Below are positions 1 through 64,000 of a DNA stretch of 64,000 nt, piece by piece. The notes under the pieces are model-generated. The model saw only the letters and a program-made list of their open reading frames with translations. It made no database searches and was not told where the DNA came from. Every line of letters begins with the position of its first letter. Within the stretch, counting starts at the first letter, position 1. Both the position numbers and the translations under genes were made by a program. Location of the stretch: positions 10,362-74,361 of the forward strand of contig NZBG01000034.1 in assembly GCA_002687795.1 (NCBI GenBank), read 5' to 3'. Origin of the DNA: Candidatus Woesearchaeota archaeon (lineage in GTDB: Archaea; Nanobdellota; Nanobdellia; Woesearchaeales; GCA-2687795).

Positions 1-156
1 CCTGAAATAAGGACTCTCAACAATCTTTTTAACATGAGCATAGGGCCTTATCCTGCATCTTTTGATGGTAGAAATTATTCTCAGCCTTAACTCTTTGCTA
101 AGCTTCTTTAACTGCTTAAGAGATAAGTCGGAGAAGATAATTGAATACATATTCAT
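1..156 (-). CDS. RelE/ParE-family toxin; the start is at 156 and the C-terminus runs off the window
   Basis: Reverse translation gives MNMYSIIFSDLSLKQLKKLSKELRLRIISTIKRCRIRPYAHVKKIVESPYFR, which is a RelE/ParE-like N-terminus. Its ATG overlaps the stop of the upstream small gene by 4 bp (ATGA). Confidence 0.5.
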   Translation of the reverse strand, partial: MNMYSIIFSDLSLKQLKKLSKELRLRIISTIKRCRIRPYAHVKKIVESPYFR

Positions 157-371
157 AGTTCAAGTTCTTTCTCTACCTTTTCAAGAGTATGAACCTTGCC
201 TCTTTTGAATTCATCTTCAGCCTGCTTTATGAGCGCTTTTGTTTCCTCAGACAATTCCATAGTATCTTCTAAAAGGTCCCAAAGTAGGTCTTCATAACTT
301 TCGTTGTCATACATCTTCCTATGCCTCAATACATCAAGCAGGCTGTTGCTAACTTGTATTGTAGTTGCCAT
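153..371 (-). CDS. Small type II antitoxin of the archaeal VapB/DUF217 type, upstream partner of the RelE-like gene
   Basis: 72 aa protein with the pattern IQVSNSLLDVL...ESYEDLLWDLLED, typical of archaeal small antitoxins. It has a 4-bp translational overlap with the downstream toxin. Confidence 0.5.
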   Translation of the reverse strand: MATTIQVSNSLLDVLRHRKMYDNESYEDLLWDLLEDTMELSEETKALIKQAEDEFKRGKVHTLEKVEKELEL

Positions 372-506
372 AGCAAGTATATAATTAGCTATAGTATTTA
401 AACTTTACTATTTCCCCACTGGACAACCCTTTCATTACTTAATTAACCAAACAAACCCAAAATTAAAGAAAGATTTTTAATACTATACCCTTTTCTCTAA
501 TGGAAA

Positions 507-3500
507 ATGGCTGAAGAAGATAAGGAAACAGAAGAAGATGAAAATATAGATATTGACTTCAGTAAGATTAAGAAATTCTTTAAAAATCTCTTCAAAGAAG
601 ACAAAGAGGAAGAGAAGAAAGAGCTTAAAAAGGAGATAAAAGAAGTAGATAAAGAAATAAAGGAAGATATCAAGGAGAAAAAGGGAGATATAAAGGAACT
701 AAAAGAGGAAGAAAATGAAATCAAGGAGATTAAAGAAGATATTAAGAAAGAACCTTCTGAAAAGGAATTAGAGAAAGCAAAAGAAGATATTAAGGAAATA
801 AAAGAAGAGGTTGAAAAAGAGGAAGAAGATGAAATCAACATTGACTTCTCAAAAATAAAGAACTGGTTCAAGAAAGCTTTTTCTGAGGATAAAGATAAGA
901 AAGATATTAAAGAAGAGAAAAAAACTGATGAAGAGGAAGAAGTATCGTTTGATATCAAAAGAGCAAAATCATTCTATGCTCAATATAAGCATTATATAAT
1001 CCCTATTTTATTCATATTAATTGCCGGCATTTTCTCTGTCTATTTAAGGATGATGCCTGATTCTCTCCCAATAACTGATGATTGGGCAAGGAACTCTGTT
1101 TATAGCGGTGTCAAGTCGCAAATCAAAGGTCAGATAGACCAGCAATATCCAAATCTGCCGGATGCCAACAAGAATGGTCTGGTTGAGGTTGAGTTCAATA
1201 AGCTGTTAAAGGCAGAAAGATCAGCTATAGAGCAACAGGTAAAAGGAACCTCCCAGTTCTTTAAATCAAACCTTAAAAACGAGAAAGGAACAACATATCT
1301 GCTGGCAATAGACCCTTATTATTGGTATAGGTATTCAAGGAATGTTATTGAAAAGGGAACAACAGCAGATACAACCAAAGATGGAATCCCATGGGATGAC
1401 CATATGCTTGCACCATTAGGAAGGCCTGCTGACAGCAATTTCCATATTTACTTTGAAGTGTTCTTGTATAAAGTCTTTTCAGCTTTTAACAAAGACCTTG
1501 ACTTAATGAAGGTTGCATTTTTTATTCCTGTTATAATATCCACATTATCAGTAATACCTGCCTTTTTCATTGCCAGAAGGATAGGAGGTAATTTAGGTGG
1601 CCTTATTGCAGCTATAATGGTTGCAATCCATCCGGCATTGTTAGGAAGGACAGCCGGCGGATTTGCTGATACTGATGCATACAATGTATTTTTTCCATTG
1701 GTTATAACCTGGTTAGCACTGGAAGCTTTCGAGTCAAAGAACTTAAGAAGCAAGATAATCCTTGCTTCTTTGTCAGGTTTCTTTGTTGGATTATTTTCAT
1801 TTTCCTGGATGGGCTGGTGGTATATCTTCGACTTTATCTTGATAGCCTTACTGTTTTACATTACATATTTCATAATTGTTCACAGAGAACACCTGAAGAA
1901 GGGCATTTCATATTTCATTTTCAACACACCGGTTAAGAATACACTGATATTATTAGTCACTTTCCTGTCTGTATCCTGTGTTTCTGTTACTTTGTTTACT
2001 GATTTCTGGACTTTCAGAACAGCGCCAACACAGCCATTTAACTTTGCGCAGATAAAAGTAGTAGGGGTCACAAAGATATGGCCGAATGTTATAACAACAG
2101 TAGCTGAGCAAAATGAGGCTTCTCTAAACAATGTTATTAACCAGATAGGAATAGGGAAAAGGCTTTTCTTCTTGATCAGCTTAATAGGAATAATATTATT
2201 ATTAGTGAGAAAACAAAGCAAGAGACCCAGTGACCTGTGGTTTATCTCCCTCGCAAGTTTATGGCATTTTATTATTCTTGCTTTTAAGCCCCAGGATCTC
2301 CATACATTTATTGTATTAATTTCCCTGCCCATAATAGCAAAGATACTGATAGCCTTAAAAGAAAAGGACACAAAAGCAGATATAAAGCTGGCTATAATAC
2401 TTATTATATGGTTTATAGCAACCATTTATGCAAGCACGAAAGGTATAAGATTTTTGTTATTGTTTGTGCCTGCCTTCAGCCTGGCATTTGGCATTGCATT
2501 GGGAATTATCTATGAATACTGTTCCAGCCTGATATCAAAAAGCCTGAACATACACCAAACCATTACAAAGGCGGCATTATTGCTCCTGATATTCTTTTTA
2601 TTCTTATTAAGCCCAATAAACGCTGCAAAGTCAACAGCCAGGAGCGAGATACCTTCTATGAACGATGCATGGTATTCTTCATTGGATAAAATAAGGCTTG
2701 AATCTGAGCCGGATGCTATTGTTAACTCATGGTGGGACTTTGGGCACTGGTTTAAGGCTATTACTGACAGGGCTGTCACATTTGACGGCACTACACAGGA
2801 TATGCCACAGGCGCACTGGATAGGCAACACTTTGCTAACCAGCAGCGAGGAAACTTCTGTTGGTATTCTAAGAATGCTTGATTGTGGGGCAACCAATGCC
2901 TTTGATGAACTTGATAAGGTTATCAATGATGGTGCTAAATCAGTTGATATTTTATACGAAATTATTGTTGAAAAGGAAACAAAGGCAAAAGATACACTCA
3001 CTAATAATTATAGTCTTACAGAAGAACAGGCAGCCAAGGTGCTTGAAAACACTCACTGCGACCCACCGGAGAACTACTATATAACATCCGAAGATATGGT
3101 AGGAAAAAGCGGTGTCTGGGCCCATTTTGGCTCATGGGACTTTGACAGGGCTACTATTTATAATACGCTTATTAAAAAGGATTATAAGAAGGATAAAGAA
3201 AAAAGCGTTCAGTTTTTAATTGAAAGATTCAATTATACAAGAGAAAAGGCTGAGAATATATACTATGACGTAAACTCTCTCTCTTCAAACAGGGCTGTTA
3301 ACGACTGGATAGCCCCATGGCCATCTTATATGTCAGGATCAAGCAGTTGTCCAAGACTAAACAATGAAACATTATCCTGCTCGTTCGGCCAGGGAAATGT
3401 TATAATTAATTTAACTAATTACGATGCTTTCATACCCACACCTACCGGCACCAAATATCCCAATTCTATTGTTTATCCATCAGAAGATGGTATCCACGAA

Positions 3501-3968
3501 AAGAGGTTCTATAATAATACTCTTGGGTTTAGCATGGCTCTGATACCTGATAAGAACGGAAACTATCAGAATGTTGTATCAAGCCAAGAGATAGCATCAA
3601 GCATGTTTAATATATTGTTTTATATGGAAGGCCATGGCTTAAGGTATTTCAAGAAGTTCTCTGACCAAAGCAGCGTATTTGGAAACAGGATTATTGTATG
3701 GAAGGTTGACTGGGAGGGCTCTGAGATGAACAAATTAGATTATTTTAAGGCAAAGGAGGCTGTTAACCAGACAACCGATCAAACAGATATAAATATAACA
3801 GAAGAAGATACAGATTTCTTAATAAAGAATATTTCTGGAAATGATTCAGAAGCTGCAGAAACAATAAATGAAACTGATGTAACCTCAAACGCCTCTGAAC
3901 AAGCCGAGGATAATCAGACAACAGCTGAAACGGAAAAGCTATCTCCTCCCAGAGTATCAATAGAATAA
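507..3968 (+). CDS. aglB: Archaeal oligosaccharyltransferase AglB (STT3 family) with a long K/E-rich N-terminal extension
   Basis: Polytopic N-terminal half and a periplasmic C-terminal domain. The hallmark WWDFGHW (WWDYG-type) motif lies at about nt 2738-2758. The first ~150 aa are charged KE repeats. Confidence 0.88.
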   Translation: MAEEDKETEEDENIDIDFSKIKKFFKNLFKEDKEEEKKELKKEIKEVDKEIKEDIKEKKGDIKELKEEENEIKEIKEDIKKEPSEKELEKAKEDIKEIKEEVEKEEEDEINIDFSKIKNWFKKAFSEDKDKKDIKEEKKTDEEEEVSFDIKRAKSFYAQYKHYIIPILFILIAGIFSVYLRMMPDSLPITDDWARNSVYSGVKSQIKGQIDQQYPNLPDANKNGLVEVEFNKLLKAERSAIEQQVKGTSQFFKSNLKNEKGTTYLLAIDPYYWYRYSRNVIEKGTTADTTKDGIPWDDHMLAPLGRPADSNFHIYFEVFLYKVFSAFNKDLDLMKVAFFIPVIISTLSVIPAFFIARRIGGNLGGLIAAIMVAIHPALLGRTAGGFADTDAYNVFFPLVITWLALEAFESKNLRSKIILASLSGFFVGLFSFSWMGWWYIFDFILIALLFYITYFIIVHREHLKKGISYFIFNTPVKNTLILLVTFLSVSCVSVTLFTDFWTFRTAPTQPFNFAQIKVVGVTKIWPNVITTVAEQNEASLNNVINQIGIGKRLFFLISLIGIILLLVRKQSKRPSDLWFISLASLWHFIILAFKPQDLHTFIVLISLPIIAKILIALKEKDTKADIKLAIILIIWFIATIYASTKGIRFLLLFVPAFSLAFGIALGIIYEYCSSLISKSLNIHQTITKAALLLLIFFLFLLSPINAAKSTARSEIPSMNDAWYSSLDKIRLESEPDAIVNSWWDFGHWFKAITDRAVTFDGTTQDMPQAHWIGNTLLTSSEETSVGILRMLDCGATNAFDELDKVINDGAKSVDILYEIIVEKETKAKDTLTNNYSLTEEQAAKVLENTHCDPPENYYITSEDMVGKSGVWAHFGSWDFDRATIYNTLIKKDYKKDKEKSVQFLIERFNYTREKAENIYYDVNSLSSNRAVNDWIAPWPSYMSGSSSCPRLNNETLSCSFGQGNVIINLTNYDAFIPTPTGTKYPNSIVYPSEDGIHEKRFYNNTLGFSMALIPDKNGNYQNVVSSQEIASSMFNILFYMEGHGLRYFKKFSDQSSVFGNRIIVWKVDWEGSEMNKLDYFKAKEAVNQTTDQTDINITEEDTDFLIKNISGNDSEAAETINETDVTSNASEQAEDNQTTAETEKLSPPRVSIE

Positions 3969-4003
3969 GACTTTTATATTATTAACTCTTTTTCTCTGAT
4001 ATT

Positions 4004-5131
4004 ATGCTAAATTATCAAATAAATCCTAAATTTAAGCCATTTATTTTAATAGCAGATATGCTGGGTTATGCATTAATTCATCCTATTTTAAGCCTGAAGC
4101 GCTTTAACAAAGCCAAAATAAAGAGAATATTGGTTATAAGGATAGATGAGATAGGGGATGTTATACTGGCAACTCCTGTTTTCAGGGCTCTGAAAGAGGA
4201 GTTTCCTGGCTGTAAGGTTGATGTGTTGGTTAAGAAAGGGACAAAAGAAGTGTTAGAGCATAATCCTAATGTTGATAATACTATAATCTGTGAAAAAGAC
4301 TGGCTGAGGAATAAGCTGGACATAGCCTATTTTCTTTCCCTTGCAAAAAAGCTAAAGGGAAAATATGATTTAATGATAGAGCTGCATACATCCCCTGTAA
4401 ATATATTGCTTGCATTCTTTATTGGAGGTTATAAGATAGGCTATGCATTCAGGGGGCTTGGATTCCTTTCGAATAAAACCAGGTTCTTAGCTAAAAAAGA
4501 GCATATTATTGACAGAAACCTGGATTTGTTAAAACTAATTAATATTAACCATAAAAGCAGAAAAATGGACGTATTCTTTTCAAAGAAAGAAGAAGTCTAT
4601 GTTAATGCTTTACTCAAAAAACACAAACTAACAGGAAAGAAACTAATCTGCATCAACCCCGGAACATTAAGAGCCAATAAACTATGGCAAAACAACAAAT
4701 GGGCAGAGCTTTCTGATACTTTAATGGAGAAGTATAATGCTTATATTTTGTTTACCGGCTCTTCCAATGAAAAGCCTTTGGTTAATGATATTATTAGCAT
4801 GGTTAAGAATAAGAACAAAGCTGTTAATTTAGCTGGAGAAACAGGTTTGCTGCAGTTAGCTGCATTGATTAAAAGATGCAGGCTGTTTATTGGAACTGAT
4901 TCTGGCCCTTTGCATATAGCAAGGGCAGTGGAAACGCCTTTGATTGGCTTATATGGGCCGACCAATCCTTTTATTTGGGGCTATAATGAGGATAAGTATA
5001 AGTCTGTATACAAAAAGCTGGACTGCTCTTTCTGCAATCAGGAAGGTTGTAAAAGGAGAAAAGAAAAAGAGCTTTGTCTTAGGTCTATTAAGGTAGAGGA
5101 CGTAGTAAAAGAAGTTAAAAGGCTTTTTTGA
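4004..5131 (+). CDS. Glycosyltransferase family 9 (ADP-heptose:LPS heptosyltransferase-like)
   Basis: The motifs RILVIRIDEIGDVILATPVFRALKE and C-terminal LFIGTDSGPLHIARAVETPLIGLYGPTNP are typical of the RfaF/WaaC GT9 fold. Confidence 0.7.
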   Translation: MLNYQINPKFKPFILIADMLGYALIHPILSLKRFNKAKIKRILVIRIDEIGDVILATPVFRALKEEFPGCKVDVLVKKGTKEVLEHNPNVDNTIICEKDWLRNKLDIAYFLSLAKKLKGKYDLMIELHTSPVNILLAFFIGGYKIGYAFRGLGFLSNKTRFLAKKEHIIDRNLDLLKLININHKSRKMDVFFSKKEEVYVNALLKKHKLTGKKLICINPGTLRANKLWQNNKWAELSDTLMEKYNAYILFTGSSNEKPLVNDIISMVKNKNKAVNLAGETGLLQLAALIKRCRLFIGTDSGPLHIARAVETPLIGLYGPTNPFIWGYNEDKYKSVYKKLDCSFCNQEGCKRRKEKELCLRSIKVEDVVKEVKRLF

Positions 5132-6289
5132 TTACTTCCTCTCTTTCTTCTTCGTGTAAGCAAAGTAACCAACTAATCCAATAAGAACGATCGCTGCTGC
5201 AACCAGCCAGCCATACTTTGGTTTTGGTGGAGGAACTATATCTTCTTTATCCTCTTCTTCTTCTGGTGGCTTAGCCTCTTCTGGTGGAGCTGCTACTACT
5301 TCTTCACCGCCAGCAATAGTATAAGACTTTATAGAACTCAGTTTTTTCTTGACTGTATAACTTAAATCAAGGGATTTGCCTTTCTTTAAAGAATCAATAG
5401 TCCATTGGACAACAGGATCTTTCTGCAATACCTCAGGGGTTTCTCCTGTAAATGCCAAATCATCAGTTGATTTTGCAACAGTTTTTGGTATTATCTCAAC
5501 AACCTTTATCTTTTTCATATCTTTAGGAGCTGTAACAACCAATGTAATCTGTGTCCTGTATACATAATCACCTGTATCCAGATTTTCTATATTATAAACA
5601 GTTAAGGTTCTTGTAACCCCTGCCTTAGCCTTTTCTCCGGATTCAAACCCTGCCTTTAATTCCTGTAAAACTGATATTGCTTTTGTGCTAGTAACATGCT
5701 CTATTGCCTCTTCTATTCCTGCTGGGGTGTTCTTCCCAAAGGTTTCAGTTGAAGCATCCCCTACCCGAGAATATTTAAGATTATCATCTTCCCAGCCCTC
5801 TGGCAGTGATTTTTCTAATCTGTTAATAATATAGGAATCCGATGCAATCTCTGTTAAGGTTTCTGTTGTAGCAGCTGAGCCACCGCCAGCACCTCCTGTT
5901 GAGCCTGCTGCTGCAGCTGCTGCAGCTGAATAGCTTAGATTGAGTTGTGTGATACCTCCTGGCGTAAAAGCAGAGCTTCCTGAATCAGTTCCGCTAGCTA
6001 TAAATGTAATAGTTGCACCTGAAGTACAGACACTTTCGCCAGCAGCGCATACAAACAACTTTTCATCACTCGCGCCTGCACCTCCATAAACTCCATCATG
6101 CGTAGTTGTTATACTGCCAACAGTAGTACCGCCTATGTTAGCTGTTATCGTTAACCCAGCAGATGCGCCTGTTATTGTGCCAAAATATGCCTCTGGGAAA
6201 GCTGGAAGACTTTCTCCATAAGCAATTCCTATTAAAGAAAAAAAAACCATTATTAAAATTATTGCTTTATTCATCTTTGTGTTGCCCAT
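5132..6289 (-). CDS. Secreted cell-surface protein with an N-terminal signal peptide, a G/A/T/S-rich region, a P/E-rich stalk and a C-terminal TM anchor
   Basis: N-terminus MNKAIILIMVFFSLIGIAYG, a poly-Ala/Gly stretch, a PPEEAKPPEEEEDKEDIVPPPKP linker, and a C-terminus WLVAAAIVLIGLVGYFAYTKKKERK. Confidence 0.5.
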   Translation of the reverse strand: MGNTKMNKAIILIMVFFSLIGIAYGESLPAFPEAYFGTITGASAGLTITANIGGTTVGSITTTHDGVYGGAGASDEKLFVCAAGESVCTSGATITFIASGTDSGSSAFTPGGITQLNLSYSAAAAAAAGSTGGAGGGSAATTETLTEIASDSYIINRLEKSLPEGWEDDNLKYSRVGDASTETFGKNTPAGIEEAIEHVTSTKAISVLQELKAGFESGEKAKAGVTRTLTVYNIENLDTGDYVYRTQITLVVTAPKDMKKIKVVEIIPKTVAKSTDDLAFTGETPEVLQKDPVVQWTIDSLKKGKSLDLSYTVKKKLSSIKSYTIAGGEEVVAAPPEEAKPPEEEEDKEDIVPPPKPKYGWLVAAAIVLIGLVGYFAYTKKKERK

Positions 6290-6330
6290 TTTTTTAATAA
6301 TCTTAAAAATAAATTAAAAAAAGAAATAAA

Positions 6331-9300
6331 TTAAATCAGGTTCTTGTCAGCGTACCCGTTGAAGGTGTAGTATGAGCTGTCAGCTTTGTTATTTGCCCAA
6401 ATCCAGTATGCGTTGTAAGGTATGAGCTTGTCTGATACTATCGCTGCTGCTGTTCCTATATCTTCTAGGGTATCTGCATATGTAATCAAACCAACTTCGC
6501 TGCCATCTCCTGAGCCTCCTATAGAGTTCAGGAATTTACCTGTTGCTCTCTGGTCAGCTGATGCTGCATCATCTAAGTAGCCATTCACTCCTATCAATGA
6601 ATATGCTCCATCATCCACTTTTACGCTCGTTGTATACTGGCTCCAGCTATCCGGCTCTGGAGAACCCATCAAATCTGTTTGGATAGGCACATCAATTGTG
6701 TTGTTTTTTGTTACACCTGTAATCTTTACCAAATAACCCCTTAATGGTATGAAGTCATTTGATGTGCTTGTTGCTGTTATCCATGCTGTTCCATTATATG
6801 TGTAAACAACTGATATTTGGCCACTATCATTCAAGGCTTTCCAGGTAGGTGTTGAGTTTACATCATGCGGAAGACTAAATCCATTCCATAATATCTCTCC
6901 GTTATTGTCCGCAGTCCATACCATTGCATGGTCATAGATATCTAATGGACCTGACCTATTTGATATTGGATTGCCTGCTGGATCGGTTATTGAGGTTGAC
7001 CCATTCGCTAGTATTATTCCCTGTACTTTTCCACTGCCGTTAAAGATGCCTCTTAACCAGATAGTCATATTGCTACTAATCGCGAAATTCATCTTATTGT
7101 GTTGGGTTTGGTCTCTTAGCCATACAGCTCCTTGATCTGCTGTATCATTGCCATCGAATGAGCCGCTTGTATTACTCCCGTTTGTTAGGTAAATAAGGTT
7201 GCTAATATTAGTAGTAGTATTACTATTAACATAATCAGTAGTAACATTTTCACTAAACTTCAATATTAAAAAGTTTTGTCCTCCTTGTCCTCCTTGCTCT
7301 CCTGTGCTTTCATTGTAATCAAAACCAGTGTCATTATACCATACCATTAACAATGTTGGCAGTGTTGTGTCTATTGTGAAGTTATTCGAGATATTTGCAG
7401 CCATTGCATTATAACCAATATCCCTTGCTCCGCTTACATTAATAATAGTCAATCCATCCATAACATCAGTTTTAAATGCGTGGTCTATGAGATACGAGCC
7501 ATTCCAGACAGTCTCGTTTTCCCATTTTCCCAGTACCACAATGGTGGTTGTGTTGTCAATTGGGTGCAGTGTTACATTGATAGTGCTTGTGTTTGACCAG
7601 TCCATGTATTCATTAAAGGTTACAGTGAATGTAACATTTCCTGCTTTTGTTGGCGTGGTATCATTTAATGAAATCGCTGTAAATACATTTGGCGTTACTA
7701 CATCTGGTGTATAAGTGCTGCTGTTGAGCCAGCCTAATGCTGTTGTGTTCGATAATTGGGTCATATTATTTCCTGCCAGATCACCGAAAGTCAGGTTATG
7801 AGTCCATACATACAAAGTATCTGTCCTCCATGATGAGAGATTAGCATTCTGTTCTCCTGTAAGGTTAATCTGGATAGTGGTTGTATTCTCCATTACATTT
7901 ACTAAAGCACCTCCTAAAGATATCTTTTTCACACTGGTGTTTGATGAGTTACTTTCATTTGCTATAAACACATTTATAAGGAATGTGTCTGTTGCCGATC
8001 TGTTTGGATACATTTTCTCGCTAAAGGTAAAATTAATGGTCCTTGTTGCATGGTCATAGGCAGCGCTTGTAAGATCTGGCCTTGTTATATCTAGTTCAAA
8101 TTCATTCAGGCTCTGGTTTACAACCGCGTTAATCATGTTATCAGAGGTATCATTGAATGCTCCTTCCAATAAGCTTATATTTAATGTTGGTGAGCTAGCA
8201 TTCATGGTCCAGCCAAGTATCGTGTCCCTATGGGCTGTTGATAAAGTTATATTAGAATAGTTAAATGCCTGGTTGTAGGTTACTGACTCGTTCTGTGCAT
8301 TTAAGACAAGATAATCCGTGGTTCCTGCTACTGAGTTATTCATAACCAAATGTATTCCCTCAAGGAAAGTTGCTTCCACTGGCTCATCAAACCTTAATAT
8401 TAAGTACCTGTTGCTGTAATTATAGCTTAGGTTAAAGGTTCTGAGGGTTGGCTTTATGCCGTCTGTTGGGGTTACACTGCCAACACCAGTAGTATTACCA
8501 TAAGCAATGTTCCCAGCATAATCTGAGATATTATGCACTGCATCTGTGGAATTTAGGTAAACAGTTGGTGTTCCATTTGCGCCAATCAGGTTATGGAATA
8601 TCAAAGTAGTGTTTGTGCTGTTCTGTGTAAGCAATGCTGCCGCTGTATAATTAACTCCTCCATAAGTCATATAGAAAGATTTTACAGTCAAAGAATCCAT
8701 CCATATTACCTCACTGAATGTGATATTAATGCTTGTGTTTGTGCTTGCGCCTGCTATGCCTGTGCCGTTTGTAACAGCTGTTGAAAACGTAGGCAGTGTG
8801 TTATCAATTGAAATATTGAAGTCCAAGTTAAATGCTGTGTATGTTTCATAAGTGTCATTATACCCAGCTATTATAGTAAAGTTATGAAATCCATCTAAGT
8901 TATTATTTTGGCCGATTGTAACATTAAACGCAAACCATGTGGTTGTATTAGTGCAAGTGCCAGCCGCAGTACCGTTTGTTATGAATGGGGCTGCGCTTCT
9001 GTTCCAGCTAAGCACATGCTGCTCATTAGAGATATTAGTGAAATTAAAATCCACGGGATTGGCTGCATATACGCCATCTGAGAATCCTGACCAGTTTCCA
9101 TAGCCCCATAAGAACCCGCTATCCATTGTTATATTAATACTTGTGATATTATAGGTTTCGTTAAGATTTATAAGTGTAAAATTGAAGAAGTATGTCCCAT
9201 TATTTAAGTAGTATACCCCATCTAAAGGTCTTATTGTAATATTAAACGGGTAATTAGGTCCCAGGTATCCTCCGGTTTCGTTATCCACCATAACCACATC

Positions 9301-9402
9301 AAGGGTGACATTAATCCCCTCGATCGCACCTTCAGAAACTTCAGAAACTCCAGCCATTACTAATAAACCAACCATAATTAAGAATATGTTTTTATACCTC
9401 AT
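6331..9402 (-). CDS. Large secreted, sequon-dense surface glycoprotein (S-layer-like candidate)
   Basis: Signal peptide MRYKNIFLIMVGLLVMAGVSEVSEG. I counted roughly 70 N-x-S/T sequons by eye in 1023 aa. It is N/T/S-rich with no TM segments and sits next to aglB. Confidence 0.6.
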   Translation of the reverse strand: MRYKNIFLIMVGLLVMAGVSEVSEGAIEGINVTLDVVMVDNETGGYLGPNYPFNITIRPLDGVYYLNNGTYFFNFTLINLNETYNITSINITMDSGFLWGYGNWSGFSDGVYAANPVDFNFTNISNEQHVLSWNRSAAPFITNGTAAGTCTNTTTWFAFNVTIGQNNNLDGFHNFTIIAGYNDTYETYTAFNLDFNISIDNTLPTFSTAVTNGTGIAGASTNTSINITFSEVIWMDSLTVKSFYMTYGGVNYTAAALLTQNSTNTTLIFHNLIGANGTPTVYLNSTDAVHNISDYAGNIAYGNTTGVGSVTPTDGIKPTLRTFNLSYNYSNRYLILRFDEPVEATFLEGIHLVMNNSVAGTTDYLVLNAQNESVTYNQAFNYSNITLSTAHRDTILGWTMNASSPTLNISLLEGAFNDTSDNMINAVVNQSLNEFELDITRPDLTSAAYDHATRTINFTFSEKMYPNRSATDTFLINVFIANESNSSNTSVKKISLGGALVNVMENTTTIQINLTGEQNANLSSWRTDTLYVWTHNLTFGDLAGNNMTQLSNTTALGWLNSSTYTPDVVTPNVFTAISLNDTTPTKAGNVTFTVTFNEYMDWSNTSTINVTLHPIDNTTTIVVLGKWENETVWNGSYLIDHAFKTDVMDGLTIINVSGARDIGYNAMAANISNNFTIDTTLPTLLMVWYNDTGFDYNESTGEQGGQGGQNFLILKFSENVTTDYVNSNTTTNISNLIYLTNGSNTSGSFDGNDTADQGAVWLRDQTQHNKMNFAISSNMTIWLRGIFNGSGKVQGIILANGSTSITDPAGNPISNRSGPLDIYDHAMVWTADNNGEILWNGFSLPHDVNSTPTWKALNDSGQISVVYTYNGTAWITATSTSNDFIPLRGYLVKITGVTKNNTIDVPIQTDLMGSPEPDSWSQYTTSVKVDDGAYSLIGVNGYLDDAASADQRATGKFLNSIGGSGDGSEVGLITYADTLEDIGTAAAIVSDKLIPYNAYWIWANNKADSSYYTFNGYADKNLI

Positions 9403-9607
9403 TTTTATCTAAACCTCCTTTTGCATCCCTTTTTTTTGATAATTTATTAGAAGATAAAGAAACACTTTATCCCCTCTTTTTATTTTTTGATTTATATATT
9501 TGATTATATCATCTACTATTTTTGTTTTTATTACCTAACACGCATATATAAATGTTTCGTTTGCTCTCACATAAGCTTTATTAAATAGAATTAACTTCAC
9601 TTCCCTT

Positions 9608-11188
9608 ATGAAGGCCAATAAAAAGATTGAGATTGCATTGATAGTTGCATTATACTTATTCTGTTTATATATATGGAGCCTTCCATTCCATGAAAACAGG
9701 CTTCCCTATGGCGAGGTTGATGCTGGCTCGCACTTTACAATAGCAGATTATACTGCAGGCACTGACAAGCCAATAACCAGGCTGCCGTATTTTATCGACA
9801 TGAGATATGGAAGGGATAATATTTTCACGCCGCATTATCTTTGGTATCATCCCCCTTATCATGTTAACTTCGCTGTTATGCAGATCATCGGAGGGGAGAG
9901 GGTTTTGCCTGTTTTTCTGTTTAATGCAATACTAAGCTCAGCAATTGTGCTTATTTCCTTCTTTGTTATAAGAAAATTATATGGCTTTTGGGCTGCTTTT
10001 CTTTCCTCGCTTCTACTTTCCTTCTCGCTGAGAGATATTTTTATATACCTCTGGGGGCAATGGCCGCAGCAGATTGCATACTTTTATACTCCTCTGATAT
10101 TATACACATTTTATAGGTACGCTTCCTCTTACCTGGATAAAAAGCCAAAGCCAGTATACATGTATATCCTCTCATTCCTTATGGCTGCAAACATGTTTAT
10201 GCATCCTGCCAGCTTCTTCCATACTGTGATTGCCTTGATATTATTCAGCCTTTTCCTATTTATAAAGGAAAAAAGGATTCCGTTTGCTCTAAAGCATTTT
10301 TTGGTGTTTGCTGTGCTGTTTCTGTTATTGATCAGCATATTTCCTTTCCAGACGGGAAATGTGGTCTTAAAGTCTGCAGGTGGGAAGGTTGGCGTTGGAA
10401 AAAAGGCTGAGATGAAAGGGGATTTCAGCAGACTGTTCCAATGGTTTGGCTACAGGGAATATTTCAGCCAGCCAGATTCCTATTTCACATACAAAGATAC
10501 CATTGGCTCATGGACAATAGGGTTTCTTATACTGGGTTCTATCTATCTCCTGATCAAGAGAAGAAGAAAAGACCTTCTCCTGCTAAGCTTCCTGGCAGGC
10601 ACATATATAATGATCCACCTTATCTTCTTTGGCTTTGGAAGGCCTGAACGCTCATTGGCTGCAACAGCGCATGTGTTCTTCCCTATCATTGCAATAGGAG
10701 TTCTAAGCATCCCAAAGCTGCTTAAGCAGTTTAAGATAAAAGCAGCCTATCTCAGCTATCTTAAGTATCTGCTTATATTCCTCTTTGTTTTCCTTGCATT
10801 TTATTCTAATTTTACCCCTGCCTATAACCTCCTGAAGGATTCTTATAAAGGAATAACAAGAATAACCCCTGCGCAATACAGGGTTACAGAATGGCTTCAG
10901 GAGAATATGCCTGCTGAAGGCAAAGGCATAAACCTTGGCACGCTCACCCAGCAAAAATCAAGATGGATGATGTGGCTTTCATGGAGGTATATAGGAGATG
11001 AAGGCAATCTTAACTTTATCAATTCCTCTTCATATTTCATAATGGATTACTCTGACCTTGCTCTGCTCTACCCTAATTACGGGGAAAGGGTTGAGCAGCT
11101 CAGGATTTTTGAGCAAAGCTATCTTATGAACGCTACTTTGCTTTATAACCAGAATAATATAAAGGTGTATAAGTTTGAAAATACATAA
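9608..11188 (+). CDS. Polytopic membrane protein with a C-terminal extracytoplasmic domain; GT-C-like glycosyltransferase candidate
   Basis: About 10 predicted TM helices followed by a soluble tail of about 150 aa. The architecture, and weak tail similarity to 12268..13755, are consistent with GT-C enzymes. Confidence 0.35.
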   Translation: MKANKKIEIALIVALYLFCLYIWSLPFHENRLPYGEVDAGSHFTIADYTAGTDKPITRLPYFIDMRYGRDNIFTPHYLWYHPPYHVNFAVMQIIGGERVLPVFLFNAILSSAIVLISFFVIRKLYGFWAAFLSSLLLSFSLRDIFIYLWGQWPQQIAYFYTPLILYTFYRYASSYLDKKPKPVYMYILSFLMAANMFMHPASFFHTVIALILFSLFLFIKEKRIPFALKHFLVFAVLFLLLISIFPFQTGNVVLKSAGGKVGVGKKAEMKGDFSRLFQWFGYREYFSQPDSYFTYKDTIGSWTIGFLILGSIYLLIKRRRKDLLLLSFLAGTYIMIHLIFFGFGRPERSLAATAHVFFPIIAIGVLSIPKLLKQFKIKAAYLSYLKYLLIFLFVFLAFYSNFTPAYNLLKDSYKGITRITPAQYRVTEWLQENMPAEGKGINLGTLTQQKSRWMMWLSWRYIGDEGNLNFINSSSYFIMDYSDLALLYPNYGERVEQLRIFEQSYLMNATLLYNQNNIKVYKFENT

Positions 11189-11513
11189 TAAAGAGCTAAT
11201 AATCGGACTTGCAGCAGCTGTGCTTATGTTTTTCCTGCTGTTGTTAGGCATACCAGGCATAAGAACCATACTTGGAGCTTTCTTATGCTTCTTCCTGCCG
11301 TTCTATCTTATAATTGATAATTTCGAGCTGGAAACTGGTGAAAAGATAATCTTTTCATTCTTCATAGGCGTAGTGTTCTTTTCAAGCCTTGTCTATTACC
11401 TGGGAATATTATTAGGCTCAGTAAGAATTGCAATTGTTGTAAGCTTTTTATTATTGACTGCCTTAGGAATCTTTATCAGGAAATTTATAAGGAGCTCTAA
11501 GCCAAGGGCTTAA
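11175..11513 (+). CDS. Small integral membrane protein
   Basis: 112 aa, 3-4 hydrophobic helices, overlaps the end of the upstream gene. Confidence 0.3.
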   Translation: MKIHNKELIIGLAAAVLMFFLLLLGIPGIRTILGAFLCFFLPFYLIIDNFELETGEKIIFSFFIGVVFFSSLVYYLGILLGSVRIAIVVSFLLLTALGIFIRKFIRSSKPRA

Positions 11514-11919
11514 TTTTCCCTCTTGCCCTCTTATCAATTCTCCTTTTTATCCAAAGTATCAGAGAGAATGCTCTGAGCCCAAGAATGTTGCATTTATACA
11601 TATATATTGTATCCATAATAATATGGATAATATAGCCAACAAAAAGCAGGCCAAGGCCTGGATATAGAGACAGCAGGAAAACAACAACAACAAACTCTAT
11701 TGTATGGAATAGTATAAGCACATCCTTGAAATCCAGCTTCTTATAATATTCCAATGCCTTCTTTAGGTTAAAGTCTTTAAACCTGAACATATACCATAAA
11801 TAATGATCAATATCAATAAGGAACCCTCCTATGAATATCAATAATGCCTGCTCTTTGTAAAAGGGGTATAGCAGCATAACAAGCGCTAAGGATACAATAA
11901 AATGCACTAGAAGCCTCAT
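11497..11919 (-). CDS. Small membrane protein, possibly a membrane-bound metal-dependent hydrolase (DUF457-like)
   Basis: 140 aa, multi-TM, with His-containing motifs (DIDHYLWY, HIIMD). Confidence 0.3.
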   Translation of the reverse strand: MRLLVHFIVSLALVMLLYPFYKEQALLIFIGGFLIDIDHYLWYMFRFKDFNLKKALEYYKKLDFKDVLILFHTIEFVVVVFLLSLYPGLGLLFVGYIIHIIMDTIYMYKCNILGLRAFSLILWIKRRIDKRARGKIKPLA

Positions 11920-12299
11920 TCTTTCTTGGCCTTCTTTATCTTCGTTATAACAATCATTAATCCTGCAGCCAGGAAAACCAGGGGAAGCAGGGAATGGTAT
12001 CTGATATCAATGCCTATTAAGCCCAAATGATAGCTTAATATCCCCACCAAAGCTGCTGACAAGGGAAAGCTCAATATTATCCTTTCTATGAACCTCAGCT
12101 TTTCATGCCAGTAGTAAAGCAGGGAAAAGCCCGGAACAAGGAATAACCAGAACAATCCAAACACAACCCTTAAGGTAGGCAGGAAATCTTCTTTATAAAA
12201 GAGCACTTTAAATACTGCAAATATAACCAAAAAAAGTATTCCAAGATAGGTCATTTCTTTCTTTAATTTAGCTAAAGCTTCGCTCTTCAATGCAATCAT
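11916..12299 (-). CDS. Small integral membrane protein
   Basis: 127 aa, 3-4 TM helices, 4-bp overlap with the downstream gene. Confidence 0.3.
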   Translation of the reverse strand: MIALKSEALAKLKKEMTYLGILFLVIFAVFKVLFYKEDFLPTLRVVFGLFWLFLVPGFSLLYYWHEKLRFIERIILSFPLSAALVGILSYHLGLIGIDIRYHSLLPLVFLAAGLMIVITKIKKAKKE

Positions 12300-13755
12300 C
12301 TCCTGGTTTGTTGTTTTTCAGTATAAATGCTATCTGGCTTTCATGTACTATCTCAATAAAATCCTTTTTCAATAGTTCGTTCATTATCAGGAAATTATAT
12401 TCCACAAGCACAGGCTCCCTGCTTGCCTTGTCAAACACATAATAATCCATAATGCATATATCCCTTGGCTTTGTCTTGGGTATAACCTCTTCAGTCCAGT
12501 GGCTCCCAAACTCAAAGAACGATTTTCTGTAAGGATAGCCTGCCCCGCTGTCGCCTGGGAGCTCTGCCTTATAGTACCTCCTTATGCTCCTGTTCTTTAA
12601 AGATTCAATAAAATCTCCTGGGTCAACAAGGAACTGGGTCCTGTGGGTATTCCTTAGCAAGGCATCCTGCCCATAGATATCCCCATAGAAAAAGTATACC
12701 TTTGCATCTTCTTCCGTGTTATACCTCAGCCATTGCAGCACATTCCAATGCAAATTATCCATCATTCCCGGTGTGGAAAGCTTTTGGTAATGGGGTATGA
12801 ATGGTACCTTTGCAAATGAAAACACCGATAGAAAGATTAAGGCAATGCCAATAGAAAACAAAAACCTTTTTTTGATGTTCTTAGCTAACAGGCTTATAAG
12901 CAGATAGATTCCATAACCCATAAAAACCGAAAGATACAAAGGCCATAATGTTCTTACTCTCCATGCATGCCTCTGGAACCCGTAATAGTTCCCTAAGCCT
13001 ATCAGAAACATAAACAATGATACATAAAGAGGAAATGCCCTTTTTTTGGGTGTTAATAGAAAATATGCAAGCCCTATGCCCATAAAGATAAGAATTATCC
13101 CAAAATTGTGCATAAAGTAGAGAGGTGTTGCTGCTCTGGTTGTCTGGAAAGAGAATTTATAGCCCTGTTGAACACCCCAGCCAAACTTGAATATCACCAG
13201 ATAGTAAGCTGATAATATAATGGAAAGTATTGCTGAGTAAGCTAATTTCCTGAATAAAGGGAAAGCCTTTCTTTTGAAAAGCATAACAGCAAAGTAAATA
13301 AAAATAAACATCAAGCCAAAAACAAGCTCAGAAGTATGGCTTATTGTGATGGCTGCTATAAATAATCCAAGCAAACTCCATGATTTGTTTAAATCCATGT
13401 TGTATAATGCCCAAAACAGGGATATAAGGAATAAATGCCCTAAATAGGTTGGCCAGTTGCCCCAGGTGATGCCTGCATAAGGTCCTATAATGCCTTCGGG
13501 GCTGGAAAAAACCAAAATGGACAGGGGTATTGAAAGTATTGCTATAGTCCTGCTAAATTTCCTTATTATAGTATAAAAAACCATAACAAATGCAATTATA
13601 ATAAGGAACACCATTAAATAAGCGCTGTCATAGGTTTCAAGTCCTGTCAGATAAGAAAAGATAGTGCCAAGATGATAGAAAACAGGCGGGTATTGGCCCA
13701 CAACATCCTTATAACCTGCAGAGTTATAAGAGGCTTCGTACCTGTAATTTCCCAT
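12268..13755 (-). CDS. Polytopic membrane protein with a C-terminal soluble domain; GT-C-like glycosyltransferase candidate
   Basis: About 11 TM helices and a soluble tail of about 170 aa. The tail resembles that of 9608..11188 (IMDYYVFD vs IMDYSDL). Confidence 0.35.
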   Translation of the reverse strand: MGNYRYEASYNSAGYKDVVGQYPPVFYHLGTIFSYLTGLETYDSAYLMVFLIIIAFVMVFYTIIRKFSRTIAILSIPLSILVFSSPEGIIGPYAGITWGNWPTYLGHLFLISLFWALYNMDLNKSWSLLGLFIAAITISHTSELVFGLMFIFIYFAVMLFKRKAFPLFRKLAYSAILSIILSAYYLVIFKFGWGVQQGYKFSFQTTRAATPLYFMHNFGIILIFMGIGLAYFLLTPKKRAFPLYVSLFMFLIGLGNYYGFQRHAWRVRTLWPLYLSVFMGYGIYLLISLLAKNIKKRFLFSIGIALIFLSVFSFAKVPFIPHYQKLSTPGMMDNLHWNVLQWLRYNTEEDAKVYFFYGDIYGQDALLRNTHRTQFLVDPGDFIESLKNRSIRRYYKAELPGDSGAGYPYRKSFFEFGSHWTEEVIPKTKPRDICIMDYYVFDKASREPVLVEYNFLIMNELLKKDFIEIVHESQIAFILKNNKPGDDCIEERSFS

Positions 13756-13957
13756 CTCCTTTATGCTTTCTGTTCTTGTCTGGTGCTGAAAGGCATCTGA
13801 AGCAAGATAGGCATAGGGAAAATCATGGCTAAGCTGATGGTCCCATAGGTTTGCGCAGCCTGCCAGAAGCAGGGCAGAAAAGATTACAATAAGGTATATG
13901 TTTTCTGCTGTGTCATTAATTTTTATTTAAACCACCTTTCTGTGCTTCTATTATGCT

Positions 13958-15457
13958 TTATTTCCTGCATAACGCTATATTCCATACTGTTGAGCTTTTA
14001 ATCTTCACTTTGCTAAAATGCCTCTTTAGTAACCTTCTTAACTGGCCTGTTGTCCAGTTCTGAACATGGCCGGGAGTGTTTCCCAAGTCGCTAAGATAGC
14101 TCAGCCTTAAAACATTTGCAATCCTCCATAAAGGCTCTCTGGGCACACTGACAACCAAATATTTGCTGGTCACCTTGCTTATCTCTTCCAGCGCTTTATC
14201 CGGATGCTCCAGATGCTCAAGAAGCTCAGCTGCAACCACGCAGTTAAAAGAGTTTTCCTTGAATGGAATATCATACACTGAACATAGCATATACGGAAAC
14301 TTAGGATACAAGGATTTTGCTTTCCTGACTATATCCTCTTCCAGATCTGTGGCAATGATTTCCGCGTTTGTATATTTGCTGATCTCGTTTGTGATATGCC
14401 CTTCCCCGCAGCCCAACTCAAGAATTCTCTTTGCTTCTGTTCTTTTTATAACGCTTCCAATGTCTTTATAGAACTTATTAATCAAAAGCTTTACAGCAGG
14501 ATTCTTGCTTCTGTGCTTATTATAATAATTGCCTGCAATGTTCTTATACACCCTTTTTTTGTCTGAATCTGTGATGTTTAAGAAAAAGCCTACAACCCCT
14601 GGAATCAGAGTGATTATTGCAAACACAAGTATTGAATAGGAAAAGCCATAAGAAGGTGCTGCATTATAAAACCCAAAAAGTCCTATACTAGCAGATTCCC
14701 TTATGCCCAGCCCTGATATGGTCAATGGGATGCTACCTATAAGGATAGCTATAGGATGAGCAAACATCAGCCTGTAGTTAAGCTCAGGGTTAAGAGATTT
14801 AATAATCAGCAATGCTACAACCAGGCTTGACAGGTAATACATTATTGCAAGAAAATAAGCTGTCAACAAAGAGCGGCTGTTCTGCATGATGGATTTCATG
14901 CTGTTATAATAATCTTCTTTGTACTTATCAGGGAGCTTAAGGATATCAGATAAGAAAGATATCAGCTTTCTGTTGTTTAAGAGAACCAGAACAGTTATCA
15001 GCATTATTACAAAAAGGACTATCATAGCAAAAACAATAGTCTGCCTAAAGAATATAATCATAAAAACCAGGCTTAAAGTCACAAGAGCAACTGCATCCAG
15101 TATTTTGTCCCATAAAATGGTTGGTATGGTTTTTGTAAAGTCTCTCTTTAGAAAATAGGCTCTTGCCAGCTCGCCAGCTTTGGCGGGAGTAAAAAAAGAA
15201 TAGAATATGCCAATAAGTATTATCTTAAACCTTCTTATAAAACTAACCTTTATATCCAGGGCACTAAGGAGAACTCCCCATTTTATAACCCTGAGAGAAT
15301 ATATAATAAAGATCAGGAATACTGCAACAGAAATCAGCATAAGATTTGTATTCTTAAAAGTATCAACGATCTTATCTAAATCTATTTTGAAAATAAGATA
15401 CAACAACAATAATATTGTTATAACTAATTTTATAATAAAGGTTCTCCGTTTAAACAT
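13958..15457 (-). CDS. Fusion protein with an N-terminal UPF0104/LPG-synthase-TM (flippase-like) membrane domain and a C-terminal class I SAM-dependent methyltransferase
   Basis: N-terminal multi-TM domain beginning MFKRRTFIIKLVITILLLLYLIFKIDLDKI. C-terminal ILELGCGEGHITNEI ... VVAAELLEHLEHP, which carries MTase motif I and the post-I region. Confidence 0.6.
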   Translation of the reverse strand: MFKRRTFIIKLVITILLLLYLIFKIDLDKIVDTFKNTNLMLISVAVFLIFIIYSLRVIKWGVLLSALDIKVSFIRRFKIILIGIFYSFFTPAKAGELARAYFLKRDFTKTIPTILWDKILDAVALVTLSLVFMIIFFRQTIVFAMIVLFVIMLITVLVLLNNRKLISFLSDILKLPDKYKEDYYNSMKSIMQNSRSLLTAYFLAIMYYLSSLVVALLIIKSLNPELNYRLMFAHPIAILIGSIPLTISGLGIRESASIGLFGFYNAAPSYGFSYSILVFAIITLIPGVVGFFLNITDSDKKRVYKNIAGNYYNKHRSKNPAVKLLINKFYKDIGSVIKRTEAKRILELGCGEGHITNEISKYTNAEIIATDLEEDIVRKAKSLYPKFPYMLCSVYDIPFKENSFNCVVAAELLEHLEHPDKALEEISKVTSKYLVVSVPREPLWRIANVLRLSYLSDLGNTPGHVQNWTTGQLRRLLKRHFSKVKIKSSTVWNIALCRK

Positions 15458-15839
15458 TTTTAATTAATCCAATCATGTTGTAAATAATAAACTTAAACAG
15501 AAATAAGATACTTATAGAGGTAATAGAACTCCATAAAGCCGAGATATAGAGCATATCAACAAAAACATACATGAACCCAACATTTAATGTTGATAAGAGT
15601 ACTGTGGTTAATGTGTATTTAAGGAATTGTTTATGCATTAGATCTATTGCCACATACATGTAAAATCTTGCTATAAATAATACTACCACAATAGAGGTAG
15701 AGCCTATGACTGTATTAATACTTATTACATCAATGAGCAGCCACATAAGGAAAACATTAATTGCTGACCATGCACCACCCACTATGGAATATTTCAAAAA
15801 GTTCAGTCCATGTTTCTTGTAGTTCAACATTTTTATCAA
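15450..15839 (-). CDS. GtrA-family small membrane protein (polyprenyl-P-sugar flippase-like)
   Basis: 129 aa, 4 TM helices, N-terminus KYSIVGGAWSAINVFLMWLLID typical of GtrA. It overlaps the YfhO-like gene upstream by 4 bp. Confidence 0.55.
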   Translation of the reverse strand: MIKMLNYKKHGLNFLKYSIVGGAWSAINVFLMWLLIDVISINTVIGSTSIVVVLFIARFYMYVAIDLMHKQFLKYTLTTVLLSTLNVGFMYVFVDMLYISALWSSITSISILFLFKFIIYNMIGLIKNV

Positions 15840-18175
15840 CTCTTCTTAATATGAAACCCCTTTGATACCTTGAACCCAAAATAAATAATAACGAACAATA
15901 AAGTGATTATGGTTATAGCAAAGCCTGTTCTATACGAGCCTGGCTTAAACTCAAAAGTTATATTTTCTTCATCCCCCTCTAAGTAAACAGCTGAGATTAC
16001 CCCGTCAACATTATAAATGTTTTTAATTTTTCCGCCTGATTTGGCAGTCCATCCAGGAAACATTGAATACTTTTCGCTGAGAACAAGAAACCCTTTAGTG
16101 CCCTTATGCCTGCCCAGCTTTACAGCCTTTTTTTCAAAGCTTTCCGGCATGATATTCTTATCATCTACCTTAAGCAGCTTATCTTTGCCAAGGGATATAA
16201 ACATAGCATCAACACTTTCCCCAGGTACAGTGTCCTCGCCTTCTGTTATATCAGGCAACAGCATTCCTCCTGACTTTTTGAACTGCTCTAATATATATGC
16301 AGAGTTCATGTCAACAGAGCCCTGCGTAAGCACCAGGGCATTAAACCTCTTAAGCTCCTGGATACCATAATCATTAACCCTTTCTTTTCCTCTCACTATT
16401 ATCGTTGACTCAGGATTAAAGTTTTTATTTAGCATAAGCGAGTAAATAACCTTTGTTGCAGATTCTTTCTCTCCGATAACAAGTATGCCATTATTAAGAA
16501 TAAAGGCTCTTGGCAGGTACTGTTTGTTTTCATAGAGGTAAGGCCCATAGGCTTTTTGTATCTTGTCTATCTCAGGAAAACAGATTTCGCATTCTTCATA
16601 CTTCCTCACAAATTCAAAACCTGACAGGTTTAATGGCTGCCTTGATGTAAGATATTTTTGGTTAAGTATGCCCCAGAACTTGGCTGGCTGCTCATTGGCA
16701 ACAGACAAATAAACATTAAGGTACTCAGGCAGCCACATGGTATCATAGCCATATATATTCTCCAGCCTTAATGGGACAGTAAAAAACTCTGTGCCATAAT
16801 CTATGCCTATTGTCTCATAGCTGTGTATCCTGAAGTTCTCGTCCCTGATCTCCTTGCTTATGTCCTGCAGGACATGGTTGCTGCTTAAAACCTGGTTCAC
16901 ATCCTGCATCTTGGTTGCCCTGTAAGGGCTGTAGCCAAACACCATCAGGTTGAGTATTACCAGGGCTGATATAATCCCAAACAATATATATTCAGCTTTT
17001 TTGCCTTGTTTTCTTTTTATATTGGCCAAAAGATAATGGGTGCCTATGCCAGCTAAAGCAGAGCCTCCAAAGACATATATTATCAGCGTTCTCGTCAGAT
17101 ACCTGAAGCTGCTAAACCCAGGCACATATCTCCATAGAAGATAGAAAAGAAAAGAGCCGCTTACAAGGAATAATGATATGATTATAATGGAGGTAAAAAA
17201 GAGGGTGTATCTGCTCTTTAAGCCTTTATACACCCCAAAGGCTGCCAGCAGGAAAGCTATTATTCCCAGGTGGTATGCTCCTCCGGGCTTCCTTGCCTCA
17301 AAAAAACCTTCCATTGGCTGGACTAATGAGCTGAAGAAATCCTTGGGCGCTATCTTTCTCCCTGAGGCAACCTCCCATGGCCTTCTTTCCTTGCCGCTCA
17401 TGTCAAGGAACTCTTTGCCTGGAAGAACCCTCTGCAATGATAAGCCCAGGAATATTATGCTAATAACAGCGCTGACCAGCATGGCTTTGACTATCTTCTT
17501 CTGGAGATTTTTTCCAATCAGATATACCAGGATATATACGCCAAATATAAAAACTGTCCATAGGGTTGCCTTTAGGTCAGGCCCCACTCTCAACTGGAGC
17601 CCAAGCAATATTGCTGTGATTATGGAATACTTGAGCCAGTCCTTTGACTTAAGGGTTTTTATCATGAACAAAATGACCAGGGGCATAAAAACATAGCCAT
17701 TAAGAGTATTCAGGTGCCCCATCTGGAACCTTCCTATCACCCAGCCGTTAAACATATACACAAGAGCGGAAATAAAGGCTGGCTTTGTTTTTTTTGTGAT
17801 ATACAAAATAAGGAAATACATAGCAACCCCCGAGAGGAATATGTCAAGCACATAGCTTAGTTTCACTGCATAGGAAGGCGAGCCTGTCAGCAGCAATATC
17901 ACTCCGGTTATGCTGTCAACCCCTATAATATGTTTAAATAAAAAGGGATGGCCAGCAAAAAAATAGGGGCTCCATAAAGGCCAGAAATCTTTATATTCAA
18001 ATATGGACTGCTTTAAGTTTTCCACCCTGGGCATATAGAACCCAACACCGTCTCCCCAGTAAAAATAATCCAGCCTGAGGAAGGACAGGAAAAAGAGCAC
18101 AGTCATTAAGAGCAGAATGCCTACTAAGAAAATGCTTTCTTTATTGCTTTTTATTCTGTTAAGTATTTTTTGCAT
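15836..18175 (-). CDS. YfhO-like GT-C membrane glycosyltransferase (paralogue A)
   Basis: 779 aa with many N-terminal TM helices, a large extracytoplasmic domain and a single C-terminal TM. It is clearly paralogous to 24032..26374 along its full length. Confidence 0.5.
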   Translation of the reverse strand: MQKILNRIKSNKESIFLVGILLLMTVLFFLSFLRLDYFYWGDGVGFYMPRVENLKQSIFEYKDFWPLWSPYFFAGHPFLFKHIIGVDSITGVILLLTGSPSYAVKLSYVLDIFLSGVAMYFLILYITKKTKPAFISALVYMFNGWVIGRFQMGHLNTLNGYVFMPLVILFMIKTLKSKDWLKYSIITAILLGLQLRVGPDLKATLWTVFIFGVYILVYLIGKNLQKKIVKAMLVSAVISIIFLGLSLQRVLPGKEFLDMSGKERRPWEVASGRKIAPKDFFSSLVQPMEGFFEARKPGGAYHLGIIAFLLAAFGVYKGLKSRYTLFFTSIIIISLFLVSGSFLFYLLWRYVPGFSSFRYLTRTLIIYVFGGSALAGIGTHYLLANIKRKQGKKAEYILFGIISALVILNLMVFGYSPYRATKMQDVNQVLSSNHVLQDISKEIRDENFRIHSYETIGIDYGTEFFTVPLRLENIYGYDTMWLPEYLNVYLSVANEQPAKFWGILNQKYLTSRQPLNLSGFEFVRKYEECEICFPEIDKIQKAYGPYLYENKQYLPRAFILNNGILVIGEKESATKVIYSLMLNKNFNPESTIIVRGKERVNDYGIQELKRFNALVLTQGSVDMNSAYILEQFKKSGGMLLPDITEGEDTVPGESVDAMFISLGKDKLLKVDDKNIMPESFEKKAVKLGRHKGTKGFLVLSEKYSMFPGWTAKSGGKIKNIYNVDGVISAVYLEGDEENITFEFKPGSYRTGFAITIITLLFVIIYFGFKVSKGFHIKKS

Positions 18176-18250
18176 TTTAAATGAAAAATATCATTATCAA
18201 CCTAAGGCTGAAATCATGTTTCGCTCAGGTCTGGCTTTGCCTTAGACAAC

Positions 18251-19666
18251 CTATTGTATTCTAAAAAATAATTTTAAACCACCAAACAGGTTTTTTAAAT
18301 CTCCTAAAGATCTTATTCCGCCTATCTTTCTTAGGATATACTTTGGCCTCAAATAATATTCCCTGTATGCTCTTTTCTGCCAGTAAAGCACTCTCTCAGC
18401 ATCAAGACCAGGCAGGTTCAGGACAGGAACATTGTCCTTGGAAACTAATGTAAAGTCCTTCCAGTCATAACCCTCTCTGAAATATCCTTTTTCCTTTGCT
18501 ATATTATAGAAATCAGTTCCGGGGTATGGGGACGCTACCAGGAAAGCTGTTGTATCAGCGTCGAGCTCCTTGGCCAGCCTGATCGACTGTCTTATTGTCT
18601 CTTCTGTCTCCCCTATATAGCCAAACATGAAATTAACCGCCACATCAATGCCAACCTTTTTCACGAGCTTTACAGCCTCCTTTGCCTGCTCCAGGTTAAC
18701 ATTTTTCCTCATAGCCCTTAGGATATCTTTAGAGCCGCTTTCAATCCCAAACATGATTTTCTTGCATCCCGCGGATTTCATTTCCCTAAGCACATCCTCA
18801 GGGACAAAGTCTGTCCTTGACATGCAGACCCAGGCTATATTCAGCTTCCTTTTCTTGATTTCTCTGCATATCTCGATTGTCCTTTCTTTTAATGTTGTGA
18901 ACAGCTCATCATGAAAATTGAATTCCCTTAGATTATATTTTTTCACGCATGTTTCAATCTCATCCACAAGGTTCTTCGGGCTTCTTGCCCTGTATCTTCT
19001 TTTCCATATCACATTGGGAATGCAGTAAGTGCAGTTGAAGGGGCAGCCTCTTGATGACACTATTGAAGTGCCATGAAATTCGCTTACCTTTTTTGTGGGG
19101 GGTGCTGCATAAAGATGCTGCGGCATCAGGTCCCTCGCCGGAAAAGGCAATATATCAAGGTTATTTATAAATTCCCTTGGCCTTGTTTTTATTATCCTGC
19201 CGTTGTCCATAAAGACTATGCCCGCAACCTCATGCAGGTCCTTCTTTTTATCCAAAGCCTCAACCAGCTCGTAAAAGGTTATCTCTCCCTCGCCAGCCAC
19301 TATGAAGTCTATGGGCTCTATCTTTATTGTTTCTTCCGGAAACACTGAAGGATGAGGCCCACCGACTATTATTATTATATCTTTGGAAATCTTATTCTTG
19401 ATTATATTTGCTATATCTATCACCTGCTGAAACGCAGGAGTGGGTGCGGTCATAGCTATAATATCAGGGTTGATTTTTCTGATTTCCTTTTCCACCATTT
19501 CATATGACAGCTCAAGCGCCTCTGCATCAAGTATCTTACAGGAATGACTCGATTTCTCCCTAAGATAGGCTGCCAGATAGCCAAGATTAATAGGAGCGGA
19601 CTTGCCGCCATGCCCTTCCAGCCCCCCGTATTCAGTAAACGGCGGGTTCAAAAACAATACATTCAT
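18251..19666 (-). CDS. B12-binding radical SAM enzyme (class B)
   Basis: N-terminal Rossmann-like B12 domain (MNVLFLNPP...IIAMTAPTP). The radical SAM cluster motif is SSRGCPFNCTYC. Confidence 0.8.
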   Translation of the reverse strand: MNVLFLNPPFTEYGGLEGHGGKSAPINLGYLAAYLREKSSHSCKILDAEALELSYEMVEKEIRKINPDIIAMTAPTPAFQQVIDIANIIKNKISKDIIIIVGGPHPSVFPEETIKIEPIDFIVAGEGEITFYELVEALDKKKDLHEVAGIVFMDNGRIIKTRPREFINNLDILPFPARDLMPQHLYAAPPTKKVSEFHGTSIVSSRGCPFNCTYCIPNVIWKRRYRARSPKNLVDEIETCVKKYNLREFNFHDELFTTLKERTIEICREIKKRKLNIAWVCMSRTDFVPEDVLREMKSAGCKKIMFGIESGSKDILRAMRKNVNLEQAKEAVKLVKKVGIDVAVNFMFGYIGETEETIRQSIRLAKELDADTTAFLVASPYPGTDFYNIAKEKGYFREGYDWKDFTLVSKDNVPVLNLPGLDAERVLYWQKRAYREYYLRPKYILRKIGGIRSLGDLKNLFGGLKLFFRIQ

Positions 19667-19717
19667 TTAATTTCCCCCTTGTGTTTTTCCTAGTTAAGCA
19701 GCAGGCTTTAGCCTATG

Positions 19718-21151
19718 CTATAGCCTAAACATCCTCAGCCCTGCCTTGACCTTTCTTTTAAGTTCAGGTATGGACCTTACATTCATAAGCTTTTTTATTA
19801 TATAGCCTGGCCTTGTATAAAAATTCTTATAAGCATACATCAGCAACTCCATTAGTTCATCTCTTGTAAGATTCTCTGTCCATAAAGGAGCCCTGAAATC
19901 TTTGGAAGGGTTCTCTGCAAACTCTTTCCATACATCAGTTTTTATAATCCCTTTCTCTAATGCCATCTTGTAAAGCTCTGTTTCAGGAAAGGGCGTGGTC
20001 ACTGAGAAAGATACAAAGTCTGGTTTAAGCTGTTTTGCAAAGTCAATGGTTTTAAGTATCTCTTCCCTCCCTTCACCCGGGGAGCCAATCATAAAGTAGG
20101 CAAGGGTTTCTATCTTTGCCTGCTTTGTCCATCTGAAAGCATCCTTTACCTGTTTTAAAGTAATGCCCTTCCCCAGATTATCCAATACTTTTTGGTCAGA
20201 TGCCTCAACACCATAATGGATTCTTTCACAGCCTGCCTTCCTTAGCTTCAGCAGCATTTCCTTGTCAACCGTGTTGACTCTTGCCCTGATGTCCCAGCCA
20301 ATGTCTAGTTTTCTCCTGCAGATTTCATCACAGATATCAATAACTCTCTGCCTGTCTATTGTAAATGTGTCATCATATATAAGAAATTCTTTAATGCCCA
20401 TGCCAACGCATTCTTCCATTTCATCAACAACATTTTTTGCTGACCTTGCCCTGAACATCTTCCCTAAATGCGGCCTGTCGCAGTAAGTACATTTGTAAGG
20501 GCAGCCTCTGGAGGTTATCATCGTTGTGACCGGGCTCCTTTTGGCCAGAAGCGAGGTATATTTCTGGTGGGGAGTAAGTTTTCTCGCCGGGAAGGGCAGC
20601 ATGTCAAGGTTTTCAATAAAATCCCTTGCTCCTGTGTTTACAGCGTTTCCGTTGCTGTCTTTGAACACAATGCCTTTTATTTCCCTTAGTTTATCCTGGC
20701 TGCTGGTGTTGTCAAGGCTGCCAATGTTATTAAGCAGATCAGTAAACGCATGCTCACCTTCCCCGAGGATAACATAATCCACGCAGGAAAGGTTTATTGT
20801 TTCATATGGAAAGATGTTTGCATGGGGCCCGCCAAGGATAACCTTTATTCCAGGATTTATCTTTTTAACAATCTCAGCGGTCTTAATAACATCCATCAAT
20901 GTAAATGTCATTGCCTGTATGCCCACTATATCAGGCATGAAGTCTTCTATCTTATTTCCTATATCCTTATAATCCATTTCCTCGACCTGGGAATCCAGAA
21001 TCTCAATATGGTGCTTGCTATGCTCTATGGCATAAGAGGATAAGTACAAAAGCCCTAAAGGGGGGTTATAGCCCCTCTCTTCGTCGAGAAACATAGGGCT
21101 GTCTGACATGATCATGTCCTCCATTGGCGGGTTTATTAACAATACTTTCAT
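19718..21151 (-). CDS. B12-binding radical SAM enzyme (class B)
   Basis: MKVLLINPP ... B12 domain; the cluster motif is TSRGCPYKCTYC. Confidence 0.8.
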   Translation of the reverse strand: MKVLLINPPMEDMIMSDSPMFLDEERGYNPPLGLLYLSSYAIEHSKHHIEILDSQVEEMDYKDIGNKIEDFMPDIVGIQAMTFTLMDVIKTAEIVKKINPGIKVILGGPHANIFPYETINLSCVDYVILGEGEHAFTDLLNNIGSLDNTSSQDKLREIKGIVFKDSNGNAVNTGARDFIENLDMLPFPARKLTPHQKYTSLLAKRSPVTTMITSRGCPYKCTYCDRPHLGKMFRARSAKNVVDEMEECVGMGIKEFLIYDDTFTIDRQRVIDICDEICRRKLDIGWDIRARVNTVDKEMLLKLRKAGCERIHYGVEASDQKVLDNLGKGITLKQVKDAFRWTKQAKIETLAYFMIGSPGEGREEILKTIDFAKQLKPDFVSFSVTTPFPETELYKMALEKGIIKTDVWKEFAENPSKDFRAPLWTENLTRDELMELLMYAYKNFYTRPGYIIKKLMNVRSIPELKRKVKAGLRMFRL

Positions 21152-21168
21152 TTTGGTTGTAGTGAATA

Positions 21169-22524
21169 TTAGTGCGTTTTTATTAGTTTTTGTTTTGAGT
21201 ACTCTGCAAGCTCTTTCATGGTAATGACCCAGGCACTTCTGTCGTTTCTTATATACTTAAGAAAATCATGGTAAGCCTTTAGATTTTTCCTGTTTCCTGA
21301 AAGGTGGGACTCAGGATGGGTGTTTATCACAGCAACTCCCCCAACTTTTTTGATAAACTCCAGCTTATTGGCCCATGTCTTTACCATCTTTTCCATGTTA
21401 TAAGACCTGAACAGCAGCCTTGCATCCTGCGGGAGGGTTAAGGGAATCTCAACAAGGCCGTCTATCATATAAGGAAAGACTGTGCAGCAGCCGTTCCTTT
21501 CTGATATCTGTGAATCCTTCTCGGTGTCTACAGAACTTGAATCATAAAGATAGCCATTCTTTTCAAGAAGGCTGTACAGCCTCTCGCTCCTTAACAGGCA
21601 TGGGCTTCTAAAACCTTTTATCTTTAGCTTTTCTTTCAGCCTTGCCATGCTGTTAAACCTCTTTTCGATTTTTTTATCATCAAGAGATATCAGTTTGTTG
21701 TCATGGTTATAGCCATGGAGCAGTATCTCATCACCTTTCTTGATAAGGCTGTCTAACAATCTAAAGTCAATCTTATAGTGATTGGAGACTATGCTCCATG
21801 AAGAAACAAGACTATATTTCCTCTCGATCTTCGAGATAAGAGGAATTCTCTTAAACCCTCCCCCCGTCTCAACATCATGGCTTAAGCAGATAACATACTT
21901 CTTATTTTTCGGCCAGATATCCAGTTTTATTTTTCTGCCTTCTATGGCCTCTATGCATTTCAGCAGCACATGCCTTAATAGTTCCACAGACTTTTCAACA
22001 GGCCAGGAAGGAAAATTCTTTTCTTTCCTGAACATAAACAGGATTTTCTTCATAAGCTTTCTTGAACTGCCGGGCAGAATATGGAAATGGACAGGCAGGT
22101 ATGTATACAGCCTTCTCTTTGGCCTGTAATACCTTTCTTTCATAAGGAATTTTATTGTTTCCACAGGGTCGAAATTGAATATTATCCTGTTCCCTTTCTT
22201 GACTATAAGAGGAATATCCTGGTTCCTTATTCTGGAATGAAGGAGAACCTCGCCTTTGGTTTCATTGCGGTATATCTTTGGAATAAAAACATGAATATGC
22301 TCTTTCTCTTTTACCCATTCAGGCCTTATTTTGGGGTTTAATATCAGCCTTGCTGTTGTATTTCTGTATAGGACTGTATTCTTATTAACAAAAACACCAT
22401 GCCCATTGCCTTCTCCAAGAGGCTTTACTTTCCTGTAATACCTTTCCCAAAAATCTTTGATTGCCATATTACTAAGCCCTGCTTTGAAAAACTCCGCTCT
22501 TTTTCTTTCTTCCCAGGACAACAC
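21169..22524 (-). CDS. Polysaccharide deacetylase (CE4/NodB-like) family protein
   Basis: Motifs LSHDVETGGG, HGYNHD and VINTHPESH. It is paralogous to 62032..63366. Confidence 0.45.
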   Translation of the reverse strand: MLSWEERKRAEFFKAGLSNMAIKDFWERYYRKVKPLGEGNGHGVFVNKNTVLYRNTTARLILNPKIRPEWVKEKEHIHVFIPKIYRNETKGEVLLHSRIRNQDIPLIVKKGNRIIFNFDPVETIKFLMKERYYRPKRRLYTYLPVHFHILPGSSRKLMKKILFMFRKEKNFPSWPVEKSVELLRHVLLKCIEAIEGRKIKLDIWPKNKKYVICLSHDVETGGGFKRIPLISKIERKYSLVSSWSIVSNHYKIDFRLLDSLIKKGDEILLHGYNHDNKLISLDDKKIEKRFNSMARLKEKLKIKGFRSPCLLRSERLYSLLEKNGYLYDSSSVDTEKDSQISERNGCCTVFPYMIDGLVEIPLTLPQDARLLFRSYNMEKMVKTWANKLEFIKKVGGVAVINTHPESHLSGNRKNLKAYHDFLKYIRNDRSAWVITMKELAEYSKQKLIKTH

Positions 22525-23917
22525 TGTTAAAGAAGGCTATACTGTTTCTGATGCCGGCTTTTAACCCTGCCCTTGTCAGATTATACCATATTCTCCTGGG
22601 AGTGAAGTAAAATATCAGGAACCCAAGCCTTTGGTAATTAATGATGTCCTTTCTCTTCAGGTTGTTTACTTCAATCACCGGCGTGCTGTACCTGATGTAC
22701 TTAGAATAATCCTCAGAAATCAGCTTTAAGCCATTCTCTCCTTTCTTTGCCATCTCATAAAGAGGAGTGCCGGGGTAGGGCACGTTAATATAGAGGTAAA
22801 GCTGGTCGCAGTTTTTTAGCCTTCTCATAAACCTTAAGGTTTTCATAACAGTTTTCTTGGTTTCCCCCGGATGGCCTATTATTGCTGATGCTCTTGTTTC
22901 CAGCCCTAAACCTTTTGATATCCTAAATGCGTCTTTTATCTGCTGGAAGCTTACTTCCTTGTTAATCTTTTTTAAGATCTCTTCATCTCCTGTCTCAACA
23001 CCATAAGAGACCCTGACAAGACCGGCTTTTTTCATTAAAGACAGTATATCCTTGTCAACACAGTCAACCCTTGTATGGCATTCCCATGTTATCCTTATGT
23101 TTCTCCTTATTATTTCATTGCAAAGCTCTGCCACCACCTTTTTGTTTGCTGTCATTGTAAGGTCCACAAAGTAAAAATGCTTTATGCCAAGAGCAGTGCA
23201 TTCTTCAATCTCATCGCAAACATTCTCCTTGCTTCTTACCCTGAAGGAAGGGAACAAGGCAGTCTCAGGGCAGTAAAGGCATTTAAAGGGGCAGCCTCTT
23301 GTGCTCATGATTGTTGAGATTCTTACAAGGCCTTTGCCCACCACGCTCATCCTGTACCTGTCCAGGTCAAGGAGCTTTCTGTTAGGAAAAGGCAGCTTAT
23401 CAAGATAATTGTTAATGGACCTTGGCTCAGTCTTAACAATTTCCCCAGCCTTGTTCTTGTAGATTATGCCTCTTATATCCCTTATTTCCTTATTCTGCTC
23501 TATAGCATTAACCAGCTCAGGGAATGTCTCTTCCCCTTCCCCTATAACGCCATAGTCAAAGATAGATGATTTGATAAAAGGGTCTCTGTTAAGCACTGTA
23601 ATATGCGGCCCTCCTATAGCCAGAACTGCATTGGATATGTTTTTTATATGCTGGGCAAGCCTGATTGTCTCATTTATCTGGGGCAGTGTGCATGTAAAGC
23701 CTATGAGCTGCGGGTTCCATGACTTTATAATATTGTCAAGCTCTTCCATTGAATCAATAGCTTCCGAGTCAATAATCTTTACTTCATGGCCATGTTTTTC
23801 AAGAGCTGAAGCAAGGTAACAGAGGCCAAGAGGCGGGTGTAATACAGCAACCTCTGCAGCTGCAACAAAGTTTCCATATACAGATTTCCATGTTGGGTTA
23901 ATAAGCAAAACTTTCAT
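22472..23917 (-). CDS. B12-binding radical SAM enzyme (class B)
   Basis: MKVLLINPTW ... B12 domain; the cluster motif is STRGCPFKCLYC. Confidence 0.8.
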   Translation of the reverse strand: MKVLLINPTWKSVYGNFVAAAEVAVLHPPLGLCYLASALEKHGHEVKIIDSEAIDSMEELDNIIKSWNPQLIGFTCTLPQINETIRLAQHIKNISNAVLAIGGPHITVLNRDPFIKSSIFDYGVIGEGEETFPELVNAIEQNKEIRDIRGIIYKNKAGEIVKTEPRSINNYLDKLPFPNRKLLDLDRYRMSVVGKGLVRISTIMSTRGCPFKCLYCPETALFPSFRVRSKENVCDEIEECTALGIKHFYFVDLTMTANKKVVAELCNEIIRRNIRITWECHTRVDCVDKDILSLMKKAGLVRVSYGVETGDEEILKKINKEVSFQQIKDAFRISKGLGLETRASAIIGHPGETKKTVMKTLRFMRRLKNCDQLYLYINVPYPGTPLYEMAKKGENGLKLISEDYSKYIRYSTPVIEVNNLKRKDIINYQRLGFLIFYFTPRRIWYNLTRAGLKAGIRNSIAFFNSVVLGRKKKSGVFQSRA

Positions 23918-24031
23918 TTTTAGCTGGTTATTTAGTAAAAAACCTCCTCTATAAAAATATTTATTACATAATAGTGACCATTCCAGATTCCTTTATAAAA
24001 CTTATTGTAATTTGTCAGAAAAAGGCTTGAT

Positions 24032-26374
24032 TTAGCCTGTAACCTGTCTTCTAGAACCATAAGCCAATAACAGAATTACCAAAACCAAGGTAACAGAAAA
24101 TATCACAAGCCCTTTCTTAAAAGAGCCAGGCTGGTATTTAAAGAGCAATTCACCTGATTCTCCTTCAAGGTACACTGCAGAGTTCATCCCATTAGCCCTA
24201 TAAATATTCCTTTCTTTATTATCTATCTCTGGCTCCCAGCCCTGGAACATATGGAATTTCTCTGAGAGCACTAACCAGCCAACCTCTTCATCAAGCTCCA
24301 TAATAATTTTATTGGGTGAATAATAGTTTATATCAATTTCTTTAACATCCCTGTAATCGCCTTTAAAAGAGCTTAGCAAAGAATCTATTCTCTCCTGGGA
24401 TATGGAATCTTCACCCTTGACTATGTTTGGCAGGATAATGCCTCCCGAGCTATCATACTGATTTAGTATAAAGAGCGAGCCCTGGTCTATAGACCCCTGG
24501 GTTAAAACAACAGCATTAAATCTTTTAAGGAAATCCAGTTCATAGTTATTCACCTTTTCATAAGCCATAACTATCACAGTGTTAGAAGGGTCAAAATTTT
24601 CATTTGCCATTAATGCATATGCTATCCCATCTACTGCATCCTTGCTGCCCAAAATCAAGATGCTGTGCTCAGCAAGATAAGCCCTTGGCAGATAAAGCTC
24701 ATTATAATACAGGTAAGGGCCATTAATGCCAAAGTCGGTGTTGCGGTCTTCGTATTTATTGCATAATTCAAAGTTATCAAATTTAGTTACAAACCTTAAC
24801 CCTGTAATGTTAACAGGTTCATTTGAGTAAAGGTATTTTGTGTTAAGCATGCCATAGAACTTTGCTGGGAAAGAGTGCGCTATCCCTAGGAAGGTATACA
24901 TCTCAGGAATCCATGTGCCAATCCCGCCGTAAAGCATCTGCAGGTCAAGCAAAGAAATCATGGCAGGGGCAACCCCTGCATGGCTTTTTGTTTTAATATT
25001 GCTTATCCTGAAAACTCCTTCTTCTTTGCTTAGGTTTTGCAGAAGGTAATTATTCTGGAGGCAGGAATTAAAGAACTGGCCTCTCTCAGAGTTTATCCTC
25101 CCGCCTTTTATATACCCTGAAACAAAAAACAGGTCAGCTATCACAATGGCAGCAACTAAGAGATATAGCAGATTAATATGTTTTTTGTTGAATCTTTTGC
25201 CTAACTTATTAAACATAACAGAGCAGCCAATGCCTATTAACACAGAGGTGGCAAAACAGTACAGGTACATGCTCCTGTCCAGGTGATGAAGCCTGTTGAA
25301 CATCGGTACAAATTTCCAGAAAAGATACCAGAAAGGTGTTGGAGCTGCAATAAGCAGGGTGAGGATAATAAGCAGAACAAGGCTCATAACAGTTCTCTTT
25401 TTCCAGAGAGATAAGGAGAACAAAAGCAGGAAGAATCCTGAGAATCCCAATTTAATAATATGGTTGTGCGGGATATTTCTTATGCTCCCTTCTATAGGAA
25501 CCAAGAGCGCCTGGAAAAAGTCAGGAAAGTCTTTGATATTATTTTCCAGGTTGGCGCCGTCAATGCTTCTTTCATAGCTAAAGACATCAACCTGTTTCTT
25601 GCTGCTTGCTTCATTATATTCCAAGAGAGGAAATAACTTAATAGAGAACAGCCCGAGAAACACAAATAATATTACTATGCTTACTAAAGCAACCTTGACT
25701 AATCTTTTAGAGATATTTTTTGTGAAAGTATATACAAAAAAAAACGATAAGAAAAGGAGAACCATAAACAATGAGAAGTCATAACCATTGCCGAGAAACT
25801 GTATAGACAGCAGTATCCCTGTTATAACAGCGTTCTTTAACCATTCTTTTTTTGTGACTGACCTCCATAAAAAGAGAAATATCAGGGGGGCCATGAAATA
25901 TACATGCATTGTTTCCGTGGGGTCGCCCATAGCCCTGACTGCAAAGGGCCCGAACATATAGAAAAGGGCTGAGATAAAAGCAAACCTTGACTTAATATTG
26001 AGGTTGAGCATAAGGATATACATGAACAGCCCGGAAACTAATATGCCAAGAAGCTGTGAGACATTAAATATGCCTATAGGAGAAGATACCAGCAAAGAAA
26101 CCAAAGATGCCATGGAAAAAATAGGAAAGGTTGGATGCGCAAAAAAGGGAAACCCTCCTTGGGAATGGGGATACCATAAAGGGAACTGATGATATTCAAG
26201 AACAGATTTTCTTACAAATGAAAGGGGGCCTACGCTGCCGCTTAAAGGGTCGCCTCTCCTGACATTTGTGAAGCTCAGGTAATCCCAGTATCTTGAACAA
26301 GTGAGAGCTATAAATATTAAGATTATAATTATATGTATCTTGTTCTTTACAAAAAAGTCTTTTATTTTTTTCAT
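24032..26374 (-). CDS. YfhO-like GT-C membrane glycosyltransferase (paralogue B)
   Basis: 780 aa with the same architecture as 15836..18175. The C-terminal WLVLSEKFHMFQGWEP...NSAVYLEGESGELLFKYQPGSFKKG stretch aligns with paralogue A. Confidence 0.5.
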   Translation of the reverse strand: MKKIKDFFVKNKIHIIIILIFIALTCSRYWDYLSFTNVRRGDPLSGSVGPLSFVRKSVLEYHQFPLWYPHSQGGFPFFAHPTFPIFSMASLVSLLVSSPIGIFNVSQLLGILVSGLFMYILMLNLNIKSRFAFISALFYMFGPFAVRAMGDPTETMHVYFMAPLIFLFLWRSVTKKEWLKNAVITGILLSIQFLGNGYDFSLFMVLLFLSFFFVYTFTKNISKRLVKVALVSIVILFVFLGLFSIKLFPLLEYNEASSKKQVDVFSYERSIDGANLENNIKDFPDFFQALLVPIEGSIRNIPHNHIIKLGFSGFFLLLFSLSLWKKRTVMSLVLLIILTLLIAAPTPFWYLFWKFVPMFNRLHHLDRSMYLYCFATSVLIGIGCSVMFNKLGKRFNKKHINLLYLLVAAIVIADLFFVSGYIKGGRINSERGQFFNSCLQNNYLLQNLSKEEGVFRISNIKTKSHAGVAPAMISLLDLQMLYGGIGTWIPEMYTFLGIAHSFPAKFYGMLNTKYLYSNEPVNITGLRFVTKFDNFELCNKYEDRNTDFGINGPYLYYNELYLPRAYLAEHSILILGSKDAVDGIAYALMANENFDPSNTVIVMAYEKVNNYELDFLKRFNAVVLTQGSIDQGSLFILNQYDSSGGIILPNIVKGEDSISQERIDSLLSSFKGDYRDVKEIDINYYSPNKIIMELDEEVGWLVLSEKFHMFQGWEPEIDNKERNIYRANGMNSAVYLEGESGELLFKYQPGSFKKGLVIFSVTLVLVILLLAYGSRRQVTG

Positions 26375-26411
26375 TCGCAGAGAGTATTTTCCTTAACTGT
26401 GAGAATAGTAC

Positions 26412-26433
26412 CTACGCAACTGGCGTTGCGTAG
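26412..26433. promoter_or_regulatory. GC-rich perfect hairpin/palindrome (9-bp arms CTACGCAAC/GTTGCGTAG, loop TGGC) in a divergent intergenic region
   Basis: The palindrome is directly visible. It sits in an unusually GC-rich patch of the 237-bp divergent promoter region, and a partial copy TTGCGTAG recurs at about 26508. Confidence 0.4.
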
Positions 26434-26611
26434 CTACATCCTCCCCATTATCGCAAATGAAGTATCGAGGGCCCACCCCTAACAATGGACATTTAAACAT
26501 GCTACTTGCGTAGATACTGGAGTATTAGATAATCATATAAATATTTGTTGATGAATTGACTGTCATACCACAAAAACATTAATAAATAACTGCTCAATCT
26601 ATTCACTAAGA

Positions 26612-27343
26612 ATGTATAAAGGGAAGAGAATAGCAATAGTGATTCCTGCATATAATGAGGAGAAGCTTATAAAGCCGACAGTGGAAGGAGTGCCTGATTA
26701 TATAGACAGCATAATCGTAATAGACGACGGCAGCAAGGACAGAACTGCAGAGGTTGTCATAGGCATCAGGGATGAAAGGATAAGGCTGATAAGGCACCAT
26801 AAAAATCTTGGGCTTGGCTCAGCAATCATAACAGGCTACAAGAACGCCTTGGAAAACGGCTTTGATGCTGCTGTTGTTGTAGGCGGTGATAACCAAATGG
26901 ACCTCAGCGAGCTGCCAAAGTTTCTCGAGCCTATTATCATGGACAATGCTGATTATGTCAAGGGCAACAGGTTTCTTAACAGGTCTTTCCTGAAGATGCC
27001 TCCTGCAAGGTTCATGGGCAATATACTTCTTTCCGCTATCGAGAAGCCAGCCACAGGCTATTGGAACATATTCGATATGCATGACGGCTATACTGTAATA
27101 AACAAAAAAGCCCTTAAGGCAGTTGACTGGGACAATGCATGGACAGGCTATGCATATAATGTTGACTTTCTTGCAAGGCTGAACATCCATAGAATGAAGG
27201 TCAAAGACATTCCAAGACAGGCTATCTATCTTAAAGGGGAGCGTCAGTCGCAGATAAAAACACTAAGGTATATGCTGATGGCAATACCTTTGATAATAAG
27301 GACCTGGGTATGGAGAATCGAAAAGAAATATCTTAAGGCCTGA
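26612..27343 (+). CDS. Glycosyltransferase family 2, Dol-P/polyprenyl-P sugar synthase-like (DPM1/GtrB-like), lacking the C-terminal TM helices
   Basis: KRIAIVIPAYNEEKLIKPTVEGV...IIVIDDGSKDRTAEV, a GT-A fold with a DxD motif. Confidence 0.7.
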   Translation: MYKGKRIAIVIPAYNEEKLIKPTVEGVPDYIDSIIVIDDGSKDRTAEVVIGIRDERIRLIRHHKNLGLGSAIITGYKNALENGFDAAVVVGGDNQMDLSELPKFLEPIIMDNADYVKGNRFLNRSFLKMPPARFMGNILLSAIEKPATGYWNIFDMHDGYTVINKKALKAVDWDNAWTGYAYNVDFLARLNIHRMKVKDIPRQAIYLKGERQSQIKTLRYMLMAIPLIIRTWVWRIEKKYLKA

Positions 27344-27350
27344 TACCTTC

Positions 27351-28304
27351 CTATTTGCCTTCCTGTTCAGCAACCCATTTCTTTGTAAGCTCCAGCCCCT
27401 TCTCAAATGAAAGCTTTGCTTTAAACCCCAATGCCTCAATCTTAGCTGTATCAGGGATAGGCTTCATATTCTCACCCGACCTTGCTTTCCCATAGATTGG
27501 CTTCATTGATTTATCTTCAGCATACTTATCTATAGCCATGCCTGCCAGCTCGTTTATGCTAACTCTTGCTTTTGAGGCAACATTGTAATCCTCGCCTATT
27601 GCTTTTTTTTCTTTTGCCAAGAGCAATGTTGCATCAACATCGTCAGCCACATAAGTAAAACATCTTATTTGGTTTCCTCCTGAGAAGATGACAGGCGGCT
27701 TTTTGTTAAGCACCCTTGACAGGAAAATGCTGACCACACCGGCTTCGCCGCTGTAATCCTGCCTTGGCCCGTATACATGGAAGTATCTTAACACTGAAAC
27801 CTTCAGCCCAAATTCCTTTGCAAAATGCATGCAATACTTCTCTCCCGCAAGCTTGCTAATGCCATAGATGGTACTGGGGTTCTTAGCATGGTTCTCCGGC
27901 ATTGGCTGCTCTGATGAGCCGAAAACAGAGCCTGTTGAGGCATGAACAATTCTTGCATCAGAATCCCTTGCTGCCTCAAGAACATTGAACGTGCCAACCA
28001 CGTTGGTCATCACATCTGTCCTGGGATCTTTAAGGGAAACCACCAGCTTCGAGGCTGCTTCATTAAACACAAAATCAGCGTTCTGGATAAGCTCTTTAAC
28101 AGTCTCCTGGTTTCTGATATCCCCTTCAACAACCTTAAGGCGCCCATCGTTCTCCAGATGTTCCAGGTTTTTCCTTGAGCCACCAACAAAATTATCAAGA
28201 ACAGTAACCTTCTCAGCCCCTTCTTCAAGTAGCCTGTCAACAAGATGCGAGCCTATAAACCCAGCTCCCCCTGTCACAACTGCTGCCTTGTTTCTGAAAA
28301 ACAT
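27351..28304 (-). CDS. NAD-dependent sugar epimerase/dehydratase (extended SDR)
   Basis: AAVVTGGAGFIGSHLVDRLLEEG and the YGISKLAGE (YxxxK) catalytic motif. Confidence 0.8.
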   Translation of the reverse strand: MFFRNKAAVVTGGAGFIGSHLVDRLLEEGAEKVTVLDNFVGGSRKNLEHLENDGRLKVVEGDIRNQETVKELIQNADFVFNEAASKLVVSLKDPRTDVMTNVVGTFNVLEAARDSDARIVHASTGSVFGSSEQPMPENHAKNPSTIYGISKLAGEKYCMHFAKEFGLKVSVLRYFHVYGPRQDYSGEAGVVSIFLSRVLNKKPPVIFSGGNQIRCFTYVADDVDATLLLAKEKKAIGEDYNVASKARVSINELAGMAIDKYAEDKSMKPIYGKARSGENMKPIPDTAKIEALGFKAKLSFEKGLELTKKWVAEQEGK

Positions 28305-28306
28305 TC

Positions 28307-29410
28307 TTAGCCCTTAAATTCTTTTATGGAATCAACTGTATATTTTATCTGTTCTTCTGTAAGCTCTGGGAACATCGGAAGCGAGACAATCTCCTTGGAA
28401 TATTCCTCAGTAACAGGAAAATCCCCTTCCTTGTGGTTCATATACTTATAAGCCGGCTGGAGATGGAGAGGAATCGGGTAATGGATGCCTGTGCTAATGC
28501 CTTTTGATTTAAGGAAGTCCATCAACCTGTCTCTTTCCTTAACCCTTATAACATAAAGATGGTAAACATGCTTGGCCTTGCTGTGCTCAACCTGAGCAAC
28601 AACGTCGGTGCCTTTTAGCAGTTCGCTATAAAGCCTGGCATTCTTTCTTCTCATCTCTGTCCATTCCTCAAGATGCCTTAACTTAACATTAAGCACTGCT
28701 GCCTGTATGCCATCCATCCTTGAGTTAAACCCTTCCACGAGATGCTCATATTTGCTGATCCTTCCATGGTCGCGCAACAACCTTATCTTCTCTGCTATCT
28801 CATCATTGTCTGTTACCACAGCTCCTGCATCGCCATAAGCTCCAAGGTTTTTCCCTGGATAAAAGCTGAACGCTGCAGCATCTCCATAAAACCCTGGTTT
28901 CTTGTTATTAAACGCTGCATTATGCGCCTGGCATGCATCCTCTAATATCATCAGGTTATGCTTATCAGCAATTTCTTTTATAACATCCATCTCAGCCATC
29001 TGGCCGTAAAGATGCACAGGGATTATCACTTTTGTCTGGGGTGTTATAGCCTTCTCCAAAAGCTCAGTATCTATCTCATAGGTGTCTTTGTTAATATCAA
29101 CAAATTTTACTTTGGCATTAGCTCTTGTTATTGTCTCTGTTGTTGCAATAAAAGTATTTGAAACTGTTATAACCTCATCCCCTGCCTTGACGCCCATCGC
29201 CTTCAAAACAAAGAACAGGGCATCTGTGCCTGTGTTGACGCCTATAGCATGCTTTGCCTCATTAGAGCTAGCAAAGTTCTTTTCAAACTCATCAATCTTA
29301 GGGCAGCCTACAAATGCGGTATTGCTGATAATGTCTTTCACAGCTTCATCAATTTCTCCCATGATTGCTTCGTACTGTATTTTTAGATCTACAAATGGAA
29401 TGTTCATCAA
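28307..29410 (-). CDS. DegT/DnrJ/EryC1/StrS-family PLP-dependent sugar aminotransferase (WbpE/PglE-like)
   Basis: The N-terminus IPFVDLKIQYEAIMGEIDEAVKDI is classic for this family. It overlaps its neighbours by 4 bp. Confidence 0.85.
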   Translation of the reverse strand: MMNIPFVDLKIQYEAIMGEIDEAVKDIISNTAFVGCPKIDEFEKNFASSNEAKHAIGVNTGTDALFFVLKAMGVKAGDEVITVSNTFIATTETITRANAKVKFVDINKDTYEIDTELLEKAITPQTKVIIPVHLYGQMAEMDVIKEIADKHNLMILEDACQAHNAAFNNKKPGFYGDAAAFSFYPGKNLGAYGDAGAVVTDNDEIAEKIRLLRDHGRISKYEHLVEGFNSRMDGIQAAVLNVKLRHLEEWTEMRRKNARLYSELLKGTDVVAQVEHSKAKHVYHLYVIRVKERDRLMDFLKSKGISTGIHYPIPLHLQPAYKYMNHKEGDFPVTEEYSKEIVSLPMFPELTEEQIKYTVDSIKEFKG

Positions 29411-30024
29411 TAACCAACCTCCGATATGTTTTTAGTTACTTTTGCCGGATTGCCCAGCACAACTTTGTTTGGGGGGACATCCTTTGTCACAACAGAGCCC
29501 GCACCGATAAGGCTGTTCTCACCAATAACCAGGCCTGGCAGGATTGTTGAATTCGCTCCTACAATAGCCCCCCTCTTTATCACAGGGCCTTTAAGGTTTT
29601 CCTTGACTCCCTTAAAGGTGGGATACAATGCATTTGTCAGCACAACATTAGGCCCTATCCAACAATCTTTTTCAAGCCTTGAAAACTCAGGTATAAATGC
29701 CTGGGAATGTATCCTCACGTTATCCCCTATCTCAACGTTGTGCTCCACAACAGTTTTTGTTCCTATGCTTACATTATTTCCTATTACATTATTTTCCCTT
29801 ATCTGCGTAGAATGCCCTGTTTGGAAATCATCCCCAATCTTATTGCCCCTATATATTACTGAATGGCTCCTTATTACTGCATTGTCTCCTATAACTGTCT
29901 CCTGCCCGCTCTTATTTTTATCTTTATTTTTATCCTTTGGCGGGACCCCTATCACAACAAACTCATTTATCTCTGCATTCTTTCCAATCTTAACATCCGG
30001 ATATATTTTATACCTTGTTTCCAT
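29407..30024 (-). CDS. Hexapeptide-repeat (left-handed beta-helix) sugar N-acetyltransferase (WbpD/PglD-like)
   Basis: Repeated [LIV]G-x-x-x-x-I hexapeptides throughout (IGDNAVI, IGNNVSIG, IGDNVRI ...). Confidence 0.8.
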   Translation of the reverse strand: METRYKIYPDVKIGKNAEINEFVVIGVPPKDKNKDKNKSGQETVIGDNAVIRSHSVIYRGNKIGDDFQTGHSTQIRENNVIGNNVSIGTKTVVEHNVEIGDNVRIHSQAFIPEFSRLEKDCWIGPNVVLTNALYPTFKGVKENLKGPVIKRGAIVGANSTILPGLVIGENSLIGAGSVVTKDVPPNKVVLGNPAKVTKNISEVGY

Positions 30025-31015
30025 TTTTATTAAGGACTACTGTTCTTTTTTCTTCCGCTGCCTTAAGCGCAGCCTCAGCCATCTCTATTGTTCTCAGGCC
30101 GACATTCCCGTCTATTAGATGCTTTATCCTCTTATTCTTTATACAATCAATGAAATATTTAAGTTCCTCTTTAAGAGGCTCTTTTTTTTCAGTGGACAAT
30201 TTTGTTGACGAACCTTCCTTTGTTATCAACCTGAACCCATCCCAGTTTTTATATTTGGGGAAAATGCCTGAGTTAAATATTTCAATACTGAAATCAATCG
30301 GGTTTATGCTCGCGCTTCTTTTCTCTCCAACAAGCCAGAATTCCCTCAGCTTCTTGGGAGTAAGCCAGCCAACCTGGGCATAGCCTATTGAATTACTGAA
30401 CCTTAAAGACACCACCGCATGATCCTCGAACTTTCTCTTCAAAGGGTGGGATATCGTAGCTGTTATCTCTTCAGGAAAAGGCTCGTCCAATATATAGCAC
30501 ATTATATCCATGTCATGCACAGCATAGTTAAATATAGCGCCTATATCCTCTCTTGGGTTCTTTAGCCCAAGCCTTGACAAAGAAATATAATATACCCTGC
30601 CAAAATTCCCCTTTTTGATTTCCTCTCTTATATAATTCACGGTTGGGTCAAACCTAAACACCTGGCCCACCGCCAGCACAAGGCTTTTTTCTTCAGCAAT
30701 ATCCACTAATTCCTTTCCCTGGCTGGAAGTCATCACAAACGGCTTTTCAACAAGCACATGCTTGCCTGCCTCCAGCGCTTCTTTTGCTATCTTATAATGA
30801 AGCGAAGCCGGGACGCAGATGCTCACAGCGTCTATCTCAGGGCTGTTAATAACCTCCTTGTAATCAGTTGTTAAGCGGGCATTATAAGGCTCCGCAAGCT
30901 TAAGGTTCTCATTGTTTATATCTGAAACAGCCTTAAGCTCAGCCTCTTCTATCTCGCTGTATATCCTTACATGGTTCATGCCCCAAGGCCCTGCTCCGAT
31001 AACTCCTAGTCTCAC
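30008..31015 (-). CDS. Gfo/Idh/MocA-family NAD-dependent oxidoreductase (WbpB-like UDP-sugar 3-dehydrogenase)
   Basis: MRLGVIGAGPWGMNHVRIY ... Rossmann N-domain and a typical C-terminal alpha/beta domain. Confidence 0.8.
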   Translation of the reverse strand: MRLGVIGAGPWGMNHVRIYSEIEEAELKAVSDINNENLKLAEPYNARLTTDYKEVINSPEIDAVSICVPASLHYKIAKEALEAGKHVLVEKPFVMTSSQGKELVDIAEEKSLVLAVGQVFRFDPTVNYIREEIKKGNFGRVYYISLSRLGLKNPREDIGAIFNYAVHDMDIMCYILDEPFPEEITATISHPLKRKFEDHAVVSLRFSNSIGYAQVGWLTPKKLREFWLVGEKRSASINPIDFSIEIFNSGIFPKYKNWDGFRLITKEGSSTKLSTEKKEPLKEELKYFIDCIKNKRIKHLIDGNVGLRTIEMAEAALKAAEEKRTVVLNKNGNKV

Positions 31016-31227
31016 ATTAATTCACCGTTTTTGGTTTTTGGGTTTTAGAAATTCCCATAATACAATGAATATTATAAAAACAACAAACCAAAAGAAAAGA
31101 AATCCGCCTATATGGCCCATTTCTTTATAGAGGCAGTTCATACAAACATCTTTGAATAAGTCCATTTTAGTTTTCTGTGAATATAACCGTATTTAAAACC
31201 TTTTCTGTATATTCTGCATAGGATAAC

Positions 31228-32844
31228 TTATTTTATCTTCCTGATAATCTCTACTGCATCCCTTCTCTTAGTGACAGAGGCTTCAGAGGGAAAGTTGTTG
31301 ATATCAGATGCCTGAAAATAGTTTGCGCTTGGAACAAACAGGTATGAGAACTTATCACCAGCTACTATCTTGCCTGGCATCCTTACATTGCTAAGCCTGT
31401 CCACAACTTTTATAGAATCCTCCAAAAAGTAGATTTCCCTTGAAAAGCCTATATCAGTTTTTCTTGATTTCATAACAAGCATATCCCTCAGCCTATTTTT
31501 AATAAAAGAGCTTGCTATTCCTGACCTTCCTATTGTTGCCTGGAACAGCCTCAGGCAGATATTTTTGCCCGGCGCTAAAACATTCTTAGATAGTTTTCTC
31601 ATGCTTCCTTTCAGTTCAAGTTTATTATCTCTATAGAAGAACCTTGCTGCAGAGCCTGACAGCCCGAGGATATAAGACTGACTGCCTGACCTTACTAAGA
31701 CTCCTGAGTCGGTGTATCCTTTCCCTGTTTTCTTAAAGAACACCCTGAATGTCCCCTTATCATAATTCATGATAAAATAGAAGCAAGGATTGCTCAGGAT
31801 GTATATCTTAGACAGCTTGAAATCTTTGGAAAAATTCTCCTCAAACCTTTGCCTCTGCTTTTTTTGGCTGGGCTTCCCGGCAGAGAGAAATGCCTGCAGC
31901 CAGTTGTATGCTATATAGCTCAGGTACCTGTCATCCAGGGAAAAGGGAGACACAGCTTCTTTTTTATTTATTGCTTCCCTTACGAAAGAAGACACAGCGC
32001 CTGCATACCCAGCTTTGCTGCCTTTGCTACTTTTGCGGCCCACAATCTCAAATCCTGAGGGTATAAGATATTCTGTGTTTCTGCTTGCATAGCAGCCTCC
32101 TGCGCTGAGGTCAGGATGAATAAAGTATGATATGAAGCTTACTGCTTTCTCTATTGCTCTCCTTAAATCCATGCTCGGCCTCTTAGCATAATATTTAGCA
32201 AGATAATCAATAGTGAGCGAGAGATAACCTATATCTGGCCCTCCATACTCAAACCACCAGCCTTCCTTTGTCTGGTTCCTGATCAGGTTGTTTACCTTTT
32301 TTTCAGCATCCTTAAGATAGCACTTATTCTTTGTCAGAAGGTATATGTTCAGTTGGGATAGGGCTGATCCTGACTGCTGGTTCTGCACCTTGGGCTCATA
32401 CCTTCCCTTCAGCCAATTGCCTGCCTTTCTCAGGGAAGAGATTACACTATGTCTGTTCCTTATTTTACTGCCCAGGATTAAAAGCGTTTCTGAAACAGCA
32501 TAGGAAGAGAAAGAAGTTGCCACAAAGCTGTGCTCGTTCGGGTACCATTCGCTGAAAGAGCCGTCCTTTGCCTGTATCCTCTCCCAGAAATCTATGCCTG
32601 CATTTATCCATTCCAATATCTTCTTGTTATTATAATATGCATTATCTTTATGCTTGATCTTGTACAGCAAAGCCAGTGTCAGCACAGCCTCCTGTTTCCT
32701 TGCAGAGGGAGTGTCAGTTGTATTATAATGCCAGTATTCCCTGTCAAAACATCCATAGGTTTTCGTCAAAGGGTTTGTATCAAGCAGACCAAGCAGCCTC
32801 GGCATCTGCTCCAATACTTCTCTTAAATAAACATCTTTGTTCAT
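31228..32844 (-). CDS. Conserved hypothetical 538-aa soluble protein with no recognisable motif
   Basis: No TM segments and no motif I can assign. It sits in an operon between the WbpB-like gene and a SPASM radical SAM gene (4-bp overlap). Confidence 0.3.
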   Translation of the reverse strand: MNKDVYLREVLEQMPRLLGLLDTNPLTKTYGCFDREYWHYNTTDTPSARKQEAVLTLALLYKIKHKDNAYYNNKKILEWINAGIDFWERIQAKDGSFSEWYPNEHSFVATSFSSYAVSETLLILGSKIRNRHSVISSLRKAGNWLKGRYEPKVQNQQSGSALSQLNIYLLTKNKCYLKDAEKKVNNLIRNQTKEGWWFEYGGPDIGYLSLTIDYLAKYYAKRPSMDLRRAIEKAVSFISYFIHPDLSAGGCYASRNTEYLIPSGFEIVGRKSSKGSKAGYAGAVSSFVREAINKKEAVSPFSLDDRYLSYIAYNWLQAFLSAGKPSQKKQRQRFEENFSKDFKLSKIYILSNPCFYFIMNYDKGTFRVFFKKTGKGYTDSGVLVRSGSQSYILGLSGSAARFFYRDNKLELKGSMRKLSKNVLAPGKNICLRLFQATIGRSGIASSFIKNRLRDMLVMKSRKTDIGFSREIYFLEDSIKVVDRLSNVRMPGKIVAGDKFSYLFVPSANYFQASDINNFPSEASVTKRRDAVEIIRKIK

Positions 32845-33917
32845 CTTAAAAACACCAGTTTCTTCAAAACAGCAGGATAGGCAAGAGGATTATAAATGAT
32901 ATTATTCTGTATAGCGCACTCAAAGGTGCAGAAGCACTTTGTGTCTTTAATGAATTTTTTTACTTTTCTTCCTTTTGCAGAGAACAAGATTCTCTTGATA
33001 TCATAATTTTCCTGTCTCAGGTCTCCCATCTCCATGCTAAGCAGTTCACAGGGATAAACTTTCCCTGTTTCATTTAATATTACAAACTTGTCTCCAGCTA
33101 CACAAGGCAGAACCATCCTTTTTTGTTTCAATGTCTTTGATATAACATCTCTCATTACCAGTTTTGCTGCCCTGAGAAGTGTCAGGCGGATGTCTTTCCT
33201 TCTGCCCCTCTTCTTAAATGTTCTTTTCTCAACAAACTTTGCAGCCTTTTCATACCCTTCTATAGTCACGTCTTTTGCTATACCTTCCCTTGGGTTGCCC
33301 CTTGTTAAAAGCAGAACATGGTTGTCTATTTTCATATTCTGCTCAACCCAGTTAAAAATATCTTTTATCTTATCCTTGTTAAAGCTTGAATAAACTGTTG
33401 TAACATCTATATTGAAATTCCTGTACTTGCTCCTTAACCTGTCGAGAAGCCTGTATGTTTCTCCGACTTTCTCAAAGTTTCCTTTAACACCCCTTATATC
33501 ATCATGCTCTTTGCCTATACCGTCTATCGATAATGCTATCCTGAATGAAGTGCCGGGGCAGCTCCTGAACATATCTTCTGAGAGCCCTGCTATCCTTTCC
33601 GGCTGGAGAGCATTAGTTGGAACGCTTACAAACTTTACTTTATTGTTCTTAACAAAGGTCTTAACAATCTCCGGCATGTCATCTCTTAATGTAGGCTCGC
33701 CTCCGCTTACAGAAAGATACTGTATATTGTTTAAATTTCTTGATATTTTTTTGATTTCGTCAATGGTCAATTCCTTTTGTTCCTGATGCTTTTCAATATT
33801 TTTCCAGTAGAAGCACATTCTGCAGCGGGAGTTGCACTTAGCTGTAATAAAGAAGATTACATAAGAGGGCGTTTTGCTAAAAAATGATTTTACCAGGCTT
33901 AGGATTTTTGATGCCAT
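32841..33917 (-). CDS. Radical SAM enzyme with a C-terminal SPASM/twitch-like Cys cluster
   Basis: CxxxCxxC in FFITAKCNSRCRMCFYW, plus additional C-terminal cysteines (VLPCVAG...YPCELL...CFCTFECAIQNN). Confidence 0.75.
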   Translation of the reverse strand: MASKILSLVKSFFSKTPSYVIFFITAKCNSRCRMCFYWKNIEKHQEQKELTIDEIKKISRNLNNIQYLSVSGGEPTLRDDMPEIVKTFVKNNKVKFVSVPTNALQPERIAGLSEDMFRSCPGTSFRIALSIDGIGKEHDDIRGVKGNFEKVGETYRLLDRLRSKYRNFNIDVTTVYSSFNKDKIKDIFNWVEQNMKIDNHVLLLTRGNPREGIAKDVTIEGYEKAAKFVEKRTFKKRGRRKDIRLTLLRAAKLVMRDVISKTLKQKRMVLPCVAGDKFVILNETGKVYPCELLSMEMGDLRQENYDIKRILFSAKGRKVKKFIKDTKCFCTFECAIQNNIIYNPLAYPAVLKKLVFLR

Positions 33918-33984
33918 TTTTCTTTTGTTTTCTTCTGTTTCTTTCTATTTTCTTTTTCCTTCTTTTTCTTTTCTTTACAGTTTA

Positions 33985-34968
33985 TTAGAGCTTATCTATA
34001 GGATATGTGACCACTGAATAAATTATTCCCATCCCTATAACAAACGAAAGTAAGTAGCCTATGAAGATTGCATAAAGCATAAAAGATGAACCTTTTTCTT
34101 TAAACGAGAACGCAAAAAAACGAATGTTTCCATATAAAAAGATAATTGCAGATATTGATGTTGATATGACAAAAGGCAAAAACAGGCTCTTCAAGAAGAA
34201 CAAAGACAGCAATGATGACAGGAACAATATCCAGGTTAGAAAACCGAACATTGTTAAAACACCGGTGGATGCAGTTGTTGTTATGTTGTCAAACTTTTTC
34301 TTTTTCAAAAAAAGCCTGAACCAATAATGGCTCCTTTCAAAATATTTTCTTATGCATGTTTTAAGGCTTGGATGGTAATGCTTTCCCTGAATCTTTTTGT
34401 CAAGAACAACCTTATATTTTTCCGTTAGCCTTCTCCCGAATTCATAGTCTTCCATTTGCTTGAACCTTGGATTAAATCCTTCAATCTCATTAAATACGCT
34501 TTTCCTTATTGCCCCAAGCCTTGGTCCGAAGCTGCTGTATTCATCTGTGTTTGCTTTTGTCCAAAACAAATACTTTTGGAGCGAGATATACCAATTAAAC
34601 CAGCTTTTATTTGCAGGCTCTTTTGAATATATCCCGGAAACAGCCATTGTGTTTTTGTCTTCAAAATTCTTAGCCATGAGCCCCATAGCATCCTTATCAA
34701 GCAGAACATCGGAATCAATAAAGATAATAATATCACCTTCAGCATTTTTAACGCCTAAGTTCCTGGCAACGGCTGGCCCGCTGTTTTTACTTAGTTTCAA
34801 TATTCTGCATCTGAACCTTTTAACAATATCTATTGTATTATCAGTTGAGCAGTCATCAACAACAATAACTTCATAATCCCTGAAATCTGAATCGTATACT
34901 GCGCTGAGGCACTCGCCGATGGTGCTTGCTGAGTTATATACAGGTATTATCACAGAGATCTTTTTCAT
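33985..34968 (-). CDS. Glycosyltransferase family 2 with C-terminal TM helices
   Basis: MKKISVIIPVYNSASTIGECL...YEVIVVDDCSTDNT, followed by a hydrophobic C-terminus. Confidence 0.8.
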   Translation of the reverse strand: MKKISVIIPVYNSASTIGECLSAVYDSDFRDYEVIVVDDCSTDNTIDIVKRFRCRILKLSKNSGPAVARNLGVKNAEGDIIIFIDSDVLLDKDAMGLMAKNFEDKNTMAVSGIYSKEPANKSWFNWYISLQKYLFWTKANTDEYSSFGPRLGAIRKSVFNEIEGFNPRFKQMEDYEFGRRLTEKYKVVLDKKIQGKHYHPSLKTCIRKYFERSHYWFRLFLKKKKFDNITTTASTGVLTMFGFLTWILFLSSLLSLFFLKSLFLPFVISTSISAIIFLYGNIRFFAFSFKEKGSSFMLYAIFIGYLLSFVIGMGIIYSVVTYPIDKL

Positions 34969-35002
34969 TTTTCATTCTGTGAGGCTGCTGCGTTAAAGGC
35001 AG

Positions 35003-36493
35003 CTAACTCCCAAAGAAAACCTCCTTTGCAGATTTTATGATTCTCTTTAATTCCCCGGGACTGCTTATTGACATTATTCTTTTTAAGATATACCCAAACC
35101 TAAGGTAAAACAACCTGTCCGCCTTTTTCACCATTCTTATCTGCTCTTCCACAGGAAAGCCGCTGAGGTTTAGGTTTCCTATGAGCGTTCTTACCCCTCT
35201 TGCCTTGTTGGGAATTTTTTTCATGTACCACAGCTTGTCGCTGAGAACATTGTTCTTAACAGCCCAGTTATACAGTTCAGTATTCGGGTAGGCAACAGTA
35301 ACGCAAAAAAGCACATAGTCAAGCCCAAGAGACTTGGCAAACCTTATTGATTCTTCCGCTGTTTCCTTTGTTTCTCCCGGGTTGCCAATCATGAAATATC
35401 CGCAGACCTTTATATCATGCTTTTTGCAGAGCTTGACTGCGTCAACAATCTGCGGGATTCTAATGTTTTTGTTGATATTATCAAGGATTTTCTGGGAACC
35501 TGATTCTATGCAGAGCTGTATCATATAGCAGCCAGCTGAGCTTATCTGGCCCAGCAGCTCATCGTCAATATGATCTACTCTTGTATTGCATACCCAGTTT
35601 ATCTTGAGCTTTCTTCTTCCTATCTCTTCGCACAGCTTTTTTATCCAGTCTTTATTTACCGTGAAGGTGCTGTCCTTAAACACTATCTGCTTTATTCCAT
35701 AACCATGATAATTCTTTTCTATCTCATCCACCACATTCTCAGGGCTTCTAAGCCTTAACACCCTGCCATGAGTAGCATACTGGTCGCAGAAGCTGCACTG
35801 GTAAGGGCAGCCCCTTGAGCAAACCATTGATGTAAGCGGCAGTGTTTTTGCATAATAGCTGTCATAATCCCCTATATCAATCATGCCTAAGTCAGGGAAA
35901 GGGAGCTCGTCTAAATCAGCAATCCTTTCTCTTGGCAGGTTCCTGATTATTTCCCTGTCTCTTTTATATATCAGGCCTTTAACCTTGTTTAGGTCATCTC
36001 CAAGGCCATCTTTAAGCTCATCTTTTCCCTTAAGGCACTTAAGCAGCTCATGCAAGGTATGCTCCCCTTCCTGGTAAACAGCAAAATCTATTGCATCAGT
36101 AAACCTGAGTATCTCTTCTCTTGTTGAGCTTATATGTGGGCCTCCCACAGCAATAAAAGTCTTAATCTTTTTCTTAACAGCTTCTGCAATCTCCAGGCAT
36201 GAAACCGCCTGGGGTGTCATTATGCTTATACATGTAAGGAGAGGCTTTTCACCAGAAACTATATCCATTATCTGGCTTAAGGAATGCCCCTTAACCTCGA
36301 AATCTATCACCTTCACCTTAAACCCTTTTTCCTTTAAGAACGAAGCAAGATATAATATGCCCAGAGGAGGATAGCTGAACTTTGGCTTTTTCCCAAGCTC
36401 TGTAGGAGGGTAAATAAAGAGAACATCCAGGTTAGAACCATCAGCTGTATTTAGCATGTTAATCAAACCTCTTCTCAAACAGCTTATCAACAA
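35003..36493 (-). CDS. B12-binding radical SAM enzyme (class B)
   Basis: B12 domain (LDVLFIYPP...CISIMTPQA); the cluster motif is CSRGCPYQCSFC. Confidence 0.8.
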   Translation of the reverse strand: MLISCLRRGLINMLNTADGSNLDVLFIYPPTELGKKPKFSYPPLGILYLASFLKEKGFKVKVIDFEVKGHSLSQIMDIVSGEKPLLTCISIMTPQAVSCLEIAEAVKKKIKTFIAVGGPHISSTREEILRFTDAIDFAVYQEGEHTLHELLKCLKGKDELKDGLGDDLNKVKGLIYKRDREIIRNLPRERIADLDELPFPDLGMIDIGDYDSYYAKTLPLTSMVCSRGCPYQCSFCDQYATHGRVLRLRSPENVVDEIEKNYHGYGIKQIVFKDSTFTVNKDWIKKLCEEIGRRKLKINWVCNTRVDHIDDELLGQISSAGCYMIQLCIESGSQKILDNINKNIRIPQIVDAVKLCKKHDIKVCGYFMIGNPGETKETAEESIRFAKSLGLDYVLFCVTVAYPNTELYNWAVKNNVLSDKLWYMKKIPNKARGVRTLIGNLNLSGFPVEEQIRMVKKADRLFYLRFGYILKRIMSISSPGELKRIIKSAKEVFFGS

Positions 36494-37103
36494 GTGGCTT
36501 GATATGCCTCCTGAAAGGAATCCTATAGTAGCATGCCCTTAAAACCCTTTTAATCATAAGCCTTAAACCGAGTCTGGAAGGCACTTTCTCATTAAACCTA
36601 TACCTGTTATAAGACAACACATCCTTTAGCTCATGCTTTCTTGGCCTTGGCTTTGGCTCTGCATCATAATACCCGAGAGCTATATAGGCCATAGGGTCGT
36701 AATGATGAGGTATCTTCAGTATCCTTCTCATTTCGGCCTTGGTGGGAAGATGGCATATCCAGCAGCCTCCCAGGTTAAAGGAATGCGCTGCAAGAAGAAT
36801 GTTCTGTATAGACGCTGCTGCGCTTTGTATATGGTCTTTGTATTCTATGTTACCCGTCTGGTTGTTATACAAAACCAAAATGCCCAAAGGGGCATCTCTT
36901 ATAAAAGATGCAGCGCCTTTGTTAACAATCTCATGCTTGACTTTGTCATCATCGATTATAATAAACCTCCAGCCCTGGTTGTCGCAGGCTGAGGGCGCCC
37001 AGATAGCAGCCTCTATTATTTTCTCAATAATATGTTTGGGTATTTCTTTCTGGGAAAACCTTCTTACACTCCTTCTGGATTTGATCAGGCTGAGAATATC
37101 CAT
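36459..37103 (-). CDS. Nitroreductase-family flavoprotein
   Basis: SRRSVRRFSQKEIPKHIIEKIIEAAIWAPSACDNQGWRFIII, the canonical nitroreductase N-terminus. Confidence 0.7.
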   Translation of the reverse strand: MDILSLIKSRRSVRRFSQKEIPKHIIEKIIEAAIWAPSACDNQGWRFIIIDDDKVKHEIVNKGAASFIRDAPLGILVLYNNQTGNIEYKDHIQSAAASIQNILLAAHSFNLGGCWICHLPTKAEMRRILKIPHHYDPMAYIALGYYDAEPKPRPRKHELKDVLSYNRYRFNEKVPSRLGLRLMIKRVLRACYYRIPFRRHIKPLVDKLFEKRFD

Positions 37104-37114
37104 TTTATTGTGTT

Positions 37115-38026
37115 TTATTTTATTATATATCTTTTAATCCTTGACTTGCCGATTATCATCTCACCCAGCAAGCCTAATGACACAAACTGCATTCCTAATA
37201 TTACTGATAACACGCCTAAAATAAAAAGGTAAGGCACGCTGCCTATTCTTATTCCAAATAAAAACTTTCTGAGGTATAGAAACACTATAACCATGGAGCC
37301 CAGGGAGGAAAGTATTAAGCCCACCCCCCCGAAGAGGTGCATTGGCCTTGTTGAATACTGCATAAGAAACTTTACAGTTATCAGGTCAAGGAACCCTTTC
37401 AGCAGCCTTGATGAGCCATATTTGCTTTTTCCATGGATTCTTTTGTTATGCATAACCTTTACCTCTCCTACCTTAAACCCTTTCCAGTAAGCTATGGAAG
37501 GTATATACCTGTGCAGTTCTCCATAAAGGTTAATATTATCAACAACCTTCTTCTTAAAAGCCTTAAAGCAGCAGTTGGAATCATGCACCCTAACGCCTGT
37601 AAAGAGAGTAACCAGGAAATTAAAAAGCTTTGAAGGAAGCTTTTTCCATAATGTATCGCTTCTTCTGTATCTCCAGCCAACAACAAGGTCAGAATCTTTT
37701 ACTTTCTCTAAGAGCTTTGGTATCTCTCCCGGATCATCCTGCAGGTCTCCGTCCATTGTGATTACAATACTGCCTTTTACATTATCAAACCCTGCTGACA
37801 GGGCTGCTGACTTGCCAAAGTTTCTTTGGAACCTTATTGCCTTAACCTGCTTATCCTTTTGAGATATGTTTTTCAGCTCTAAAAAGGTGTTATCAGTGCT
37901 CCCATCATCAATAAAAATAAGCTCATATTTCTTACCAGTATGCCTAAGAACATCTCTAAGTTTTTGGTAAAGAGGTGCTATATTTCTTTCCTCATTATAG
38001 ACAGGTATTACTATGCTTAAGTCCAT
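37115..38026 (-). CDS. GT2 dolichyl-phosphate sugar synthase (DPM/AglD/ArnC-like) with C-terminal TM helices
   Basis: MDLSIVIPVYNEERNIAPL...IFIDDGSTDNT and two C-terminal TM helices. Confidence 0.8.
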   Translation of the reverse strand: MDLSIVIPVYNEERNIAPLYQKLRDVLRHTGKKYELIFIDDGSTDNTFLELKNISQKDKQVKAIRFQRNFGKSAALSAGFDNVKGSIVITMDGDLQDDPGEIPKLLEKVKDSDLVVGWRYRRSDTLWKKLPSKLFNFLVTLFTGVRVHDSNCCFKAFKKKVVDNINLYGELHRYIPSIAYWKGFKVGEVKVMHNKRIHGKSKYGSSRLLKGFLDLITVKFLMQYSTRPMHLFGGVGLILSSLGSMVIVFLYLRKFLFGIRIGSVPYLFILGVLSVILGMQFVSLGLLGEMIIGKSRIKRYIIK

Positions 38027-38134
38027 TTATTCTCCCCCTAAAACATAGGAAGAAAACAGTTTAGGCTATAAAAATGTTTGTTTTTAAATGGTTTTTAAAG
38101 GCTCTAAACCAAAAGATTAAAAATAAGATATAAT

Positions 38135-39640
38135 TTGGTAAATCAGATGGGAGACTATAACAAGATCATCACTCAGACAGGGATATCCTATCTGTTGAGG
38201 GTAGCAAGCATAGCAACAGCCTTTTTCTTGTTTATGATTCTTACAAGAAGGTTTACCCAGCAAACCTTTGGAGTCTATAATATAATAATCATCTCAATAT
38301 CATTACTTTCCCAGATATTAACCCTTGCCTTAAACAAATACATAAACAAAGAGTTTCCCGGAAGAGACAAGGAATACCAAAGGAAAGTTTTTTCAACAAT
38401 ATTTATCTTTATGGTAATGGTATTAATCTTTATTTCATCTTCATTATTGTTAGCAAGCTATTTTCTTGGAAATAATTTCTCGTTCATACAGGATTATGGA
38501 ACTGAGATAAGGCTTTCTATCTTGATTACTTTTTTCTGTGTGCTTTCATACCTTTTCGTCTCATACTTTGTGGGAAACAAGTTAGTGGAAATCAGGAGCC
38601 TTATATCCTATATAACCGAGCATCTCTGGGGCCTGATAATCATAGCAAGCATACTCGTTCTTCCTATAAACCTTAAGAATGTGCTTATAATAAGGCTGAG
38701 TGTTGTGGCTGCACTCTCATTATATCTTATTATATTACTGATCAGAAAGAATATCCTCACCTTTGATATCAAGGAATTTAACAGGACAATACTAAAGACC
38801 GCTTTGGTATTCAGCATTCCTCTGCTGCCTTTCATAGTAAGCAAATGGCTGATAAGCGCAACCGATAAATATATGATACTTTTTTATTTGGGTGCAGAAA
38901 AAGTAGGGCAATACTCTTATGTTTATTCTTTATTAAACATTGTTTACCTTTTTGTTAATATCCTGAACATCGTTATAGGACCCTATATATACCATGCCTG
39001 GAATATAAAGGACAGGATAAAGCTCAACCTTCTGTTGAATCTCCTGCTTAAGTACTGCCTGCTTCTGGGTATTCCTGCCATTATAGGCATATGGATCCTA
39101 GACAAAGAAATAGTTACGCTGGTTTCAGCTTTAAAATATATAAACGTTGTTTCTTTGATACCTTATCTCCTATTATTCCCATTGTTCCTTGTCCTGGCTA
39201 TTGCTCTCCAGCATGTATTAATCATTCAGAATAAAACCAAGCTCATAGGCATCATATACACAGCAGCCGCGGTGTTAAATATAGTGTTAAATATTATTTT
39301 GATCCCGAGACTCGGGATATATGGTGCTGCTATTGCCACAACAATTGCACACTTTTTGGTGTTCATGCTTATTTTCTTAAGTGTAAAGAAAGATATAGAA
39401 TTTAGATTTAATTTCATTAACCTGCATAAAATCCTTATAGCCTCCTTTTTCATGGCTTTTATAATAAACCTCTTCCATCCGGTTAATCTCTTTGCCAAGA
39501 TTTTCACAATAGGGTTAGGGGTATCATTATACGCCGGGGGGCTGTATTTATTAAAGACGTTTTCTAAAAAAGAAATAAGCACTTTCCTTGATTATCTTAG
39601 GGTGTTCAGGGAGAGAGCTAGACAGAAAGAGACCTTATAA
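38135..39640 (+). CDS. Wzx-like oligosaccharide flippase (MOP superfamily polysaccharide biosynthesis protein)
   Basis: 501 aa, about 12-14 TM helices, typical of Wzx/RfbX. Confidence 0.65.
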   Translation: MVNQMGDYNKIITQTGISYLLRVASIATAFFLFMILTRRFTQQTFGVYNIIIISISLLSQILTLALNKYINKEFPGRDKEYQRKVFSTIFIFMVMVLIFISSSLLLASYFLGNNFSFIQDYGTEIRLSILITFFCVLSYLFVSYFVGNKLVEIRSLISYITEHLWGLIIIASILVLPINLKNVLIIRLSVVAALSLYLIILLIRKNILTFDIKEFNRTILKTALVFSIPLLPFIVSKWLISATDKYMILFYLGAEKVGQYSYVYSLLNIVYLFVNILNIVIGPYIYHAWNIKDRIKLNLLLNLLLKYCLLLGIPAIIGIWILDKEIVTLVSALKYINVVSLIPYLLLFPLFLVLAIALQHVLIIQNKTKLIGIIYTAAAVLNIVLNIILIPRLGIYGAAIATTIAHFLVFMLIFLSVKKDIEFRFNFINLHKILIASFFMAFIINLFHPVNLFAKIFTIGLGVSLYAGGLYLLKTFSKKEISTFLDYLRVFRERARQKETL

Positions 39641-41183
39641 CAGACTTAATCCTTTCTTTCTCTTTAAGGGATTTGTTGCTCTCTGAGTATTCAGCCTTTT
39701 TCCTGGCAAACCCTTTTCTGAAAATATCAAGCACTTTTCCATCCACATCAGCGGGGATTGGCAGCCCGGCCAGGTAAAGCATGGTAGGCTGGATATCTAT
39801 GATTCTTGCCCCTTTTACCAGTTTATTATCTATGCCCATGCCCTTAACCAGGAAAAAACCATCCTTGCTGTGATGGAACCTTGGTATATCCAAGAACTCT
39901 TTTGAAGAAAATGTGTTATCTATCTCATAATCTTTCATGTCTATGATTATATCGCCTTCCATTGCAAGCCCTTTATAGAATGTTGTGATATCATGCCCTT
40001 CCACCTTTCCGGTGGCCTTTAATTCCTTAATAATATCCTGCTTTATTTTGTTTCTTTCCTTATCATCAAGATTATCATTGATCTTGATAATAGGGCAGCA
40101 GCCAAAGCTGCAGTAAGCCTTGGAATTCTTTATATCAATCTTTGATTTTATAATATTAAAAGGAAAGAGGTATACAAAAAATGTGTAAAAAGGCTCCAGC
40201 AGCTTATACAAGAGCTTGTTGCTTTTAATAACATTCATAAGCCAGGACAAGTTAACATCCCTCTTCTTCTTGGTGCGGTAAATATCTTCTTTGATCTTGC
40301 TTCCTTCTCCTGTTGTGCTGAGATATCCCCCGTTTTTCAGGAAAGTGTTCACAAAGAACTTGCCTTTAAATTCTCTGAAGCCATGGTCGCTTAATATTAT
40401 CATGTAAGTATCCTTATCCATCTTTCCCAGCAGGTTGCCGATTGTTCTGTCAACCTCTGCAAATATTTTTTTGCTTTCTCTGGCTAAGCGCCCATTTTTG
40501 TTGTTCAGCAATTTATCATATATCTTATGCTGCACCCAGTCTGTTGAGGAGATTATAAAGCAGCTTAGGTCATAGTCATGCTTTGCTATTTCTTCAATAA
40601 CAGAGCATATCTTCTTTGTTAGTTTCAGATGGTCTTTTATGGTTTTCAGATATCCTTTTGAATGCTCGGTAAAAGGGGTATAGCCATCTAAGACAGGATA
40701 CTTCTCAGGCAGGCTTTTTGGGTGAAACAGGTTTATGTCTTTGTTATCCCCTGTGCACAGCCAAGAATAAACAATATCCCCCTTAATCTTTGGCGGCCTC
40801 GTATATGGCAGGTTTAATAAAAAGACTTTCTTATTATTCTCGTCAAAGATTTCATAGAATGTTTTCTCTTTTACATCAAGGCCAGAGGTTAAATGCATCT
40901 TAAAATCCTTTGTAAGCCTAAAGAAATTGATCACCTTATGCCTGCCTATATCCTTGCCAGTCTGGAAAGATGTCCATGTTGCTGCTGTCAATGGCGGATA
41001 GACTGTCCTGAGCTTCCCGTACGCCGAGTCATTAAGCAGCCTATTCAGGTTAGGCATCTCTTCCTTAAGGCCTTTAATCAGGCCCAATCCTACACCGTCA
41101 AGCCCTAAAACGATAAACTTCATTCTACCTAAGACTAATTTAACTATGTTTATAAATGTTAACTTCCATCGGGCTTCATCCAA
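39618..41183 (-). CDS. Alkaline-phosphatase-superfamily type I phosphodiesterase/nucleotide pyrophosphatase-like enzyme
   Basis: FIVLGLDGVGLGL...VYPPLTAATWTSFQTG (Thr nucleophile region) ... ILSDHGF, the metal-binding motif. Confidence 0.6.
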   Translation of the reverse strand: MDEARWKLTFINIVKLVLGRMKFIVLGLDGVGLGLIKGLKEEMPNLNRLLNDSAYGKLRTVYPPLTAATWTSFQTGKDIGRHKVINFFRLTKDFKMHLTSGLDVKEKTFYEIFDENNKKVFLLNLPYTRPPKIKGDIVYSWLCTGDNKDINLFHPKSLPEKYPVLDGYTPFTEHSKGYLKTIKDHLKLTKKICSVIEEIAKHDYDLSCFIISSTDWVQHKIYDKLLNNKNGRLARESKKIFAEVDRTIGNLLGKMDKDTYMIILSDHGFREFKGKFFVNTFLKNGGYLSTTGEGSKIKEDIYRTKKKRDVNLSWLMNVIKSNKLLYKLLEPFYTFFVYLFPFNIIKSKIDIKNSKAYCSFGCCPIIKINDNLDDKERNKIKQDIIKELKATGKVEGHDITTFYKGLAMEGDIIIDMKDYEIDNTFSSKEFLDIPRFHHSKDGFFLVKGMGIDNKLVKGARIIDIQPTMLYLAGLPIPADVDGKVLDIFRKGFARKKAEYSESNKSLKEKERIKSVIRSLSV

Positions 41184-41260
41184 AAACTCGCATAGCTCTG
41201 GTTATTCTGCCAGGAAAATGCAAAAATTTATAACAAAAATATTATTATTCATCTGTTAAG

Positions 41261-41815
41261 ATGCCAAAGAAAAAAGAAATCAGGAAACTGAATATAAGAT
41301 GCAACAATGAAAGGCTGGACGGGTTTTGGAATATTGACAGCATCAAAGGGGAAGCTGTTGATGAGGTGGTTGATTTTGGCAAACCATTGCCTTACCCTGG
41401 TAATTCCATAGAGCATATAAACTGCTTCCATGCCCTGGAATATATAGAAGATTTCGGGCATATAATGAAAGAAATCCATAGGGTATGCAAAAACAATGCT
41501 GTTGTTGATATCAAAGTCTGCCATTTTACTTCGGCTCCTGCATATAACCCGTTCCACAGGAATTTTTTCAACTCAAGCACATTCGGGATTTATGACAAGT
41601 CCCTCTCCTGGCCAACCAGGCTAAGGAGCAGAATGAAGGTTGAGTTAAGGGTTCTGGAAAATAAGCTGGTTTTTAACAAAGGCTTTAATCCCCTGAACTA
41701 TCTCGGGCCGGTTTTCAACCTGAGCAACGGATTAAAATTTTTCTATGAGAATTCATTCCTGAGAAACCTTATCCCTGCAAGAGAAGTCCATTTTATACTA
41801 AAAGTTGTTAAGTGA
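41261..41815 (+). CDS. Methyltransferase-type-11-like protein with a degenerate SAM-binding motif I
   Basis: KLNIRCNNERLDGFWNIDS occupies the position where the family has LNLGCG...; downstream there is PYPGNSIEHINCFHALEYIED. Confidence 0.35.
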   Translation: MPKKKEIRKLNIRCNNERLDGFWNIDSIKGEAVDEVVDFGKPLPYPGNSIEHINCFHALEYIEDFGHIMKEIHRVCKNNAVVDIKVCHFTSAPAYNPFHRNFFNSSTFGIYDKSLSWPTRLRSRMKVELRVLENKLVFNKGFNPLNYLGPVFNLSNGLKFFYENSFLRNLIPAREVHFILKVVK

Positions 41816-41817
41816 TT

Positions 41818-42975
41818 CTATTTAAGTAATCCTATTTTCTTCTTCAGAATATACCTGACTATATCATACCAGTTTTTCCCGCAGTCAGACCTGCATGTCC
41901 CGCAATAGCTCTTTATGTCTTTTCTTATAGCATCTGCCTTCTTGCTGAACCATATCCGGCTTAAATCTGTCTCAAGCGCATTGCCCAGCTTAGCGGATTT
42001 GTTGTTCATGCACATAAACACATCCCCATTATTCTCTATGAAGATTGTTGAGTATCCAAACACGCACCCCCTGCTTTTGCTTCTTCTTTTTCCCCAATAC
42101 ATATTGATTATATCGTTGGTGTACAGCTCTTCATATATCTGCTCCCCGGAAATCCTCTTTAAGAAAGCTGTTATCTTTTTTATCTGGCTGTCTGTAAATG
42201 TCAGCTCTTTATTCTTTGTGTTGCTGAAGAACGAGCTTGGGTTGATGATCAGATGGTTAAAGGCATATTCTAACTTGTTTGACTTGATGAACTCATATAT
42301 TTTATCAAGCTGGTGCACATTTGCAGGCTGGATAACACAGCCTATGGAAACACCAAGCTTACTGTTGCTTTTCTGGATTTTCTTAAGCTCTTCAAGCATA
42401 AGCATGGCATTATCGAACACAAAAGGCAGCCCCCTGACCTTATTATGCACTCCCTCCAAACCATCCAGAGACAGCCTGACATTCAGCTTTTCAAAATCCT
42501 GAGGGAGAATCTCTAAAATCCCTTTTATTTTTTCCAGGGCAGGCTTATAAGCAACACAATTAGTGGAGAAGCCTATTGTCTTGAGCTTTTTACATTTTTT
42601 TAGGGCTATCTTAACAATGCCCACCAGATCCTTCCTTAAAGTCGGCTCACCCCCGTAAAGGTGCAATGACTCTATTGAGTCTAAAAGCGGGTCAGAAAAT
42701 ATCTTTTCAATATCTTTGATGCCTAAATCATCCTCTGCTTTATCTTTCCAGACATTGCACATCAAACACTTTCCGTTGCACTTTTTTGTGACTGTAAATA
42801 TGCAGGCGTTTGGCTTTGAAGCTATTCCTCTCCCTGCCATGAAGCCTTTATAGATGCTTCTGGTTACCCTATTGACCCTCTTGTAAAAAACAGGTGTTTT
42901 AAGCATTATAGGTATCAGGATTCCTTGACTATTATTTAAGTTTTGTTGAAGTTTGTTTCTTAAGATATCATACAC
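41818..42975 (-). CDS. Radical SAM enzyme with a SPASM-like C-terminal Cys cluster
   Basis: FTVTKKCNGKCLMCNVW, a C-terminal SYCGTCRSDCGKNWYD, and an internal GCVFG...CMNN. Confidence 0.75.
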   Translation of the reverse strand: MYDILRNKLQQNLNNSQGILIPIMLKTPVFYKRVNRVTRSIYKGFMAGRGIASKPNACIFTVTKKCNGKCLMCNVWKDKAEDDLGIKDIEKIFSDPLLDSIESLHLYGGEPTLRKDLVGIVKIALKKCKKLKTIGFSTNCVAYKPALEKIKGILEILPQDFEKLNVRLSLDGLEGVHNKVRGLPFVFDNAMLMLEELKKIQKSNSKLGVSIGCVIQPANVHQLDKIYEFIKSNKLEYAFNHLIINPSSFFSNTKNKELTFTDSQIKKITAFLKRISGEQIYEELYTNDIINMYWGKRRSKSRGCVFGYSTIFIENNGDVFMCMNNKSAKLGNALETDLSRIWFSKKADAIRKDIKSYCGTCRSDCGKNWYDIVRYILKKKIGLLK

Positions 42976-43174
42976 AAAAAAGAATACCTACAAATTCACT
43001 AAAAAATTCCTTTGGAATTTTTGGTGTCCCAGAAATTTCTATGTAATTTCTCAGGACATTTGTGGGTTAGATACTGGGTATCTTTTTTGGTCGCCATCCT
43101 CCCACTTCAAGCATGTTCTATTATTTAAAGGAAACACATAACTTCAGTTGTAGGAGGATGTCATTTCAAAAAAG

Positions 43175-43217
43175 TTTATAAATAAGAAGCATATTCCCTG
43201 ACTATAAAACGGGGGGG
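43175..43217 (+). promoter_or_regulatory. Candidate archaeal TATA box (TTTATAAATA) and G-rich ribosome-binding site upstream of the SDR operon
   Basis: TTTATAAATA at 43175-43184. A run of seven G at 43211-43217 lies 8 bp before the ATG at 43225. Confidence 0.3.
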
Positions 43218-43224
43218 TTTAAAG

Positions 43225-44217
43225 ATGGAAAATAAGAAAGTATTAGTTACAGGCGCACCGGGATGGCTAGGCACAAGAGTAGTAGAAGTTCTATGTTCAA
43301 AAGGCTATGATGTAAGATGCTTTGCACTAAAAGGCCTTGATTTGTCCTCTTTAAAGAAGCTTAACGTGGAGACGGTTGAGGGGGATATAACCAAAAAGGA
43401 AACCATAACTGAGGCTGTTAAAGATATTCATACAGTGGTTCACTGCACTGGGCTGATCCACCCTAAGAAAATAAAAGAGCTCTATGATATCAATACCCAG
43501 GGCACTAAAAATATTCTGGAGAAATCTGCGGAAGCTGGTGTTAAAAAGTTTGTTTATATCAGCTCTAATTCTGCCCAGGGATGCAACATCAGGAGAAATA
43601 TGCTTATGAGGGAAGACCAGAAGGAAAAGCCTGAAAAGAGCTATGGCAAAAGCAAATACCTTGCTGAGAGGGCTGTAAGAAGTTTCCAGAATTCTGGGAA
43701 ACTCAACACTGTTATCCTAAGGCCATGCTGGTTTTATGGCCCCGGCCAGCCTGAGAGGCAGACAAGGCTGATGAAGATGGTAAAGGCAGGAAACCCTTTG
43801 ATCTTCGGCAATGGCAGAAACATAAGGAGCATGAGCTATATAGATAATATTGTTCAGGCAATCATCCTTTCTATGGAAAAGGATATTGCAAACGGAAAAA
43901 TATATTGGATAGCTGATAAAAGGCCTTATGAAACAATTGAGATATACAGGACAATAGCTGATATACTGGGAGTCAGGTTAAAGCCGCGTTATGTGCCAAA
44001 GATAGTTTCCCAGGTCCTGGAGATAGGAGATGATATCCTGCAGGCGCTTGGGTTTTATATCCAGGAGGTGCATGTAGGCGGAGAGCTTGTGAAGAACATT
44101 GCATGCGACATATCAAAAGCTGAAAAAGAGCTGGGGTATGATCCTAAGGTTGACCTGAAGGAAGGCATGAGAAGGTCCATTGAATGGGCAGAAAAGCAGG
44201 GTTATCTAAATGACTGA
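43225..44217 (+). CDS. NAD-dependent epimerase/dehydratase/reductase (extended SDR)
   Basis: VLVTGAPGWLGTRVVEVL and YGKSKYLAE (YxxxK). Confidence 0.8.
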   Translation: MENKKVLVTGAPGWLGTRVVEVLCSKGYDVRCFALKGLDLSSLKKLNVETVEGDITKKETITEAVKDIHTVVHCTGLIHPKKIKELYDINTQGTKNILEKSAEAGVKKFVYISSNSAQGCNIRRNMLMREDQKEKPEKSYGKSKYLAERAVRSFQNSGKLNTVILRPCWFYGPGQPERQTRLMKMVKAGNPLIFGNGRNIRSMSYIDNIVQAIILSMEKDIANGKIYWIADKRPYETIEIYRTIADILGVRLKPRYVPKIVSQVLEIGDDILQALGFYIQEVHVGGELVKNIACDISKAEKELGYDPKVDLKEGMRRSIEWAEKQGYLND

Positions 44218-45247
44218 GACATGCCTGGTAACAGGGGGCTCAGGCTTCTTCGGGACCCATCTTGTGAGGAAGCTTCTTGAAAAGAAAAGAAAGGTCAGGG
44301 TTTTTGATATAGCTGAGCCTGAGGAAGGTGTCAGGGGTAAAGTAGAGTTCTTTAAGGGAGATATAAGAGACTTTGATTCTGTTAACAAGACATGCAAAAA
44401 CATTGATGTTGTTTACCATACTGTTGCTGTTGTGCCCATCTCCAAAGCAGGCAAAAAGTTTGATGAGATTAATGCCGGCGGAACAAGAAATATTCTCGAG
44501 GCTGCCTTGAGGAACAAGGTAAAGTCTTTTGTGCATATATCAAGCACCGCTATCTATAAGGTTCCAAAGAAAGGAGATGTAATAACAGAAGACTATCCTA
44601 TAATGCCTGTAGGGGATTATGGCAGGGCAAAGTACCATGCTGAAAAGATATGTTTTGAATACATGAAAAAAGGTCTTAACATAACCATCCTAAGGCCAAG
44701 AACAATTATAGGAACAGGCAGGCTCGGCATATTCTCTATCCTGTTCGACTGGATAAGAAGAGGCAAAAATATCTATATTCTTGGCAATGGCAATAACCTT
44801 TTTTCCTATGTCAGCGCCTCAGATCTGGCTGAAGCCTCTATCCTGGCAAGCAAGAAGGGCTTTGGCTTATTCTTAAATATAGGCGCTGAAGAATACGGAA
44901 CTTTCAAGGGGGACCTTAAGAAACTGGTAAGGTATGCAAAAAGCAAGTCAAGGTTTGTAACCATAAACGCTGAGCTGACCAGGCTCATTTTGCAGGTGCT
45001 TGATAAGATTGGCTTATCACCTTTGACAGAATGGCATTATAAAACGGTTGACAAGGAATATGTGTTCGATGTGTCAAAAGCAAAGAAGGTTCTTGGATGG
45101 AAGCCAAAAGACAGCAACGAGAGAATGTTTAAAGATACCTATGACTGGTATCTTAAAAACTATAAACAGCTTGATAAGCGCATAGGAACAACCCATAGGT
45201 TTTCCGCAAAACAGGGAATATTAAAGCTGTTAAAGCTCTTTTCATAA
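44210..45247 (+). CDS. NAD-dependent epimerase/dehydratase/reductase (extended SDR)
   Basis: CLVTGGSGFFGTHLVRKLL and YGRAKYHAE. It has an 8-bp overlap with the upstream SDR gene. Confidence 0.8.
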   Translation: MTETCLVTGGSGFFGTHLVRKLLEKKRKVRVFDIAEPEEGVRGKVEFFKGDIRDFDSVNKTCKNIDVVYHTVAVVPISKAGKKFDEINAGGTRNILEAALRNKVKSFVHISSTAIYKVPKKGDVITEDYPIMPVGDYGRAKYHAEKICFEYMKKGLNITILRPRTIIGTGRLGIFSILFDWIRRGKNIYILGNGNNLFSYVSASDLAEASILASKKGFGLFLNIGAEEYGTFKGDLKKLVRYAKSKSRFVTINAELTRLILQVLDKIGLSPLTEWHYKTVDKEYVFDVSKAKKVLGWKPKDSNERMFKDTYDWYLKNYKQLDKRIGTTHRFSAKQGILKLLKLFS

Positions 45248-45262
45248 CCATTTTTCATAATT

Positions 45263-45907
45263 ATGATAAAGATAGACATACATGTGCATACAAAGTATTC
45301 CAGGGACAGCTTGCTTGAGCTTAAAACAATAAGCAAGCTCTGCTCAAGAAAAGGGATTATCCCTGTTATATCTGACCATAATTCTCTTAAAGGCGCGCTT
45401 CAGTACAGAAAGCTGTTCAAAGATTGCATAGTTGGGGAAGAGATCAACACCTCCCAGGGAGAGATAACAGCTCTTTTCTTAAACAATGAAATACCTTCCG
45501 GGCTGGATATTGATGCCACAATAGACAGGATAAGGGAGCAGGATGCTGTTTTATATGTTCCCCATCCCTTTGATTCATTAAGGAGGGAAACAATAAAAAC
45601 ATCAGCCCTTTCCAGGATTAAGCCTGATATCATAGAGGTCTTTAACTCCAGAACTGTTTTATCTGCCTCAAATAAAATGGCTAAAGAGTTTGCCATTAAG
45701 AACAAGTATCTGAAAGGCGTTGGCTCTGATGCGCACACCGGCAGAGAGATAGGGAATGCCTTTGCTGCTGTGGAGGATTTTAACCTTGATTCTAAGAAGG
45801 ATTTTCTCAGGAATCTCAAAGATGCAAAGTTTTACTGCAGGAAGTCAGGCCTTGCAGTGCATGCTGTCACCTTTTTTGAGAAAAGGCTTAAGCTCGTTAG
45901 AAAATGA
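45263..45907 (+). CDS. PHP-domain metal-dependent phosphoesterase
   Basis: MIKIDIHVHTKYSRDS ... VPHPFD ... GSDAHT, the His/Asp-rich PHP motifs. Confidence 0.55.
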   Translation: MIKIDIHVHTKYSRDSLLELKTISKLCSRKGIIPVISDHNSLKGALQYRKLFKDCIVGEEINTSQGEITALFLNNEIPSGLDIDATIDRIREQDAVLYVPHPFDSLRRETIKTSALSRIKPDIIEVFNSRTVLSASNKMAKEFAIKNKYLKGVGSDAHTGREIGNAFAAVEDFNLDSKKDFLRNLKDAKFYCRKSGLAVHAVTFFEKRLKLVRK

Positions 45908-45917
45908 ACCTTCTAAG

Positions 45918-46790
45918 TCAGTAATACACTATCAAAAAGCTGGATGCAAGCCATAGGACTATTCCTATCATCATCCTTATGTCAAAGAACACTTTCTCAG
46001 GATGCCTTGTAACTTCCGAGCCTTTCTCGATAAGGTACAAATACCTGAATATCACATAAAGCGCGAATGGAAGAGTAAGCACAAGGTACTGGTTTATGCT
46101 TAAGAAGCTGTACAGTGAATAAGACATGATCAGCAGGCTTGTGGAAATAACCATCAATGATTTTGTGATCGGCTTTGTATAAAAGCTGAAGACCTCTTTA
46201 TGCGAGACTGCTTTCTCCCCAAGGTAAACCAGGTCAGCCTCTCTCTTCCCTATAGAGATAAACAGGGAAAGAAAAAACACGCAGATGATAAGCCAGGGGG
46301 ACAGCCTTAGCCAGGGCATGCCATCAACCATTATAACAAACACCCCTGAAGCAGCCCTTACCACAAAGTTGACTGCTATTATTATAATATCAACAAAAGG
46401 CTCTTTCTTGAGAAAGAAAGAATAAAGCTGTGTAACCAGGAACAGGAACAATATAAACAGCAGGAAATATCCTGATAAGGATATCCCTATGCCAAGGGAT
46501 ACAATAAACAATGTTATTGCCAGTATTATCGCCTGCCAAACCTTTATCTTTCCTGAAGCCAGGGGCCTTAACCTCTTTTCAGGATGGTTGATATCCTTCT
46601 TTATATCCACTATATCATTGATTATATAATTCACAGACGAAATAAAACAAAGTGCCAGAAAGCCATAGAAAGTCTTTTCCAGTCCAACAAGGTTTAGAAG
46701 CTCACTGGCGAATATTATAGATAAAAATATTACCAGGTTCTTATACCACTGCCTTACTCTCATCAAATAGATTATATCTCTTAATTTCAT
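45918..46790 (-). CDS. UbiA-family polyprenyl-phosphate (phospho)glycosyl/prenyl transferase, DPPR-synthase-like
   Basis: 8-9 TM helices; YIINDIVDIKKDINHPEKRLRPLASGKI is the NDxxDxxxD motif; N-terminus RVRQWYKNLVIF. Confidence 0.65.
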   Translation of the reverse strand: MKLRDIIYLMRVRQWYKNLVIFLSIIFASELLNLVGLEKTFYGFLALCFISSVNYIINDIVDIKKDINHPEKRLRPLASGKIKVWQAIILAITLFIVSLGIGISLSGYFLLFILFLFLVTQLYSFFLKKEPFVDIIIIAVNFVVRAASGVFVIMVDGMPWLRLSPWLIICVFFLSLFISIGKREADLVYLGEKAVSHKEVFSFYTKPITKSLMVISTSLLIMSYSLYSFLSINQYLVLTLPFALYVIFRYLYLIEKGSEVTRHPEKVFFDIRMMIGIVLWLASSFLIVYY

Positions 46791-46804
46791 TCCAGAACAT
46801 AGAT

Positions 46805-48070
46805 TTACTTCTCCATTAAAAAACCTTTCGATGAGCTGGCTTCTGAACTGAATGCTGATTTACGCACAAACACGCCTTTTAGCAGCAGCTTAGACAGCTG
46901 CCTTGCATACTTCAGCCTCAGGAAGCTGAACAGGTTCCACTTCTTAACAGCAGGAGCAGCGCCGATCTTTTCTATATCTTTCATGGAAACCGTAAACGCA
47001 GCTGTCTTAGCCATCACCATAAGCAAAGAGAAGACCGCCAGGAGAAAAATAACAGGCCTTAGGTATACAAGATTCTTTATTGACAACGCCAAAGGTATGG
47101 CCAGGTATGGCAGCATTGATGCAATATACCTATGGTCTCTTGCATCTCCTCCCCACCAGGTTTTATGCTTTGAGATAAGAAGGAACAAAGGAAGGCAGAG
47201 AAGAGCAAACATAACAAGAAACTCCAAAGGAAGGTAATAAAAGCCAATAACCCCGAATATCAGCACAGGGCTGATCACAAAGATGCCGCCGTTCTTTATA
47301 GAGAAAAGCAGCCCGGTTATTCCTGAAAAGATTGGCGTGACAAATGTTGTGAAAGGCGAGTTTGACCATTTAAAGAATGCGCTGTGTTTGTAAGATGTTG
47401 TGAAAGGAGAGCCAAAACATATCTTGTTATAGAGGAAAAGAGGTGCAATGCCTATAACAAAGCCAATAACCAGGTAAGGTGTTGACCAGAAATCTCCCAA
47501 AATCAGTTTAGAGAGAACGATTCCTCCCAGATACATAACATTGGTGTATTCAACCATTGCAGCAAGCCCTATTATTATTCCTGCAAATACAGGACTTAGC
47601 CCTATCAACAGGCAATAGACAGCAGCCAGTATAAGGAAGGTTGACAAAGAATGTATAAAGAACACAACACTGTATCTCCAGTTCAGTGTGCTGAAGGCGA
47701 AAATAAGCGCTGTTACAAAAGATATTGAAGGGCTGTTAACCAGCATCTCCGCTATAAGATACACCAACACACAAGAAAATATCCCGGAAAGCCATGAAAC
47801 AAGAGTTACCGGAAGCCTAAGATAATGGAACACAACCGCTGCAAAAGCCAAACCAGGCGGCCTGTCTGTATAATAATTATCTCCTATTTTAGCATAGTCT
47901 ATTTCCTTTGTATACTTTGTGAAATCATTGATAGCTAATTTTTTCTTTTCAACAATCGCCCTCACCAAAGCAAACAGGCTTCCGTCATTAGAAGTAATTA
48001 TGCCCTTCATCGACAGGCCGTAAATAATCCCGACTATAACTATAAGCATAATCAAGAACAATTTTAACAC
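46805..48070 (-). CDS. Polytopic membrane protein; GT-C-like (polyprenyl-P-sugar dependent) glycosyltransferase candidate
   Basis: 421 aa, about 11 TM helices, with a first-loop acidic motif (SNDGSLFALV ... DYAKIGDNYYTDRPPG). Confidence 0.4.
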   Translation of the reverse strand: MLKLFLIMLIVIVGIIYGLSMKGIITSNDGSLFALVRAIVEKKKLAINDFTKYTKEIDYAKIGDNYYTDRPPGLAFAAVVFHYLRLPVTLVSWLSGIFSCVLVYLIAEMLVNSPSISFVTALIFAFSTLNWRYSVVFFIHSLSTFLILAAVYCLLIGLSPVFAGIIIGLAAMVEYTNVMYLGGIVLSKLILGDFWSTPYLVIGFVIGIAPLFLYNKICFGSPFTTSYKHSAFFKWSNSPFTTFVTPIFSGITGLLFSIKNGGIFVISPVLIFGVIGFYYLPLEFLVMFALLCLPLFLLISKHKTWWGGDARDHRYIASMLPYLAIPLALSIKNLVYLRPVIFLLAVFSLLMVMAKTAAFTVSMKDIEKIGAAPAVKKWNLFSFLRLKYARQLSKLLLKGVFVRKSAFSSEASSSKGFLMEK

Positions 48071-49158
48071 TTCCTATTCTCGCATTTTTGATATACCGGG
48101 CAATCTTCACAGACTTTAGGGGTCTGCCCTGATCTCAGCATTTTTCTTAATGCTGTGAACTTTTTCCCGTACCATATCTCTCTAAATGGTGTTTCAAAAA
48201 CATTGCCCATGCTGGTCTTTTTCTGGAACTCTCTCCTGTTTGCCTCATTCTCAGCGCAGCATGGTATAACATGCCCGGTAACAAATATATAAGGCATTGC
48301 CCATGCAATACAGTTGTTCATTGTTACCTTATTGCAGTCAGCCTTTGTGTTAAGGTTCCATAGGATTGTCTGCTTGCATTCTTCGCCAACTTTATCTACC
48401 CTTTTTATCTGCTCCTTGGTTATCTTTGTATTGATATCCTTAATCTCTTCAAATTCATGAAGGTTGTTTGTAAACTGTATATGCTCATTTTTTGGGCAGA
48501 TTCTGGCGATTAGCCTCACAAAATCCTCCATCTCATGCTGGTTGATCTTATTCACAATATAATGGAATGCAATCAACGGCAGCTTTGTGCCTCTCTTCTT
48601 TTTCTCTCTGGTGAAATTTTTTATATTCTCAACCACTGTTTCGTAATTAGAGCCAACCCTGATTTTCTCATAGGTTTCTTTTGTTGTCCCGTCCATTGAA
48701 ACATAAACCTTATCAATTTTTGCATCAAAGATTTTTGACAGGATTTCAGGAGTCATTTTACAGAAAGAATCGAATATCTCTGTATACTGCCCCTTCTTTT
48801 TTGAATACTCAAGCATCTTTGGAAAATCTTTGTTGAGAAGGTTGTTGCCTATGCCGCTAAAGCCTACCCAGGTTAGCGAAGGTATCTGGTCTATTATCTT
48901 CTTGTACTCGTCAAGGCTCATCAGCTTTGGCTTTTCATCCCAGTATGTATGCTCGCATTCTATACAACGAAGATCGCAATAAGTGCTGATTTCAATCTCA
49001 ATATAATAAGGCATTGGAACTTTTTTATAGAACATATCAACAATTCTCTTATTATGCCTCATATACAAAGGCCAGTATCTTAAATGCCTGTATGTAAACC
49101 CCAGGCCTCTCTCCTTCAGGAGATAGTACACGTTCCTTATCCTTCTCAAAAACATCAT
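48064..49158 (-). CDS. Radical SAM enzyme with a SPASM-like C-terminal Cys cluster
   Basis: IEISTYCDLRCIECEHTYW and a C-terminal CCAENEANRREF...CEDCPVYQKCENRKC. Confidence 0.75.
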   Translation of the reverse strand: MMFLRRIRNVYYLLKERGLGFTYRHLRYWPLYMRHNKRIVDMFYKKVPMPYYIEIEISTYCDLRCIECEHTYWDEKPKLMSLDEYKKIIDQIPSLTWVGFSGIGNNLLNKDFPKMLEYSKKKGQYTEIFDSFCKMTPEILSKIFDAKIDKVYVSMDGTTKETYEKIRVGSNYETVVENIKNFTREKKKRGTKLPLIAFHYIVNKINQHEMEDFVRLIARICPKNEHIQFTNNLHEFEEIKDINTKITKEQIKRVDKVGEECKQTILWNLNTKADCNKVTMNNCIAWAMPYIFVTGHVIPCCAENEANRREFQKKTSMGNVFETPFREIWYGKKFTALRKMLRSGQTPKVCEDCPVYQKCENRKC

Positions 49159-49198
49159 TTTTGTATCACCTTTAATAAATTTTAAGCTCTAAACCGAT

Positions 49199-50062
49199 CT
49201 AAACATTATGATCCCTGCCAAAAAGCCTTTCATAATATTTTTGGGCAGTGTTTGACTTGGCATGTATGATAAAGGAAGCCAGCTGGTTTAAAGTAAAAAA
49301 AGAGCCATATACCACTAAAAACCAGTATAAAAAGCTCCATCTTGGGACAAGCATGACAGACTTATTAATGTATTCCAGGATTATCAGCAGCAATATAATC
49401 AGCTTATCATAAGGGCAGACCCATAAAAAGTTCATCTTCTCGCTGATTTTATACAAAAAGCCAAACTTTCCGGTTGCCTCGCCAATCTTTGAAAGCTTGT
49501 TCTCTTTTTTTGTGTTTTGTCTGATATTAATACCTTCCTTGCTGTCTTCCATACTCTTGATTGCTTCAAGCCTCTTGTTCACTATGGTCCATGTAAGGGC
49601 CATGAACACCACCGAAGCTGAAAACACAACAGCCAGAAACCCGAAGATAAGGGCTGAGATTTTTGCTGTATTCAGAAAAACAGAAAACGCTATCCCAAAA
49701 TACATGAACTTGGGAAGAAACTGGTGAGATATCTCATCAATATGCACTCCAAGGATGCTTGTCTGTTTCCTGTACCTTGCGATCTCGCCATCCACTGTGT
49801 CAAGGATAAAACCGAAATTCATAAGCAATATCCCTATCAGCATATATTCCAATGTCCCAAAGAAAAGGAGGACTGCGCCAAGAAGGGTTATCAATATATG
49901 AAAGACAGTGACCTGGTTAGCTGTAATAGAGGTGTACAGGAAAAGTTTGGTGATATAAATAGATATTTTCCTAATAAAATATTTCTGGTATAAAGGATGT
50001 TTCTGCTCTTCCCATCCCCTTATCCTGCACTTCTCTTTTAATACTGAAATTGGTTCTGTCAT
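49199..50062 (-). CDS. CDP-alcohol phosphatidyltransferase-family membrane protein
   Basis: DTVDGEIARYRKQTSILGVHIDEISH matches D-G-x2-A-R-x8-G-x3-D with the last D replaced by H. It has multiple TM helices. Confidence 0.55.
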   Translation of the reverse strand: MTEPISVLKEKCRIRGWEEQKHPLYQKYFIRKISIYITKLFLYTSITANQVTVFHILITLLGAVLLFFGTLEYMLIGILLMNFGFILDTVDGEIARYRKQTSILGVHIDEISHQFLPKFMYFGIAFSVFLNTAKISALIFGFLAVVFSASVVFMALTWTIVNKRLEAIKSMEDSKEGINIRQNTKKENKLSKIGEATGKFGFLYKISEKMNFLWVCPYDKLIILLLIILEYINKSVMLVPRWSFLYWFLVVYGSFFTLNQLASFIIHAKSNTAQKYYERLFGRDHNV

Positions 50063-50116
50063 ATACTAAAAAGATTAAAGATTTGTTTATATATTTTTTG
50101 GATAGTTTGTCAAAAA

Positions 50117-50977
50117 CTACAGCCTGGCATGAATCCTTGTCAGGATATCCTTATCAACATCCAAGCTCCCTATATCCCCCCTTATATCCCCATGAAAGTC
50201 TGTTCCTCCTGATTCCAGAAGGTTCCTCTTTTCTGCAATTGATTTAAAGAGCTGGTTTTTTGCTATGCTTTCTTCTTTGGGAGTTTTGTTTATAACATCA
50301 TAAGGATAATAAGTCTCAATACCTTCACCGCCATTCTTAATAAAAAGGTCTATCAACTCTGCTGCATCCTTGTCGGAATATACCCCCGGATGCGCAAGAA
50401 AGCACAGGCCTCCGGCAGCCTTGATAACATCTATCGCCTCTTTCATTCTTATCTTAAGCGTTCTTTCAACATAAGCAGGCTTTCCGGTTCCTATATACTG
50501 GTCGAACACATCCTTAATAGTGGAGAATTTATCTGGGTATCTCTTTAACAAAAGCCTTGCGATATGAGGCCTTCCGAAAGAGCCTTTCACTGATTTGCTC
50601 ACTTCCTCAAATGTTATATCAAAGCCTAACTCATTCAGTTTTCTGATGATTTCTTTCTTTTGCTTTATTCTGTCCTGCCTTATCTTATCTGTCAGCTCAA
50701 GCAGTCTTTTATTCCTGAAATCAATAAACAACCCTATAATATGAACATTAACAAAACCCAGTTCTTTCTCATCACAGCCGAACTCAATGCCCGGAACAAG
50801 CTCAAGCCCTATATTATTTTTTGTTATATGCCTTAAAGCAGGCTCTATACCGCTAACTGTGTCATGGTCTGTGACAGCAATTGTTTTCATTCCCCTTTCA
50901 ACTGCCCTGTCAACCACCTGCTCAGGCGTAAAAGTGCCATCTGATTTATCCGTATGTATATGAAGATCGATTTTCAT
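50117..50977 (-). CDS. PHP-domain metal-dependent phosphoesterase
   Basis: MKIDLHIHTDKSDGTFTPEQVVDRAVERGMKTIAVTDHDTVSG and a C-terminal GGTDFHG. Confidence 0.7.
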   Translation of the reverse strand: MKIDLHIHTDKSDGTFTPEQVVDRAVERGMKTIAVTDHDTVSGIEPALRHITKNNIGLELVPGIEFGCDEKELGFVNVHIIGLFIDFRNKRLLELTDKIRQDRIKQKKEIIRKLNELGFDITFEEVSKSVKGSFGRPHIARLLLKRYPDKFSTIKDVFDQYIGTGKPAYVERTLKIRMKEAIDVIKAAGGLCFLAHPGVYSDKDAAELIDLFIKNGGEGIETYYPYDVINKTPKEESIAKNQLFKSIAEKRNLLESGGTDFHGDIRGDIGSLDVDKDILTRIHARL

Positions 50978-51612
50978 TTTATGTTTAATAAAGAGATTAA
51001 TTGATTTGCTAACTTCTCGAATCTTTCTTTGCCAATCATTACCTTTCTGACAGGCTTCATCTTCACAAACTCTTCACCTGTTCCTGAGTCCTTATGCACC
51101 TCTTTTCTTCCAAAGGAACTGTCCACTGTATAAGGCTGGCCTATATCTCCCCTGAAAGGAAATACTTTGATATGAAGATGCTCTTTCTTTTCTTTCCAGT
51201 TTGTGCATTTTCCATAGGTTGCCATGGAAACTGCATCTTCCTTTGACTCTGATGTTACCTTAAACCCTTTATTCTCAGCTGCCATGAGCCCGGCCATAGC
51301 ATTGCATACCTTAGAGAAAGCTGTTCCATAGTTTTCAGCCAGTTTAGGGTAATTGCTTACCTGGCAGAAATGGGTCAGATGCGCCTGGGGCATTAGCTGT
51401 ATAGTAAAATCCTGCTCAGGGTCTCCGCCGGTTTTAGGGGACAAAGTGGCAAACCAGCTGTCTTCAGCAGAGCTGCCTATCCTGAAAACAATAACAGCTC
51501 CGTAATCTGTTCTTTGCCCAACTTTCAGTGAAGATTCACTGCAAAGATTACAATCTTTATGCAAAGAGGCGTCTTCTTTTATTAGCCCATTAATATTATC
51601 ATTCATTTTCAA
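50974..51612 (-). CDS. HIT-like/GalT-like nucleotide-binding protein (tentative)
   Basis: An N-terminal CNLC pair and an EHLHIKVFPF (H-x-H-x-K) motif resembling HIT/GalT HxHx[HQ]. It has 4-bp and 14-bp overlaps with its neighbours. Confidence 0.3.
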   Translation of the reverse strand: MKMNDNINGLIKEDASLHKDCNLCSESSLKVGQRTDYGAVIVFRIGSSAEDSWFATLSPKTGGDPEQDFTIQLMPQAHLTHFCQVSNYPKLAENYGTAFSKVCNAMAGLMAAENKGFKVTSESKEDAVSMATYGKCTNWKEKKEHLHIKVFPFRGDIGQPYTVDSSFGRKEVHKDSGTGEEFVKMKPVRKVMIGKERFEKLANQLISLLNIK

Positions 51613-52708
51613 CTGGCTTTATGAATTCCTTCTCCCTTCTTTCATCAACATAAGCATCAAAATATCCCACCACAAGCCTGTAATAATTCTCTTTATTCTT
51701 AGCGCTGACTTTCTCAAGGATTCCGCATGCCCTAAGCTTCTCCCCAGGATGAGCAAGCATTGCATAATCCCTTGAATAGAATACAATCTTCTTTATCTTA
51801 TTGTTTATGCCTTCTAATTTTAAGCCGTTGCCATCTATTACTTTTGCATCCTTTATATCATAACATCCAGGCCTTACAATAGAGTTATGGCTGTCTGTTA
51901 CAATGCCTTCAATGGCTGCTAACCCTAATGAGGAATATTGCTCTTCCCCCCATTTGAACCAGACCTCCTCTTCCTTCTCAGTCGCAAAGATTACAAAAAG
52001 GCAGCCATTAAAATATCCTTCTGATTTCCTCTTCCTCATTATGCGCAGGAAACCATCCTCGCTGAATATCCCAAACCTGTTCCTTTTCTTATAGAAATCC
52101 AGCCATTCTTCGTCTGTCTTCCACTTCAGTGAAGGATGCTCTGCTGTCTCAAGGTATTTCATAAGCTTCCAGAAGTTCTCTTTGCCATAGACCACAATGT
52201 TTATATCTGATATGTTTGACATGTAATGCCCCATTAGGGTTGAGTATGTTATGCCAAGGTCCTTTATCCTCAGGCCGCTTCCTATAAAGAAGCTCACGAG
52301 CTCATGAACAGTCTTAAGGTGTTCATCAAGCGCTTCCTTTGGCATTGCCATAAGCTCTGAAAGACCTCTCCTGGGGAAATATATTCTTTCTATATCATCA
52401 ACAGGCACTGTGAAAAAAAGCCTTTCCTCAGTATGCTGGGGGCTTTCAAGCATATAATGCGGATATGCCTCTTTGAACTGCTCAATATATGTTTTCAGCT
52501 TTGCCTTGTCAATCCAGAGGTTGAGCCTGTTCATCTTTCTCCCTGAGATGAACCTGTATTGCAGTGCATCTGACTCAATCTTGCCTGTGGGAATATACTT
52601 TGGCTTTACAAGTATGCTGCTCATGGGATGCTCATTCCCATAAACCTGGCAATGCAGGCCGTCCTTTGTTGTTATGATTGATGATTCATAGAAGTGCATA
52701 TTATTCAA
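51599..52708 (-). CDS. Pol-beta-superfamily nucleotidyltransferase-fold protein (LicD/fukutin-like phosphotransferase candidate), tandem paralogue 2
   Basis: LGITYSTLMGHYMSNISDINIVVYGKEN carries a G...DhDh minimal-NTase motif. It shares end-to-end similarity with 52701..53804. Confidence 0.35.
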   Translation of the reverse strand: MNNMHFYESSIITTKDGLHCQVYGNEHPMSSILVKPKYIPTGKIESDALQYRFISGRKMNRLNLWIDKAKLKTYIEQFKEAYPHYMLESPQHTEERLFFTVPVDDIERIYFPRRGLSELMAMPKEALDEHLKTVHELVSFFIGSGLRIKDLGITYSTLMGHYMSNISDINIVVYGKENFWKLMKYLETAEHPSLKWKTDEEWLDFYKKRNRFGIFSEDGFLRIMRKRKSEGYFNGCLFVIFATEKEEEVWFKWGEEQYSSLGLAAIEGIVTDSHNSIVRPGCYDIKDAKVIDGNGLKLEGINNKIKKIVFYSRDYAMLAHPGEKLRACGILEKVSAKNKENYYRLVVGYFDAYVDERREKEFIKPVENE

Positions 52709-53804
52709 CCTCTGCTTTTATGTATTCTTTCTCTCTTCTGTCAGTTAGATAGGCATCAAAATAGCCAACAACAACGCGATAATATCTGCTCCCATCCTTT
52801 GCTGTTACCAGCTCAAGCAGGCCGCATGCTTTTACTCGTTCTCCTTTAAGCGCCTGCTGTATGAAAGGTATAGAATATGTTACAATTCTCTTTATAGGAA
52901 TCTCCTTGTTAAGCTTTAGGGCTTCACTCTCTCCTTCAACTATCTCCCCTTCTTCTATCTCATAATAACCAGGCCTTACATGGCTGTTGTAATGGTCTAT
53001 GACTTTTCCCCTTATTGTTGCTGTTCCAACTGGTTCATAGATTTCCTCACCCCATTTGAACCATGTTTCATCCGGCTCCTCAACAGTAAACAATGTAAAG
53101 ACAGTTCCTCCGAAAGTGCCTTCATACCTTTTCCTTCCCATATGCTTTACATACTCCTTCTCTGTAAAATGGGATGACTCTGATGTCTTATGTTCTTTAT
53201 AATATTCAGCCCATTCTTCATCAGTTTTCCATTTTAGCTTATCATGCGCTGCTGTTTTAAGGTAATCAAGAATTTTCCAGCCGTTTTCTTTTCCATAAAT
53301 AATGATATCTATGTCTGACTCCCCGGGAGTGTAGTTGGCCATTAAAGTGGAATGTGTTATGCCTAAATTATCAGGGCTTACTCCGCTCCTACACAGAAAA
53401 TCAACCAATTCCCTTACCAGTGTTAGGTATTCATCCAGGTCTTTCTTAGGCACTTTTAATAATTCGCCTAAACCTTTCCTTCCGTCATGGACAGTCTTTA
53501 TCTTTTCTTTTGGAACAACAAAGAACCAGTTCTTATGGACAGGAGAATCATAGATATAGCCAGGAAACTTTTTTCTGAACTGTTCTAAGTAATTAACGAG
53601 CTTTTCTTTTTCTGCGAACAGATTAAACCTCACAAGGCATTTCTCAAACAAAAACCTGTATTTCAGGCCCTCTCCCTCTATTGCTTCCTTGGGGATATAC
53701 TTTGGCTTAACGATTACATAGCCTTCAGGATGCTCGTTTCCATATGACTTACACTGGAAACCGTCTGTTGTGTCTATTAATGTTGATTCATAGAAGTGCG
53801 TCAT
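52701..53804 (-). CDS. Pol-beta-superfamily nucleotidyltransferase-fold protein (LicD/fukutin-like phosphotransferase candidate), tandem paralogue 1
   Basis: LGITHSTLMANYTPGESDIDIIIYGKEN; the N-terminus HFYESTLIDTTDGFQCKSYGNEHP is conserved with paralogue 2. Confidence 0.35.
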   Translation of the reverse strand: MTHFYESTLIDTTDGFQCKSYGNEHPEGYVIVKPKYIPKEAIEGEGLKYRFLFEKCLVRFNLFAEKEKLVNYLEQFRKKFPGYIYDSPVHKNWFFVVPKEKIKTVHDGRKGLGELLKVPKKDLDEYLTLVRELVDFLCRSGVSPDNLGITHSTLMANYTPGESDIDIIIYGKENGWKILDYLKTAAHDKLKWKTDEEWAEYYKEHKTSESSHFTEKEYVKHMGRKRYEGTFGGTVFTLFTVEEPDETWFKWGEEIYEPVGTATIRGKVIDHYNSHVRPGYYEIEEGEIVEGESEALKLNKEIPIKRIVTYSIPFIQQALKGERVKACGLLELVTAKDGSRYYRVVVGYFDAYLTDRREKEYIKAEVE

Positions 53805-55183
53805 TTTGTCACCTCTATTGGTTTTGCGGTTATATCATCCGGAATCTTCAGGCCTAATAGCCTCAAAATAGTTGGCGCTACCTGCTTTATGTCAATATCA
53901 TCTATTTGCCCTTTACAGGCAACCCATTTTCCGCTTATTATGAAACAGCCCTGCCTCGAATGGCCTGCGTTATCTGCGCCCACCGCACTTTCCCATGAAT
54001 ATAGGCCTTCCTGGCCAAGGTCAGGGTTTGAGGCCCATCTTAGCTCATCAAAGTAAACTATTAAGTCAGGGCATTCTCTGCTGGATGGATCTTTGTAGAT
54101 ATCTTCAGAAGAATAAACCTTTGTGTCAAGCTTTTTTCCTTTGTCATTTGGGATGTTCTCCAGTTTTTTTATTAGCTCCTTCTTTACTTTATTATAGTCT
54201 GCGCCAACAACCTTTCTGTTAATATAGACTCTTGCATTATATGCGCCGCCGCCGTATGCAACTGTTTTGTCCATGTCCACAAACTTTGTGTCAAACCTCT
54301 TCTTTTCGCTTAGGTCTATGCCTTCTTTAAGGACAAGATAGCCTTCCTTTGCCAGCCAGTTGTTGATATTGATTTTCCCTTCCTGCTTGAACATCCCATG
54401 GTCTGAGGCAACGATAATAATTGTATCATCATCAAGCAGCTCCATTATCTCGCCAAGCTTTTTATCAAGGTAAATGTAATAGTCTTTCAGGGCATCTTTA
54501 TGAGGTGAGTCTTTGATGAATCTTCTGTGTGTATCATCAAAATGCCTCCAGAGCATATGCTGCAGCCTGTCAGTTCCTATCATAACACTTATGAAGAAAT
54601 CCCATGACTCATTGGCAAGAAGGTCTTTTAAAAGCTCTATCTGCATATCAGTCATCTCATAAGTCCTCTCAAGCAGAGTGCTTATATCAAGGGACTTATG
54701 GCCTGCTAAGCCAACCGCAACGTCAAAGAAAATCTCAGGGTTTCCTTTAGAGATTATTTTTTCTCTTATCTTTTCAGGATAAGCGCAGTCGCTCTCAACA
54801 CCAGGTGTCAAGAACCCGCTGACCATGCAGCCGTTTACCTGCTTTACAGGAAAGGTCAAAGGCACATACAAGGCAATGCTCTTTTTATCCTGCTCTCCCA
54901 GGATGTCCCAAAGCAGTTTGCATTTTATGCTTCCTGAATTGGCTAATCTTGAATTTCCATCCTCATCTTTGTATGTATAGCTGAACACTCCTATTTGGCT
55001 TGCATCCTTCCCTGACAACATAGAATTCCAGGCTATTATTGTAGAAGGAGGTATTGTGCTGTTTACTTTAGCATAAGCTCCTGTGTCCATAAGTCTCTTT
55101 ATGTTCGGCAGTTCATTGTTCCATCTGCCAAAGATAAGTTCAGGCGGTGCTCCGTCAATTCCAAAAATAAAAACCTTGCTCAT
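53801..55183 (-). CDS. Alkaline-phosphatase-superfamily type I phosphodiesterase/nucleotide pyrophosphatase-like enzyme
   Basis: VFIFGIDGAPPEL...TIPPSTIIAWNSMLSG...IVASDHGMF. Confidence 0.6.
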   Translation of the reverse strand: MSKVFIFGIDGAPPELIFGRWNNELPNIKRLMDTGAYAKVNSTIPPSTIIAWNSMLSGKDASQIGVFSYTYKDEDGNSRLANSGSIKCKLLWDILGEQDKKSIALYVPLTFPVKQVNGCMVSGFLTPGVESDCAYPEKIREKIISKGNPEIFFDVAVGLAGHKSLDISTLLERTYEMTDMQIELLKDLLANESWDFFISVMIGTDRLQHMLWRHFDDTHRRFIKDSPHKDALKDYYIYLDKKLGEIMELLDDDTIIIVASDHGMFKQEGKININNWLAKEGYLVLKEGIDLSEKKRFDTKFVDMDKTVAYGGGAYNARVYINRKVVGADYNKVKKELIKKLENIPNDKGKKLDTKVYSSEDIYKDPSSRECPDLIVYFDELRWASNPDLGQEGLYSWESAVGADNAGHSRQGCFIISGKWVACKGQIDDIDIKQVAPTILRLLGLKIPDDITAKPIEVTK

Positions 55184-55195
55184 GATAAAATCACT

Positions 55196-56314
55196 CTACA
55201 TTTCTTTTTCAAGCAAAGGCCATAGCTTTTCTTCTATGTCAAGCCCTTTCCCTGCAAGATTATTCTTTTCGTCCGGGTCGTTCTTCATGTCATAAAGCTC
55301 TCTCTTATTGGTGCTGGTGTTGATAATAAGCTTCCAGTCTTCAGTCCTTATTGCTTTCACGTTCGGCTTCTTGGGGGAAGGCGCAGGCCCTCCTAAGCCG
55401 CCTGTCTCAGAAAATGCTATTCTGCTCTTCTCATCAGGGTTTCCTAAGAAAGGCATCAGGCTTGAGCCCCTGAACTCTTGTTCATTGAAATTTATCTTCA
55501 GCATATCCAGGATAGTGGGCATTATATCCACGCTCCTTACAAGCTTGCTTACTTCCAGCTCAGGAAATCTTTCTTTATTAAGAAACAATGCAAAAGTGTT
55601 CAGCGTATAATCATAGCAAAAGCTGCCATACACCTTTTCCCCTGCCCTTTCCCCTGTGCTTGTTCCATGGTCTGATGCAAGGATTATCACAGAGTTTTCA
55701 ATAAGGCCCTTTTTCTCCAGCTCATCAAAGATTGATTTCAGGTAAGCATCAGCTTCCTTGACATACGAGGAAAACATCTTCTGGTTGCCTTCCCTGTTGC
55801 TGAAATACTCCTCGCTGGTGTCTGTGTATTTCTTGACAACATTCTTAACAATAAGGTTATGGACAATGCTGCAGTGGAGATAAACGAACAAAGGCTTTTT
55901 TATATCCTCTACTGTGTTCAGAATATTCTTGTGCCTTGCTATCATCTCTTCTGCGTTCTCTATCACCTTCTCTTCTTCAAAACCTTTCTGTATTGTTAAC
56001 ACATCAAAACCCTGCCCTGGGATAACCATATCATTCATTGCATCCCCTATGGTGAAATAGCCATGCTCTTTAAGAAACTGGGGCAATGTCCTGCATTCTT
56101 TCCTGAAATTAGGCGCTCCATAATAATTATCAACCCCTGTCTCTTTTCCATACTTGCCTGTGAAAATAGAATGCAGGGATGCTATTGAGTATGGCGCATA
56201 GGCAAACATCCTGTTGAACAATGTACCCTGTAAGGTTGAGAAAAAAGGCATATCCTTTATCGTATCATGCCTTACACCATCAACCAATATAAAAATAATG
56301 TTTGGCTTGTCCAT
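55196..56314 (-). CDS. Sulfatase-fold (alkaline-phosphatase-superfamily) hydrolase/transferase that lacks the C/S-x-P-x-R formylglycine motif
   Basis: NIIFILVDGVRHD ... YSIASLHSIFTGKY (Ser where sulfatases have Cys, with no P/R) ... ILASDHGTSTGE. Confidence 0.55.
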   Translation of the reverse strand: MDKPNIIFILVDGVRHDTIKDMPFFSTLQGTLFNRMFAYAPYSIASLHSIFTGKYGKETGVDNYYGAPNFRKECRTLPQFLKEHGYFTIGDAMNDMVIPGQGFDVLTIQKGFEEEKVIENAEEMIARHKNILNTVEDIKKPLFVYLHCSIVHNLIVKNVVKKYTDTSEEYFSNREGNQKMFSSYVKEADAYLKSIFDELEKKGLIENSVIILASDHGTSTGERAGEKVYGSFCYDYTLNTFALFLNKERFPELEVSKLVRSVDIMPTILDMLKINFNEQEFRGSSLMPFLGNPDEKSRIAFSETGGLGGPAPSPKKPNVKAIRTEDWKLIINTSTNKRELYDMKNDPDEKNNLAGKGLDIEEKLWPLLEKEM

Positions 56315-56315
56315 T

Positions 56316-56543
56316 TTAGTCCAGATAACCCAGGCTTCTTAGCCTTTCTTTAACCTTGATTTCATCCTCTTTGCTGAAAGGGTTTTCCTTCTTCTCAGAA
56401 TCCTCTGATTCAGAGATTATCTGCCTTAGGATATAGGTTATATAGCTTGATATAGAATTAAATCCTGTGCCTTCTATCCTCTTTTTAACCTTCTCAGCCA
56501 GTATTTTAGGTATAGATACTGTTGTGATATTATGTTCTTCCAT
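56316..56543 (-). CDS. Small ribbon-helix-helix (CopG/Arc-like) DNA-binding protein
   Basis: 75 aa. TVSIPKILAEKVKKRIEGTGFNSISSYITYILRQ fits a beta-strand plus two-helix RHH fold. Confidence 0.4.
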   Translation of the reverse strand: MEEHNITTVSIPKILAEKVKKRIEGTGFNSISSYITYILRQIISESEDSEKKENPFSKEDEIKVKERLRSLGYLD

Positions 56544-56706
56544 TTTAGAGCCCTCCTTCGGTTATATATATGTTTAATAGTATTTAATTGGCATTTATAT
56601 GATATTTATTCGACATTTATATAGTTTTTGGTTTAATCAATAGAAAAAGGCTTCTTCCAGTAGCTCAGAACTTATATCCTTTGAGTTTAAAGGACTTTAT
56701 TTAATC

Positions 56707-56752
56707 AGGTATTTGTTGTGTTGATTAGGGTTCTTACACTGTCATTTATCGC
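56707..56752. repeat. Left copy of a ~46-bp direct repeat that brackets the HEPN/MNT islet
   Basis: aggtaTTTGTTGTGTTgATTAGGGTTCTTACaCTGTCATTTATcGC. A second copy lies at 58178-58224 with about 4 mismatches. Confidence 0.55.
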
Positions 56753-56827
56753 TTGGAAGGTCATTAACTGGTATTCTGCTGCATAGAACGCTGGGGTTAA
56801 GTTAAATAAGCCGCTTATTAAGAAATA

Positions 56828-56899
56828 TGTCAGTATAACCTAATATTTAGGGGTAAAATGTGTCAGTATAACGATATATTTGTATAACCTGTATTTAGG
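56828..56899. repeat. Short intergenic direct repeats (TGTCAGTATAAC x2; TATAACCT(A/G)TATTTAGG x2)
   Basis: The copies are visible at 56828-56839 and 56861-56872, and at 56834-56851 and 56883-56899. Confidence 0.4.
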
Positions 56900-57171
56900 T
56901 GAAGAAAAGATAAAAGGAAAAAGGATTTGAAAAGGTTATGAGAAAATTACAAAGAAAAGAAGAAAAAGACCATAAAGAGTTGCTTAAACTTAAGAAGAAA
57001 AGATAACTCCTGAAAAGCCAAAGAAAGTATATGGCTGGCTGATTGTTTTGATAATTCTGTTATTATGTATATTGGAATACTTTGTTTACCTAAGACTAAT
57101 AGAAAGGTTTAATAAATTAAACAGAAATATTTAAATATCTTTTCTGTTTAACTTGTTAATTAGATGATAAA

Positions 57172-57546
57172 ATGATTGGTGAAATCCATAAAGAAGCTGC
57201 AAAATCTCATTTAAAAGTGGGTGAAGAGTTTTACAAAAAAATGCAGGAAGAATCAGATACAAACAAGAAGACAGCTAATATGATTGTAAGCGCTCAGAAC
57301 TATTTTTATTGCTCAGTTAATGTAATAGAATATATTTTATTCAAAGAGAAAAAAGAACATTCCTTTAACCATGAAAACAGATTTAGAAAGGTGAAAGAAT
57401 ACTTCAATATATTTCCTTCTGAGTTCGCAGAACTATATGACAAAGTAGATAGGGATCTTAGGAATAAAGTAGCTTATAGAGGAGAGAATTCTGAGAAATT
57501 TGAATCGTTAAAGAAATTAGCAGAATCAGCAATTAAGTTACTATGA
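57172..57546 (+). CDS. HEPN-like small alpha-helical protein (partner of the minimal nucleotidyltransferase)
   Basis: 124 aa, all-helical, with a C-terminal RDLRNKVAYRGE Rx4-6[H/Y]-like motif. Its stop overlaps the downstream ATG (ATGA). Confidence 0.4.
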   Translation: MIGEIHKEAAKSHLKVGEEFYKKMQEESDTNKKTANMIVSAQNYFYCSVNVIEYILFKEKKEHSFNHENRFRKVKEYFNIFPSEFAELYDKVDRDLRNKVAYRGENSEKFESLKKLAESAIKLL

Positions 57547-58160
57547 ATAAATTTGAAAAAACACTTGAGGAACTGAAAAAGAAATTCTTCAAAATAAAAG
57601 ATATATCAATCGTTATATTATATGGCTCTGTTGCAAGAGGCAATTATTCTCTAAGACATTCAGATTTGGATTTATTTATAATTTTGAATAGGAGAGAGTC
57701 TAATGAAAAAATCGTGGGAAAAATTAATGATCAATTATTACCCCTTGGTTCTAGAAACGGAGTCAAGGTACATATTGAATACCAAGGAAGTAAAATAAAT
57801 GATGAGGACAAAACTTTGATTGAAAAAATGATTGAAGAAGGTAAAGTAATCTACTCAAATGCTTTTATGATTTTTCCAATAGATAAAATTGGTTTAGAAC
57901 AATATATTATCTATGAGTTTTCCTCAAAAGAACCTAAAATTAAAACCAGGATTTCACAGATATTCCATGGAAGAAAATCATGGTATCGCAAGGGTAAGAA
58001 GAAGATTATAAAAGAATATGAAGGCATTGCTGATGACAAGGATATAATTTTATTAGGCAAAGGGGCGGTCATGGTGGCTAAAAGTGAGCAGGAGGAGATA
58101 GTAAATATGTTTGAAAGGTTAGGAGTTGATTATAAAATAAAAAAGATTGTTTATGGTTAA
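57543..58160 (+). CDS. Minimal nucleotidyltransferase (MNT, Pol-beta superfamily)
   Basis: ILYGSVARGNYSLRHSDLDLFIIL, a GSxxRGx(n)SDxDL motif. Confidence 0.7.
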   Translation: MNKFEKTLEELKKKFFKIKDISIVILYGSVARGNYSLRHSDLDLFIILNRRESNEKIVGKINDQLLPLGSRNGVKVHIEYQGSKINDEDKTLIEKMIEEGKVIYSNAFMIFPIDKIGLEQYIIYEFSSKEPKIKTRISQIFHGRKSWYRKGKKKIIKEYEGIADDKDIILLGKGAVMVAKSEQEEIVNMFERLGVDYKIKKIVYG

Positions 58161-58177
58161 GAGTGCAAAAGGTTTGT

Positions 58178-58224
58178 TTAGGTCTTTGTTGTGTTTATTA
58201 GGGTTCTTACGCTGTCATTTATTG
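58178..58224. repeat. Right copy of the ~46-bp direct repeat that brackets the HEPN/MNT islet
   Basis: aggtcTTTGTTGTGTTtATTAGGGTTCTTACgCTGTCATTTATtGC. Confidence 0.55.
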
Positions 58225-58288
58225 CATAGAAAGTCTTAAGATTATTAAAACAATCCCAACGTTTATTATTTTTTCATTAAACCCCATT

Positions 58289-58819
58289 TTATATTATCCT
58301 GAACTCATTCGATTCGACTCTAACAAGAGCAGGGTTACCTTTATAATTCATATAAATATAGTCCACCTTGATTTTGTATATTCCTTTACCAGCAATTGTT
58401 TTTTTACGCGTATACATATTAGGATATATTTTTTGATCCCATATTGAAAGTAATTTTTCCTTAGATTTAATATTCTTTATAATCTCCATCTCACAATTTC
58501 CGTAAGAGAGAAAAAAATCATCCCATTCTACACCATTAAACTGAGATATAATATATACATCTCCTCCACATCCAGTTACCCCACCAAGTACCAAATCCTT
58601 GTTAAATCCATTATAAATCACAAAATAAACATATTCATTTTGACTATAAACAGTTTTATCTGTCTTTATAATCAGGTCTTTCATAGAATGATTTATTTGA
58701 AAATCCTCTACAGAGATATTATTTTCTTGTAATTCTTCACACCCACTTATAACAAAGAACAAACTAACTAATCCTATAATCAGAAACATTTTCCTCTTTT
58801 TCTCAATCATTTTCCCCAA
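58289..58819 (-). CDS. Small secreted/lipoprotein-like protein
   Basis: Signal peptide with a lipobox-like LVSLFFVISGCEE; 176 aa. Confidence 0.35.
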   Translation of the reverse strand: MGKMIEKKRKMFLIIGLVSLFFVISGCEELQENNISVEDFQINHSMKDLIIKTDKTVYSQNEYVYFVIYNGFNKDLVLGGVTGCGGDVYIISQFNGVEWDDFFLSYGNCEMEIIKNIKSKEKLLSIWDQKIYPNMYTRKKTIAGKGIYKIKVDYIYMNYKGNPALVRVESNEFRII

Positions 58820-58895
58820 AACTAATATTATGAAACTTCAATCTTTATATATTTTTATAACTTTCTGAAACCAATTATTATTTAAAACCCTAAAA

Positions 58896-60470
58896 CTAAT
58901 CAACCCTATAAACCTCAGTAGAAGTCTTATTATTACTGTAAACAAGGCTGTAGCCCCTGATTATGTCCATGAAGTCATCAGGGTAGGCTGCTGAGAAGCC
59001 CTTTTCATCAGGCCCATAGAAGTCAATCTTCTGGTTTACCCAGATATAAGAGATATTATACTCCTTAATCTTGTCTACAGAGTCAATATAGGGCCTTCCA
59101 TAGAAGCTGTATGTATACCTGTTGAAATTATATGCATAACAATCACCCCTTGGAACCAATATAACAGCATCTTTAGCTGTATTATTCTCCAGCCAGTTAA
59201 AATCCTCTTCATAAGAGCCCCATGTCCTACTTACCACAACAGCTTTAACAAGCTCAACAGCTGAGAACCCTATAATACATAACCCAATGAGCATGAACAC
59301 AGCCAGCCTGAATAAACCTTTTTTATTAGAGACAAGTTTGTTTAATCCTATTGCCCACATTATACCAAGGGGTATGAACAAAGGCATTGAATGCCTGATA
59401 TAGACAAGATCGTTCATAACCTTGTTAAAGATTGCAAAGCTGAAAAAGGAAAGGAACCAGACAATCAGCATCCAGTTTCTTTTATCCTTTAGCTTTATGC
59501 CTATCAGATAGAAAATAAAAGGAACTGTGAAGATAAAAGTGCCTAAAAACCATAGGCCAAGCAAAACATTAAGGAAAGGCAGCTTAAGGAAGGTAAGGTT
59601 CTGGGCATTGCCCGCTCCCGGAACACCATACATTGAAAGATATATCCTCCAGAGAAAGTCAGGCTTAAGAAGATTCTTTAGCTCAACATTAGCCTCTGTA
59701 AAATGGAAAAAGTTAGGGTCTATCCCCTTGTCCTGGCCTATAACCGAGTCAAGGAAAGGCCAGACAGGATTGCCTAGAACAACATAGTTCCTTGCATACC
59801 ACCATAATCCAAATATTGAAGTGGCTATAAGAAGCAATAACAGGATTCTCACAAGCTCCTTTTTATTCTTCCCAAACCTTAAAAATGCCAGGAAGAGCAG
59901 CAACGGAACAACAAACACTGCAGTATATTTTGTTGATAGAGATAAGCCGGCAAAGATCCCTGAAACAAAGGCTTTCTTTTCAAACAGATAATAAACAGAT
60001 GCAAGCACGAAAAAGCATACTGCTGCATCCTGGTAAGGTATTGCGCTCATGTAGATATGCAAAGGGATGAAAGCAACAAAGATTGTGGCAAAGAATGCAA
60101 TTCTGGAATTATACAGCTTCCTTGTAAACAGGAAAGCATATATCAATGTTAAGCTTCCGAATAGAGGGGAGACAAGGTTAACTGAAAACTCTGCTATATT
60201 TCTTCCAAAGATGCCTGAAACCTTATAGAAGAAGGCTGCAATAAGATGAAACATGGGCGGTGCCCAGAACACCGGCCTGCCTAAGGGCTCAAGTAAGGGA
60301 ACCCTGAGGTTATCGGCAATAAACCTTGACACTGAGATAACCCAGCAGGGGTCGCCTGTAACATGCACAAAAAAGGATATGGTAAACCTCAGCAGTGTGC
60401 CTATTATAATAACCAGGAAAGCCAGCCTGGTATACTTATCTAATTTCTTCCAGAAAGATTCTAGAAACAT
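58896..60470 (-). CDS. GT-C glycosyltransferase of the ArnT/PMT (GT39/GT83-like) type
   Basis: 524 aa with about 12 TM helices; the N-terminal loop has RFTISFFVHVTGDPCW and an acidic patch. Confidence 0.5.
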   Translation of the reverse strand: MFLESFWKKLDKYTRLAFLVIIIGTLLRFTISFFVHVTGDPCWVISVSRFIADNLRVPLLEPLGRPVFWAPPMFHLIAAFFYKVSGIFGRNIAEFSVNLVSPLFGSLTLIYAFLFTRKLYNSRIAFFATIFVAFIPLHIYMSAIPYQDAAVCFFVLASVYYLFEKKAFVSGIFAGLSLSTKYTAVFVVPLLLFLAFLRFGKNKKELVRILLLLLIATSIFGLWWYARNYVVLGNPVWPFLDSVIGQDKGIDPNFFHFTEANVELKNLLKPDFLWRIYLSMYGVPGAGNAQNLTFLKLPFLNVLLGLWFLGTFIFTVPFIFYLIGIKLKDKRNWMLIVWFLSFFSFAIFNKVMNDLVYIRHSMPLFIPLGIMWAIGLNKLVSNKKGLFRLAVFMLIGLCIIGFSAVELVKAVVVSRTWGSYEEDFNWLENNTAKDAVILVPRGDCYAYNFNRYTYSFYGRPYIDSVDKIKEYNISYIWVNQKIDFYGPDEKGFSAAYPDDFMDIIRGYSLVYSNNKTSTEVYRVD

Positions 60471-60776
60471 AGAGAGGGAAAATGCTGTTTTCTTTAAATA
60501 TTTATTCTTATTTTGTTGTGGTGCGATAGCGTTTGATATGCTCTGATTTCTCTTAAATGGTGCGTTTTGTTTGATTTATAGATAGATTTAATAATTTTCA
60601 TTAACTTTGCGGTTTTGCACAAAAAAGATTTTCCCCTAAGAATAAGTTTATATATTACATTTCTTATATAATATAATTATGAGAAGACTATTGATTTTGT
60701 TGATATTGATTACGGTTTTTATATTACAAAAGAAAAGTATAATGAAACTAATGATTATATACTTAATGGAACATCG

Positions 60777-61214
60777 TTGAAGCTAAAAGATTTGGAGCAT
60801 AAGGGCGGTGGTGCTTTTCGTGCTAACTTAATATATAGAAACACATCAAAGAAAGTTAGGTTTAGATTATATGATGGGGCGAGTTTTTTGGCTTTAGAAT
60901 TGAAAAGATGGAACGAAGATTATACAACATATATTGATTATGCTTTCATTGAAGAAGTAGATATAAATACAAGTTCTTCAGATTGGAATTTTATTAAAGT
61001 GTCTTATGGAAGATATAAGGAAGGTGGTTTATCATTTGATGCAGACCAGTATCAAGAATACATAGATAATCAAGAATTCTGTAAAAATGATAATGAATGT
61101 GTCGCTACTTGTGGATATGGTTGTGTAAATAAGTATTGGTTTCAAACAATTGGTATAGATTGTGAAGCTGTAGTTACCTTTTCCTGTAAGTGTGTTAATA
61201 ATACTTGCCGTTGA
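60777..61214 (+). CDS. Small Cys-rich protein (8 Cys in the last 45 aa); the start would be a non-ATG codon (TTG)
   Basis: C-terminus CKNDNECVATCGYGCVNKYWFQTIGIDCEAVVTFSCKCVNNTCR. An out-of-frame upstream ORF (from about 60669) encodes a signal-peptide-like MRRLLILLILITVFILQKK. Confidence 0.25.
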   Translation: MKLKDLEHKGGGAFRANLIYRNTSKKVRFRLYDGASFLALELKRWNEDYTTYIDYAFIEEVDINTSSSDWNFIKVSYGRYKEGGLSFDADQYQEYIDNQEFCKNDNECVATCGYGCVNKYWFQTIGIDCEAVVTFSCKCVNNTCR

Positions 61215-61318
61215 AGATCTTTTCCTTCTTTCTTTTTTATTTATTCCAATTATGTTTAATACTACTCATTAACAAATTTAACCTTCTATTTCCCTCAGAA
61301 TCTCTTATTCTTAGTTTC

Positions 61319-62029
61319 TTATCCCTTCCTTCCCCAGACAACCTTGCCGAGTGAGACTTTTCCTAAGAATGTCTTCTCAAGCTCTCTGTTAAACCTGTCA
61401 AGCTTTGAGAAAGGGAATATTACCACAGGCTTTGTTTTTATATCGGAGAACCCAGCCTGCTTAAACATCTGCTTGATCTTCTTCTCATAAAAACCATAAA
61501 ACTGCTTCTCATCAGCCCAGCCATAATCCCAATTAACAGCCTTCGCAGCCTTGCTAAGCAGACTTGAGCTGTTGATAAGATTAATCATCCAGCTCCTGGG
61601 AGTGTTCAGGAAATCCCATAGCCTGTTTGTGCTGGACACAGCGCAAACCCCTCCTTTCCTTAGAACATAAAACGCTTCCTTAAAAAACCTCTCAGGATTG
61701 TCAAGGTAATATATGGTCTCCCCGGACACTATAGTATCAAAAGCCCCTTTCTTAAAAGGAAAATGTTCTGCATCAAACTGCGCTAAAGGTATCTTAAGCC
61801 TTTTTCCAATATTCTTTAACATATTAAAAGAAATATCAGAGGCAACAACCTTGCCTCTCTTAACCAGCTTTTCAGTGACAGTTCCTGTCCCAGCCCCCAC
61901 TTCAAGGATCCTTCCCTTGCCGAGCTCAGCAAATACTTCAGCCCTTCTTGAAGAGAAATAACGGTGCACTGTCCTGTCATAAAGGCCTGCTGTCTTATCA
62001 AAAGCCTGCATAACTTCTTTGTTTGACAT
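61319..62029 (-). CDS. Class I SAM-dependent methyltransferase
   Basis: RILEVGAGTGTVTEKL (motif I) and VLRKGGVCAVSS. Confidence 0.75.
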   Translation of the reverse strand: MSNKEVMQAFDKTAGLYDRTVHRYFSSRRAEVFAELGKGRILEVGAGTGTVTEKLVKRGKVVASDISFNMLKNIGKRLKIPLAQFDAEHFPFKKGAFDTIVSGETIYYLDNPERFFKEAFYVLRKGGVCAVSSTNRLWDFLNTPRSWMINLINSSSLLSKAAKAVNWDYGWADEKQFYGFYEKKIKQMFKQAGFSDIKTKPVVIFPFSKLDRFNRELEKTFLGKVSLGKVVWGRKG

Positions 62030-62031
62030 CT

Positions 62032-63366
62032 TTACCTGAAATAAGCTATCTTTGCCCTTGAATCTCCTATGATTTTATATTCTTTGCCCTTCTTTTTGAT
62101 ACTGCTCATGTCCCTTGACCTCCACCAGTCCGCTATCGCTGAAGGAGTTTCATTAAAAGCTCCCTTAACAGAGCTTACATGCTTCAGCAGCTTTTCATAT
62201 ACCCTTAACTTATCCATGTTGCCCGAGATATAGGTATCAGGATGCACGTCAATAACAGCAATGCCGTTAAGCCTTCTTATCCAGCTGATCTTCTGTTTCC
62301 ATACCTCAAACATTTCTGCATTGCTAAGATGCATCCCATGTATCAATGTCTGGTCCTGGGGGACTGTCAAAGGCAGCTCAACCATTTTGCCAATGAAGAA
62401 AGGGAACACCGTTGAACATCCTGATGTGCTTCTCACCAAAGGGGCTGTTTCTGTGTCAGGCACTGAACTGTCATAGCTGAAATAATCCTGGAGCACTTCA
62501 AAGAAACGCTTATTCCTCTGCAGCATAGGAGCCCTGAAACCTTTTACATCAAGCTCTTTCAGCCTTTGTGTTGAACAGGTGATTCTTTCTCTCATAGCTT
62601 TCTCGCCAAGAAAGGCCAGCTTGCCGTCATGGTTATAGGCATGGCTTATTATTTCGCAGCCTTCCTTTTTCAGCTCCTTAAGCTTTCCTATGTTAGGATT
62701 ATATTTATGAGAAACAACTGACCATGAGCTTTTTATATCATACTTTCTCTCTATCTCCCTGAAAAGCTCAATGTTTTTTATTCCATCAGCTGTTTCCACA
62801 TCATGGGTAACCGTGACTGCCATCTCTGAACCGCCAGGCCAGAAATGTATATAAGGGATCTTGCCGCAGGATTTCAAGGCAATGCTTTTCATATAAAGCC
62901 ATCTCAAATAATCAACGCTCTTATCAATGGGCCATTGGGGAAAACTTTTCTTTTTTCTTCTTCTGTGCATTAAGTGCAGCAGAAAATAAAGCCTGTTCTT
63001 AACCCAGCCGGGAACAATAAAATAAGGGAATGGCAGTTTGGCAAGCAAAGGTGTTTTCTTAGGGAAATAATCCTCATATATAACGGAGTTGACCAATCTG
63101 TCAGGATCTAAAAACCACTTCCCCTCCTCAGAAGAATAAAGGGGAACCTGCCCCTTTCTTTCCTTCAGGCTTACCTCAGCTGTCCCCTGCCCTTTGCTAT
63201 TAACCCTCGCCGGGAGAAGAATGTTACCATCCCTGACCCAGGGCGGCTTAAGCCTGGCATCTTCAATACAAAGCTCATACAACCCATAACATCCTCCGCC
63301 AGTTTTTTTCTCAACTTTGGGCGGGGAAACATGTCCGGGCAGTTTCCAGAAATTTGAAATAGACAT
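62032..63366 (-). CDS. Polysaccharide deacetylase (CE4/NodB-like) family protein, paralogue of 21169..22524
   Basis: VTVTHDVETADG, SHAYNHDGK and VIDVHPDTY. Confidence 0.45.
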   Translation of the reverse strand: MSISNFWKLPGHVSPPKVEKKTGGGCYGLYELCIEDARLKPPWVRDGNILLPARVNSKGQGTAEVSLKERKGQVPLYSSEEGKWFLDPDRLVNSVIYEDYFPKKTPLLAKLPFPYFIVPGWVKNRLYFLLHLMHRRRKKKSFPQWPIDKSVDYLRWLYMKSIALKSCGKIPYIHFWPGGSEMAVTVTHDVETADGIKNIELFREIERKYDIKSSWSVVSHKYNPNIGKLKELKKEGCEIISHAYNHDGKLAFLGEKAMRERITCSTQRLKELDVKGFRAPMLQRNKRFFEVLQDYFSYDSSVPDTETAPLVRSTSGCSTVFPFFIGKMVELPLTVPQDQTLIHGMHLSNAEMFEVWKQKISWIRRLNGIAVIDVHPDTYISGNMDKLRVYEKLLKHVSSVKGAFNETPSAIADWWRSRDMSSIKKKGKEYKIIGDSRAKIAYFR

Positions 63367-63421
63367 TCATACCTAAACATTATCACAAGATATATAAAAC
63401 TTTTTGAATATTCAAAGAGAA

Positions 63422-64000
63422 ATGAAAAAATTAAATGTTTCATCATTCCTGCCGGTAATAGGCATTGCAATATTCGTATATATCATATACTCAACCGGGG
63501 CAAAGAATATTCTTGATGCAGTGAAGAACATAAAGATAATATACCTCCTGGCGGTTCCTTTTTTCCTGATTTTTCTTATATTCCTAAAAGGCCTGAAATG
63601 GAAATTAATCCTTAACATGCTTGGCATAGAATATTCCCTTAAGCGCTCATGCGAAATCTGGTGCCTTGGCTTTTTCACCGGCTTGATAACTCCCGGCAGA
63701 GTGGGGGATATAATGCGCGCCTTTTATGTTAAGAAAGAAGCTAACAAAAATCTAAGCGAAGCACTGATATCAGTATTCCTTGACAGGCTGATAGACCTGC
63801 TAACCCTGCTGGTATTATTTGTTATCAGCCTTGTTGCGTTTTCGGTTATTTTCAGAACTGATTTTTCTTATATTATAATAGCCTCAATTCTTTTCATTGT
63901 GATTATTCTGGCTGGGCTGTTTCTTATTAAGAAAAACTTTGTAAGAAGGTTTGTCTCATACATGGTCAGCTTTTTTGTGCCTAAGAATTACAGCAAAAGC
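63422..64000 (+). CDS. UPF0104/LPG-synthase-TM (flippase-like) membrane protein, partial with the 3' end off the window
   Basis: MKKLNVSSFLPVIGIAIFVYIIY...LGFFTGLITPGRVGDIMRAFYVKKEA. This is the same domain family as the N-terminal half of 13958..15457. Confidence 0.5.
   Translation, partial: MKKLNVSSFLPVIGIAIFVYIIYSTGAKNILDAVKNIKIIYLLAVPFFLIFLIFLKGLKWKLILNMLGIEYSLKRSCEIWCLGFFTGLITPGRVGDIMRAFYVKKEANKNLSEALISVFLDRLIDLLTLLVLFVISLVAFSVIFRTDFSYIIIASILFIVIILAGLFLIKKNFVRRFVSYMVSFFVPKNYSKS

Follow-up and report, generated by a model that had tools for sequence, protein, structure and literature searches.

The locus described here raises the question of whether a DPANN archaeon of the Woesearchaeota could build a pentofuranose on a membrane lipid, as the initial annotation proposed from five neighbouring genes. 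All five ORFs were recovered in the window, which is the whole 64,000-nucleotide stretch of DNA analysed. Two SDR genes (SDR1 and SDR2) and a PHP-family gene form one co-directional unit that converges on a UbiA-family gene, with the stop codons 10 bp apart. The UbiA gene is the last of a long minus-strand string, in which it follows genes for a second PHP protein (PHP2), a CDP-alcohol transferase, a radical SAM/SPASM enzyme, and a GT-C protein. The window forms an island densely packed with glycosylation genes, and part of the adjacency could therefore be incidental. The gene set is a real module clustered beyond chance, since DPANN archaea, haloarchaea, and bacteria all have loci in which these genes are again found together.

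Relatives of the GT-C protein in other DPANN archaea were found beside UbiA, the SDR1-SDR2 pair, a radical SAM/SPASM gene, and a PAP2 phosphatase gene of the Rv3807c family. Among the closest of these relatives, the gene order was radical SAM, GT-C, UbiA, SDR1, SDR2, and PAP2, with PAP2 in the slot held by PHP in the window. Four of the five GT-C homologues examined had a UbiA gene no more than 4 kb away, three of them directly adjacent to it, and the 13-kb locus of the closest relative (L083) carried no UbiA. Three haloarchaeal megaplasmids (Halostagnicola larsenii XH-48, Haloterrigena sp. KLK7, and Natronococcus sp. CG52) encode UbiA (35% identity) followed by PHP (31–33%), together with an SDR2-type enzyme (36% over its full length, HMM 326–332 bits) and a GT-C protein. 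They differ from the window in having no SDR1, no radical SAM/SPASM enzyme, and another GT-C family. An LPG_synthase_TM-domain protein is encoded 3' of PHP in these clusters, which are annotated and for which no published function was found in the literature searched. A deltaproteobacterial contig (L088) carries UbiA-SDR1-SDR2.

The UbiA-superfamily protein (45,918..46,790, minus strand; 290 aa) matched PF01040 in Pfam (E = 2.5e-25), and the NDxxDxxxD motif reported initially was found as NDIVDIKKD at residues 58–66. A phmmer search of the PDB aligned residues 6–283 with Rv3806c (8j8j; E = 1.1e-26), compared to an E value of 1.2e-3 for DGGGPS (6m31). The DPANN UbiA family profile, run against the PDB, gave 165 bits against Rv3806c, 45 against AfUbiA, the best-scoring prenyltransferase, 32 against DGGGPS, and 18 against ApUbiA. 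NCBIfam DPPR-transferase models scored 181 and 144 bits, while the DGGGPS, UbiA, MenA-type, and heme O synthase models reached at most 34 bits; both DPPR-transferase scores were below the curated equivalog cut-offs (181 vs 234 bits for the higher), which was counted against the pathway reading. Using the Rv3806c ligand list of PMC10994848, the PRPP/Mg ligands R22, K28, Y70, N73, D77, K87, R90, Y138, and K143 were identical in the window protein. These represent nine of the 12 PRPP, Mg, and 5'-phosphate ligands, and among 25 DPANN UbiA homologues seven were invariant and two nearly so. Tyr157 is changed to Phe in the archaeal protein, as in some mycobacteria, Gln135, the ribose O3 ligand, was one position off in one of two alignments, and Lys208 was not conserved. 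A K/R cluster replacing the second Mg site of prenyltransferases was conserved. The phosphoribose sites of Rv3806c are not conserved across other UbiA enzymes (PMC10994848). At the level of sequence, these scores and ligands confirm the protein as a homologue in the Rv3806c-type phosphoribosyltransferase branch, outside the prenyltransferase branches, and bear out the initial preference for Rv3806c over DGGGPS or a quinone prenyltransferase. It is thus predicted to be a polyprenyl(dolichyl)-phosphate 5-phosphoribosyltransferase of the PPPRS/DPPRS type. The NCBI pipeline names these archaeal proteins 'decaprenyl-phosphate phosphoribosyltransferase'.

The presumed user of the lipid-P-pentose donor is a polytopic membrane protein of an unclassified family (46,805..48,070, minus strand; 421 aa), annotated by NCBI in a 401-aa form. 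Neither this protein nor any of its approximately 20 close DPANN homologues had a Pfam match. The GT-C assignment, which was out of reach from sequence, was borne out by an AlphaFold2 model (pLDDT 88.5, pTM 0.90). The top 19 Foldseek matches of the model in the PDB were all GT-C-fold membrane proteins, comprising 18 lipid-linked-sugar transferases and a GPI-transamidase subunit. ArnT (5f15; E = 4.7e-5, TM 0.57) was the leading match, and ALG12, ALG3, ALG9, STT3, PimE, DPY19, EmbB, and Pmt4 were also among the top matches; the GT-C fold could thus be confirmed on the predicted structure. A conserved partner of this family is the radical SAM/SPASM enzyme (48,064..49,158, minus strand; 364 aa; Pfam Radical_SAM and SPASM), whose orthologues (36–59% identity) lie beside GT-C in L081, L083, L084, and JGI 3300072015, and at a distance of 3.5 kb in L085. 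The GT-C/UbiA operon also encodes a CDP-alcohol phosphatidyltransferase-family membrane protein (49,199..50,062, minus strand; 287 aa; PF01066, 2.5e-10), a possible accessory; a CDP-OH_P_transf gene is likewise present within the UbiA-SDR1-SDR2 locus of L088.

SDR1 (43,225..44,217, plus strand; 330 aa) and SDR2 (44,210..45,247, plus strand; 345 aa) have genes overlapping by 8 bp, as initially noted. Both are extended SDRs with Epimerase/3Beta_HSD matches in Pfam (E = 1e-32 to 1e-41) and intact catalytic motifs. SDR1, the candidate second oxidoreductase of the tandem, conserves YxxxK; its best Pfam match was 3Beta_HSD, and its best NCBIfam matches, HpnA and OleD, were far under the cut-offs. 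SDR2, an Epimerase-family candidate lipid-P-ribofuranose epimerase, keeps GxxGxxG, YxxxK, the Asp at the end of beta-2, and a conserved C-terminal tail, G-[TV]-[TS]-H-R...KQG. SDR2 orthologues were found beside UbiA in eight DPANN loci and also in L081, L084, and L085. L081, L083, and L084 each carry an SDR1 orthologue (56–68% identity) followed by SDR2 in tandem, as in the window, and the tandem was also seen in the bacterial loci L086, L088, where it accompanies UbiA, and L095.

The two SDRs might carry out the 2'-oxidation and reduction of DprE1 and DprE2, in which case the locus would encode the mycobacterial-type DPA pathway proper with lipid-P-D-arabinofuranose as its product. The step count fits (UbiA, phosphatase, two oxidoreductases, and GT-C), and an oxidase/reductase pair is consistent with a keto-reductase-like SDR1 (3Beta_HSD, HpnA, OleD) and with the NAD-type Asp after beta-2 of SDR2. 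We consider this pathway unlikely, however, as no DprE1-type flavoenzyme (FAD_binding_4) was present in the 64-kb window and both SDRs, at 330–345 aa, are extended and not of the classical DprE2 type. Without a DprE1 or DprE2 homologue in the window, an arabinose or arabinofuranose product is not implied. Moreover, the haloarchaeal clusters carry SDR2 alone, so SDR2 is probably a self-contained epimerase. The sole characterised extended-SDR partner of a PPPRS, the single GalE-like SDR of Citrobacter youngae O2, epimerises C3 and turns undecaprenyl-P-ribofuranose into the xylofuranose form (PMC11127046); it is the closer precedent. 'More elaborate systems' with several epimerases have also been described by Kelly et al. 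(PMC11127046). The initial suggestion of a DprE2-type step was therefore not supported, whereas the recurrence of SDR2 with this kind of UbiA in DPANN archaea, Halobacteria, and a deltaproteobacterium marks it as a conserved partner.

The SDRs could also be ordinary nucleotide-sugar epimerases or dehydratases that are mere neighbours and serve other parts of the glycosylation island, with UbiA and the phosphatase making lipid-P-ribofuranose for GT-C. GalE, MoeE5, and dTDP-glucose dehydratases are among the closest relatives of the SDRs in the PDB, and UbiA is absent from the surrounding 8 kb for many of the more distant members of the SDR2 family. In addition, GT-C, UbiA, and PAP2 occur without any SDR in 12 DPANN loci, so the pathway would work without one. 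This explanation is improbable given that DPANN archaea, haloarchaea, and a deltaproteobacterium, whose neighbouring genes otherwise differ, all have SDR2 orthologues no more than 4 kb from UbiA, in most cases next to it or separated by a single gene, and that in seven of the eight tandem loci with sufficient flanking sequence the SDR1-SDR2 pair adjoins UbiA or a remnant of it.

The candidate lipid-P-ribose-5-phosphate 5'-phosphatase is the PHP-family metal phosphoesterase (45,263..45,907, plus strand; 214 aa), which matched PHP_C (6e-11) and, more weakly, PHP (3.5e-4) in Pfam. Its metal ligands H7, H9, D38, H39, E59, E60, H101, D156, and H158 were invariant among 15 UbiA-linked homologues. 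Within 6 kb of UbiA, 15 of 81 DPANN loci carried PHP, 11 carried PAP2, none carried both, and 55 carried neither; this mutual exclusivity is not significant by itself (P = 0.09). PHP is the gene immediately 3' of UbiA in all three haloarchaeal plasmids, and a Lactococcus plasmid shows the order DPPRS, HAD phosphatase, and GtrA. With PAP2 (the Rv3807c family) or HAD in the same slot of related clusters, gene position supports the Rv3807c-like role initially proposed for PHP. A PHP fragment pair adjoins an SDR2 homologue in L087, where UbiA is absent, and in one bacterial locus SDR2 and PHP are paired with a Bac_transf gene and UbiA is missing.

The 5'-phosphatase could instead be PHP2 (50,117..50,977, minus strand; 286 aa) or an enzyme encoded elsewhere, with the 214-aa PHP cleaving another phosphoester. 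PHP2 is RNase RNM/3',5'-bisphosphate nucleotidase-like (Pfam PHP 4e-15; NCBIfam RNase RNM 174 bits, under the cut-off) and resembles ribose-phosphate enzymes, namely pAp phosphatase and phosphoribosyl cyclic phosphodiesterase (E 1e-19). It shares one transcription string with UbiA and GT-C, whereas PHP lies on the opposite strand, and the L087 arrangement without UbiA also fits. Nevertheless, we think it doubtful that PHP2 or another enzyme fills this slot, as L031 is the sole further locus with PHP2 near UbiA, while the 214-aa family accompanies UbiA in the 15 DPANN loci and the three haloarchaeal plasmids. That UbiA is a conventional prenyltransferase (lipid-core DGGGP synthase, quinone, or heme) in a cluster unrelated to PRPP is hardly credible: superfamily membership and the common Asp-rich motif would permit it, and DPANN lipid metabolism is poorly understood, but the model (at most 34 vs 181 bits) and profile (32 vs 165 bits) scores, the conserved K/R cluster, and neighbours that are phosphatases and GT-C enzymes with no lipid-core genes argue against it.

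It is rather probable that the module uses PRPP to make a pentofuranose carried on a polyprenyl monophosphate, presumably dolichyl in archaea, with which a surface glycan or protein is glycosylated. We infer the catalytic steps, lipid carrier, sugar, and acceptor as follows. With PRPP as donor, the UbiA-type enzyme would attach ribose-5-phosphate to the lipid phosphate at the cytoplasmic face, and the cytoplasmic PHP metallo-phosphoesterase would strip the 5'-phosphate, a task of PAP2 (Rv3807c) in mycobacteria and of HAD domains in enterobacteria. SDR2, as a GalE-like extended SDR, may epimerise a ring hydroxyl via a keto intermediate, and SDR1 may perform a second redox step or complete that of SDR2. 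A flippase would carry the donor outward, GT-C would place the pentofuranose on an extracytoplasmic acceptor, and the tightly linked radical SAM/SPASM enzyme may have an extra role. A MOP-superfamily (MatE/Polysacc_synt) protein (38,135..39,640, plus strand; 501 aa) is a possible donor flippase, with weak Pfam matches (MatE 1.5e-6, Polysacc_synt 1.1e-5). A MOP flippase was found beside UbiA in 1 of 80 other loci and is hence not conserved; no conserved flippase, and no clearly linked MATE or SMR, could be identified for the window.

The initial annotation described this logic for Actinobacteria, to which it is no longer confined, its use by Gram-negative bacteria being established too (PMC11127046). 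The bacterial logic of PPPRS, phosphatase, SDR epimerase, flippase, and GT-C was shown biochemically by Kelly et al. 2024 (PMC11127046), and Citrobacter youngae O1/O2 encodes ORF15 (PPPRS-HAD), ORF14 (MATE flippase), ORF12 (GT-C/GT136), and ORF13 (SDR epimerase). By analogy, the logic of the module matches these three-component pentofuranose systems and mycobacterial DPA synthesis. The window appears to have in common with Citrobacter a PRPP-dependent UbiA-type PPPRS, a dedicated 5'-phosphatase, a cytoplasmic extended-SDR epimerase, and a GT-C using lipid-P-pentofuranose. It differs in its archaeal host, a separate PHP-family phosphatase where Citrobacter has a fused HAD domain, two tandem SDRs, the radical SAM/SPASM partner, the lack of a clearly linked MATE/SMR flippase, and a short GT-C (421 aa) that lacks both a Pfam match and a carbohydrate-binding module.

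The mycobacterial DPA pathway (Rv3806c, Rv3807c, DprE1, DprE2, and Emb/Aft GT-Cs) likewise ends in a GT-C user, and the window shares with it the Rv3806c homologue with its PRPP ligands; sister DPANN loci carry PAP2 directly after UbiA. In contrast, the window has neither DprE1 (a VAO-type flavoenzyme) nor DprE2 (a classical SDR), PHP stands in for PAP2, arabinofuranose need not be the product, and the carrier is presumably dolichyl rather than decaprenyl phosphate. A DPPRS homologue, phosphatase, and GT-C are also found in the type IV pilin D-arabinofuranosylation system of Pseudomonas aeruginosa (PsPA7_6245-6249 and TfpW; bioRxiv 10.1101/2020.04.19.049825), which modifies a surface protein; its DprE1/DprE2 and Rv3807c homologues are missing from the window. 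That system has small SMR/GtrA or ArnE/F-type flippases, and in some DPANN loci paired small 4-TM EamA-like genes follow UbiA. ArnT, the best structural match of the GT-C protein at a sequence identity of only 13–14%, also transfers a pentose whose donor is a polyprenyl monophosphate (undecaprenyl-phosphate-L-Ara4N), but this donor is made from UDP-glucuronate via ArnA, ArnB, and ArnC and not from PRPP.

No description of an archaeal version of this pathway was found in the literature searched. Most likely, the Woesearchaeota gene set assembles a sugar derived from ribose on a lipid carrier in the membrane and links this sugar to the cell surface. If true, a lipid-carried ribose-derived sugar pathway so far shown only in bacteria would be present in a DPANN archaeon, in a variant that differs from the bacterial pathways by its PHP-type phosphatase.

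The five genes at 43225-48070 were present exactly where the initial annotation had placed them, including the overlap between the two SDR genes. On the plus strand, SDR1 (43225-44217), SDR2 (44210-45247; 8-bp overlap with SDR1) and PHP (45263-45907; 214 aa) form a trio which converges on UbiA, with stop codons 10 bp apart. The gene of the UbiA-family protein (45918-46790; 290 aa) is the last of a minus-strand string that also holds the GT-C gene (46805-48070), which encodes a polytopic membrane protein of 421 aa, a radical-SAM/SPASM gene overlapping the start of the latter (48064-49158), a CDP-alcohol phosphatidyltransferase gene (49199-50062) and PHP2, which encodes a second PHP protein (50117-50977). 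UbiA, GT-C and PHP together span 2.8 kb, and their association recurs in other loci.

The UbiA protein was compared with solved structures using phmmer, where Rv3806c (8j8j), a PRPP-dependent polyprenyl-phosphate phosphoribosyltransferase (DPPRS, or PPPRS), received an E-value of 1.1e-26 over residues 6-283 against 1.2e-3 for DGGGPS. A profile of 25 DPANN homologues scored Rv3806c at 165 bits, AfUbiA at 45, DGGGPS at 32, and chlorophyll synthase and ApUbiA at 18. The best NCBIfam matches by a wide margin were the DPPR-transferase models, yet these remained under the curated equivalog cut-offs (NF008977, 181 bits against 234; NF008978, 144 against 207), while the DGGGPS, UbiA, MenA and heme O synthase prenyltransferase models of NCBIfam gave only 17-34 bits (cut-offs 180-353). 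An identical protein sequence is deposited from a Candidatus Woesearchaeota metagenome-assembled genome, and its NCBI name is already 'decaprenyl-phosphate phosphoribosyltransferase'. The motif NDIVDIKKD, of the NDxxDxxxD type, has N58, D59, D62 and D66 invariant in the 25 homologues. The cryo-EM study of Rv3806c described Asn73 and Asp77 as Mg/ribose ligands, a pyrophosphate K/R cluster of R22, K87, R90, K143 and Y138, and K28, Y70 and Y157 as 5'-phosphate ligands, and reported that conservation of the phosphoribose sites does not extend to other UbiA enzymes (PMC10994848). Nine of these positions (R22, K28, Y70, N73, D77, K87, R90, Y138 and K143) are identical in the window UbiA and invariant or nearly so across the 25 DPANN homologues; R11, K72, R75, K128, Y123, K17 and Y55 of the window protein correspond to R22, K87, R90, K143, Y138, K28 and Y70, respectively. 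Y157 is replaced by F142, and Phe also occurs in some mycobacteria. The ribose O3 ligand Gln135 pairs with Q121 in phmmer and with T120 in MAFFT, a one-residue ambiguity, while the cleft residue Lys208 is not conserved and aligns with E199, next to K198. Scores and ligands thus favour the Rv3806c-type identity proposed in the initial annotation over DGGGPS and other prenyltransferases. On the model and profile scores by which the branch was assigned, the window UbiA is predicted to be a PRPP-dependent polyprenyl-phosphate phosphoribosyltransferase of the Rv3806c/PPPRS branch.

The 421-aa membrane protein had no Pfam match, and approximately 20 close DPANN homologues could be found. Its AlphaFold2 model (pLDDT 88.5, pTM 0.90) placed TM1 at residues 2-19 and, after it, a small outer-face domain made up of helices and a hairpin (27-68). 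The best 19 Foldseek PDB matches were all of GT-C fold, with ArnT first, followed by ALG12, ALG3, ALG9, STT3, PimE, DPY19, a GPI-transamidase subunit, EmbB and Pmt4; the predicted structure therefore upholds the earlier GT-C call. In the loop after TM1, Asp58 is nearly invariant among the homologues and a (D)RPPG motif is largely conserved, with R70 and P72 nearly invariant and G73 invariant. On Pfam and NCBIfam models, the protein could not be assigned to a named CAZy or Pfam family (GT136, GT83, GT39 and others); Pfam was blank, and the sole NCBIfam match was weak (LA_3751/2, 2.7e-5). The NCBI version is 401 aa long and starts 20 codons downstream. The longer, GTG-started form adds the first transmembrane helix (residues 2-19, pLDDT ~96), and since this helix is conserved in homologues, the deposited start codon probably truncates the protein.

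The metal set of PHP (HxH, H, E, H, DxH) consists of H7, H9, H39, E60, H101, D156 and H158, all invariant in 15 homologues. SDR1 and SDR2 both retain GxxGxxG and YxxxK, and their activity on a lipid-linked pentose is a prediction. The initial annotation had allowed them a DprE2-type role that does not suit them, as SDR1 (330 aa) and SDR2 (345 aa) belong to the extended SDRs; among solved structures they come closest to NSDHL, GalE and MoeE5. The residue after beta-2, tried as an indicator of NAD versus NADP, was a conserved Asp in SDR2; among SDR1 orthologues it varied between K and E, and therefore no cofactor claim is made for SDR1. The last 25 residues of the SDR2 family form a conserved C-terminal tail, G-[TV]-[TS]-H-R-x3-KQG-x-L-x5-F, present in DPANN, haloarchaeal and bacterial members alike; it may act as a helix for membrane association, as would suit a lipid-linked substrate. 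When all non-nested window ORFs of 150 aa or more were scanned with Pfam, no DprE1-type flavoenzyme (FAD_binding_4, VAO-type oxidase) was found. No DprE2-type classical SDR (~250 aa) was present in the window, the adh_short matches of SDR1 and SDR2 being under the cut-off, and a PAP2 phosphatase of the Rv3807c type did not occur beside the synthase in the window, where PHP is found instead, while sister DPANN loci have PAP2. Therefore, although the module would work like the mycobacterial decaprenyl-phospho-arabinose (DPA) pathway, the window, being without DprE1, DprE2 and PAP2, is not to be filed as a DPA/arabinose pathway.

Genomic neighbourhoods were evaluated in 80 DPANN loci with a UbiA orthologue (46-58% identity) by clustering the neighbouring genes, and four patterns recurred. 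The first (12 loci) consists of GT2-TM, a thioredoxin-like protein, a PMT_2-type GT-C and then UbiA; in nine of the 12, a PAP2 phosphatase lies after or immediately before UbiA, a pairing as in Rv3806c-Rv3807c. The second (8 loci) has DUF362, an FAD amine-oxidase-like protein, PHP, DUF362 and UbiA, and the third (6 loci) an SDR2-type gene, a second SDR, the FAD protein and UbiA. The fourth is mixed and includes an SDR-SDR-PHP-UbiA locus like the window (L077) and a locus with UbiA, SDR2, PAP2, FAD and SDR genes (L035). Four of the five examined homologues of the window GT-C have a UbiA gene within 4 kb, directly adjoining in three; the fifth (L083) has no UbiA within 13 kb. The order rSAM/SPASM, GT-C, UbiA, SDR1, SDR2, PAP2 was observed in three of the four UbiA-linked loci, the other having a single SDR2-type gene, and identity to the window was 56-68% for SDR1 and 47-68% for SDR2 orthologues. 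As PAP2 ends this conserved order, it holds the slot of the window's PHP. Across 81 loci, PHP occurred in 15 and PAP2 in 11, never together; with a hypergeometric P of only 0.09, exclusivity was dropped as a statistic, and the argument is based instead on the position that the two phosphatases share in clusters whose other genes are orthologous, not on the count.

Several further features of these neighbourhoods could be observed. A DUF362 protein (~356 aa) directly adjoins UbiA in 29 of the 80 loci (e.g., L010, L014 and L057), often in two copies flanking the FAD amine-oxidase-like gene and PHP. An FAD-dependent Amino_oxidase-family protein (~423 aa) and an SDR of a clade termed 'SDR-B' lie between SDR2-type genes and UbiA in L039, L047, L054, L055, L060, L063, L022 and L035. 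This pair could correspond in role to the oxidase and reductase DprE1/DprE2 without being homologous to them; the Pfam family of the FAD protein also includes carotenoid-type desaturases. UbiA orthologues were also carried by many third-party-annotated (TPA) assembly records labelled 'uncultured Methanosarcinales archaeon' (L007, L011, L017, L024 and others), whose UbiA neighbourhoods are indistinguishable from those of Woesearchaeota and Nanoarchaeota MAGs, and these labels may be wrong.

Beyond DPANN, the best plasmid matches to UbiA by tblastn were haloarchaeal megaplasmids. Haloterrigena sp. KLK7, Halostagnicola larsenii XH-48 and Natronococcus sp. CG52 have the annotated order UbiA, PHP, LPG_synthase_TM protein, with a GT-C and an SDR gene beside these in all three. 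Their PHP is a member of the window's PHP family, and their SDR is of the SDR2 type (36% identity over the full length) with the conserved C-terminal tail. A deltaproteobacterial contig carries UbiA, SDR1, SDR2, a 505-aa membrane protein without a Pfam match and a CDP-alcohol transferase, and a Lactococcus plasmid carries a likely GT-C, DPPRS, a HAD phosphatase and GtrA. The DPANN, haloarchaeal and Lactococcus loci thus indicate that the slot beside this UbiA type holds PAP2, HAD or PHP by lineage. SDR2 was rejected as a specific pathway marker, since a metagenome scan revealed many family members of 35-40% identity without UbiA nearby. Two bacterial SDR2 homologues had no intact UbiA gene within 7 kb, one of these loci (L086) keeping a truncated UbiA remnant, and in one bacterial locus SDR2 and PHP are accompanied by a Bac_transf gene. 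Membership of the SDR2 family extends beyond this module.

Candidate flippases were also considered. One is encoded by a MOP-family gene, situated 3.6 kb upstream of SDR1 and not conserved with UbiA in other loci. Paired small 4-TM EamA-like proteins (~121 aa) occur beside UbiA in L022, L029, L007, L016, L047, L054, L055 and L060 and resemble ArnE/ArnF or GtrA-type flippases for bacterial lipid-linked pentoses; as they are syntenic with SecD/SecF too, the link to UbiA may be incidental. On the haloarchaeal plasmids, the LPG_synthase_TM protein directly follows UbiA-PHP (L169, 10590-11588; L170, 10561-11526; L171, 7496-8476), and in the window an LPG_synthase_TM domain fused to a methyltransferase is encoded at 13958-15457, at a distance of 30 kb from the module. 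An LPG_synthase_TM protein would fit as the flippase for the lipid-linked donor, by analogy with the flippase domain of MprF.

A bacterial scheme was demonstrated biochemically by Kelly et al., in which PPPRS makes lipid-P-ribose-5-P from PRPP, a phosphatase takes off the 5'-phosphate, an optional cytoplasmic SDR epimerase alters the pentose (Citrobacter ORF13 yields xylofuranose), a flippase exports the donor and a GT-C then adds alpha-pentofuranose outside the cell (PMC11127046). By analogy, this scheme offers the best-supported reading of the module. UbiA would convert PRPP into lipid-P-ribose-5-P, PHP would be the phosphatase for the 5'-phosphate, and SDR2 would be the epimerase of the lipid-linked pentose; SDR2 stands alone in haloarchaea and is therefore probably self-sufficient and GalE-like. 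SDR1 may catalyse a further redox reaction, and transfer of the pentofuranose would fall to the 421-aa GT-C. As in the bacterial three-component systems (PMC11127046), the window brings together genes for a predicted PPPRS, a GT-C and a candidate dedicated phosphatase, along with putative auxiliary SDR epimerases that carry GxxGxxG and YxxxK. The window differs from those systems in its archaeal host, PHP-type phosphatase, tandem extended-SDR pair, unclassified GT-C family and radical-SAM partner. A further-reaching reading, which we regard as improbable, is that SDR1-SDR2, perhaps with rSAM/SPASM, would turn lipid-P-ribofuranose into a pentofuranose so far unseen in any glycan, to be displayed on the DPANN surface; PHP proteins would then form a third class of lipid-P-ribose-5-phosphate phosphatase, overlooked until now and distributed across Archaea. 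The sugar may then be D-lyxofuranose (C2 and C3 inversion), which according to Kelly et al. has never been found (PMC11127046), or a keto, deoxy or branched pentose.

The entire 64-kb window is a glycosylation island. It includes several GT2, GT9, PMT_2 and YfhO-like enzymes, a DegT/hexapeptide-transferase/Gfo trio and deacetylases. At its left end lie a 1153-aa STT3/AglB oligosaccharyltransferase (507-3968) and a large protein of 1023 aa that weakly matches an Ig-like domain (Big_5; 6331-9402); the latter could be a surface-protein acceptor. Seven radical-SAM genes are present, of which four are B12-dependent (18251-19666, 19718-21151, 22472-23917 and 35003-36493), two are of the SPASM type (41818-42975 and the gene beside GT-C, 48064-49158), and one lies at 32841-33917; this suggests a glycan heavily modified by radical chemistry, e.g., C-methylation. 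Radical-SAM genes of the B12-binding kind are found again in the related loci L081-L085. Three consecutive proteins without a Pfam match (212, 369 and 367 aa; 50974-53804), the latter two mutual paralogues, are kept with PHP2 and a Phosphodiest-family enzyme in L031, where they adjoin UbiA; with these two enzymes (window stretches 50117-50977 and 53801-55183), the trio may be a sub-module of its own. The GC fraction falls to 0.315 at 56001-58000, against ~0.40 in the flanks, and this low-GC region, which interrupts the island and has a Polbeta/NTP_transf_2 nucleotidyltransferase gene (57543-58160) within it, may represent the insertion of an element of toxin-antitoxin type. The tRNA and Rfam scans were both empty.

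Lipid-linked pentofuranose donors derived from PRPP were long regarded as a mycobacterial speciality. The initial annotation had likewise tied this pathway logic to Actinobacteria, a view superseded in 2024, when such donors proved to be widely distributed among Gram-negative bacteria (PMC11127046). A literature search found no publication describing an archaeal version of the module, while automated annotation already names UbiA. After 2024 the module is not conceptually surprising, yet it would reach into a new domain and predicts a new phosphatase class. It would carry the pathway into Archaea, both uncultured DPANN and cultured haloarchaea, and PHP would be a third, unrelated phosphatase family beside PAP2 and HAD for the dephosphorylation step. 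To our knowledge, DPANN envelopes are almost unstudied, and they matter for attachment to hosts. The module provides a concrete, testable prediction on DPANN surface glycans, which is open to experiment because homologous clusters occur in culturable Halostagnicola, Haloterrigena and Natronococcus.

What the first reader, a model, noticed from the sequence alone, without database searches (positions are those of the whole stretch)
49199..56314. A probably undescribed phospho-alcohol decoration operon: CDP-alcohol phosphatidyltransferase, PHP, HIT-like, tandem LicD-like genes, two AP-superfamily phosphodiesterases and a pseudo-sulfatase
Seven consecutive minus-strand genes are translationally coupled through overlaps of 4, 14, 8 and 4 bp. 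Together they supply every activity needed to make an NDP- or CDP-activated alcohol or polyol and transfer the phospho-alcohol onto a lipid-linked or protein-linked glycan. The CDP-alcohol phosphatidyltransferase motif DGxxARx8Gx3D is visible. Two PHP and AP-superfamily phosphoesterases carry a Thr nucleophile region and DHG metal motifs. A sulfatase-fold protein has YSIASLHSIFTG in place of CxPxR, so it is a phosphotransferase of the LtaS type rather than a sulfatase. There is a HIT/GalT-like HxHxK protein. Two tandem 368-aa paralogues carry a Pol-beta-fold G...SDIDIIIYG motif reminiscent of LicD/fukutin-type phosphocholine or polyol-phosphate transferases. Directly downstream lie a SPASM radical SAM gene, a GT-C gene and a UbiA gene. 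Teichoic-acid-like or phosphocholine-like decoration of an archaeal envelope glycan by a system like this has not, to my knowledge, been described.
Basis: partly seen in the sequence, partly recalled or inferred. Interest (0 to 1): 0.75.

Follow-up and report, generated by a model that had tools for sequence, protein, structure and literature searches.

The report
Conserved DPANN nucleotide-donor module for envelope decoration
This gene row in a marine Woesearchaeota genome holds an uncharacterised four-to-six-gene module, conserved across DPANN archaea, that most likely makes and recycles a PAPS-like activated nucleotide donor for decorating the cell envelope, and it is not the LicD-type phospho-alcohol system first proposed.

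Summary
The unit was drawn wrongly and the key assignment fails.

- **Conserved unit.** Across 63 non-redundant DPANN loci the conserved unit is NT-A, NT-B, HIT and a nucleotide 3'-phosphatase. The sulfatase-like gene and the CDP-alcohol-transferase-like gene are variable accessories. The radical SAM, GT-C and UbiA genes are unrelated neighbours.
- **The tandem paralogues.** They form a separate family, a Pol-beta nucleotidyltransferase plus an OB fold, and are not LicD. NT-A always carries DxD and NT-B always DxN. Their distant relatives are tandem genes in methanopterin (H4MPT) C1 islands.
- **Fusions.** Phosphodiesterase+HD+NT-A, NT-B+HIT and PHP+APS-kinase fusions tie the parts together.
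- **The 3'-phosphatase slot.** It is filled by PHP (pAp-phosphatase/RNase AM type), by a CysQ/IMPase-type protein or by a SpoT-type HD protein, mutually exclusively, in 37 of 38 loci.
- **PAPS-pathway genes.** APS kinase or a sulfotransferase lies beside the module in about half of the loci, but neither occurs in this window.

Best reading (confidence 0.4): the module synthesises and recycles a 3'-phospho-nucleotide donor of the PAPS type for envelope glycan or lipid decoration.

The parts
56316..56543 (-). Its N-terminus looks ribbon-helix-helix-like by sequence pattern only. Its C-terminal tail L..LGYL(D) is invariant.
   Evidence: ORF found. Homologues head the module in L001 and L002 and in 25 loci. 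Alignment A5 shows invariant L68, L71, G72, Y73 and L74. No Pfam or PDB support for the RHH reading.
55196..56314 (-). Sulfatase-fold alkaline-phosphatase-superfamily protein without the formylglycine motif (S-I-A-S-L in place of C/S-x-P/A-x-R). It is soluble. It is a variable accessory, inserted here between the small gene and the phosphodiesterase.
   Evidence: PF00884 scores 90 bits. Alignment to S1 sulfatases shows the motif replaced. No TM segment predicted. Weak homologues occur in only 7 other loci, usually downstream of PHP.
53801..55183 (-). PDE1, a cytoplasmic NPP-type phosphodiesterase/nucleotide pyrophosphatase with a complete binuclear metal site and a Ser/Thr nucleophile.
   Evidence: PF01663 scores 130.7 bits. 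D10, S/T48, D205, H209, D261, H262 and H408 are conserved. Orthologues are 58-73% identical and sit directly upstream of NT-A in 19 of 38 well-flanked loci. It is fused to HD and NT-A in 1087-aa proteins.
52701..53804 (-). NT-A, a Pol-beta-fold nucleotidyltransferase with a C-terminal OB fold. It is the presumed catalytic subunit (G-I-T-H-S-T-L...S-D-I-D).
51599..52708 (-). NT-B, a paralogue of NT-A (48% identical) with a degenerate metal motif (Y-S-T-L...S-D-I-N). It is a presumed non-catalytic or altered partner subunit.
   Evidence: DxN in all 50 scored NT-B copies. It is fused to the HIT protein in P0246 and in at least 6 loci.
50974..51612 (-). HIT-superfamily protein of the GalT/Ap4A-phosphorylase type. 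It has CxxC, HxxH and an H-L-H-I-K active-site motif.
50117..50977 (-). PHP-domain phosphoesterase of the TrpH/YciV (RNase AM) / Cv1693 3',5'-nucleoside-bisphosphate-phosphatase group.
   Evidence: PF02811 scores 57 bits. NCBIfam RNase RNM scores 174 bits and the nucleoside bisphosphate phosphatase model 172 bits, both below cut-off. PDB 7ug9 scores 117 bits, and 2yb1 also matches. In other loci the slot is filled by IMPase/CysQ-like or SpoT-like HD genes, and PHP is fused to APS kinase in L001.
49199..50062 (-). Atypical CDP-alcohol-phosphatidyltransferase-family membrane protein (6 predicted TM segments, signature D..DG..AR(8)G...D...H). It is a frequent but variable accessory and may have its own promoter.
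   Evidence: PF01066 scores 41.4 bits. AIP-synthase and DIPP-synthase models score 46-49 bits, below cut-off. Motif and TM segments. The fourth signature position is His in about half of 104 relatives. Found in 17 of 63 loci, often right after PHP or APS kinase. The nearest relative is only 40% identical.
50063..50116 (-). Intergenic spacer with a T5 run and a TATA-like box (aaaatatataaa). It is a possible terminator/promoter boundary between the core and the CDP-OH gene. This is inferred.
   Evidence: Sequence read.
56544..56640 (-). AT-rich upstream region with TATA-like boxes and a GGAGG motif before the small gene. It is the putative promoter of the module. This is inferred, and the region is AT-rich, so a chance match is likely.
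   Evidence: Sequence read. GC is 0.315 in the 56001-58000 window.

Best explanation
**What it is**

The real unit is a DPANN-wide cytoplasmic module. Its core is NT-A/NT-B, HIT and a nucleotide 3'-phosphatase. NT-A/NT-B is probably a heteromer of an active and a degenerate Pol-beta nucleotidyltransferase, each with an OB fold. HIT is of the GalT/Ap4A-phosphorylase type. About half of the lineages add a small protein with a GYLD tail and an NPP-type phosphodiesterase.

**Proposed mechanism** (inferred unless marked as shown)
1. NT-A/NT-B together with HIT form a nucleoside-5'-phospho-X compound by nucleotidyl transfer. X is most simply sulfate, giving APS, or otherwise a phospho-group.
2. An APS-kinase-type enzyme phosphorylates the 3'-OH to give PAPS or a PAPS-like donor. 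That this kinase is adjacent or fused in many relatives is shown. No such gene is present in this window.
3. Variable 'output' transferases move X onto lipid-linked envelope glycans or lipids on the cytoplasmic face. Candidates are the atypical CDP-alcohol-transferase-like membrane protein, the sulfatase-fold and NPP-type AP-superfamily proteins, and classical sulfotransferases in other genomes.
4. The PHP enzyme removes the 3'-phosphate from the pNp by-product. In other genomes a CysQ-like or SpoT-like protein takes this role.

**In this window**

The module is small gene, sulfatase-like, PDE1, NT-A, NT-B, HIT, PHP and then the CDP-OH-like gene. The radical SAM, multi-TM and UbiA genes downstream belong to a different, neighbouring pathway.
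For: **Shown**
- NT-A, NT-B and HIT are syntenic in essentially every locus long enough to judge. A 3'-phosphatase-type gene is present in 37 of 38 well-flanked loci: PHP in 28, IMPase/CysQ-family in 3 and SpoT-like HD in 6, never two types together.
- Fusions link the parts: PDE1+HD+NT-A, HD+NT-A, NT-B+HIT and PHP+APS kinase.
- APS kinase passes the TIGR00455 cut-off (176 bits against 138.7). It occurs in 19 of the 63 non-redundant loci, usually directly after PHP or directly before NT-A, and the L001 PHP fusion is a 20th case.
- Sulfotransfer_2 genes (39 bits against a cut-off of 22) or weak Sulfotransfer_1/3 genes lie next to the module in 8 loci.
- The PHP protein is closest to RNase AM and Cv1693. 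That group prefers 3',5'-pAp (PMC11528712).
- No canonical ATP-sulfurylase motif occurs in any locus ORF.
- There is a precedent for an APS-kinase homologue making a 3'-phospho-NDP-X donor for capsule decoration, the C. jejuni CDP-phosphoramidate 3'-phosphate (PMC11800397).
- The envelope-glycan context is constant.
Against: - This 64-kb window has no APS kinase, sulfotransferase, CysQ-like or HD homologue.
- APS kinase is nearby in only about a third of loci. It is anticorrelated with PDE1: 1 of 19 loci with upstream PDE1 by the scoring, 2 of 19 once the L001 fusion that this scoring missed is counted, against 12 of 19 without it. The variants follow clades, so the counts are not independent events.
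- No Pol-beta-fold enzyme is known to adenylylate sulfate. The roles assigned to NT-A/NT-B and HIT are pure inference.
- Whole genomes could not be checked for sat/cysDN. The motif scan for Sat covers only +/-10 kb and is a weak test.
- The PHP family also has RNase, diribonuclease and deFADding activities. The NT OB fold resembles nucleic-acid binders. An RNA role is therefore not excluded.
- The IMPase-family proteins score as well for HisN as for CysQ.
Confidence: 0.4

Rival explanations
1. An NDP- or CDP-activated alcohol or polyol is made and transferred as a phospho-alcohol (teichoic-acid-like or phosphocholine-like) onto glycans. The tandem paralogues act like LicD/fukutin phosphotransferases, and the CDP-alcohol transferase acts as a second transferase.
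For: - The paralogues have an NTase fold, with DxD in NT-A.
- A CDP-OH_P_transf-family gene follows PHP here and lies in 17 loci.
- Distant NT relatives sit next to CitG in H4MPT islands. From my own knowledge, a CitX/MdcG-like phosphodiester-forming step is plausible there.
- NTP_transferase and CTP_transf_like genes are common neighbours.
- The context is an envelope-glycan island.
Against: - There is no LicD (PF04991) signal even at E<=10.
- The unit contains no cytidylyltransferase.
- NT-B is degenerate.
- The CDP-OH gene is variable and lacks the fourth catalytic Asp.
- The model does not explain the APS kinase, the sulfotransferases or the interchangeable 3'-phosphatases.
Confidence: 0.2
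2. Head-group remodelling of scavenged membrane lipids. The CDP-alcohol transferase acts as an archaetidyl-inositol-phosphate- or glycerol-phosphate-type synthase. PHP, IMPase or HD removes the terminal phosphate. The AP-superfamily enzymes strip old head groups. The NT pair activates the lipid or the alcohol.
For: - The best NCBIfam hits of the CDP-OH protein are AIP synthase and DIPP synthase (46-49 bits).
- IMPase-family genes can replace PHP.
- DPANN archaea are known, from my own knowledge, to lack most lipid synthesis.
Against: - All those hits are far below the curated cut-offs.
- The CDP-OH gene is absent from most loci, whereas NT-A, NT-B, HIT and the phosphatase are constant.
- The NT proteins are soluble with no lipid-binding signature.
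- The APS kinase and sulfotransferases are unexplained.
Confidence: 0.1
3. An RNA or nucleotide housekeeping module that only happens to lie in glycan islands. It would combine a terminal nucleotidyltransferase with an OB fold, an RNase AM-type 5'-3' exonuclease, a HIT decapping or de-adenylylating enzyme and an NPP nuclease.
For: - The best PDB hit of PHP is RNase AM.
- Very high conservation, 70-80% identity, is typical of housekeeping genes.
Against: - Distant relatives are embedded in cofactor-biosynthesis islands, not RNA operons.
- The glycan context is constant.
- APS kinase passes its equivalog cut-off, and sulfotransferase and CysQ-like genes are adjacent.
Confidence: 0.1
4. Biosynthesis of a pterin-like or other small cofactor, by analogy with the tandem NT genes of H4MPT/C1 islands.
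For: - Full-length homology (25-30% identity, E about 1e-30 to 1e-40) to genes next to CitG, ATP-grasp, FTR, MCH, MTD and Fae genes.
- One relative is fused to HPPK.
Against: - None of the partner genes (CitG, ATP-grasp, FTR and the others) occurs among the recurrent clusters of the DPANN loci.
- The DPANN branch has its own fixed motifs and its own partners.
Confidence: 0.05

Closest known systems
PAPS synthesis and recycling (APS kinase CysC, PAPS-dependent sulfotransferases, pAp phosphatases CysQ / Cv1693-type PHP)
   Same: Relatives of this module are adjacent or fused to a bona fide APS-kinase-type gene and to sulfotransferases. The module always carries a pAp-phosphatase-type gene, which is PHP, CysQ-like or HD.
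   Different: No ATP sulfurylase (Sat or CysDN) was seen. In its place stand an NTase-OB pair and a HIT protein, neither known to activate sulfate. The window itself lacks APS kinase and sulfotransferase.
Campylobacter jejuni O-methyl-phosphoramidate capsule pathway (Cj1415-Cj1418, making CDP-phosphoramidate 3'-phosphate; PMC11800397)
   Same: A glycan-decoration locus uses an APS-kinase homologue to build a PAPS-like 3'-phospho-NDP-X donor.
   Different: In C. jejuni the NDP-X is made by a glutamine kinase, an NTP_transferase-fold cytidylyltransferase and an amidohydrolase. No NTase-OB pair, HIT, PHP or AP-superfamily gene takes part.
LicD / fukutin / FKRP phospho-alcohol transferases with CDP-alcohol donors
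   Same: An NTase-fold protein with a DxD motif sits in an envelope-glycan locus, and phosphodiester-forming chemistry is plausible.
   Different: There is no sequence-profile match to PF04991. The architecture differs, with an N-terminal beta domain and a C-terminal OB fold. The paralogues form an obligate pair with one degenerate member, and no cytidylyltransferase partner is present.
Tandem 'predicted nucleotidyltransferase' genes of methanopterin-linked C1 islands (orf19-type; gene island orf19-orf20-afpA-orf21-orf22, PMC3615186), and by analogy CitG/CitX (MdcB/MdcG)
   Same: Full-length homologues share the domain order. They also occur as overlapping tandem paralogues, and one is fused to HPPK, which corresponds to orf20.
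   Different: Identity is only 25-30%. The relatives keep the canonical GS...DxD motif in every copy and are partnered with CitG, ATP-grasp and C1 enzymes, not with HIT, PHP or PDE. To my knowledge their biochemical function is itself unproven. The equation with orf19 and the CitX analogy come from my own knowledge and were not tested.
Archaetidylinositol-phosphate / di-myo-inositol-phosphate-phosphate synthases plus phosphatase
   Same: A CDP-OH_P_transf-family membrane protein lies next to a phosphatase, and these are its best NCBIfam hits.
   Different: The scores are far below the cut-offs. The fourth signature Asp is His. There is an extra C-terminal region of about 120 aa. The gene is not part of the conserved core.

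Membership tests
LicD / fukutin-type phosphotransferase (PF04991) | Profile match to the LicD family | tested here: not met
   No PF04991 hit for either paralogue at E<=0.01 or at E<=10. The only trace is PF01909 NTP_transf_2 at E 0.09. Distant relatives hit PF01909 and PF18765.
LicD / fukutin-type phosphotransferase (PF04991) | Structural neighbours are LicD or FKRP catalytic domains | tested here: inconclusive
LicD / fukutin-type phosphotransferase (PF04991) | Uses a CDP-alcohol donor and forms a phosphodiester on a glycan | not testable with these tools
   Needs enzymology.
Pol-beta-like nucleotidyltransferase superfamily | NTase fold with hG[GS]x9-13Dh[DE]h | tested here: met
HIT superfamily | HIT fold | tested here: met
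HIT superfamily | Histidine triad H-phi-H-phi-H-phi-phi (or H-x-H-x-Q in the GalT branch) | tested here: not met
   The motif is H145-L-H147-I-K149. The third position is an invariant Lys. The nucleophile-equivalent His147 is present, so HIT-like nucleotidyl-enzyme chemistry remains plausible.
CDP-alcohol phosphatidyltransferase (PF01066) | Pfam match above gathering score, and a multi-pass membrane protein | tested here: met
   41.4 bits against 22. 6 predicted TM segments.
CDP-alcohol phosphatidyltransferase (PF01066) | Full signature D1xxD2GxxARx8GxxxD3xxxD4 | tested here: not met
   The window has D..DG..AR(8)G...D...H. The fourth position is His in about 50 of 104 relatives, and some relatives also change D2 or D3.
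Type I phosphodiesterase / nucleotide pyrophosphatase (AP superfamily, PF01663) | Profile match plus binuclear metal ligands and a Thr/Ser nucleophile | tested here: met
   130.7 bits. D10, S/T48, D205, H209, D261, H262 and H408 are conserved.
Formylglycine (S1) sulfatase | C/S-x-P/A-x-R maturation motif | tested here: not met
   The fold matches (PF00884, 90 bits), but the motif is S-I-A-S-L with no Arg. The neighbouring radical SAM protein shows no anSME hit among its 25 listed NCBIfam matches and co-occurs with the sulfatase-like gene only in this window.
3',5'-nucleoside bisphosphate phosphatase / RNase AM (PHP, TrpH/YciV/Cv1693) | Equivalog-level profile match | tested here: inconclusive
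   172-174 bits against cut-offs of 400 and 375. PDB 7ug9 scores 117 bits, E 1e-32, and 2yb1 scores 92 bits. The protein is a clear family relative, but its substrate is not established.
PAPS pathway (sulfate activation and transfer) | APS kinase present with the module | tested here: not met
   Absent from the 64-kb window. Present in 19 of 63 non-redundant loci, plus the L001 PHP fusion as a 20th, with scores above the TIGR00455 cut-off.
PAPS pathway (sulfate activation and transfer) | ATP sulfurylase (Sat or CysDN) | tested here: not met
   No Sat motif (RNPxHxxH, GRDHAG) in any ORF of 66 loci or the window segment. This is a motif scan of +/-10 kb only. Whole genomes were not searched.
PAPS pathway (sulfate activation and transfer) | PAPS-dependent sulfotransferase | tested here: not met
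   None in the window. Sulfotransfer_2 (39 bits against 22) is present in 4 related loci and weak Sulfotransfer_1/3 in 4 others.
Tandem NT genes of H4MPT/C1 islands (orf19-type) | Full-length homology and the same domain order | tested here: met
   Profile search gives E 1e-27 to 1e-40 over about 340 of 366 positions. Alignment A3 shows 25-32% identity.
Tandem NT genes of H4MPT/C1 islands (orf19-type) | Neighbourhood of CitG, ATP-grasp, FTR, MCH and other C1 genes | tested here: not met
   No such recurrent cluster occurs in the DPANN loci or the window.
Anti-phage defence (CBASS-like CD-NTase systems) | Match to known defence-system profiles | tested here: not met
   PADLOC gives no hit for seven of the eight proteins. 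PHP has only a 16-bit trace.

The most novel reading that the evidence does not exclude
The NTase-OB heteromer (NT-A/NT-B) and the GalT-type HIT protein together form a previously unknown route of sulfate activation, non-homologous to Sat and CysDN. Alternatively they make a new PAPS-like 3'-phospho-nucleotide donor. The donor would feed an atypical CDP-alcohol-transferase-like membrane enzyme and AP-superfamily transferases that decorate the DPANN cell envelope.
Probability: 0.15. Interest if true: 0.85.

Novelty: new variant of a known kind. Interest (0 to 1): 0.6.

Why it matters
DPANN archaea live attached to host cells, so their surface chemistry is central to that lifestyle, yet it is almost unknown. 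This module is among the most conserved non-housekeeping gene sets in their envelope islands, at 70-80% identity across orders, and none of its three core families has a studied member.

If the module makes a PAPS-type donor, it would point to sulfated or phospho-decorated envelopes in DPANN. It could also reveal a new enzyme solution for nucleotide activation.

The same NTase-OB family sits in methanopterin-linked C1 islands. Solving its chemistry in one place would therefore also help assign steps that, to my knowledge, are still unassigned in the other.

Tried and rejected
**Searches that found nothing useful**
- Sequence searches of the PDB with NT-A, HIT, PDE1 and the small protein, as single sequences or profiles, gave no useful hit.
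- Foldseek of the NT-A model against the PDB found nothing below E 0.019.
- The afdb50 library was not available.
- ARAGORN and Rfam found no RNA gene in the window.
- Literature searches found nothing specific on DPANN sulfation, on the function of orf19-type genes, on a CitG role in methanopterin synthesis or on an 'archaeal dark matter' description of this module. Kalyuzhnaya et al. 2005 and Taylor & Raushel 2018 are not held.

**Readings considered and rejected**
- LicD membership: no profile signal.
- A CBASS-like defence system: PADLOC is empty, and the high conservation and fixed glycan context argue against it.
- A sulfatase plus anaerobic-sulfatase-maturase pair: the motif lacks its Arg, the radical SAM protein looks like other SPASM maturases, and the two genes co-occur only here.
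- tRNA agmatidine synthetase TiaS: rejected from memory of its architecture only, not tested.
- The radical SAM, multi-TM and UbiA genes as part of the unit: not conserved with it.

**Not resolved**
- Whether the small protein is a regulator, a substrate or a carrier.
- Why PDE1 and APS kinase tend to exclude each other.

Full report
**1. What is in the window**

The window is a 64-kb piece of a marine Candidatus Woesearchaeota MAG. The HIT-like and CDP-OH-like proteins are 100% identical to NCBI proteins CMO89_04365 and CMO89_04355.

Pfam and NCBIfam give these assignments:

| Coordinates | Assignment |
|---|---|
| 49199-50062 | CDP-OH_P_transf |
| 50117-50977 | PHP, closest to RNase RNM / 3',5'-nucleoside bisphosphate phosphatase, below cut-off |
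| 50974-51612 | no family |
| 51599-52708 | no family |
| 52701-53804 | no family |
| 53801-55183 | Phosphodiest PF01663 |
| 55196-56314 | Sulfatase PF00884 without CxPxR |

So there is one PF01663 gene in the range, not two. A second one lies at 39618-41183.

Only the five genes from the phosphodiesterase to PHP are coupled by overlaps. The PHP to CDP-OH spacer (54 nt) carries a T5 run and a TATA-like box.

A conserved 75-aa gene at 56316-56543, directly upstream, was missed.

The surroundings are an envelope-glycan island. They include AglB/STT3, GT9 and GT2 glycosyltransferases, a flippase, SDR epimerases, five B12 radical SAM genes, PMT_2 and a deacetylase.

**2. The three unassigned proteins**

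The two ~368-aa proteins are paralogues, 48% identical.

There is no LicD signal in Pfam even at E<=10. There is no PADLOC defence hit.

The LicD call is not supported.

**3. What is conserved elsewhere**

NT-A has 271 database relatives at 53-81% identity, named only for Woesearchaeota, Nanoarchaeota and Aenigmarchaeota.

A scan of one genome per species returned 63 distinct loci, essentially all DPANN; one is only a 51-residue match on a Bacteroides contig. I analysed these together with three loci fetched earlier and the window segment, dropping three duplicates and that Bacteroides contig, which leaves 63 non-redundant loci. I called ORFs, clustered them all-against-all and mapped the window's proteins onto them.

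- NT-A, NT-B and HIT are syntenic wherever the contig is long enough.
- PHP follows in most loci.
- The small protein plus PDE1 precede NT-A in about half of the loci.
- The CDP-OH-like gene is present in 17 of the 63 loci.
- A sulfatase-like gene is present in 8, the radical SAM in 4, and UbiA in 2 after duplicates are removed.
- The seven-gene set as drawn, and the downstream trio, occur only in this window.

NT-A always carries G-x-[TS]-H-S-T-L...S-D-x-D (53 of 53). NT-B always carries G-x-T-Y-S-[TS]-x...S-D-x-N (50 of 50). This is an ancient, fixed split into a catalytic-looking and a degenerate paralogue. I infer that they act as a heteromer.

**4. Fusions and displacements**

Natural fusions tie the parts together:
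- PDE1+HD+NT-A, 1087 aa, in three loci and as P0243.
- HD+NT-A, about 614-626 aa.
- NT-B+HIT: P0246 is 60% identical to NT-B and 47% identical to HIT, and at least six loci carry such a fusion.
- PHP+APS kinase in L001.

In 38 loci with enough flanking DNA, the position after HIT is held by PHP in 28, by an IMPase/CysQ-family gene in 3 and by a SpoT-like HD gene in 6. Two types never occur together, and one of the three is present in 37 of 38 loci.

What these three unrelated families share is hydrolysis of a 3'(2')-phosphate on a nucleoside 5'-phosphate:
- The PHP protein is closest to RNase AM (7ug9) and to the pAp phosphatase Cv1693 (2yb1).
- RNase AM has enhanced activity on 3',5'-pAp (PMC11528712).
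- CysQ acts on pAp, and SpoT and MESH1 act on 3'-diphosphates and 2'-phosphates (my own knowledge).

**5. PAPS-pathway genes next to the module**

An APS-kinase gene passing the TIGR00455 cut-off (176 bits against 138.7) lies in 19 of the 63 non-redundant loci, usually directly after PHP or directly before NT-A; the L001 PHP fusion is a 20th case.

Sulfotransfer_2 genes (39 bits against 22) flank the module in 4 loci. Weak Sulfotransfer_1/3 genes sit beside the APS kinase in 4 more.

No locus ORF has ATP-sulfurylase motifs. This is a weak test that covers only +/-10 kb.

HIT enzymes accept adenylyl sulfate as substrate (PMC4613722). An APS-kinase homologue is also known to make a PAPS-like 3'-phospho-CDP-X donor for capsule decoration in C. 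jejuni (PMC11800397).

Against this reading:
- The window itself has no APS kinase, sulfotransferase, CysQ-like or HD gene.
- APS kinase and PDE1 tend to exclude each other: 1 of 19 loci with PDE1 by the scoring, 2 of 19 once the L001 fusion it missed is counted, against 12 of 19 without.
- The architectural variants follow clades, so the counts are not independent.

**6. Distant relatives of the NT family**

A profile search of 1.84 billion representatives found 898 proteins. They include a full-length family of 330-360 aa at 25-32% identity in Thermoproteota, Methanococcus, Bathyarchaeota and others.

These relatives keep the canonical GS...DxD motif and also occur as overlapping tandem or triple paralogues. 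They sit among CitG, RimK/ATP-grasp, F420_ligase, FTR, MCH, MTD, Fmd, Fae and MfnB-like genes. One is fused to HPPK and lies next to a flavoprotein and a pterin-binding protein. That arrangement matches the orf19-orf20-afpA-orf21 island of methylotrophs (PMC3615186).

The equation with orf19, and the analogy to the CitG/CitX pair, come from my own knowledge and were not tested. CitX is an NTase-fold enzyme that turns a ribose-5-triphosphate into a phosphodiester.

These relatives argue that the family works on small molecules rather than RNA, and that phosphodiester or nucleotidyl transfer to an oxygen nucleophile is its chemistry. The DPANN branch has different partners and its own fixed motifs.

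**7. The accessory genes**

- **CDP-OH-like protein.** It passes Pfam's threshold and has 6 predicted TM segments. Its signature ends in His instead of the fourth Asp, as it does in about half of its 104 relatives. Its nearest relative is only 40% identical. It often follows PHP or APS kinase. I infer that it is one of several alternative membrane 'output' transferases.
- **Sulfatase-fold protein.** It is soluble and has Ser-Ile-Ala-Ser-Leu at the formylglycine site. The neighbouring radical SAM protein shows no anSME hit among its listed matches and co-occurs with the sulfatase-like gene only here.
- **PDE1.** It has a complete NPP-type active site but only weak PDB relatives.
- **Small protein.** Its C-terminal L..LGYL(D) tail is invariant. 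Its RHH-like N-terminus is a pattern-based guess without profile support.

**8. Verdict**

It is right that this is an envelope-decoration locus of nucleotide-handling enzymes that nobody has described. Three things are not supported: the LicD assignment, the operon boundaries, and the claim that the genes form a complete CDP-alcohol route.

The best-supported reading (confidence about 0.4) is a DPANN-wide module that builds and recycles a 3'-phosphorylated nucleotide donor of the PAPS type. Variable transferases would use that donor on envelope glycans or lipids.

- **Shown:** synteny, the fusions, the folds, the motifs, the phosphatase displacement and the APS-kinase/sulfotransferase linkage.
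- **Inferred:** which enzyme makes what, the identity of X, and the acceptor.

They remain open at the probabilities given.

Noticed in passing
window 43225-49158: A second pathway lies next to the module. On the minus strand are a radical SAM/SPASM gene (48064-49158), a 9-TM protein (46805-48070) and a UbiA protein (45918-46790). The best NCBIfam hit of the UbiA protein is decaprenyl-phosphate phosphoribosyltransferase (181 bits, cut-off 234). Facing them on the plus strand are a PHP/PHP_C phosphatase (45263-45907) and two SDR epimerases (43225-45247). The set resembles the mycobacterial route to a polyprenyl-phosphate-linked pentose (DPPR to DPR to DPA) with a GT-C-like user. That comparison is from my own knowledge.
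   Followed up: partly
window 56316-56543; L001 8380-8634; L002 8265-8522: The 75-90-aa protein heading the module has an invariant C-terminal tail L..LGYL(D), including a Tyr two or three residues from the end. It always travels with PDE1. Whether it is a regulator, a carrier or a nucleotidylation substrate is unknown.
   Followed up: partly
window 49199-50062 and relatives P0413-P0526: A branch of the CDP-alcohol phosphatidyltransferase family has the fourth signature Asp, which from my own knowledge is the proposed catalytic base, replaced mostly by His. Some members also change D2 to N and D3 to E.
   Followed up: yes
L068 7001-9062; L071 2227-7077; L070 3806-8628; L069 5626-7143: Distant relatives of the NT pair occur as overlapping tandem or triple paralogues in H4MPT/methanofuran C1 islands, next to CitG and RimK-type ATP-grasp genes. 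One is fused to HPPK. They are candidates for steps of methanopterin side-chain assembly that, to my knowledge, are still unassigned.
   Followed up: partly
L047, L048, L049, L056 (gene directly upstream of NT-A): A 455-470-aa protein with an N-terminal winged-helix domain fused to a truncated pyruvate-kinase barrel and C-domain sits immediately before NT-A in four loci. Its role is unknown.
   Followed up: no
L002 12147-12803 (minus strand); also L039, L059, L061: A second, divergent HIT-like paralogue (about 27-30% identical, no Pfam hit) lies on the opposite strand between NT-B and the main HIT gene.
   Followed up: no
window 57172-58160: Two plus-strand genes overlap by 4 bp. One is a 124-aa protein with no family. 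The other is a 205-aa minimal Pol-beta nucleotidyltransferase (PF18765/PF01909). The pair looks like a HEPN/MNT-type toxin-antitoxin pair. It is separated from the module by an AT-rich region (GC 0.315).
   Followed up: no
window 18251-23917 and 35003-36493: There are five B12-binding radical SAM genes, four of them in one tandem run. Each is 33-36% identical to B12 radical SAM genes that recur in the related DPANN glycan islands. This suggests extensive radical methylation or modification of envelope sugars.
   Followed up: no
window 507-3968 and 13958-15457: A 1153-aa AglB/STT3 oligosaccharyltransferase and an LPG_synthase_TM domain fused to a methyltransferase lie in the same island.
   Followed up: no
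38 well-flanked loci: PDE1 with the small protein, and APS kinase, tend to exclude each other. APS kinase is present in 1 of 19 loci with upstream PDE1 by the scoring (2 of 19 once the L001 fusion is counted), against 12 of 19 without it. This is unexplained. It may reflect clade structure or two alternative ways of running the same pathway.
   Followed up: partly

Follow-up and report, generated by a model that had tools for sequence, protein, structure and literature searches.

In a 64-kb stretch of DNA from a marine Woesearchaeon (henceforth the window), a two-gene cassette encoding a HEPN-fold protein and a nucleotidyltransferase is bracketed by direct repeats. The cassette lies in a glycosylation locus, a setting proposed in a preliminary description of this DNA and borne out by the Pfam families of the neighboring genes. 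The features of the locus are, from left to right:

56316-56543, minus strand: 75-aa ORF, possible ribbon-helix-helix (RHH) regulator; abuts a sulfatase gene and is first in a minus-strand operon
56700-56762, minus strand: left repeat copy (U), covering the final 18 codons of a surface-protein gene and its TGA stop (56705-56707)
56708-56839, minus strand: left stub, a 44-codon open frame, VILTYFLISGLFNLTPAFYAAEYQLMTFQAINDSVRTLINTTNT, without a usable start; homology over 56708-56821
56823-56900, plus strand: imperfect tandem array of 33-nt period from the repeat search, comprising two units of TGTCAGTATAAC... and part of a third
57009-57134, plus strand: C-terminal stub of a membrane-anchor gene, PEKPKKVYGWLIVLIILLLCILEYFVYLRLIER...*, ending within the left operator of the cassette
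57106-57163, plus strand: predicted cassette promoter/operator, a TATA box between two palindromic operators
57106-57124, plus strand: predicted palindromic operator O1, GGTTTAATAAATTAAACAG
57130-57137, plus strand: TATA box, TTTAAATA
57144-57163, plus strand: predicted palindromic operator O2, CTGTTTAACTTGTTAATTAG
57172-57546, plus strand: divergent HEPN-fold protein, 124 aa, with R97-x4-Y102 and invariant QNYFY and HSFNHENR motifs
57543-58160, plus strand: MntA-like nucleotidyltransferase, 205 aa, its start overlapping the HEPN stop as ATGA
58173-58235, minus strand: right repeat copy (D), a further stub from that surface-protein family, starting 7-12 nt past the transferase stop
58289-58819, minus strand: lipoprotein-like orphan gene of 176 aa (called as 173 aa), low in GC like the block and outside the repeats

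A repeat search of the window returned a 63-nt direct repeat with 84% identity between its copies at 56700-56762 and 58173-58235, which gapped alignment extends to 56689-56768 and 58168-58240. The 46-nt core differs at 4 positions between the copies, and search and alignment together confirm the coordinates (56707-56752 and 58178-58224) and the roughly four mismatches reported before. A degenerate 38-nt version of the core matches twice in the 64-kb window and not once in 100 shuffles, and an exact-pattern scan of metagenome and viral contig collections yielded no match. Folded as RNA, the repeat forms no better structure than shuffled sequences on either strand (z-scores -1.1 to +1.3); tRNA and Rfam scans of the whole window were likewise without a match.

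Read on the minus strand, the two copies give one and the same peptide, ...TF(Q/Y)AINDSVRTLINTT(N/K)T, and their stop codons align with each other. Third codon positions account for 6 of the 10 differences between the copies, a bias that is not significant by itself. The right stub is a 31-codon open frame (58181-58273) without a start codon that ends ...KTFYAINDSVRTLINTTKT at a TAA stop (58178-58180). For the left 44-aa frame, phmmer found 12 matches among 1.84e9 proteins (E 4.5e-8 to 4e-4), of which 11 lie at the extreme C-terminus of the matched protein: eight proteins of 302-480 aa, of which seven begin with a hydrophobic leader, and three short ORFs. The left stub reaches E ~1e-11 by tblastn. 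The proteins whose C-terminus matches the repeat peptide are secreted, sequon-rich Woesearchaeal proteins of 418-480 aa, and one member of this surface-protein family carries a Laminin_G_3 domain. Members of the family (P0197-P0204) terminate in a conserved block, LFN.TP.FYA.EYQ..T.Q..N.SVR.LI.NT. The left copy aligns to this block over 34-38 residues, 62-76% of them identical; for the right copy, the alignment spans 15-21 residues. Both copies lack the rest of the gene and are fragments rather than family members; because the window holds no intact member of the family, we regard both as pseudogene stubs. What the repeats preserve is the tail of a surface-protein gene that has otherwise been lost. 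They are neither the duplicated regulatory regions suggested earlier nor a common intergenic motif, but the coding 3' end of that gene, read on the opposite strand. The right copy was also considered as the former C-terminus of the 176-aa gene, which lies in the same frame, and was rejected: three stop codons intervene, and a 49%-identical homologue (P0195) of the 176-aa protein also ends ...NEFKII*.

The inserted block has a GC content of 0.28-0.30 (about 29%) versus 0.40-0.43 in the flanks; the repeats, which are genuine, bracket foreign-looking DNA. The repeats do not delimit this block, since low GC also covers the 176-aa gene at the right, for which no relatives were found in genome contigs. 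As previously described, an AT-rich spacer with internal repeats (56763-57171, ~410 bp, 16-30% GC) separates the left repeat from the cassette genes. Its membrane-anchor stub resembles the C-terminus of a 385-aa secreted protein encoded elsewhere in the window (5132-6289, minus strand; blastx against the ORF set of the window, 45% identity over 33 aa, E 5e-5). The spacer shows no similarity to the 176-aa gene or to the body of the surface protein, and descent from a decayed paralogue of either was therefore dismissed. The 75-aa ORF does lie outside the left repeat, as stated in the preliminary description, and its assignment as an RHH regulator relies on sub-threshold NCBIfam matches to NikR (N-terminal parts) and CdrS (E 0.02-0.11, far below cutoffs); Pfam and PDB gave no match. 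Membership of this gene in the repeat-flanked unit did not hold up: besides its position beyond the left repeat, it is the leading gene of the sulfatase operon, and a homologue of it accompanies the cassette in none of 60 related loci. Look-ups of contigs by the exact putative RHH, 173-aa, and transferase proteins recovered the exact flanking proteins on 20 contigs, all collinear with the window at 99.99-100% identity and none of them an insert-free variant of the locus.

The two cassette genes (57172-57546 and 57543-58160) share an ATGA overlap, as expected for the translationally coupled pair described before. The AlphaFold model of the 124-aa protein (pLDDT 93.3) is an all-alpha up-down bundle of five helices, and its top Foldseek matches in the PDB are the HEPN structures 2hsb and 1o3u and HepT (7bxo/5yep), with TM scores of 0.55-0.65; 2hsb, 7bxo_F, and 1o3u have a probability of 1.0 but weak E-values of 0.04-0.2. 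The label HEPN-like is therefore right at the level of fold. At the sequence level, Pfam (E up to 0.1, including PF05168 and PF01934), NCBIfam, and PADLOC yielded no match to a HEPN family, and a profile search of PDB sequences returned no HEPN entry. The catalytic motif of HEPN domains, Rx4-6H, opens their last core helix. In 46 aligned members of the 124-aa family, the corresponding segment reads R97-N-K-V-A-Y102 with R97 and Y102 invariant, i.e., a tyrosine stands where the histidine is expected. The HepT motif RX4HXY with its acceptor tyrosine is also absent; the segment continues R-x4-Y-R-G, with Gly104 in place of the acceptor residue. Histidines that are invariant in the family lie elsewhere (H6 and H63), and H67 is kept in at least 90% of members.

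In the 205-aa protein, residues 1-110 constitute an MntA-like minimal nucleotidyltransferase domain with the motif G28-S29...D41-x-D43. Pfam detects Polbeta (1.3e-10) and NTP_transf_2 (6.2e-07) over residues 9-106 only, such that the term minimal nucleotidyltransferase fits the domain and not the protein as a whole. The motif G28-S29-x11-D41-x-D43 is invariant in the family, its spacing exceeding the textbook GSx10DxD by one residue. Foldseek places the antitoxins MntA (7bxo_E) and MNT (8xeh_E, 7ae9) at E 1e-4 and probability 1.0, so that motif and fold both agree with the MNT assignment; the NCBIfam MntA model scores 23.5 bits, under its cutoff of 60. Residues ~118-205 form a conserved beta-alpha-beta4-alpha-beta domain. 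Searches of Pfam with seven family members and of PDB sequences left this domain without a match, and whole-protein Foldseek matched the N-terminal domain only.

Upstream of the HEPN-like gene, the predicted O1-TATA-O2 architecture recurs in most related loci. The half-sites of the operators co-vary among loci (TTAAACAG/CTGTTTAA, TTGAACAG/CTGTTCAA, TTAAGCAG/CTGCTTAA), and the operator pattern occurs once in the window, where 0 occurrences are expected, and once per matching related locus.

Homologues of the transferase (110 proteins, ~205 aa) and of the HEPN-like protein (83 proteins, ~124 aa) come, wherever the source name gives a taxon, from Woesearchaeota, Nanoarchaeota, or simply an ‘archaeon’. 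The HEPN-like gene is directly upstream of the transferase gene in 24 of the 25 loci with sequence there, mostly with the ATGA overlap. The cassette protein family is conserved to an unusual degree, with 55-64% mean column identity, 16-18 invariant residues, and fixed lengths, and one or two copies of the cassette are seen per genome. Its neighbors vary (HisRS, a glycosyltransferase, argC/argG, alaS, a Cas4-like gene); among the closest relatives, the pair is 77-85% identical, whereas the flanking genes show less than 32% identity and are not orthologous. These unrelated neighborhoods substantiate the earlier idea of the pair as a discrete movable unit. The cassettes at other loci have a mean GC just 0.03 under that of their hosts. 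In one lineage (L037/L059/L062), a frameshifted HEPN-like gene sits beside an intact transferase gene. No cassette relatives were found in IMG/VR or PLSDB, no link to a recombinase, plasmid, or virus emerged, and integrases, transposases, and recombinases are all missing from the Pfam families recorded for genes around the cassette. The HEPN/MNT pair defines a distinct and well-conserved lineage that is apparently undescribed so far; the top results of a literature search contained no link of Woesearchaeota with HEPN or toxin-antitoxin modules.

Two families of characterized systems offer themselves for comparison. Class II HEPN-MNT modules (HEPN-T/PF05168/COG2250 plus COG1708-type MNT) are likewise two-gene operons that combine a small all-helical HEPN-fold protein with a Pol-beta-type transferase. 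In structure, the 124-aa protein comes closest to 2hsb and 1o3u, with 1wwp at rank 33, all three of which have been assigned to HEPN-T (PMC3710099), and class II modules, like the 124-aa protein, lack the canonical RX4HXY motif (PMC11586414). Unlike these modules, the window pair shows no Pfam PF05168 sequence match, has a tyrosine for the histidine, a second invariant motif (HSFNHENR), and a conserved double operator around the TATA box, and its transferase carries an extra conserved domain of ~90 aa; minimal nucleotidyltransferases are ‘typically less than 150’ aa versus 205 aa here (PMC2701414). The usual order places the MNT (antitoxin) gene upstream of the HEPN (toxin) gene (PMC3710099), whereas the HEPN-like gene comes first both in the window and at all related loci in which it was detected. 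With type VII HepT/MntA systems, the pair shares MntA/MNT antitoxins as the best structural matches of the transferase, the GS...DxD motif, overlapping and probably translationally coupled genes, and mobile, patchy genomic placement. It differs in the segment R97-N-K-V-A-Y102-R-G in place of RX4HXY, the reversed gene order, and the NCBIfam MntA score (23.5 versus 60 bits). In HepT/MntA systems, oligo-AMPylation neutralizes the toxicity of the HEPN protein; in the window pair, toxicity and AMPylation are candidate properties.

Direct repeats around the cassette are not confined to the window. Among 36 distinct loci, three more and one borderline case carry the 3' end of an adjacent gene (18-48 nt) on both sides, bringing the repeat-flanked cassettes to only 4-5 of the 36. 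The duplications derive from a PD-(D/E)XK gene at L046/L083 (48 nt) and from alaS at L085 (33 nt), with further cases at L043/L073 (29 nt, p<0.005) and, borderline, at L013 (18 nt, p=0.05). At L046/L083, the intact gene now ends ...CRWVDSNHKLS*, read out of the cassette end, and the orphan copy ends ...CRWVKDCKLY*; before insertion, the L046 junction would be expected to have read ...ACAGTCCTTTACCCATCTGCAATAATTGCACTCTTTACTYGGCTCYGGCATCTCCCCTTTTAATGTGG. At all duplication-bearing loci including the window, the downstream duplicate lies 0-21 nt past the transferase stop. An apparent repeat at L068 was discarded as a recurring terminator-like hairpin motif (CCGAAATTCGG). Flanking repeats thus do accompany the cassette elsewhere, in support of the preliminary description, yet they are no conserved attachment site: their sequence differs per locus and always comes from the local neighbor gene. 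The left copy lies ~340 nt from the operator in the window versus 2-14 nt at the other duplication-bearing loci, and we therefore consider the unit between the window repeats to be larger than the cassette.

The explanation we favor, at a probability of roughly 55%, is that surface-gene tail stubs bracket an inserted, acquired block containing a self-regulated toxin-antitoxin-like pair. Each stub represents the last ~20 codons plus stop (38-44 codons for the left one) of a minus-strand surface-protein gene. The block, probably acquired horizontally given its low GC, comprises the 33-nt tandem repeats, the membrane-anchor stub, and the ~1.05-kb two-gene cassette. It would have inserted where the surface-protein gene ends, in a process that duplicated the 3' end of this gene. 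A long staggered break that was filled in is one candidate mechanism; integration by a single crossover of a circular fragment carrying a related gene tail is another. The gene body beside the right copy would have been deleted later. Insertion is what we infer rather than see, since no insert-free locus was found. Several features weigh against this account: both window copies are orphans, such that at least one additional deletion is needed; the low-GC block extends beyond the right repeat into the 176-aa gene; the left copy is far from the operator; repeats flank only 4-5 of the 36 loci; and no recombinase, plasmid, or virus turned up in connection with the cassette. As to function, the pair may act as a toxin-antitoxin or defense system resembling type VII (HepT/MntA), in which the transferase would silence the HEPN protein by nucleotidylation and one of the cassette's own products would act through the operators to repress the promoter. 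A toxin-antitoxin function is doubtful on three counts, namely the reversed gene order, the tyrosine in place of the catalytic histidine, and the strong conservation at one or two copies per genome.

The same conservation, with fixed lengths and 16-18 invariant residues, would suit, in place of a selfish toxin-antitoxin module, a domesticated, lineage-wide Woesearchaeota enzyme or regulator with two subunits whose HEPN partner binds substrate or is regulatory, the varied neighborhoods then reflecting poor synteny and not mobility. The one or two copies per genome, a cassette GC that usually tracks the host, the missing histidine of Rx4-6H, the HEPN gene in first position, and the lack of plasmid or viral copies among those found all agree with this reading, and MNT-HEPN pairs have turned into regulatory enzymes according to Anantharaman et al. 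(PMC3710099). We nonetheless rate it as possible but not the likelier account: flanking target duplications, the strongly deviant GC in the window, and 77-85% pair identity between genomes with non-orthologous neighbor genes speak against it, and the frameshifted HEPN-like gene next to an intact transferase (L037/L059/L062) fits a mobile addiction or defense module. Rather doubtful is the view that the stubs are scars of repeated replacement of the strain-variable glycosylation island at a habitual junction, the conserved gene tail, where one exchange after another, illegitimate or homologous, would have left a copy, the cassette having arrived with one incoming piece and its movement being unrelated. 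Two contigs encoding an identical 475-aa P0197 agree at 99.97-100% to ~10 nt past its stop and then run into unrelated glycosylation genes, a third contig ending there; short orphan ORFs with the same C-terminus occur in other metagenomes (P0205-P0207); and the low-GC block exceeds the inter-repeat interval and holds a second gene stub. Recombination in flanking conserved genes is known to swap surface-glycosylation islands in aquatic prokaryotes (PMC4033161, PMC4535781), and these replacement flexible genomic islands resemble the window in that a surface/glycosylation cluster places strain-specific genes right behind a conserved gene 3' end. They are clean swaps via flanking core genes, whereas the window junction consists of duplicated stubs plus a toxin-antitoxin-like cassette; a clean double-crossover replacement is expected to leave no duplicate. 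The scar view also leaves unexplained why the right stub sits 7-12 nt past the transferase stop, an arrangement that recurs at L013, L043, L046, and L085 with duplicates from quite different source genes.

Other readings turn on the mode of movement or on the repeat itself. That the ~1.05-kb operator/HEPN/transferase cassette is by itself a small mobile element of DPANN archaea, and one of a new kind, seems improbable; such an element would insert at gene 3' ends with unusually long, variable target duplications of 18 to >63 nt and without a recognizable transposase or integrase, moved by an unknown host pathway or by its own proteins, which would be the nuclease-like protein of HEPN fold and the Pol-beta-type transferase with its uncharacterized C-terminal domain. 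A parallel is offered by integrative elements with att sites in tRNA or protein genes, as they too use the extreme 3' end of a gene and duplicate its tail as direct repeats, with one copy on the gene and an orphan opposite (as at L046 and L085); the cassette departs from them in lacking an integrase, in locus-specific repeat sequence and length, and in inserting only two genes. Very unlikely, and largely refuted, is the reading of the repeats as attL/attR cores at which a site-specific recombinase, or a system akin to integrons, inserts and excises the cassette. Integration by an integrase does typically leave direct repeats of ~50-60 nt at gene 3' ends, and the cassette is repeat-flanked in several genomes, but the repeats are unrelated between loci, stem from the local gene, and range from 18 to >63 nt. 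The window copies are 84% identical, truncated gene stubs without hairpin or attC-like symmetry, their core pattern recurs neither elsewhere in the window nor in the viral and metagenome collections, and neither a shared palindromic site nor an integrase or transposase among the recorded Pfam families accompanies the cassette. A functional non-coding element (terminator, small RNA, or promoter module) is the most improbable reading of the repeat. The right copy does occupy the convergent gap right behind the transferase gene where a terminator is expected; against this, the two copies stand alone, match no Rfam family, and form no significant structure on either strand, relatives have a gene 14-17 nt behind the transferase or overlapping it and no such element, and protein homology already explains the repeat sequence.

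From the preliminary interpretation, real repeats bracketing foreign-looking DNA and a movable pair are thus retained, while the attachment site, the regulatory duplication, and the membership of the RHH gene are abandoned. In related contigs, the tail of the surface gene is the strain-variable junction of the glycosylation island, which makes it a marker for turnover of surface islands in uncultured DPANN archaea. With its reversed gene order, tyrosine for histidine, extra domain, and co-evolving operator, the pair is a good test case for the workings of class II HEPN-MNT modules. The recurrent duplication of neighbor-gene tails hints at a route by which small cassettes may insert into compact archaeal genomes without a dedicated recombinase, which, if confirmed, would be of wider interest.

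Two copies of a direct repeat bracket the gene pair. They extend over 63 nt at 84% identity in a repeat search, which bears out the imperfect repeats of ~46 bp in the preliminary description, and gapped alignment lengthens them to 56689-56768 and 58168-58240. Exactly two sites in the 64-kb window match the degenerate 38-nt core, compared with zero in 100 shuffled versions; the core was not found in the scanned metagenome and viral contig collections. The AT-rich spacer and the overlapping ORF pair previously described between the copies are present as well.

Features of the locus (window coordinates; strand where assigned)
56316-56543, minus: 75-aa ORF, putative RHH gene, left of the left copy and abutting a sulfatase gene
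56700-56762: left repeat copy
56708-56839, minus: 44-codon open frame containing the left-copy peptide, ending ...MTFQAINDSVRTLINTTNT at the stop
56763-57171: AT-rich stretch between the copies
56823-56900: imperfect tandem repeats of 33-nt period, two exact copies of TGTCAGTATAAC and a partial third unit, adjoining the left stub
57009-57134, plus: C-terminal membrane-anchor stub (PEKPKKVYGWLIV...) in the spacer, running into operator O1
57172-57546: 124-aa ORF (HEPN-like), between the copies
57543-58160: 205-aa ORF (transferase), sharing an ATGA overlap with the 124-aa ORF
58173-58235: right repeat copy
58181-58273, minus: 31-codon open frame without start codon, containing the right-copy peptide, ending ...KTFYAINDSVRTLINTTKT at the stop
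58289-58819: 176-aa lipoprotein-like orphan gene, GC 0.288, as poor as the cassette

On the minus strand, each copy stays open as far as a stop at the identical aligned position, and the encoded peptides are near-identical; third codon positions account for 6 of their 10 nucleotide differences, and the likeness fades just beyond the stop codon. A phmmer search of 1.84 billion representative proteins with the 44-aa frame as query found 12 matches, the best of which (E 9.3e-9) is an internal repeat within a 950-aa protein. The other 11 align at their extreme C-terminus (E 4.5e-8 to 4e-4) and comprise three short ORFs (41-109 aa) that share this tail, and eight proteins of 302-480 aa ending in ...LFNLTPSFYAAEYQDMSFQEINNSVRTLIDNTKI or alike. 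Seven of these eight have a hydrophobic leader at the N-terminus and numerous NxS/T sequons, and one carries a Laminin_G_3 domain. By tblastn, surface-protein homology lies at 56708-56821 and 58181-58243, with no further trace of the family elsewhere in the window. Because of this shared tail peptide and C-terminal homology, confined to the two sites, each copy is a pseudogene stub left from the 3' end of a surface-protein gene. Descent of the right stub from the end of the adjacent 176-aa gene was rejected: three stops intervene, and the homologue of that gene also ends in NEFKII before its stop.

Homologue searches recovered 110 relatives of the transferase (42-77% identity, ~205 aa) and 83 of the HEPN-like protein (~124 aa). 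The contexts of three close relatives, combined with loci found by scanning GTDB genomes and JGI metagenomes, provided 36 distinct cassettes with both flanks. The HEPN-like gene stands immediately 5' of the transferase gene in 24 of the 25 loci whose sequence extends to that side, and the ATGA overlap is likewise present in most related cassettes. Neighbours are unrelated among loci (HisRS, a GT9 glycosyltransferase, argC/argG, alaS, a Cas4-like nuclease gene); the window and its closest relatives share a pair 77-85% identical and no orthologous flanking gene. The pair is thus a discrete, conserved cassette. No copies were found in IMG/VR or PLSDB. Two genomes, JAGVYH01 (L033, L049) and CAYVNO01 (L035, L045), each hold two transferase gene copies; these are divergent (43-56% identity to the query), and tblastn detected no HEPN-like partner at L049. 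In the closest relatives a small conserved domain (NWIEDEI..HLHLG.FEH...Y..L...Y....DKDK.KHY.K.K.LH.RISK; L009 6611-6811, L011 16-699, L012 20-208) adjoins the cassette. In L009 this domain makes up a 66-aa ORF that overlaps the stop of the transferase gene, and in L011 it forms the C-terminus of a 227-aa membrane protein encoded immediately 5' of the cassette; the window has no clear counterpart. The cassette is specific to Woesearchaeota/Nanoarchaeota apart from several cassette-bearing TPA records (L035-L037, L040, L042, L043, L045, L053) titled 'uncultured Methanosarcinales archaeon', probably a taxonomic mislabel.

The cassette has its own putative promoter at 57106-57163, a TATA box (TTTAAATA) flanked on each side by a palindromic operator (CTGTTYAA-N4-TTRAACAG). 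A single instance of this pattern is present in the window (0 expected) and a single one in each matching related locus, and its half-sites co-vary inside a locus (TTAAACAG/CTGTTTAA, TTGAACAG/CTGTTCAA, TTAAGCAG/CTGCTTAA), which argues for repression by a predicted dimeric DNA-binding protein evolving with the cassette. The 75-aa ORF lies where an RHH regulator had been proposed, just outside the left repeat, but its RHH assignment is tentative, and no homologue was found beside the cassette in related loci. A tandem pair of 22-nt units in perfect register (56581-56624; TATTTAATTGGCATTTATATGA / TATTTATTCGACATTTATATAG), each with a TATA-like TTTATAT, sits 38-81 nt upstream of this ORF and could serve the putative RHH/sulfatase operon as promoter or operator. 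The neighbouring gene families (sulfatase, phosphodiesterase, PMT_2, methyltransferase, deacetylase, aminotransferase and similar) confirm the glycosylation/cell-surface setting described before.

To look for comparable duplications, 1.2 kb upstream of each cassette was aligned against 0.8 kb downstream with shuffled controls, followed by a stricter test close to the ends of the cassette. The window reached a score of 81, the shuffles at most 33.

Duplicated gene tails flanking cassettes in other genomes
L046 = L083: 48-nt repeat, score 69 vs 28, 3' end of a convergent PD-(D/E)XK (Cas4-like) gene
L085: 33-nt repeat, score 51 vs 32, last codons of alaS
L043 = L073: 29-nt repeat, p<0.005, VKNGD...I and stop read from both copies
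L013: 18-nt repeat, p=0.05, argC end / argG ribosome-binding site

In L046 the intact gene, ending ...ECNYCRW-VDSNHKLS, runs into the cassette end, and an orphan copy on the opposite side ends ...ECNYCRW-VKDCKLY; in L085 the present alaS terminus is ...GVRRIKAILE and the displaced copy ends ...GVRRIKTILTAS. The downstream copy begins 0-21 nt past the transferase stop in all positive loci (7-12 nt in the window), and the upstream copy lies 2-14 nt from operator O1, with the window, at ~340 nt, as the exception. A repeat at L068 was dropped as a hairpin motif.

GC content sets one block of the window apart: 56544-58819, comprising spacer, cassette and the 176-aa gene beyond the right repeat, has only 0.28-0.30, against 0.40-0.43 in the flanking glycosylation genes and 0.389 in the window, whereas cassettes in other genomes average only 0.03 under their host. 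The 176-aa orphan has one distant homologue among 5.8 billion proteins, plus a fragment of itself. For TGTCAGTATAAC, contained in the tandem repeats of 33-nt period, the chance expectation is 0.25 at one mismatch. The anchor stub in the spacer is similar to the end of a secreted 385-aa protein rich in Ala, Gly and Thr (5132-6289, minus), which suggests that a P-x-KPK-YGWL anchor motif may be common to surface proteins of the source organism. Together with the tandem repeats and the surface-gene stubs, this stub makes the region a small graveyard of gene ends within a surface/glycosylation island. A second low-GC patch (60400-61200, GC 0.27-0.32) covers a 145-aa plus-strand ORF (60777-61214). 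The locus has the look of a mosaic built from several acquisitions.

We put at about 0.55 the probability that a low-GC fragment carrying the cassette entered the 3' end of a surface-protein gene, that this insertion duplicated the gene end, and that a later deletion took away the gene body. Fill-in of a long staggered break would fit the duplication, as would a single crossover by a circular fragment with a related gene tail; the excess of synonymous differences between the copies mildly favours the crossover. No version of the locus without the insert exists among 20 contigs with the exact flanking proteins, all of which are collinear with the window. Mobility of the cassette, as proposed earlier, agrees with the duplicated tails elsewhere, but not through a shared site: repeats of different loci are mutually unrelated and always locally derived, which excludes a conserved att site. 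Site-specific att recombination is accordingly a poor fit and very improbable here. A regulatory or RNA element, the other minor rival, fits as poorly and is less probable still; neither the tRNA nor the Rfam scan matched the repeat, which folds no better than shuffled sequence on either strand. The copies, being surface-gene tail stubs, do not look like att cores, promoters or RNAs.

As the main alternative, the stubs may be scars that island replacement left at a habitual junction, the cassette being a mere passenger, a reading we consider possible but rather unlikely. Elsewhere, the surface-gene tail is a strain-variable island junction: two contigs, L095 and L096, are 99.97% identical across 3.8 kb (one gap) and carry an identical 475-aa member of the surface-protein family (P0197), then part completely ~10 nt after its stop (3788-3790; ~position 3800) into different glycosylation genes, and a third, L097, terminates exactly at this point. 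The split matches the pattern of replacement flexible genomic islands (PMC4033161, PMC4535781).

The 124-aa protein has no family at sequence level (Pfam, NCBIfam, PDB sequences, PADLOC). A helical bundle is predicted for it (model pLDDT 93), with HEPN proteins as the top PDB matches (TM 0.55-0.65; AF0298, 2hsb; TM0613, 1o3u; HepT, 7bxo and 5yep), so that its HEPN-like label holds at fold level. QNYFY, HSFNHENR and R97-x4-Y102 are invariant in the family alignment, with Tyr where HEPN RNases have the His of their catalytic motif. The transferase, previously termed minimal, is indeed Polbeta/MntA-like in its N-terminal part: residues 9-106 match Pfam Polbeta and NTP_transf_2, G28-S29...D41-x-D43 is invariant, and the closest structures to its model (pLDDT 91) are the MntA/MNT antitoxins 7bxo_E, 8xeh_E and 7ae9. 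It is, however, enlarged by a conserved beta-alpha-beta4-alpha-beta domain (~118-205) without match in Pfam or PDB sequences.

His is often replaced in the HEPN-T group (1wwp, 2hsb, 1o3u; Anantharaman et al., PMC3710099), and RX4HXY is absent from class II HEPN-MNT modules (PMC11586414). Because of its HEPN-T-like fold without His, the pair resembles class II, from which it differs by its enlarged transferase and reversed gene order, MNT being almost always 5' of HEPN in known modules (Anantharaman et al., PMC3710099). A domesticated two-subunit enzyme, for which the strong conservation and the missing His speak, seems to us plausible, though less likely than not. Our working model is a HepT/MntA-like toxin-antitoxin or defence pair. 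In one lineage (three assemblies, L037/L059/L062) the HEPN-like gene is frameshifted and split near codon 88-99 beside an intact transferase gene, which is what toxin decay would look like.
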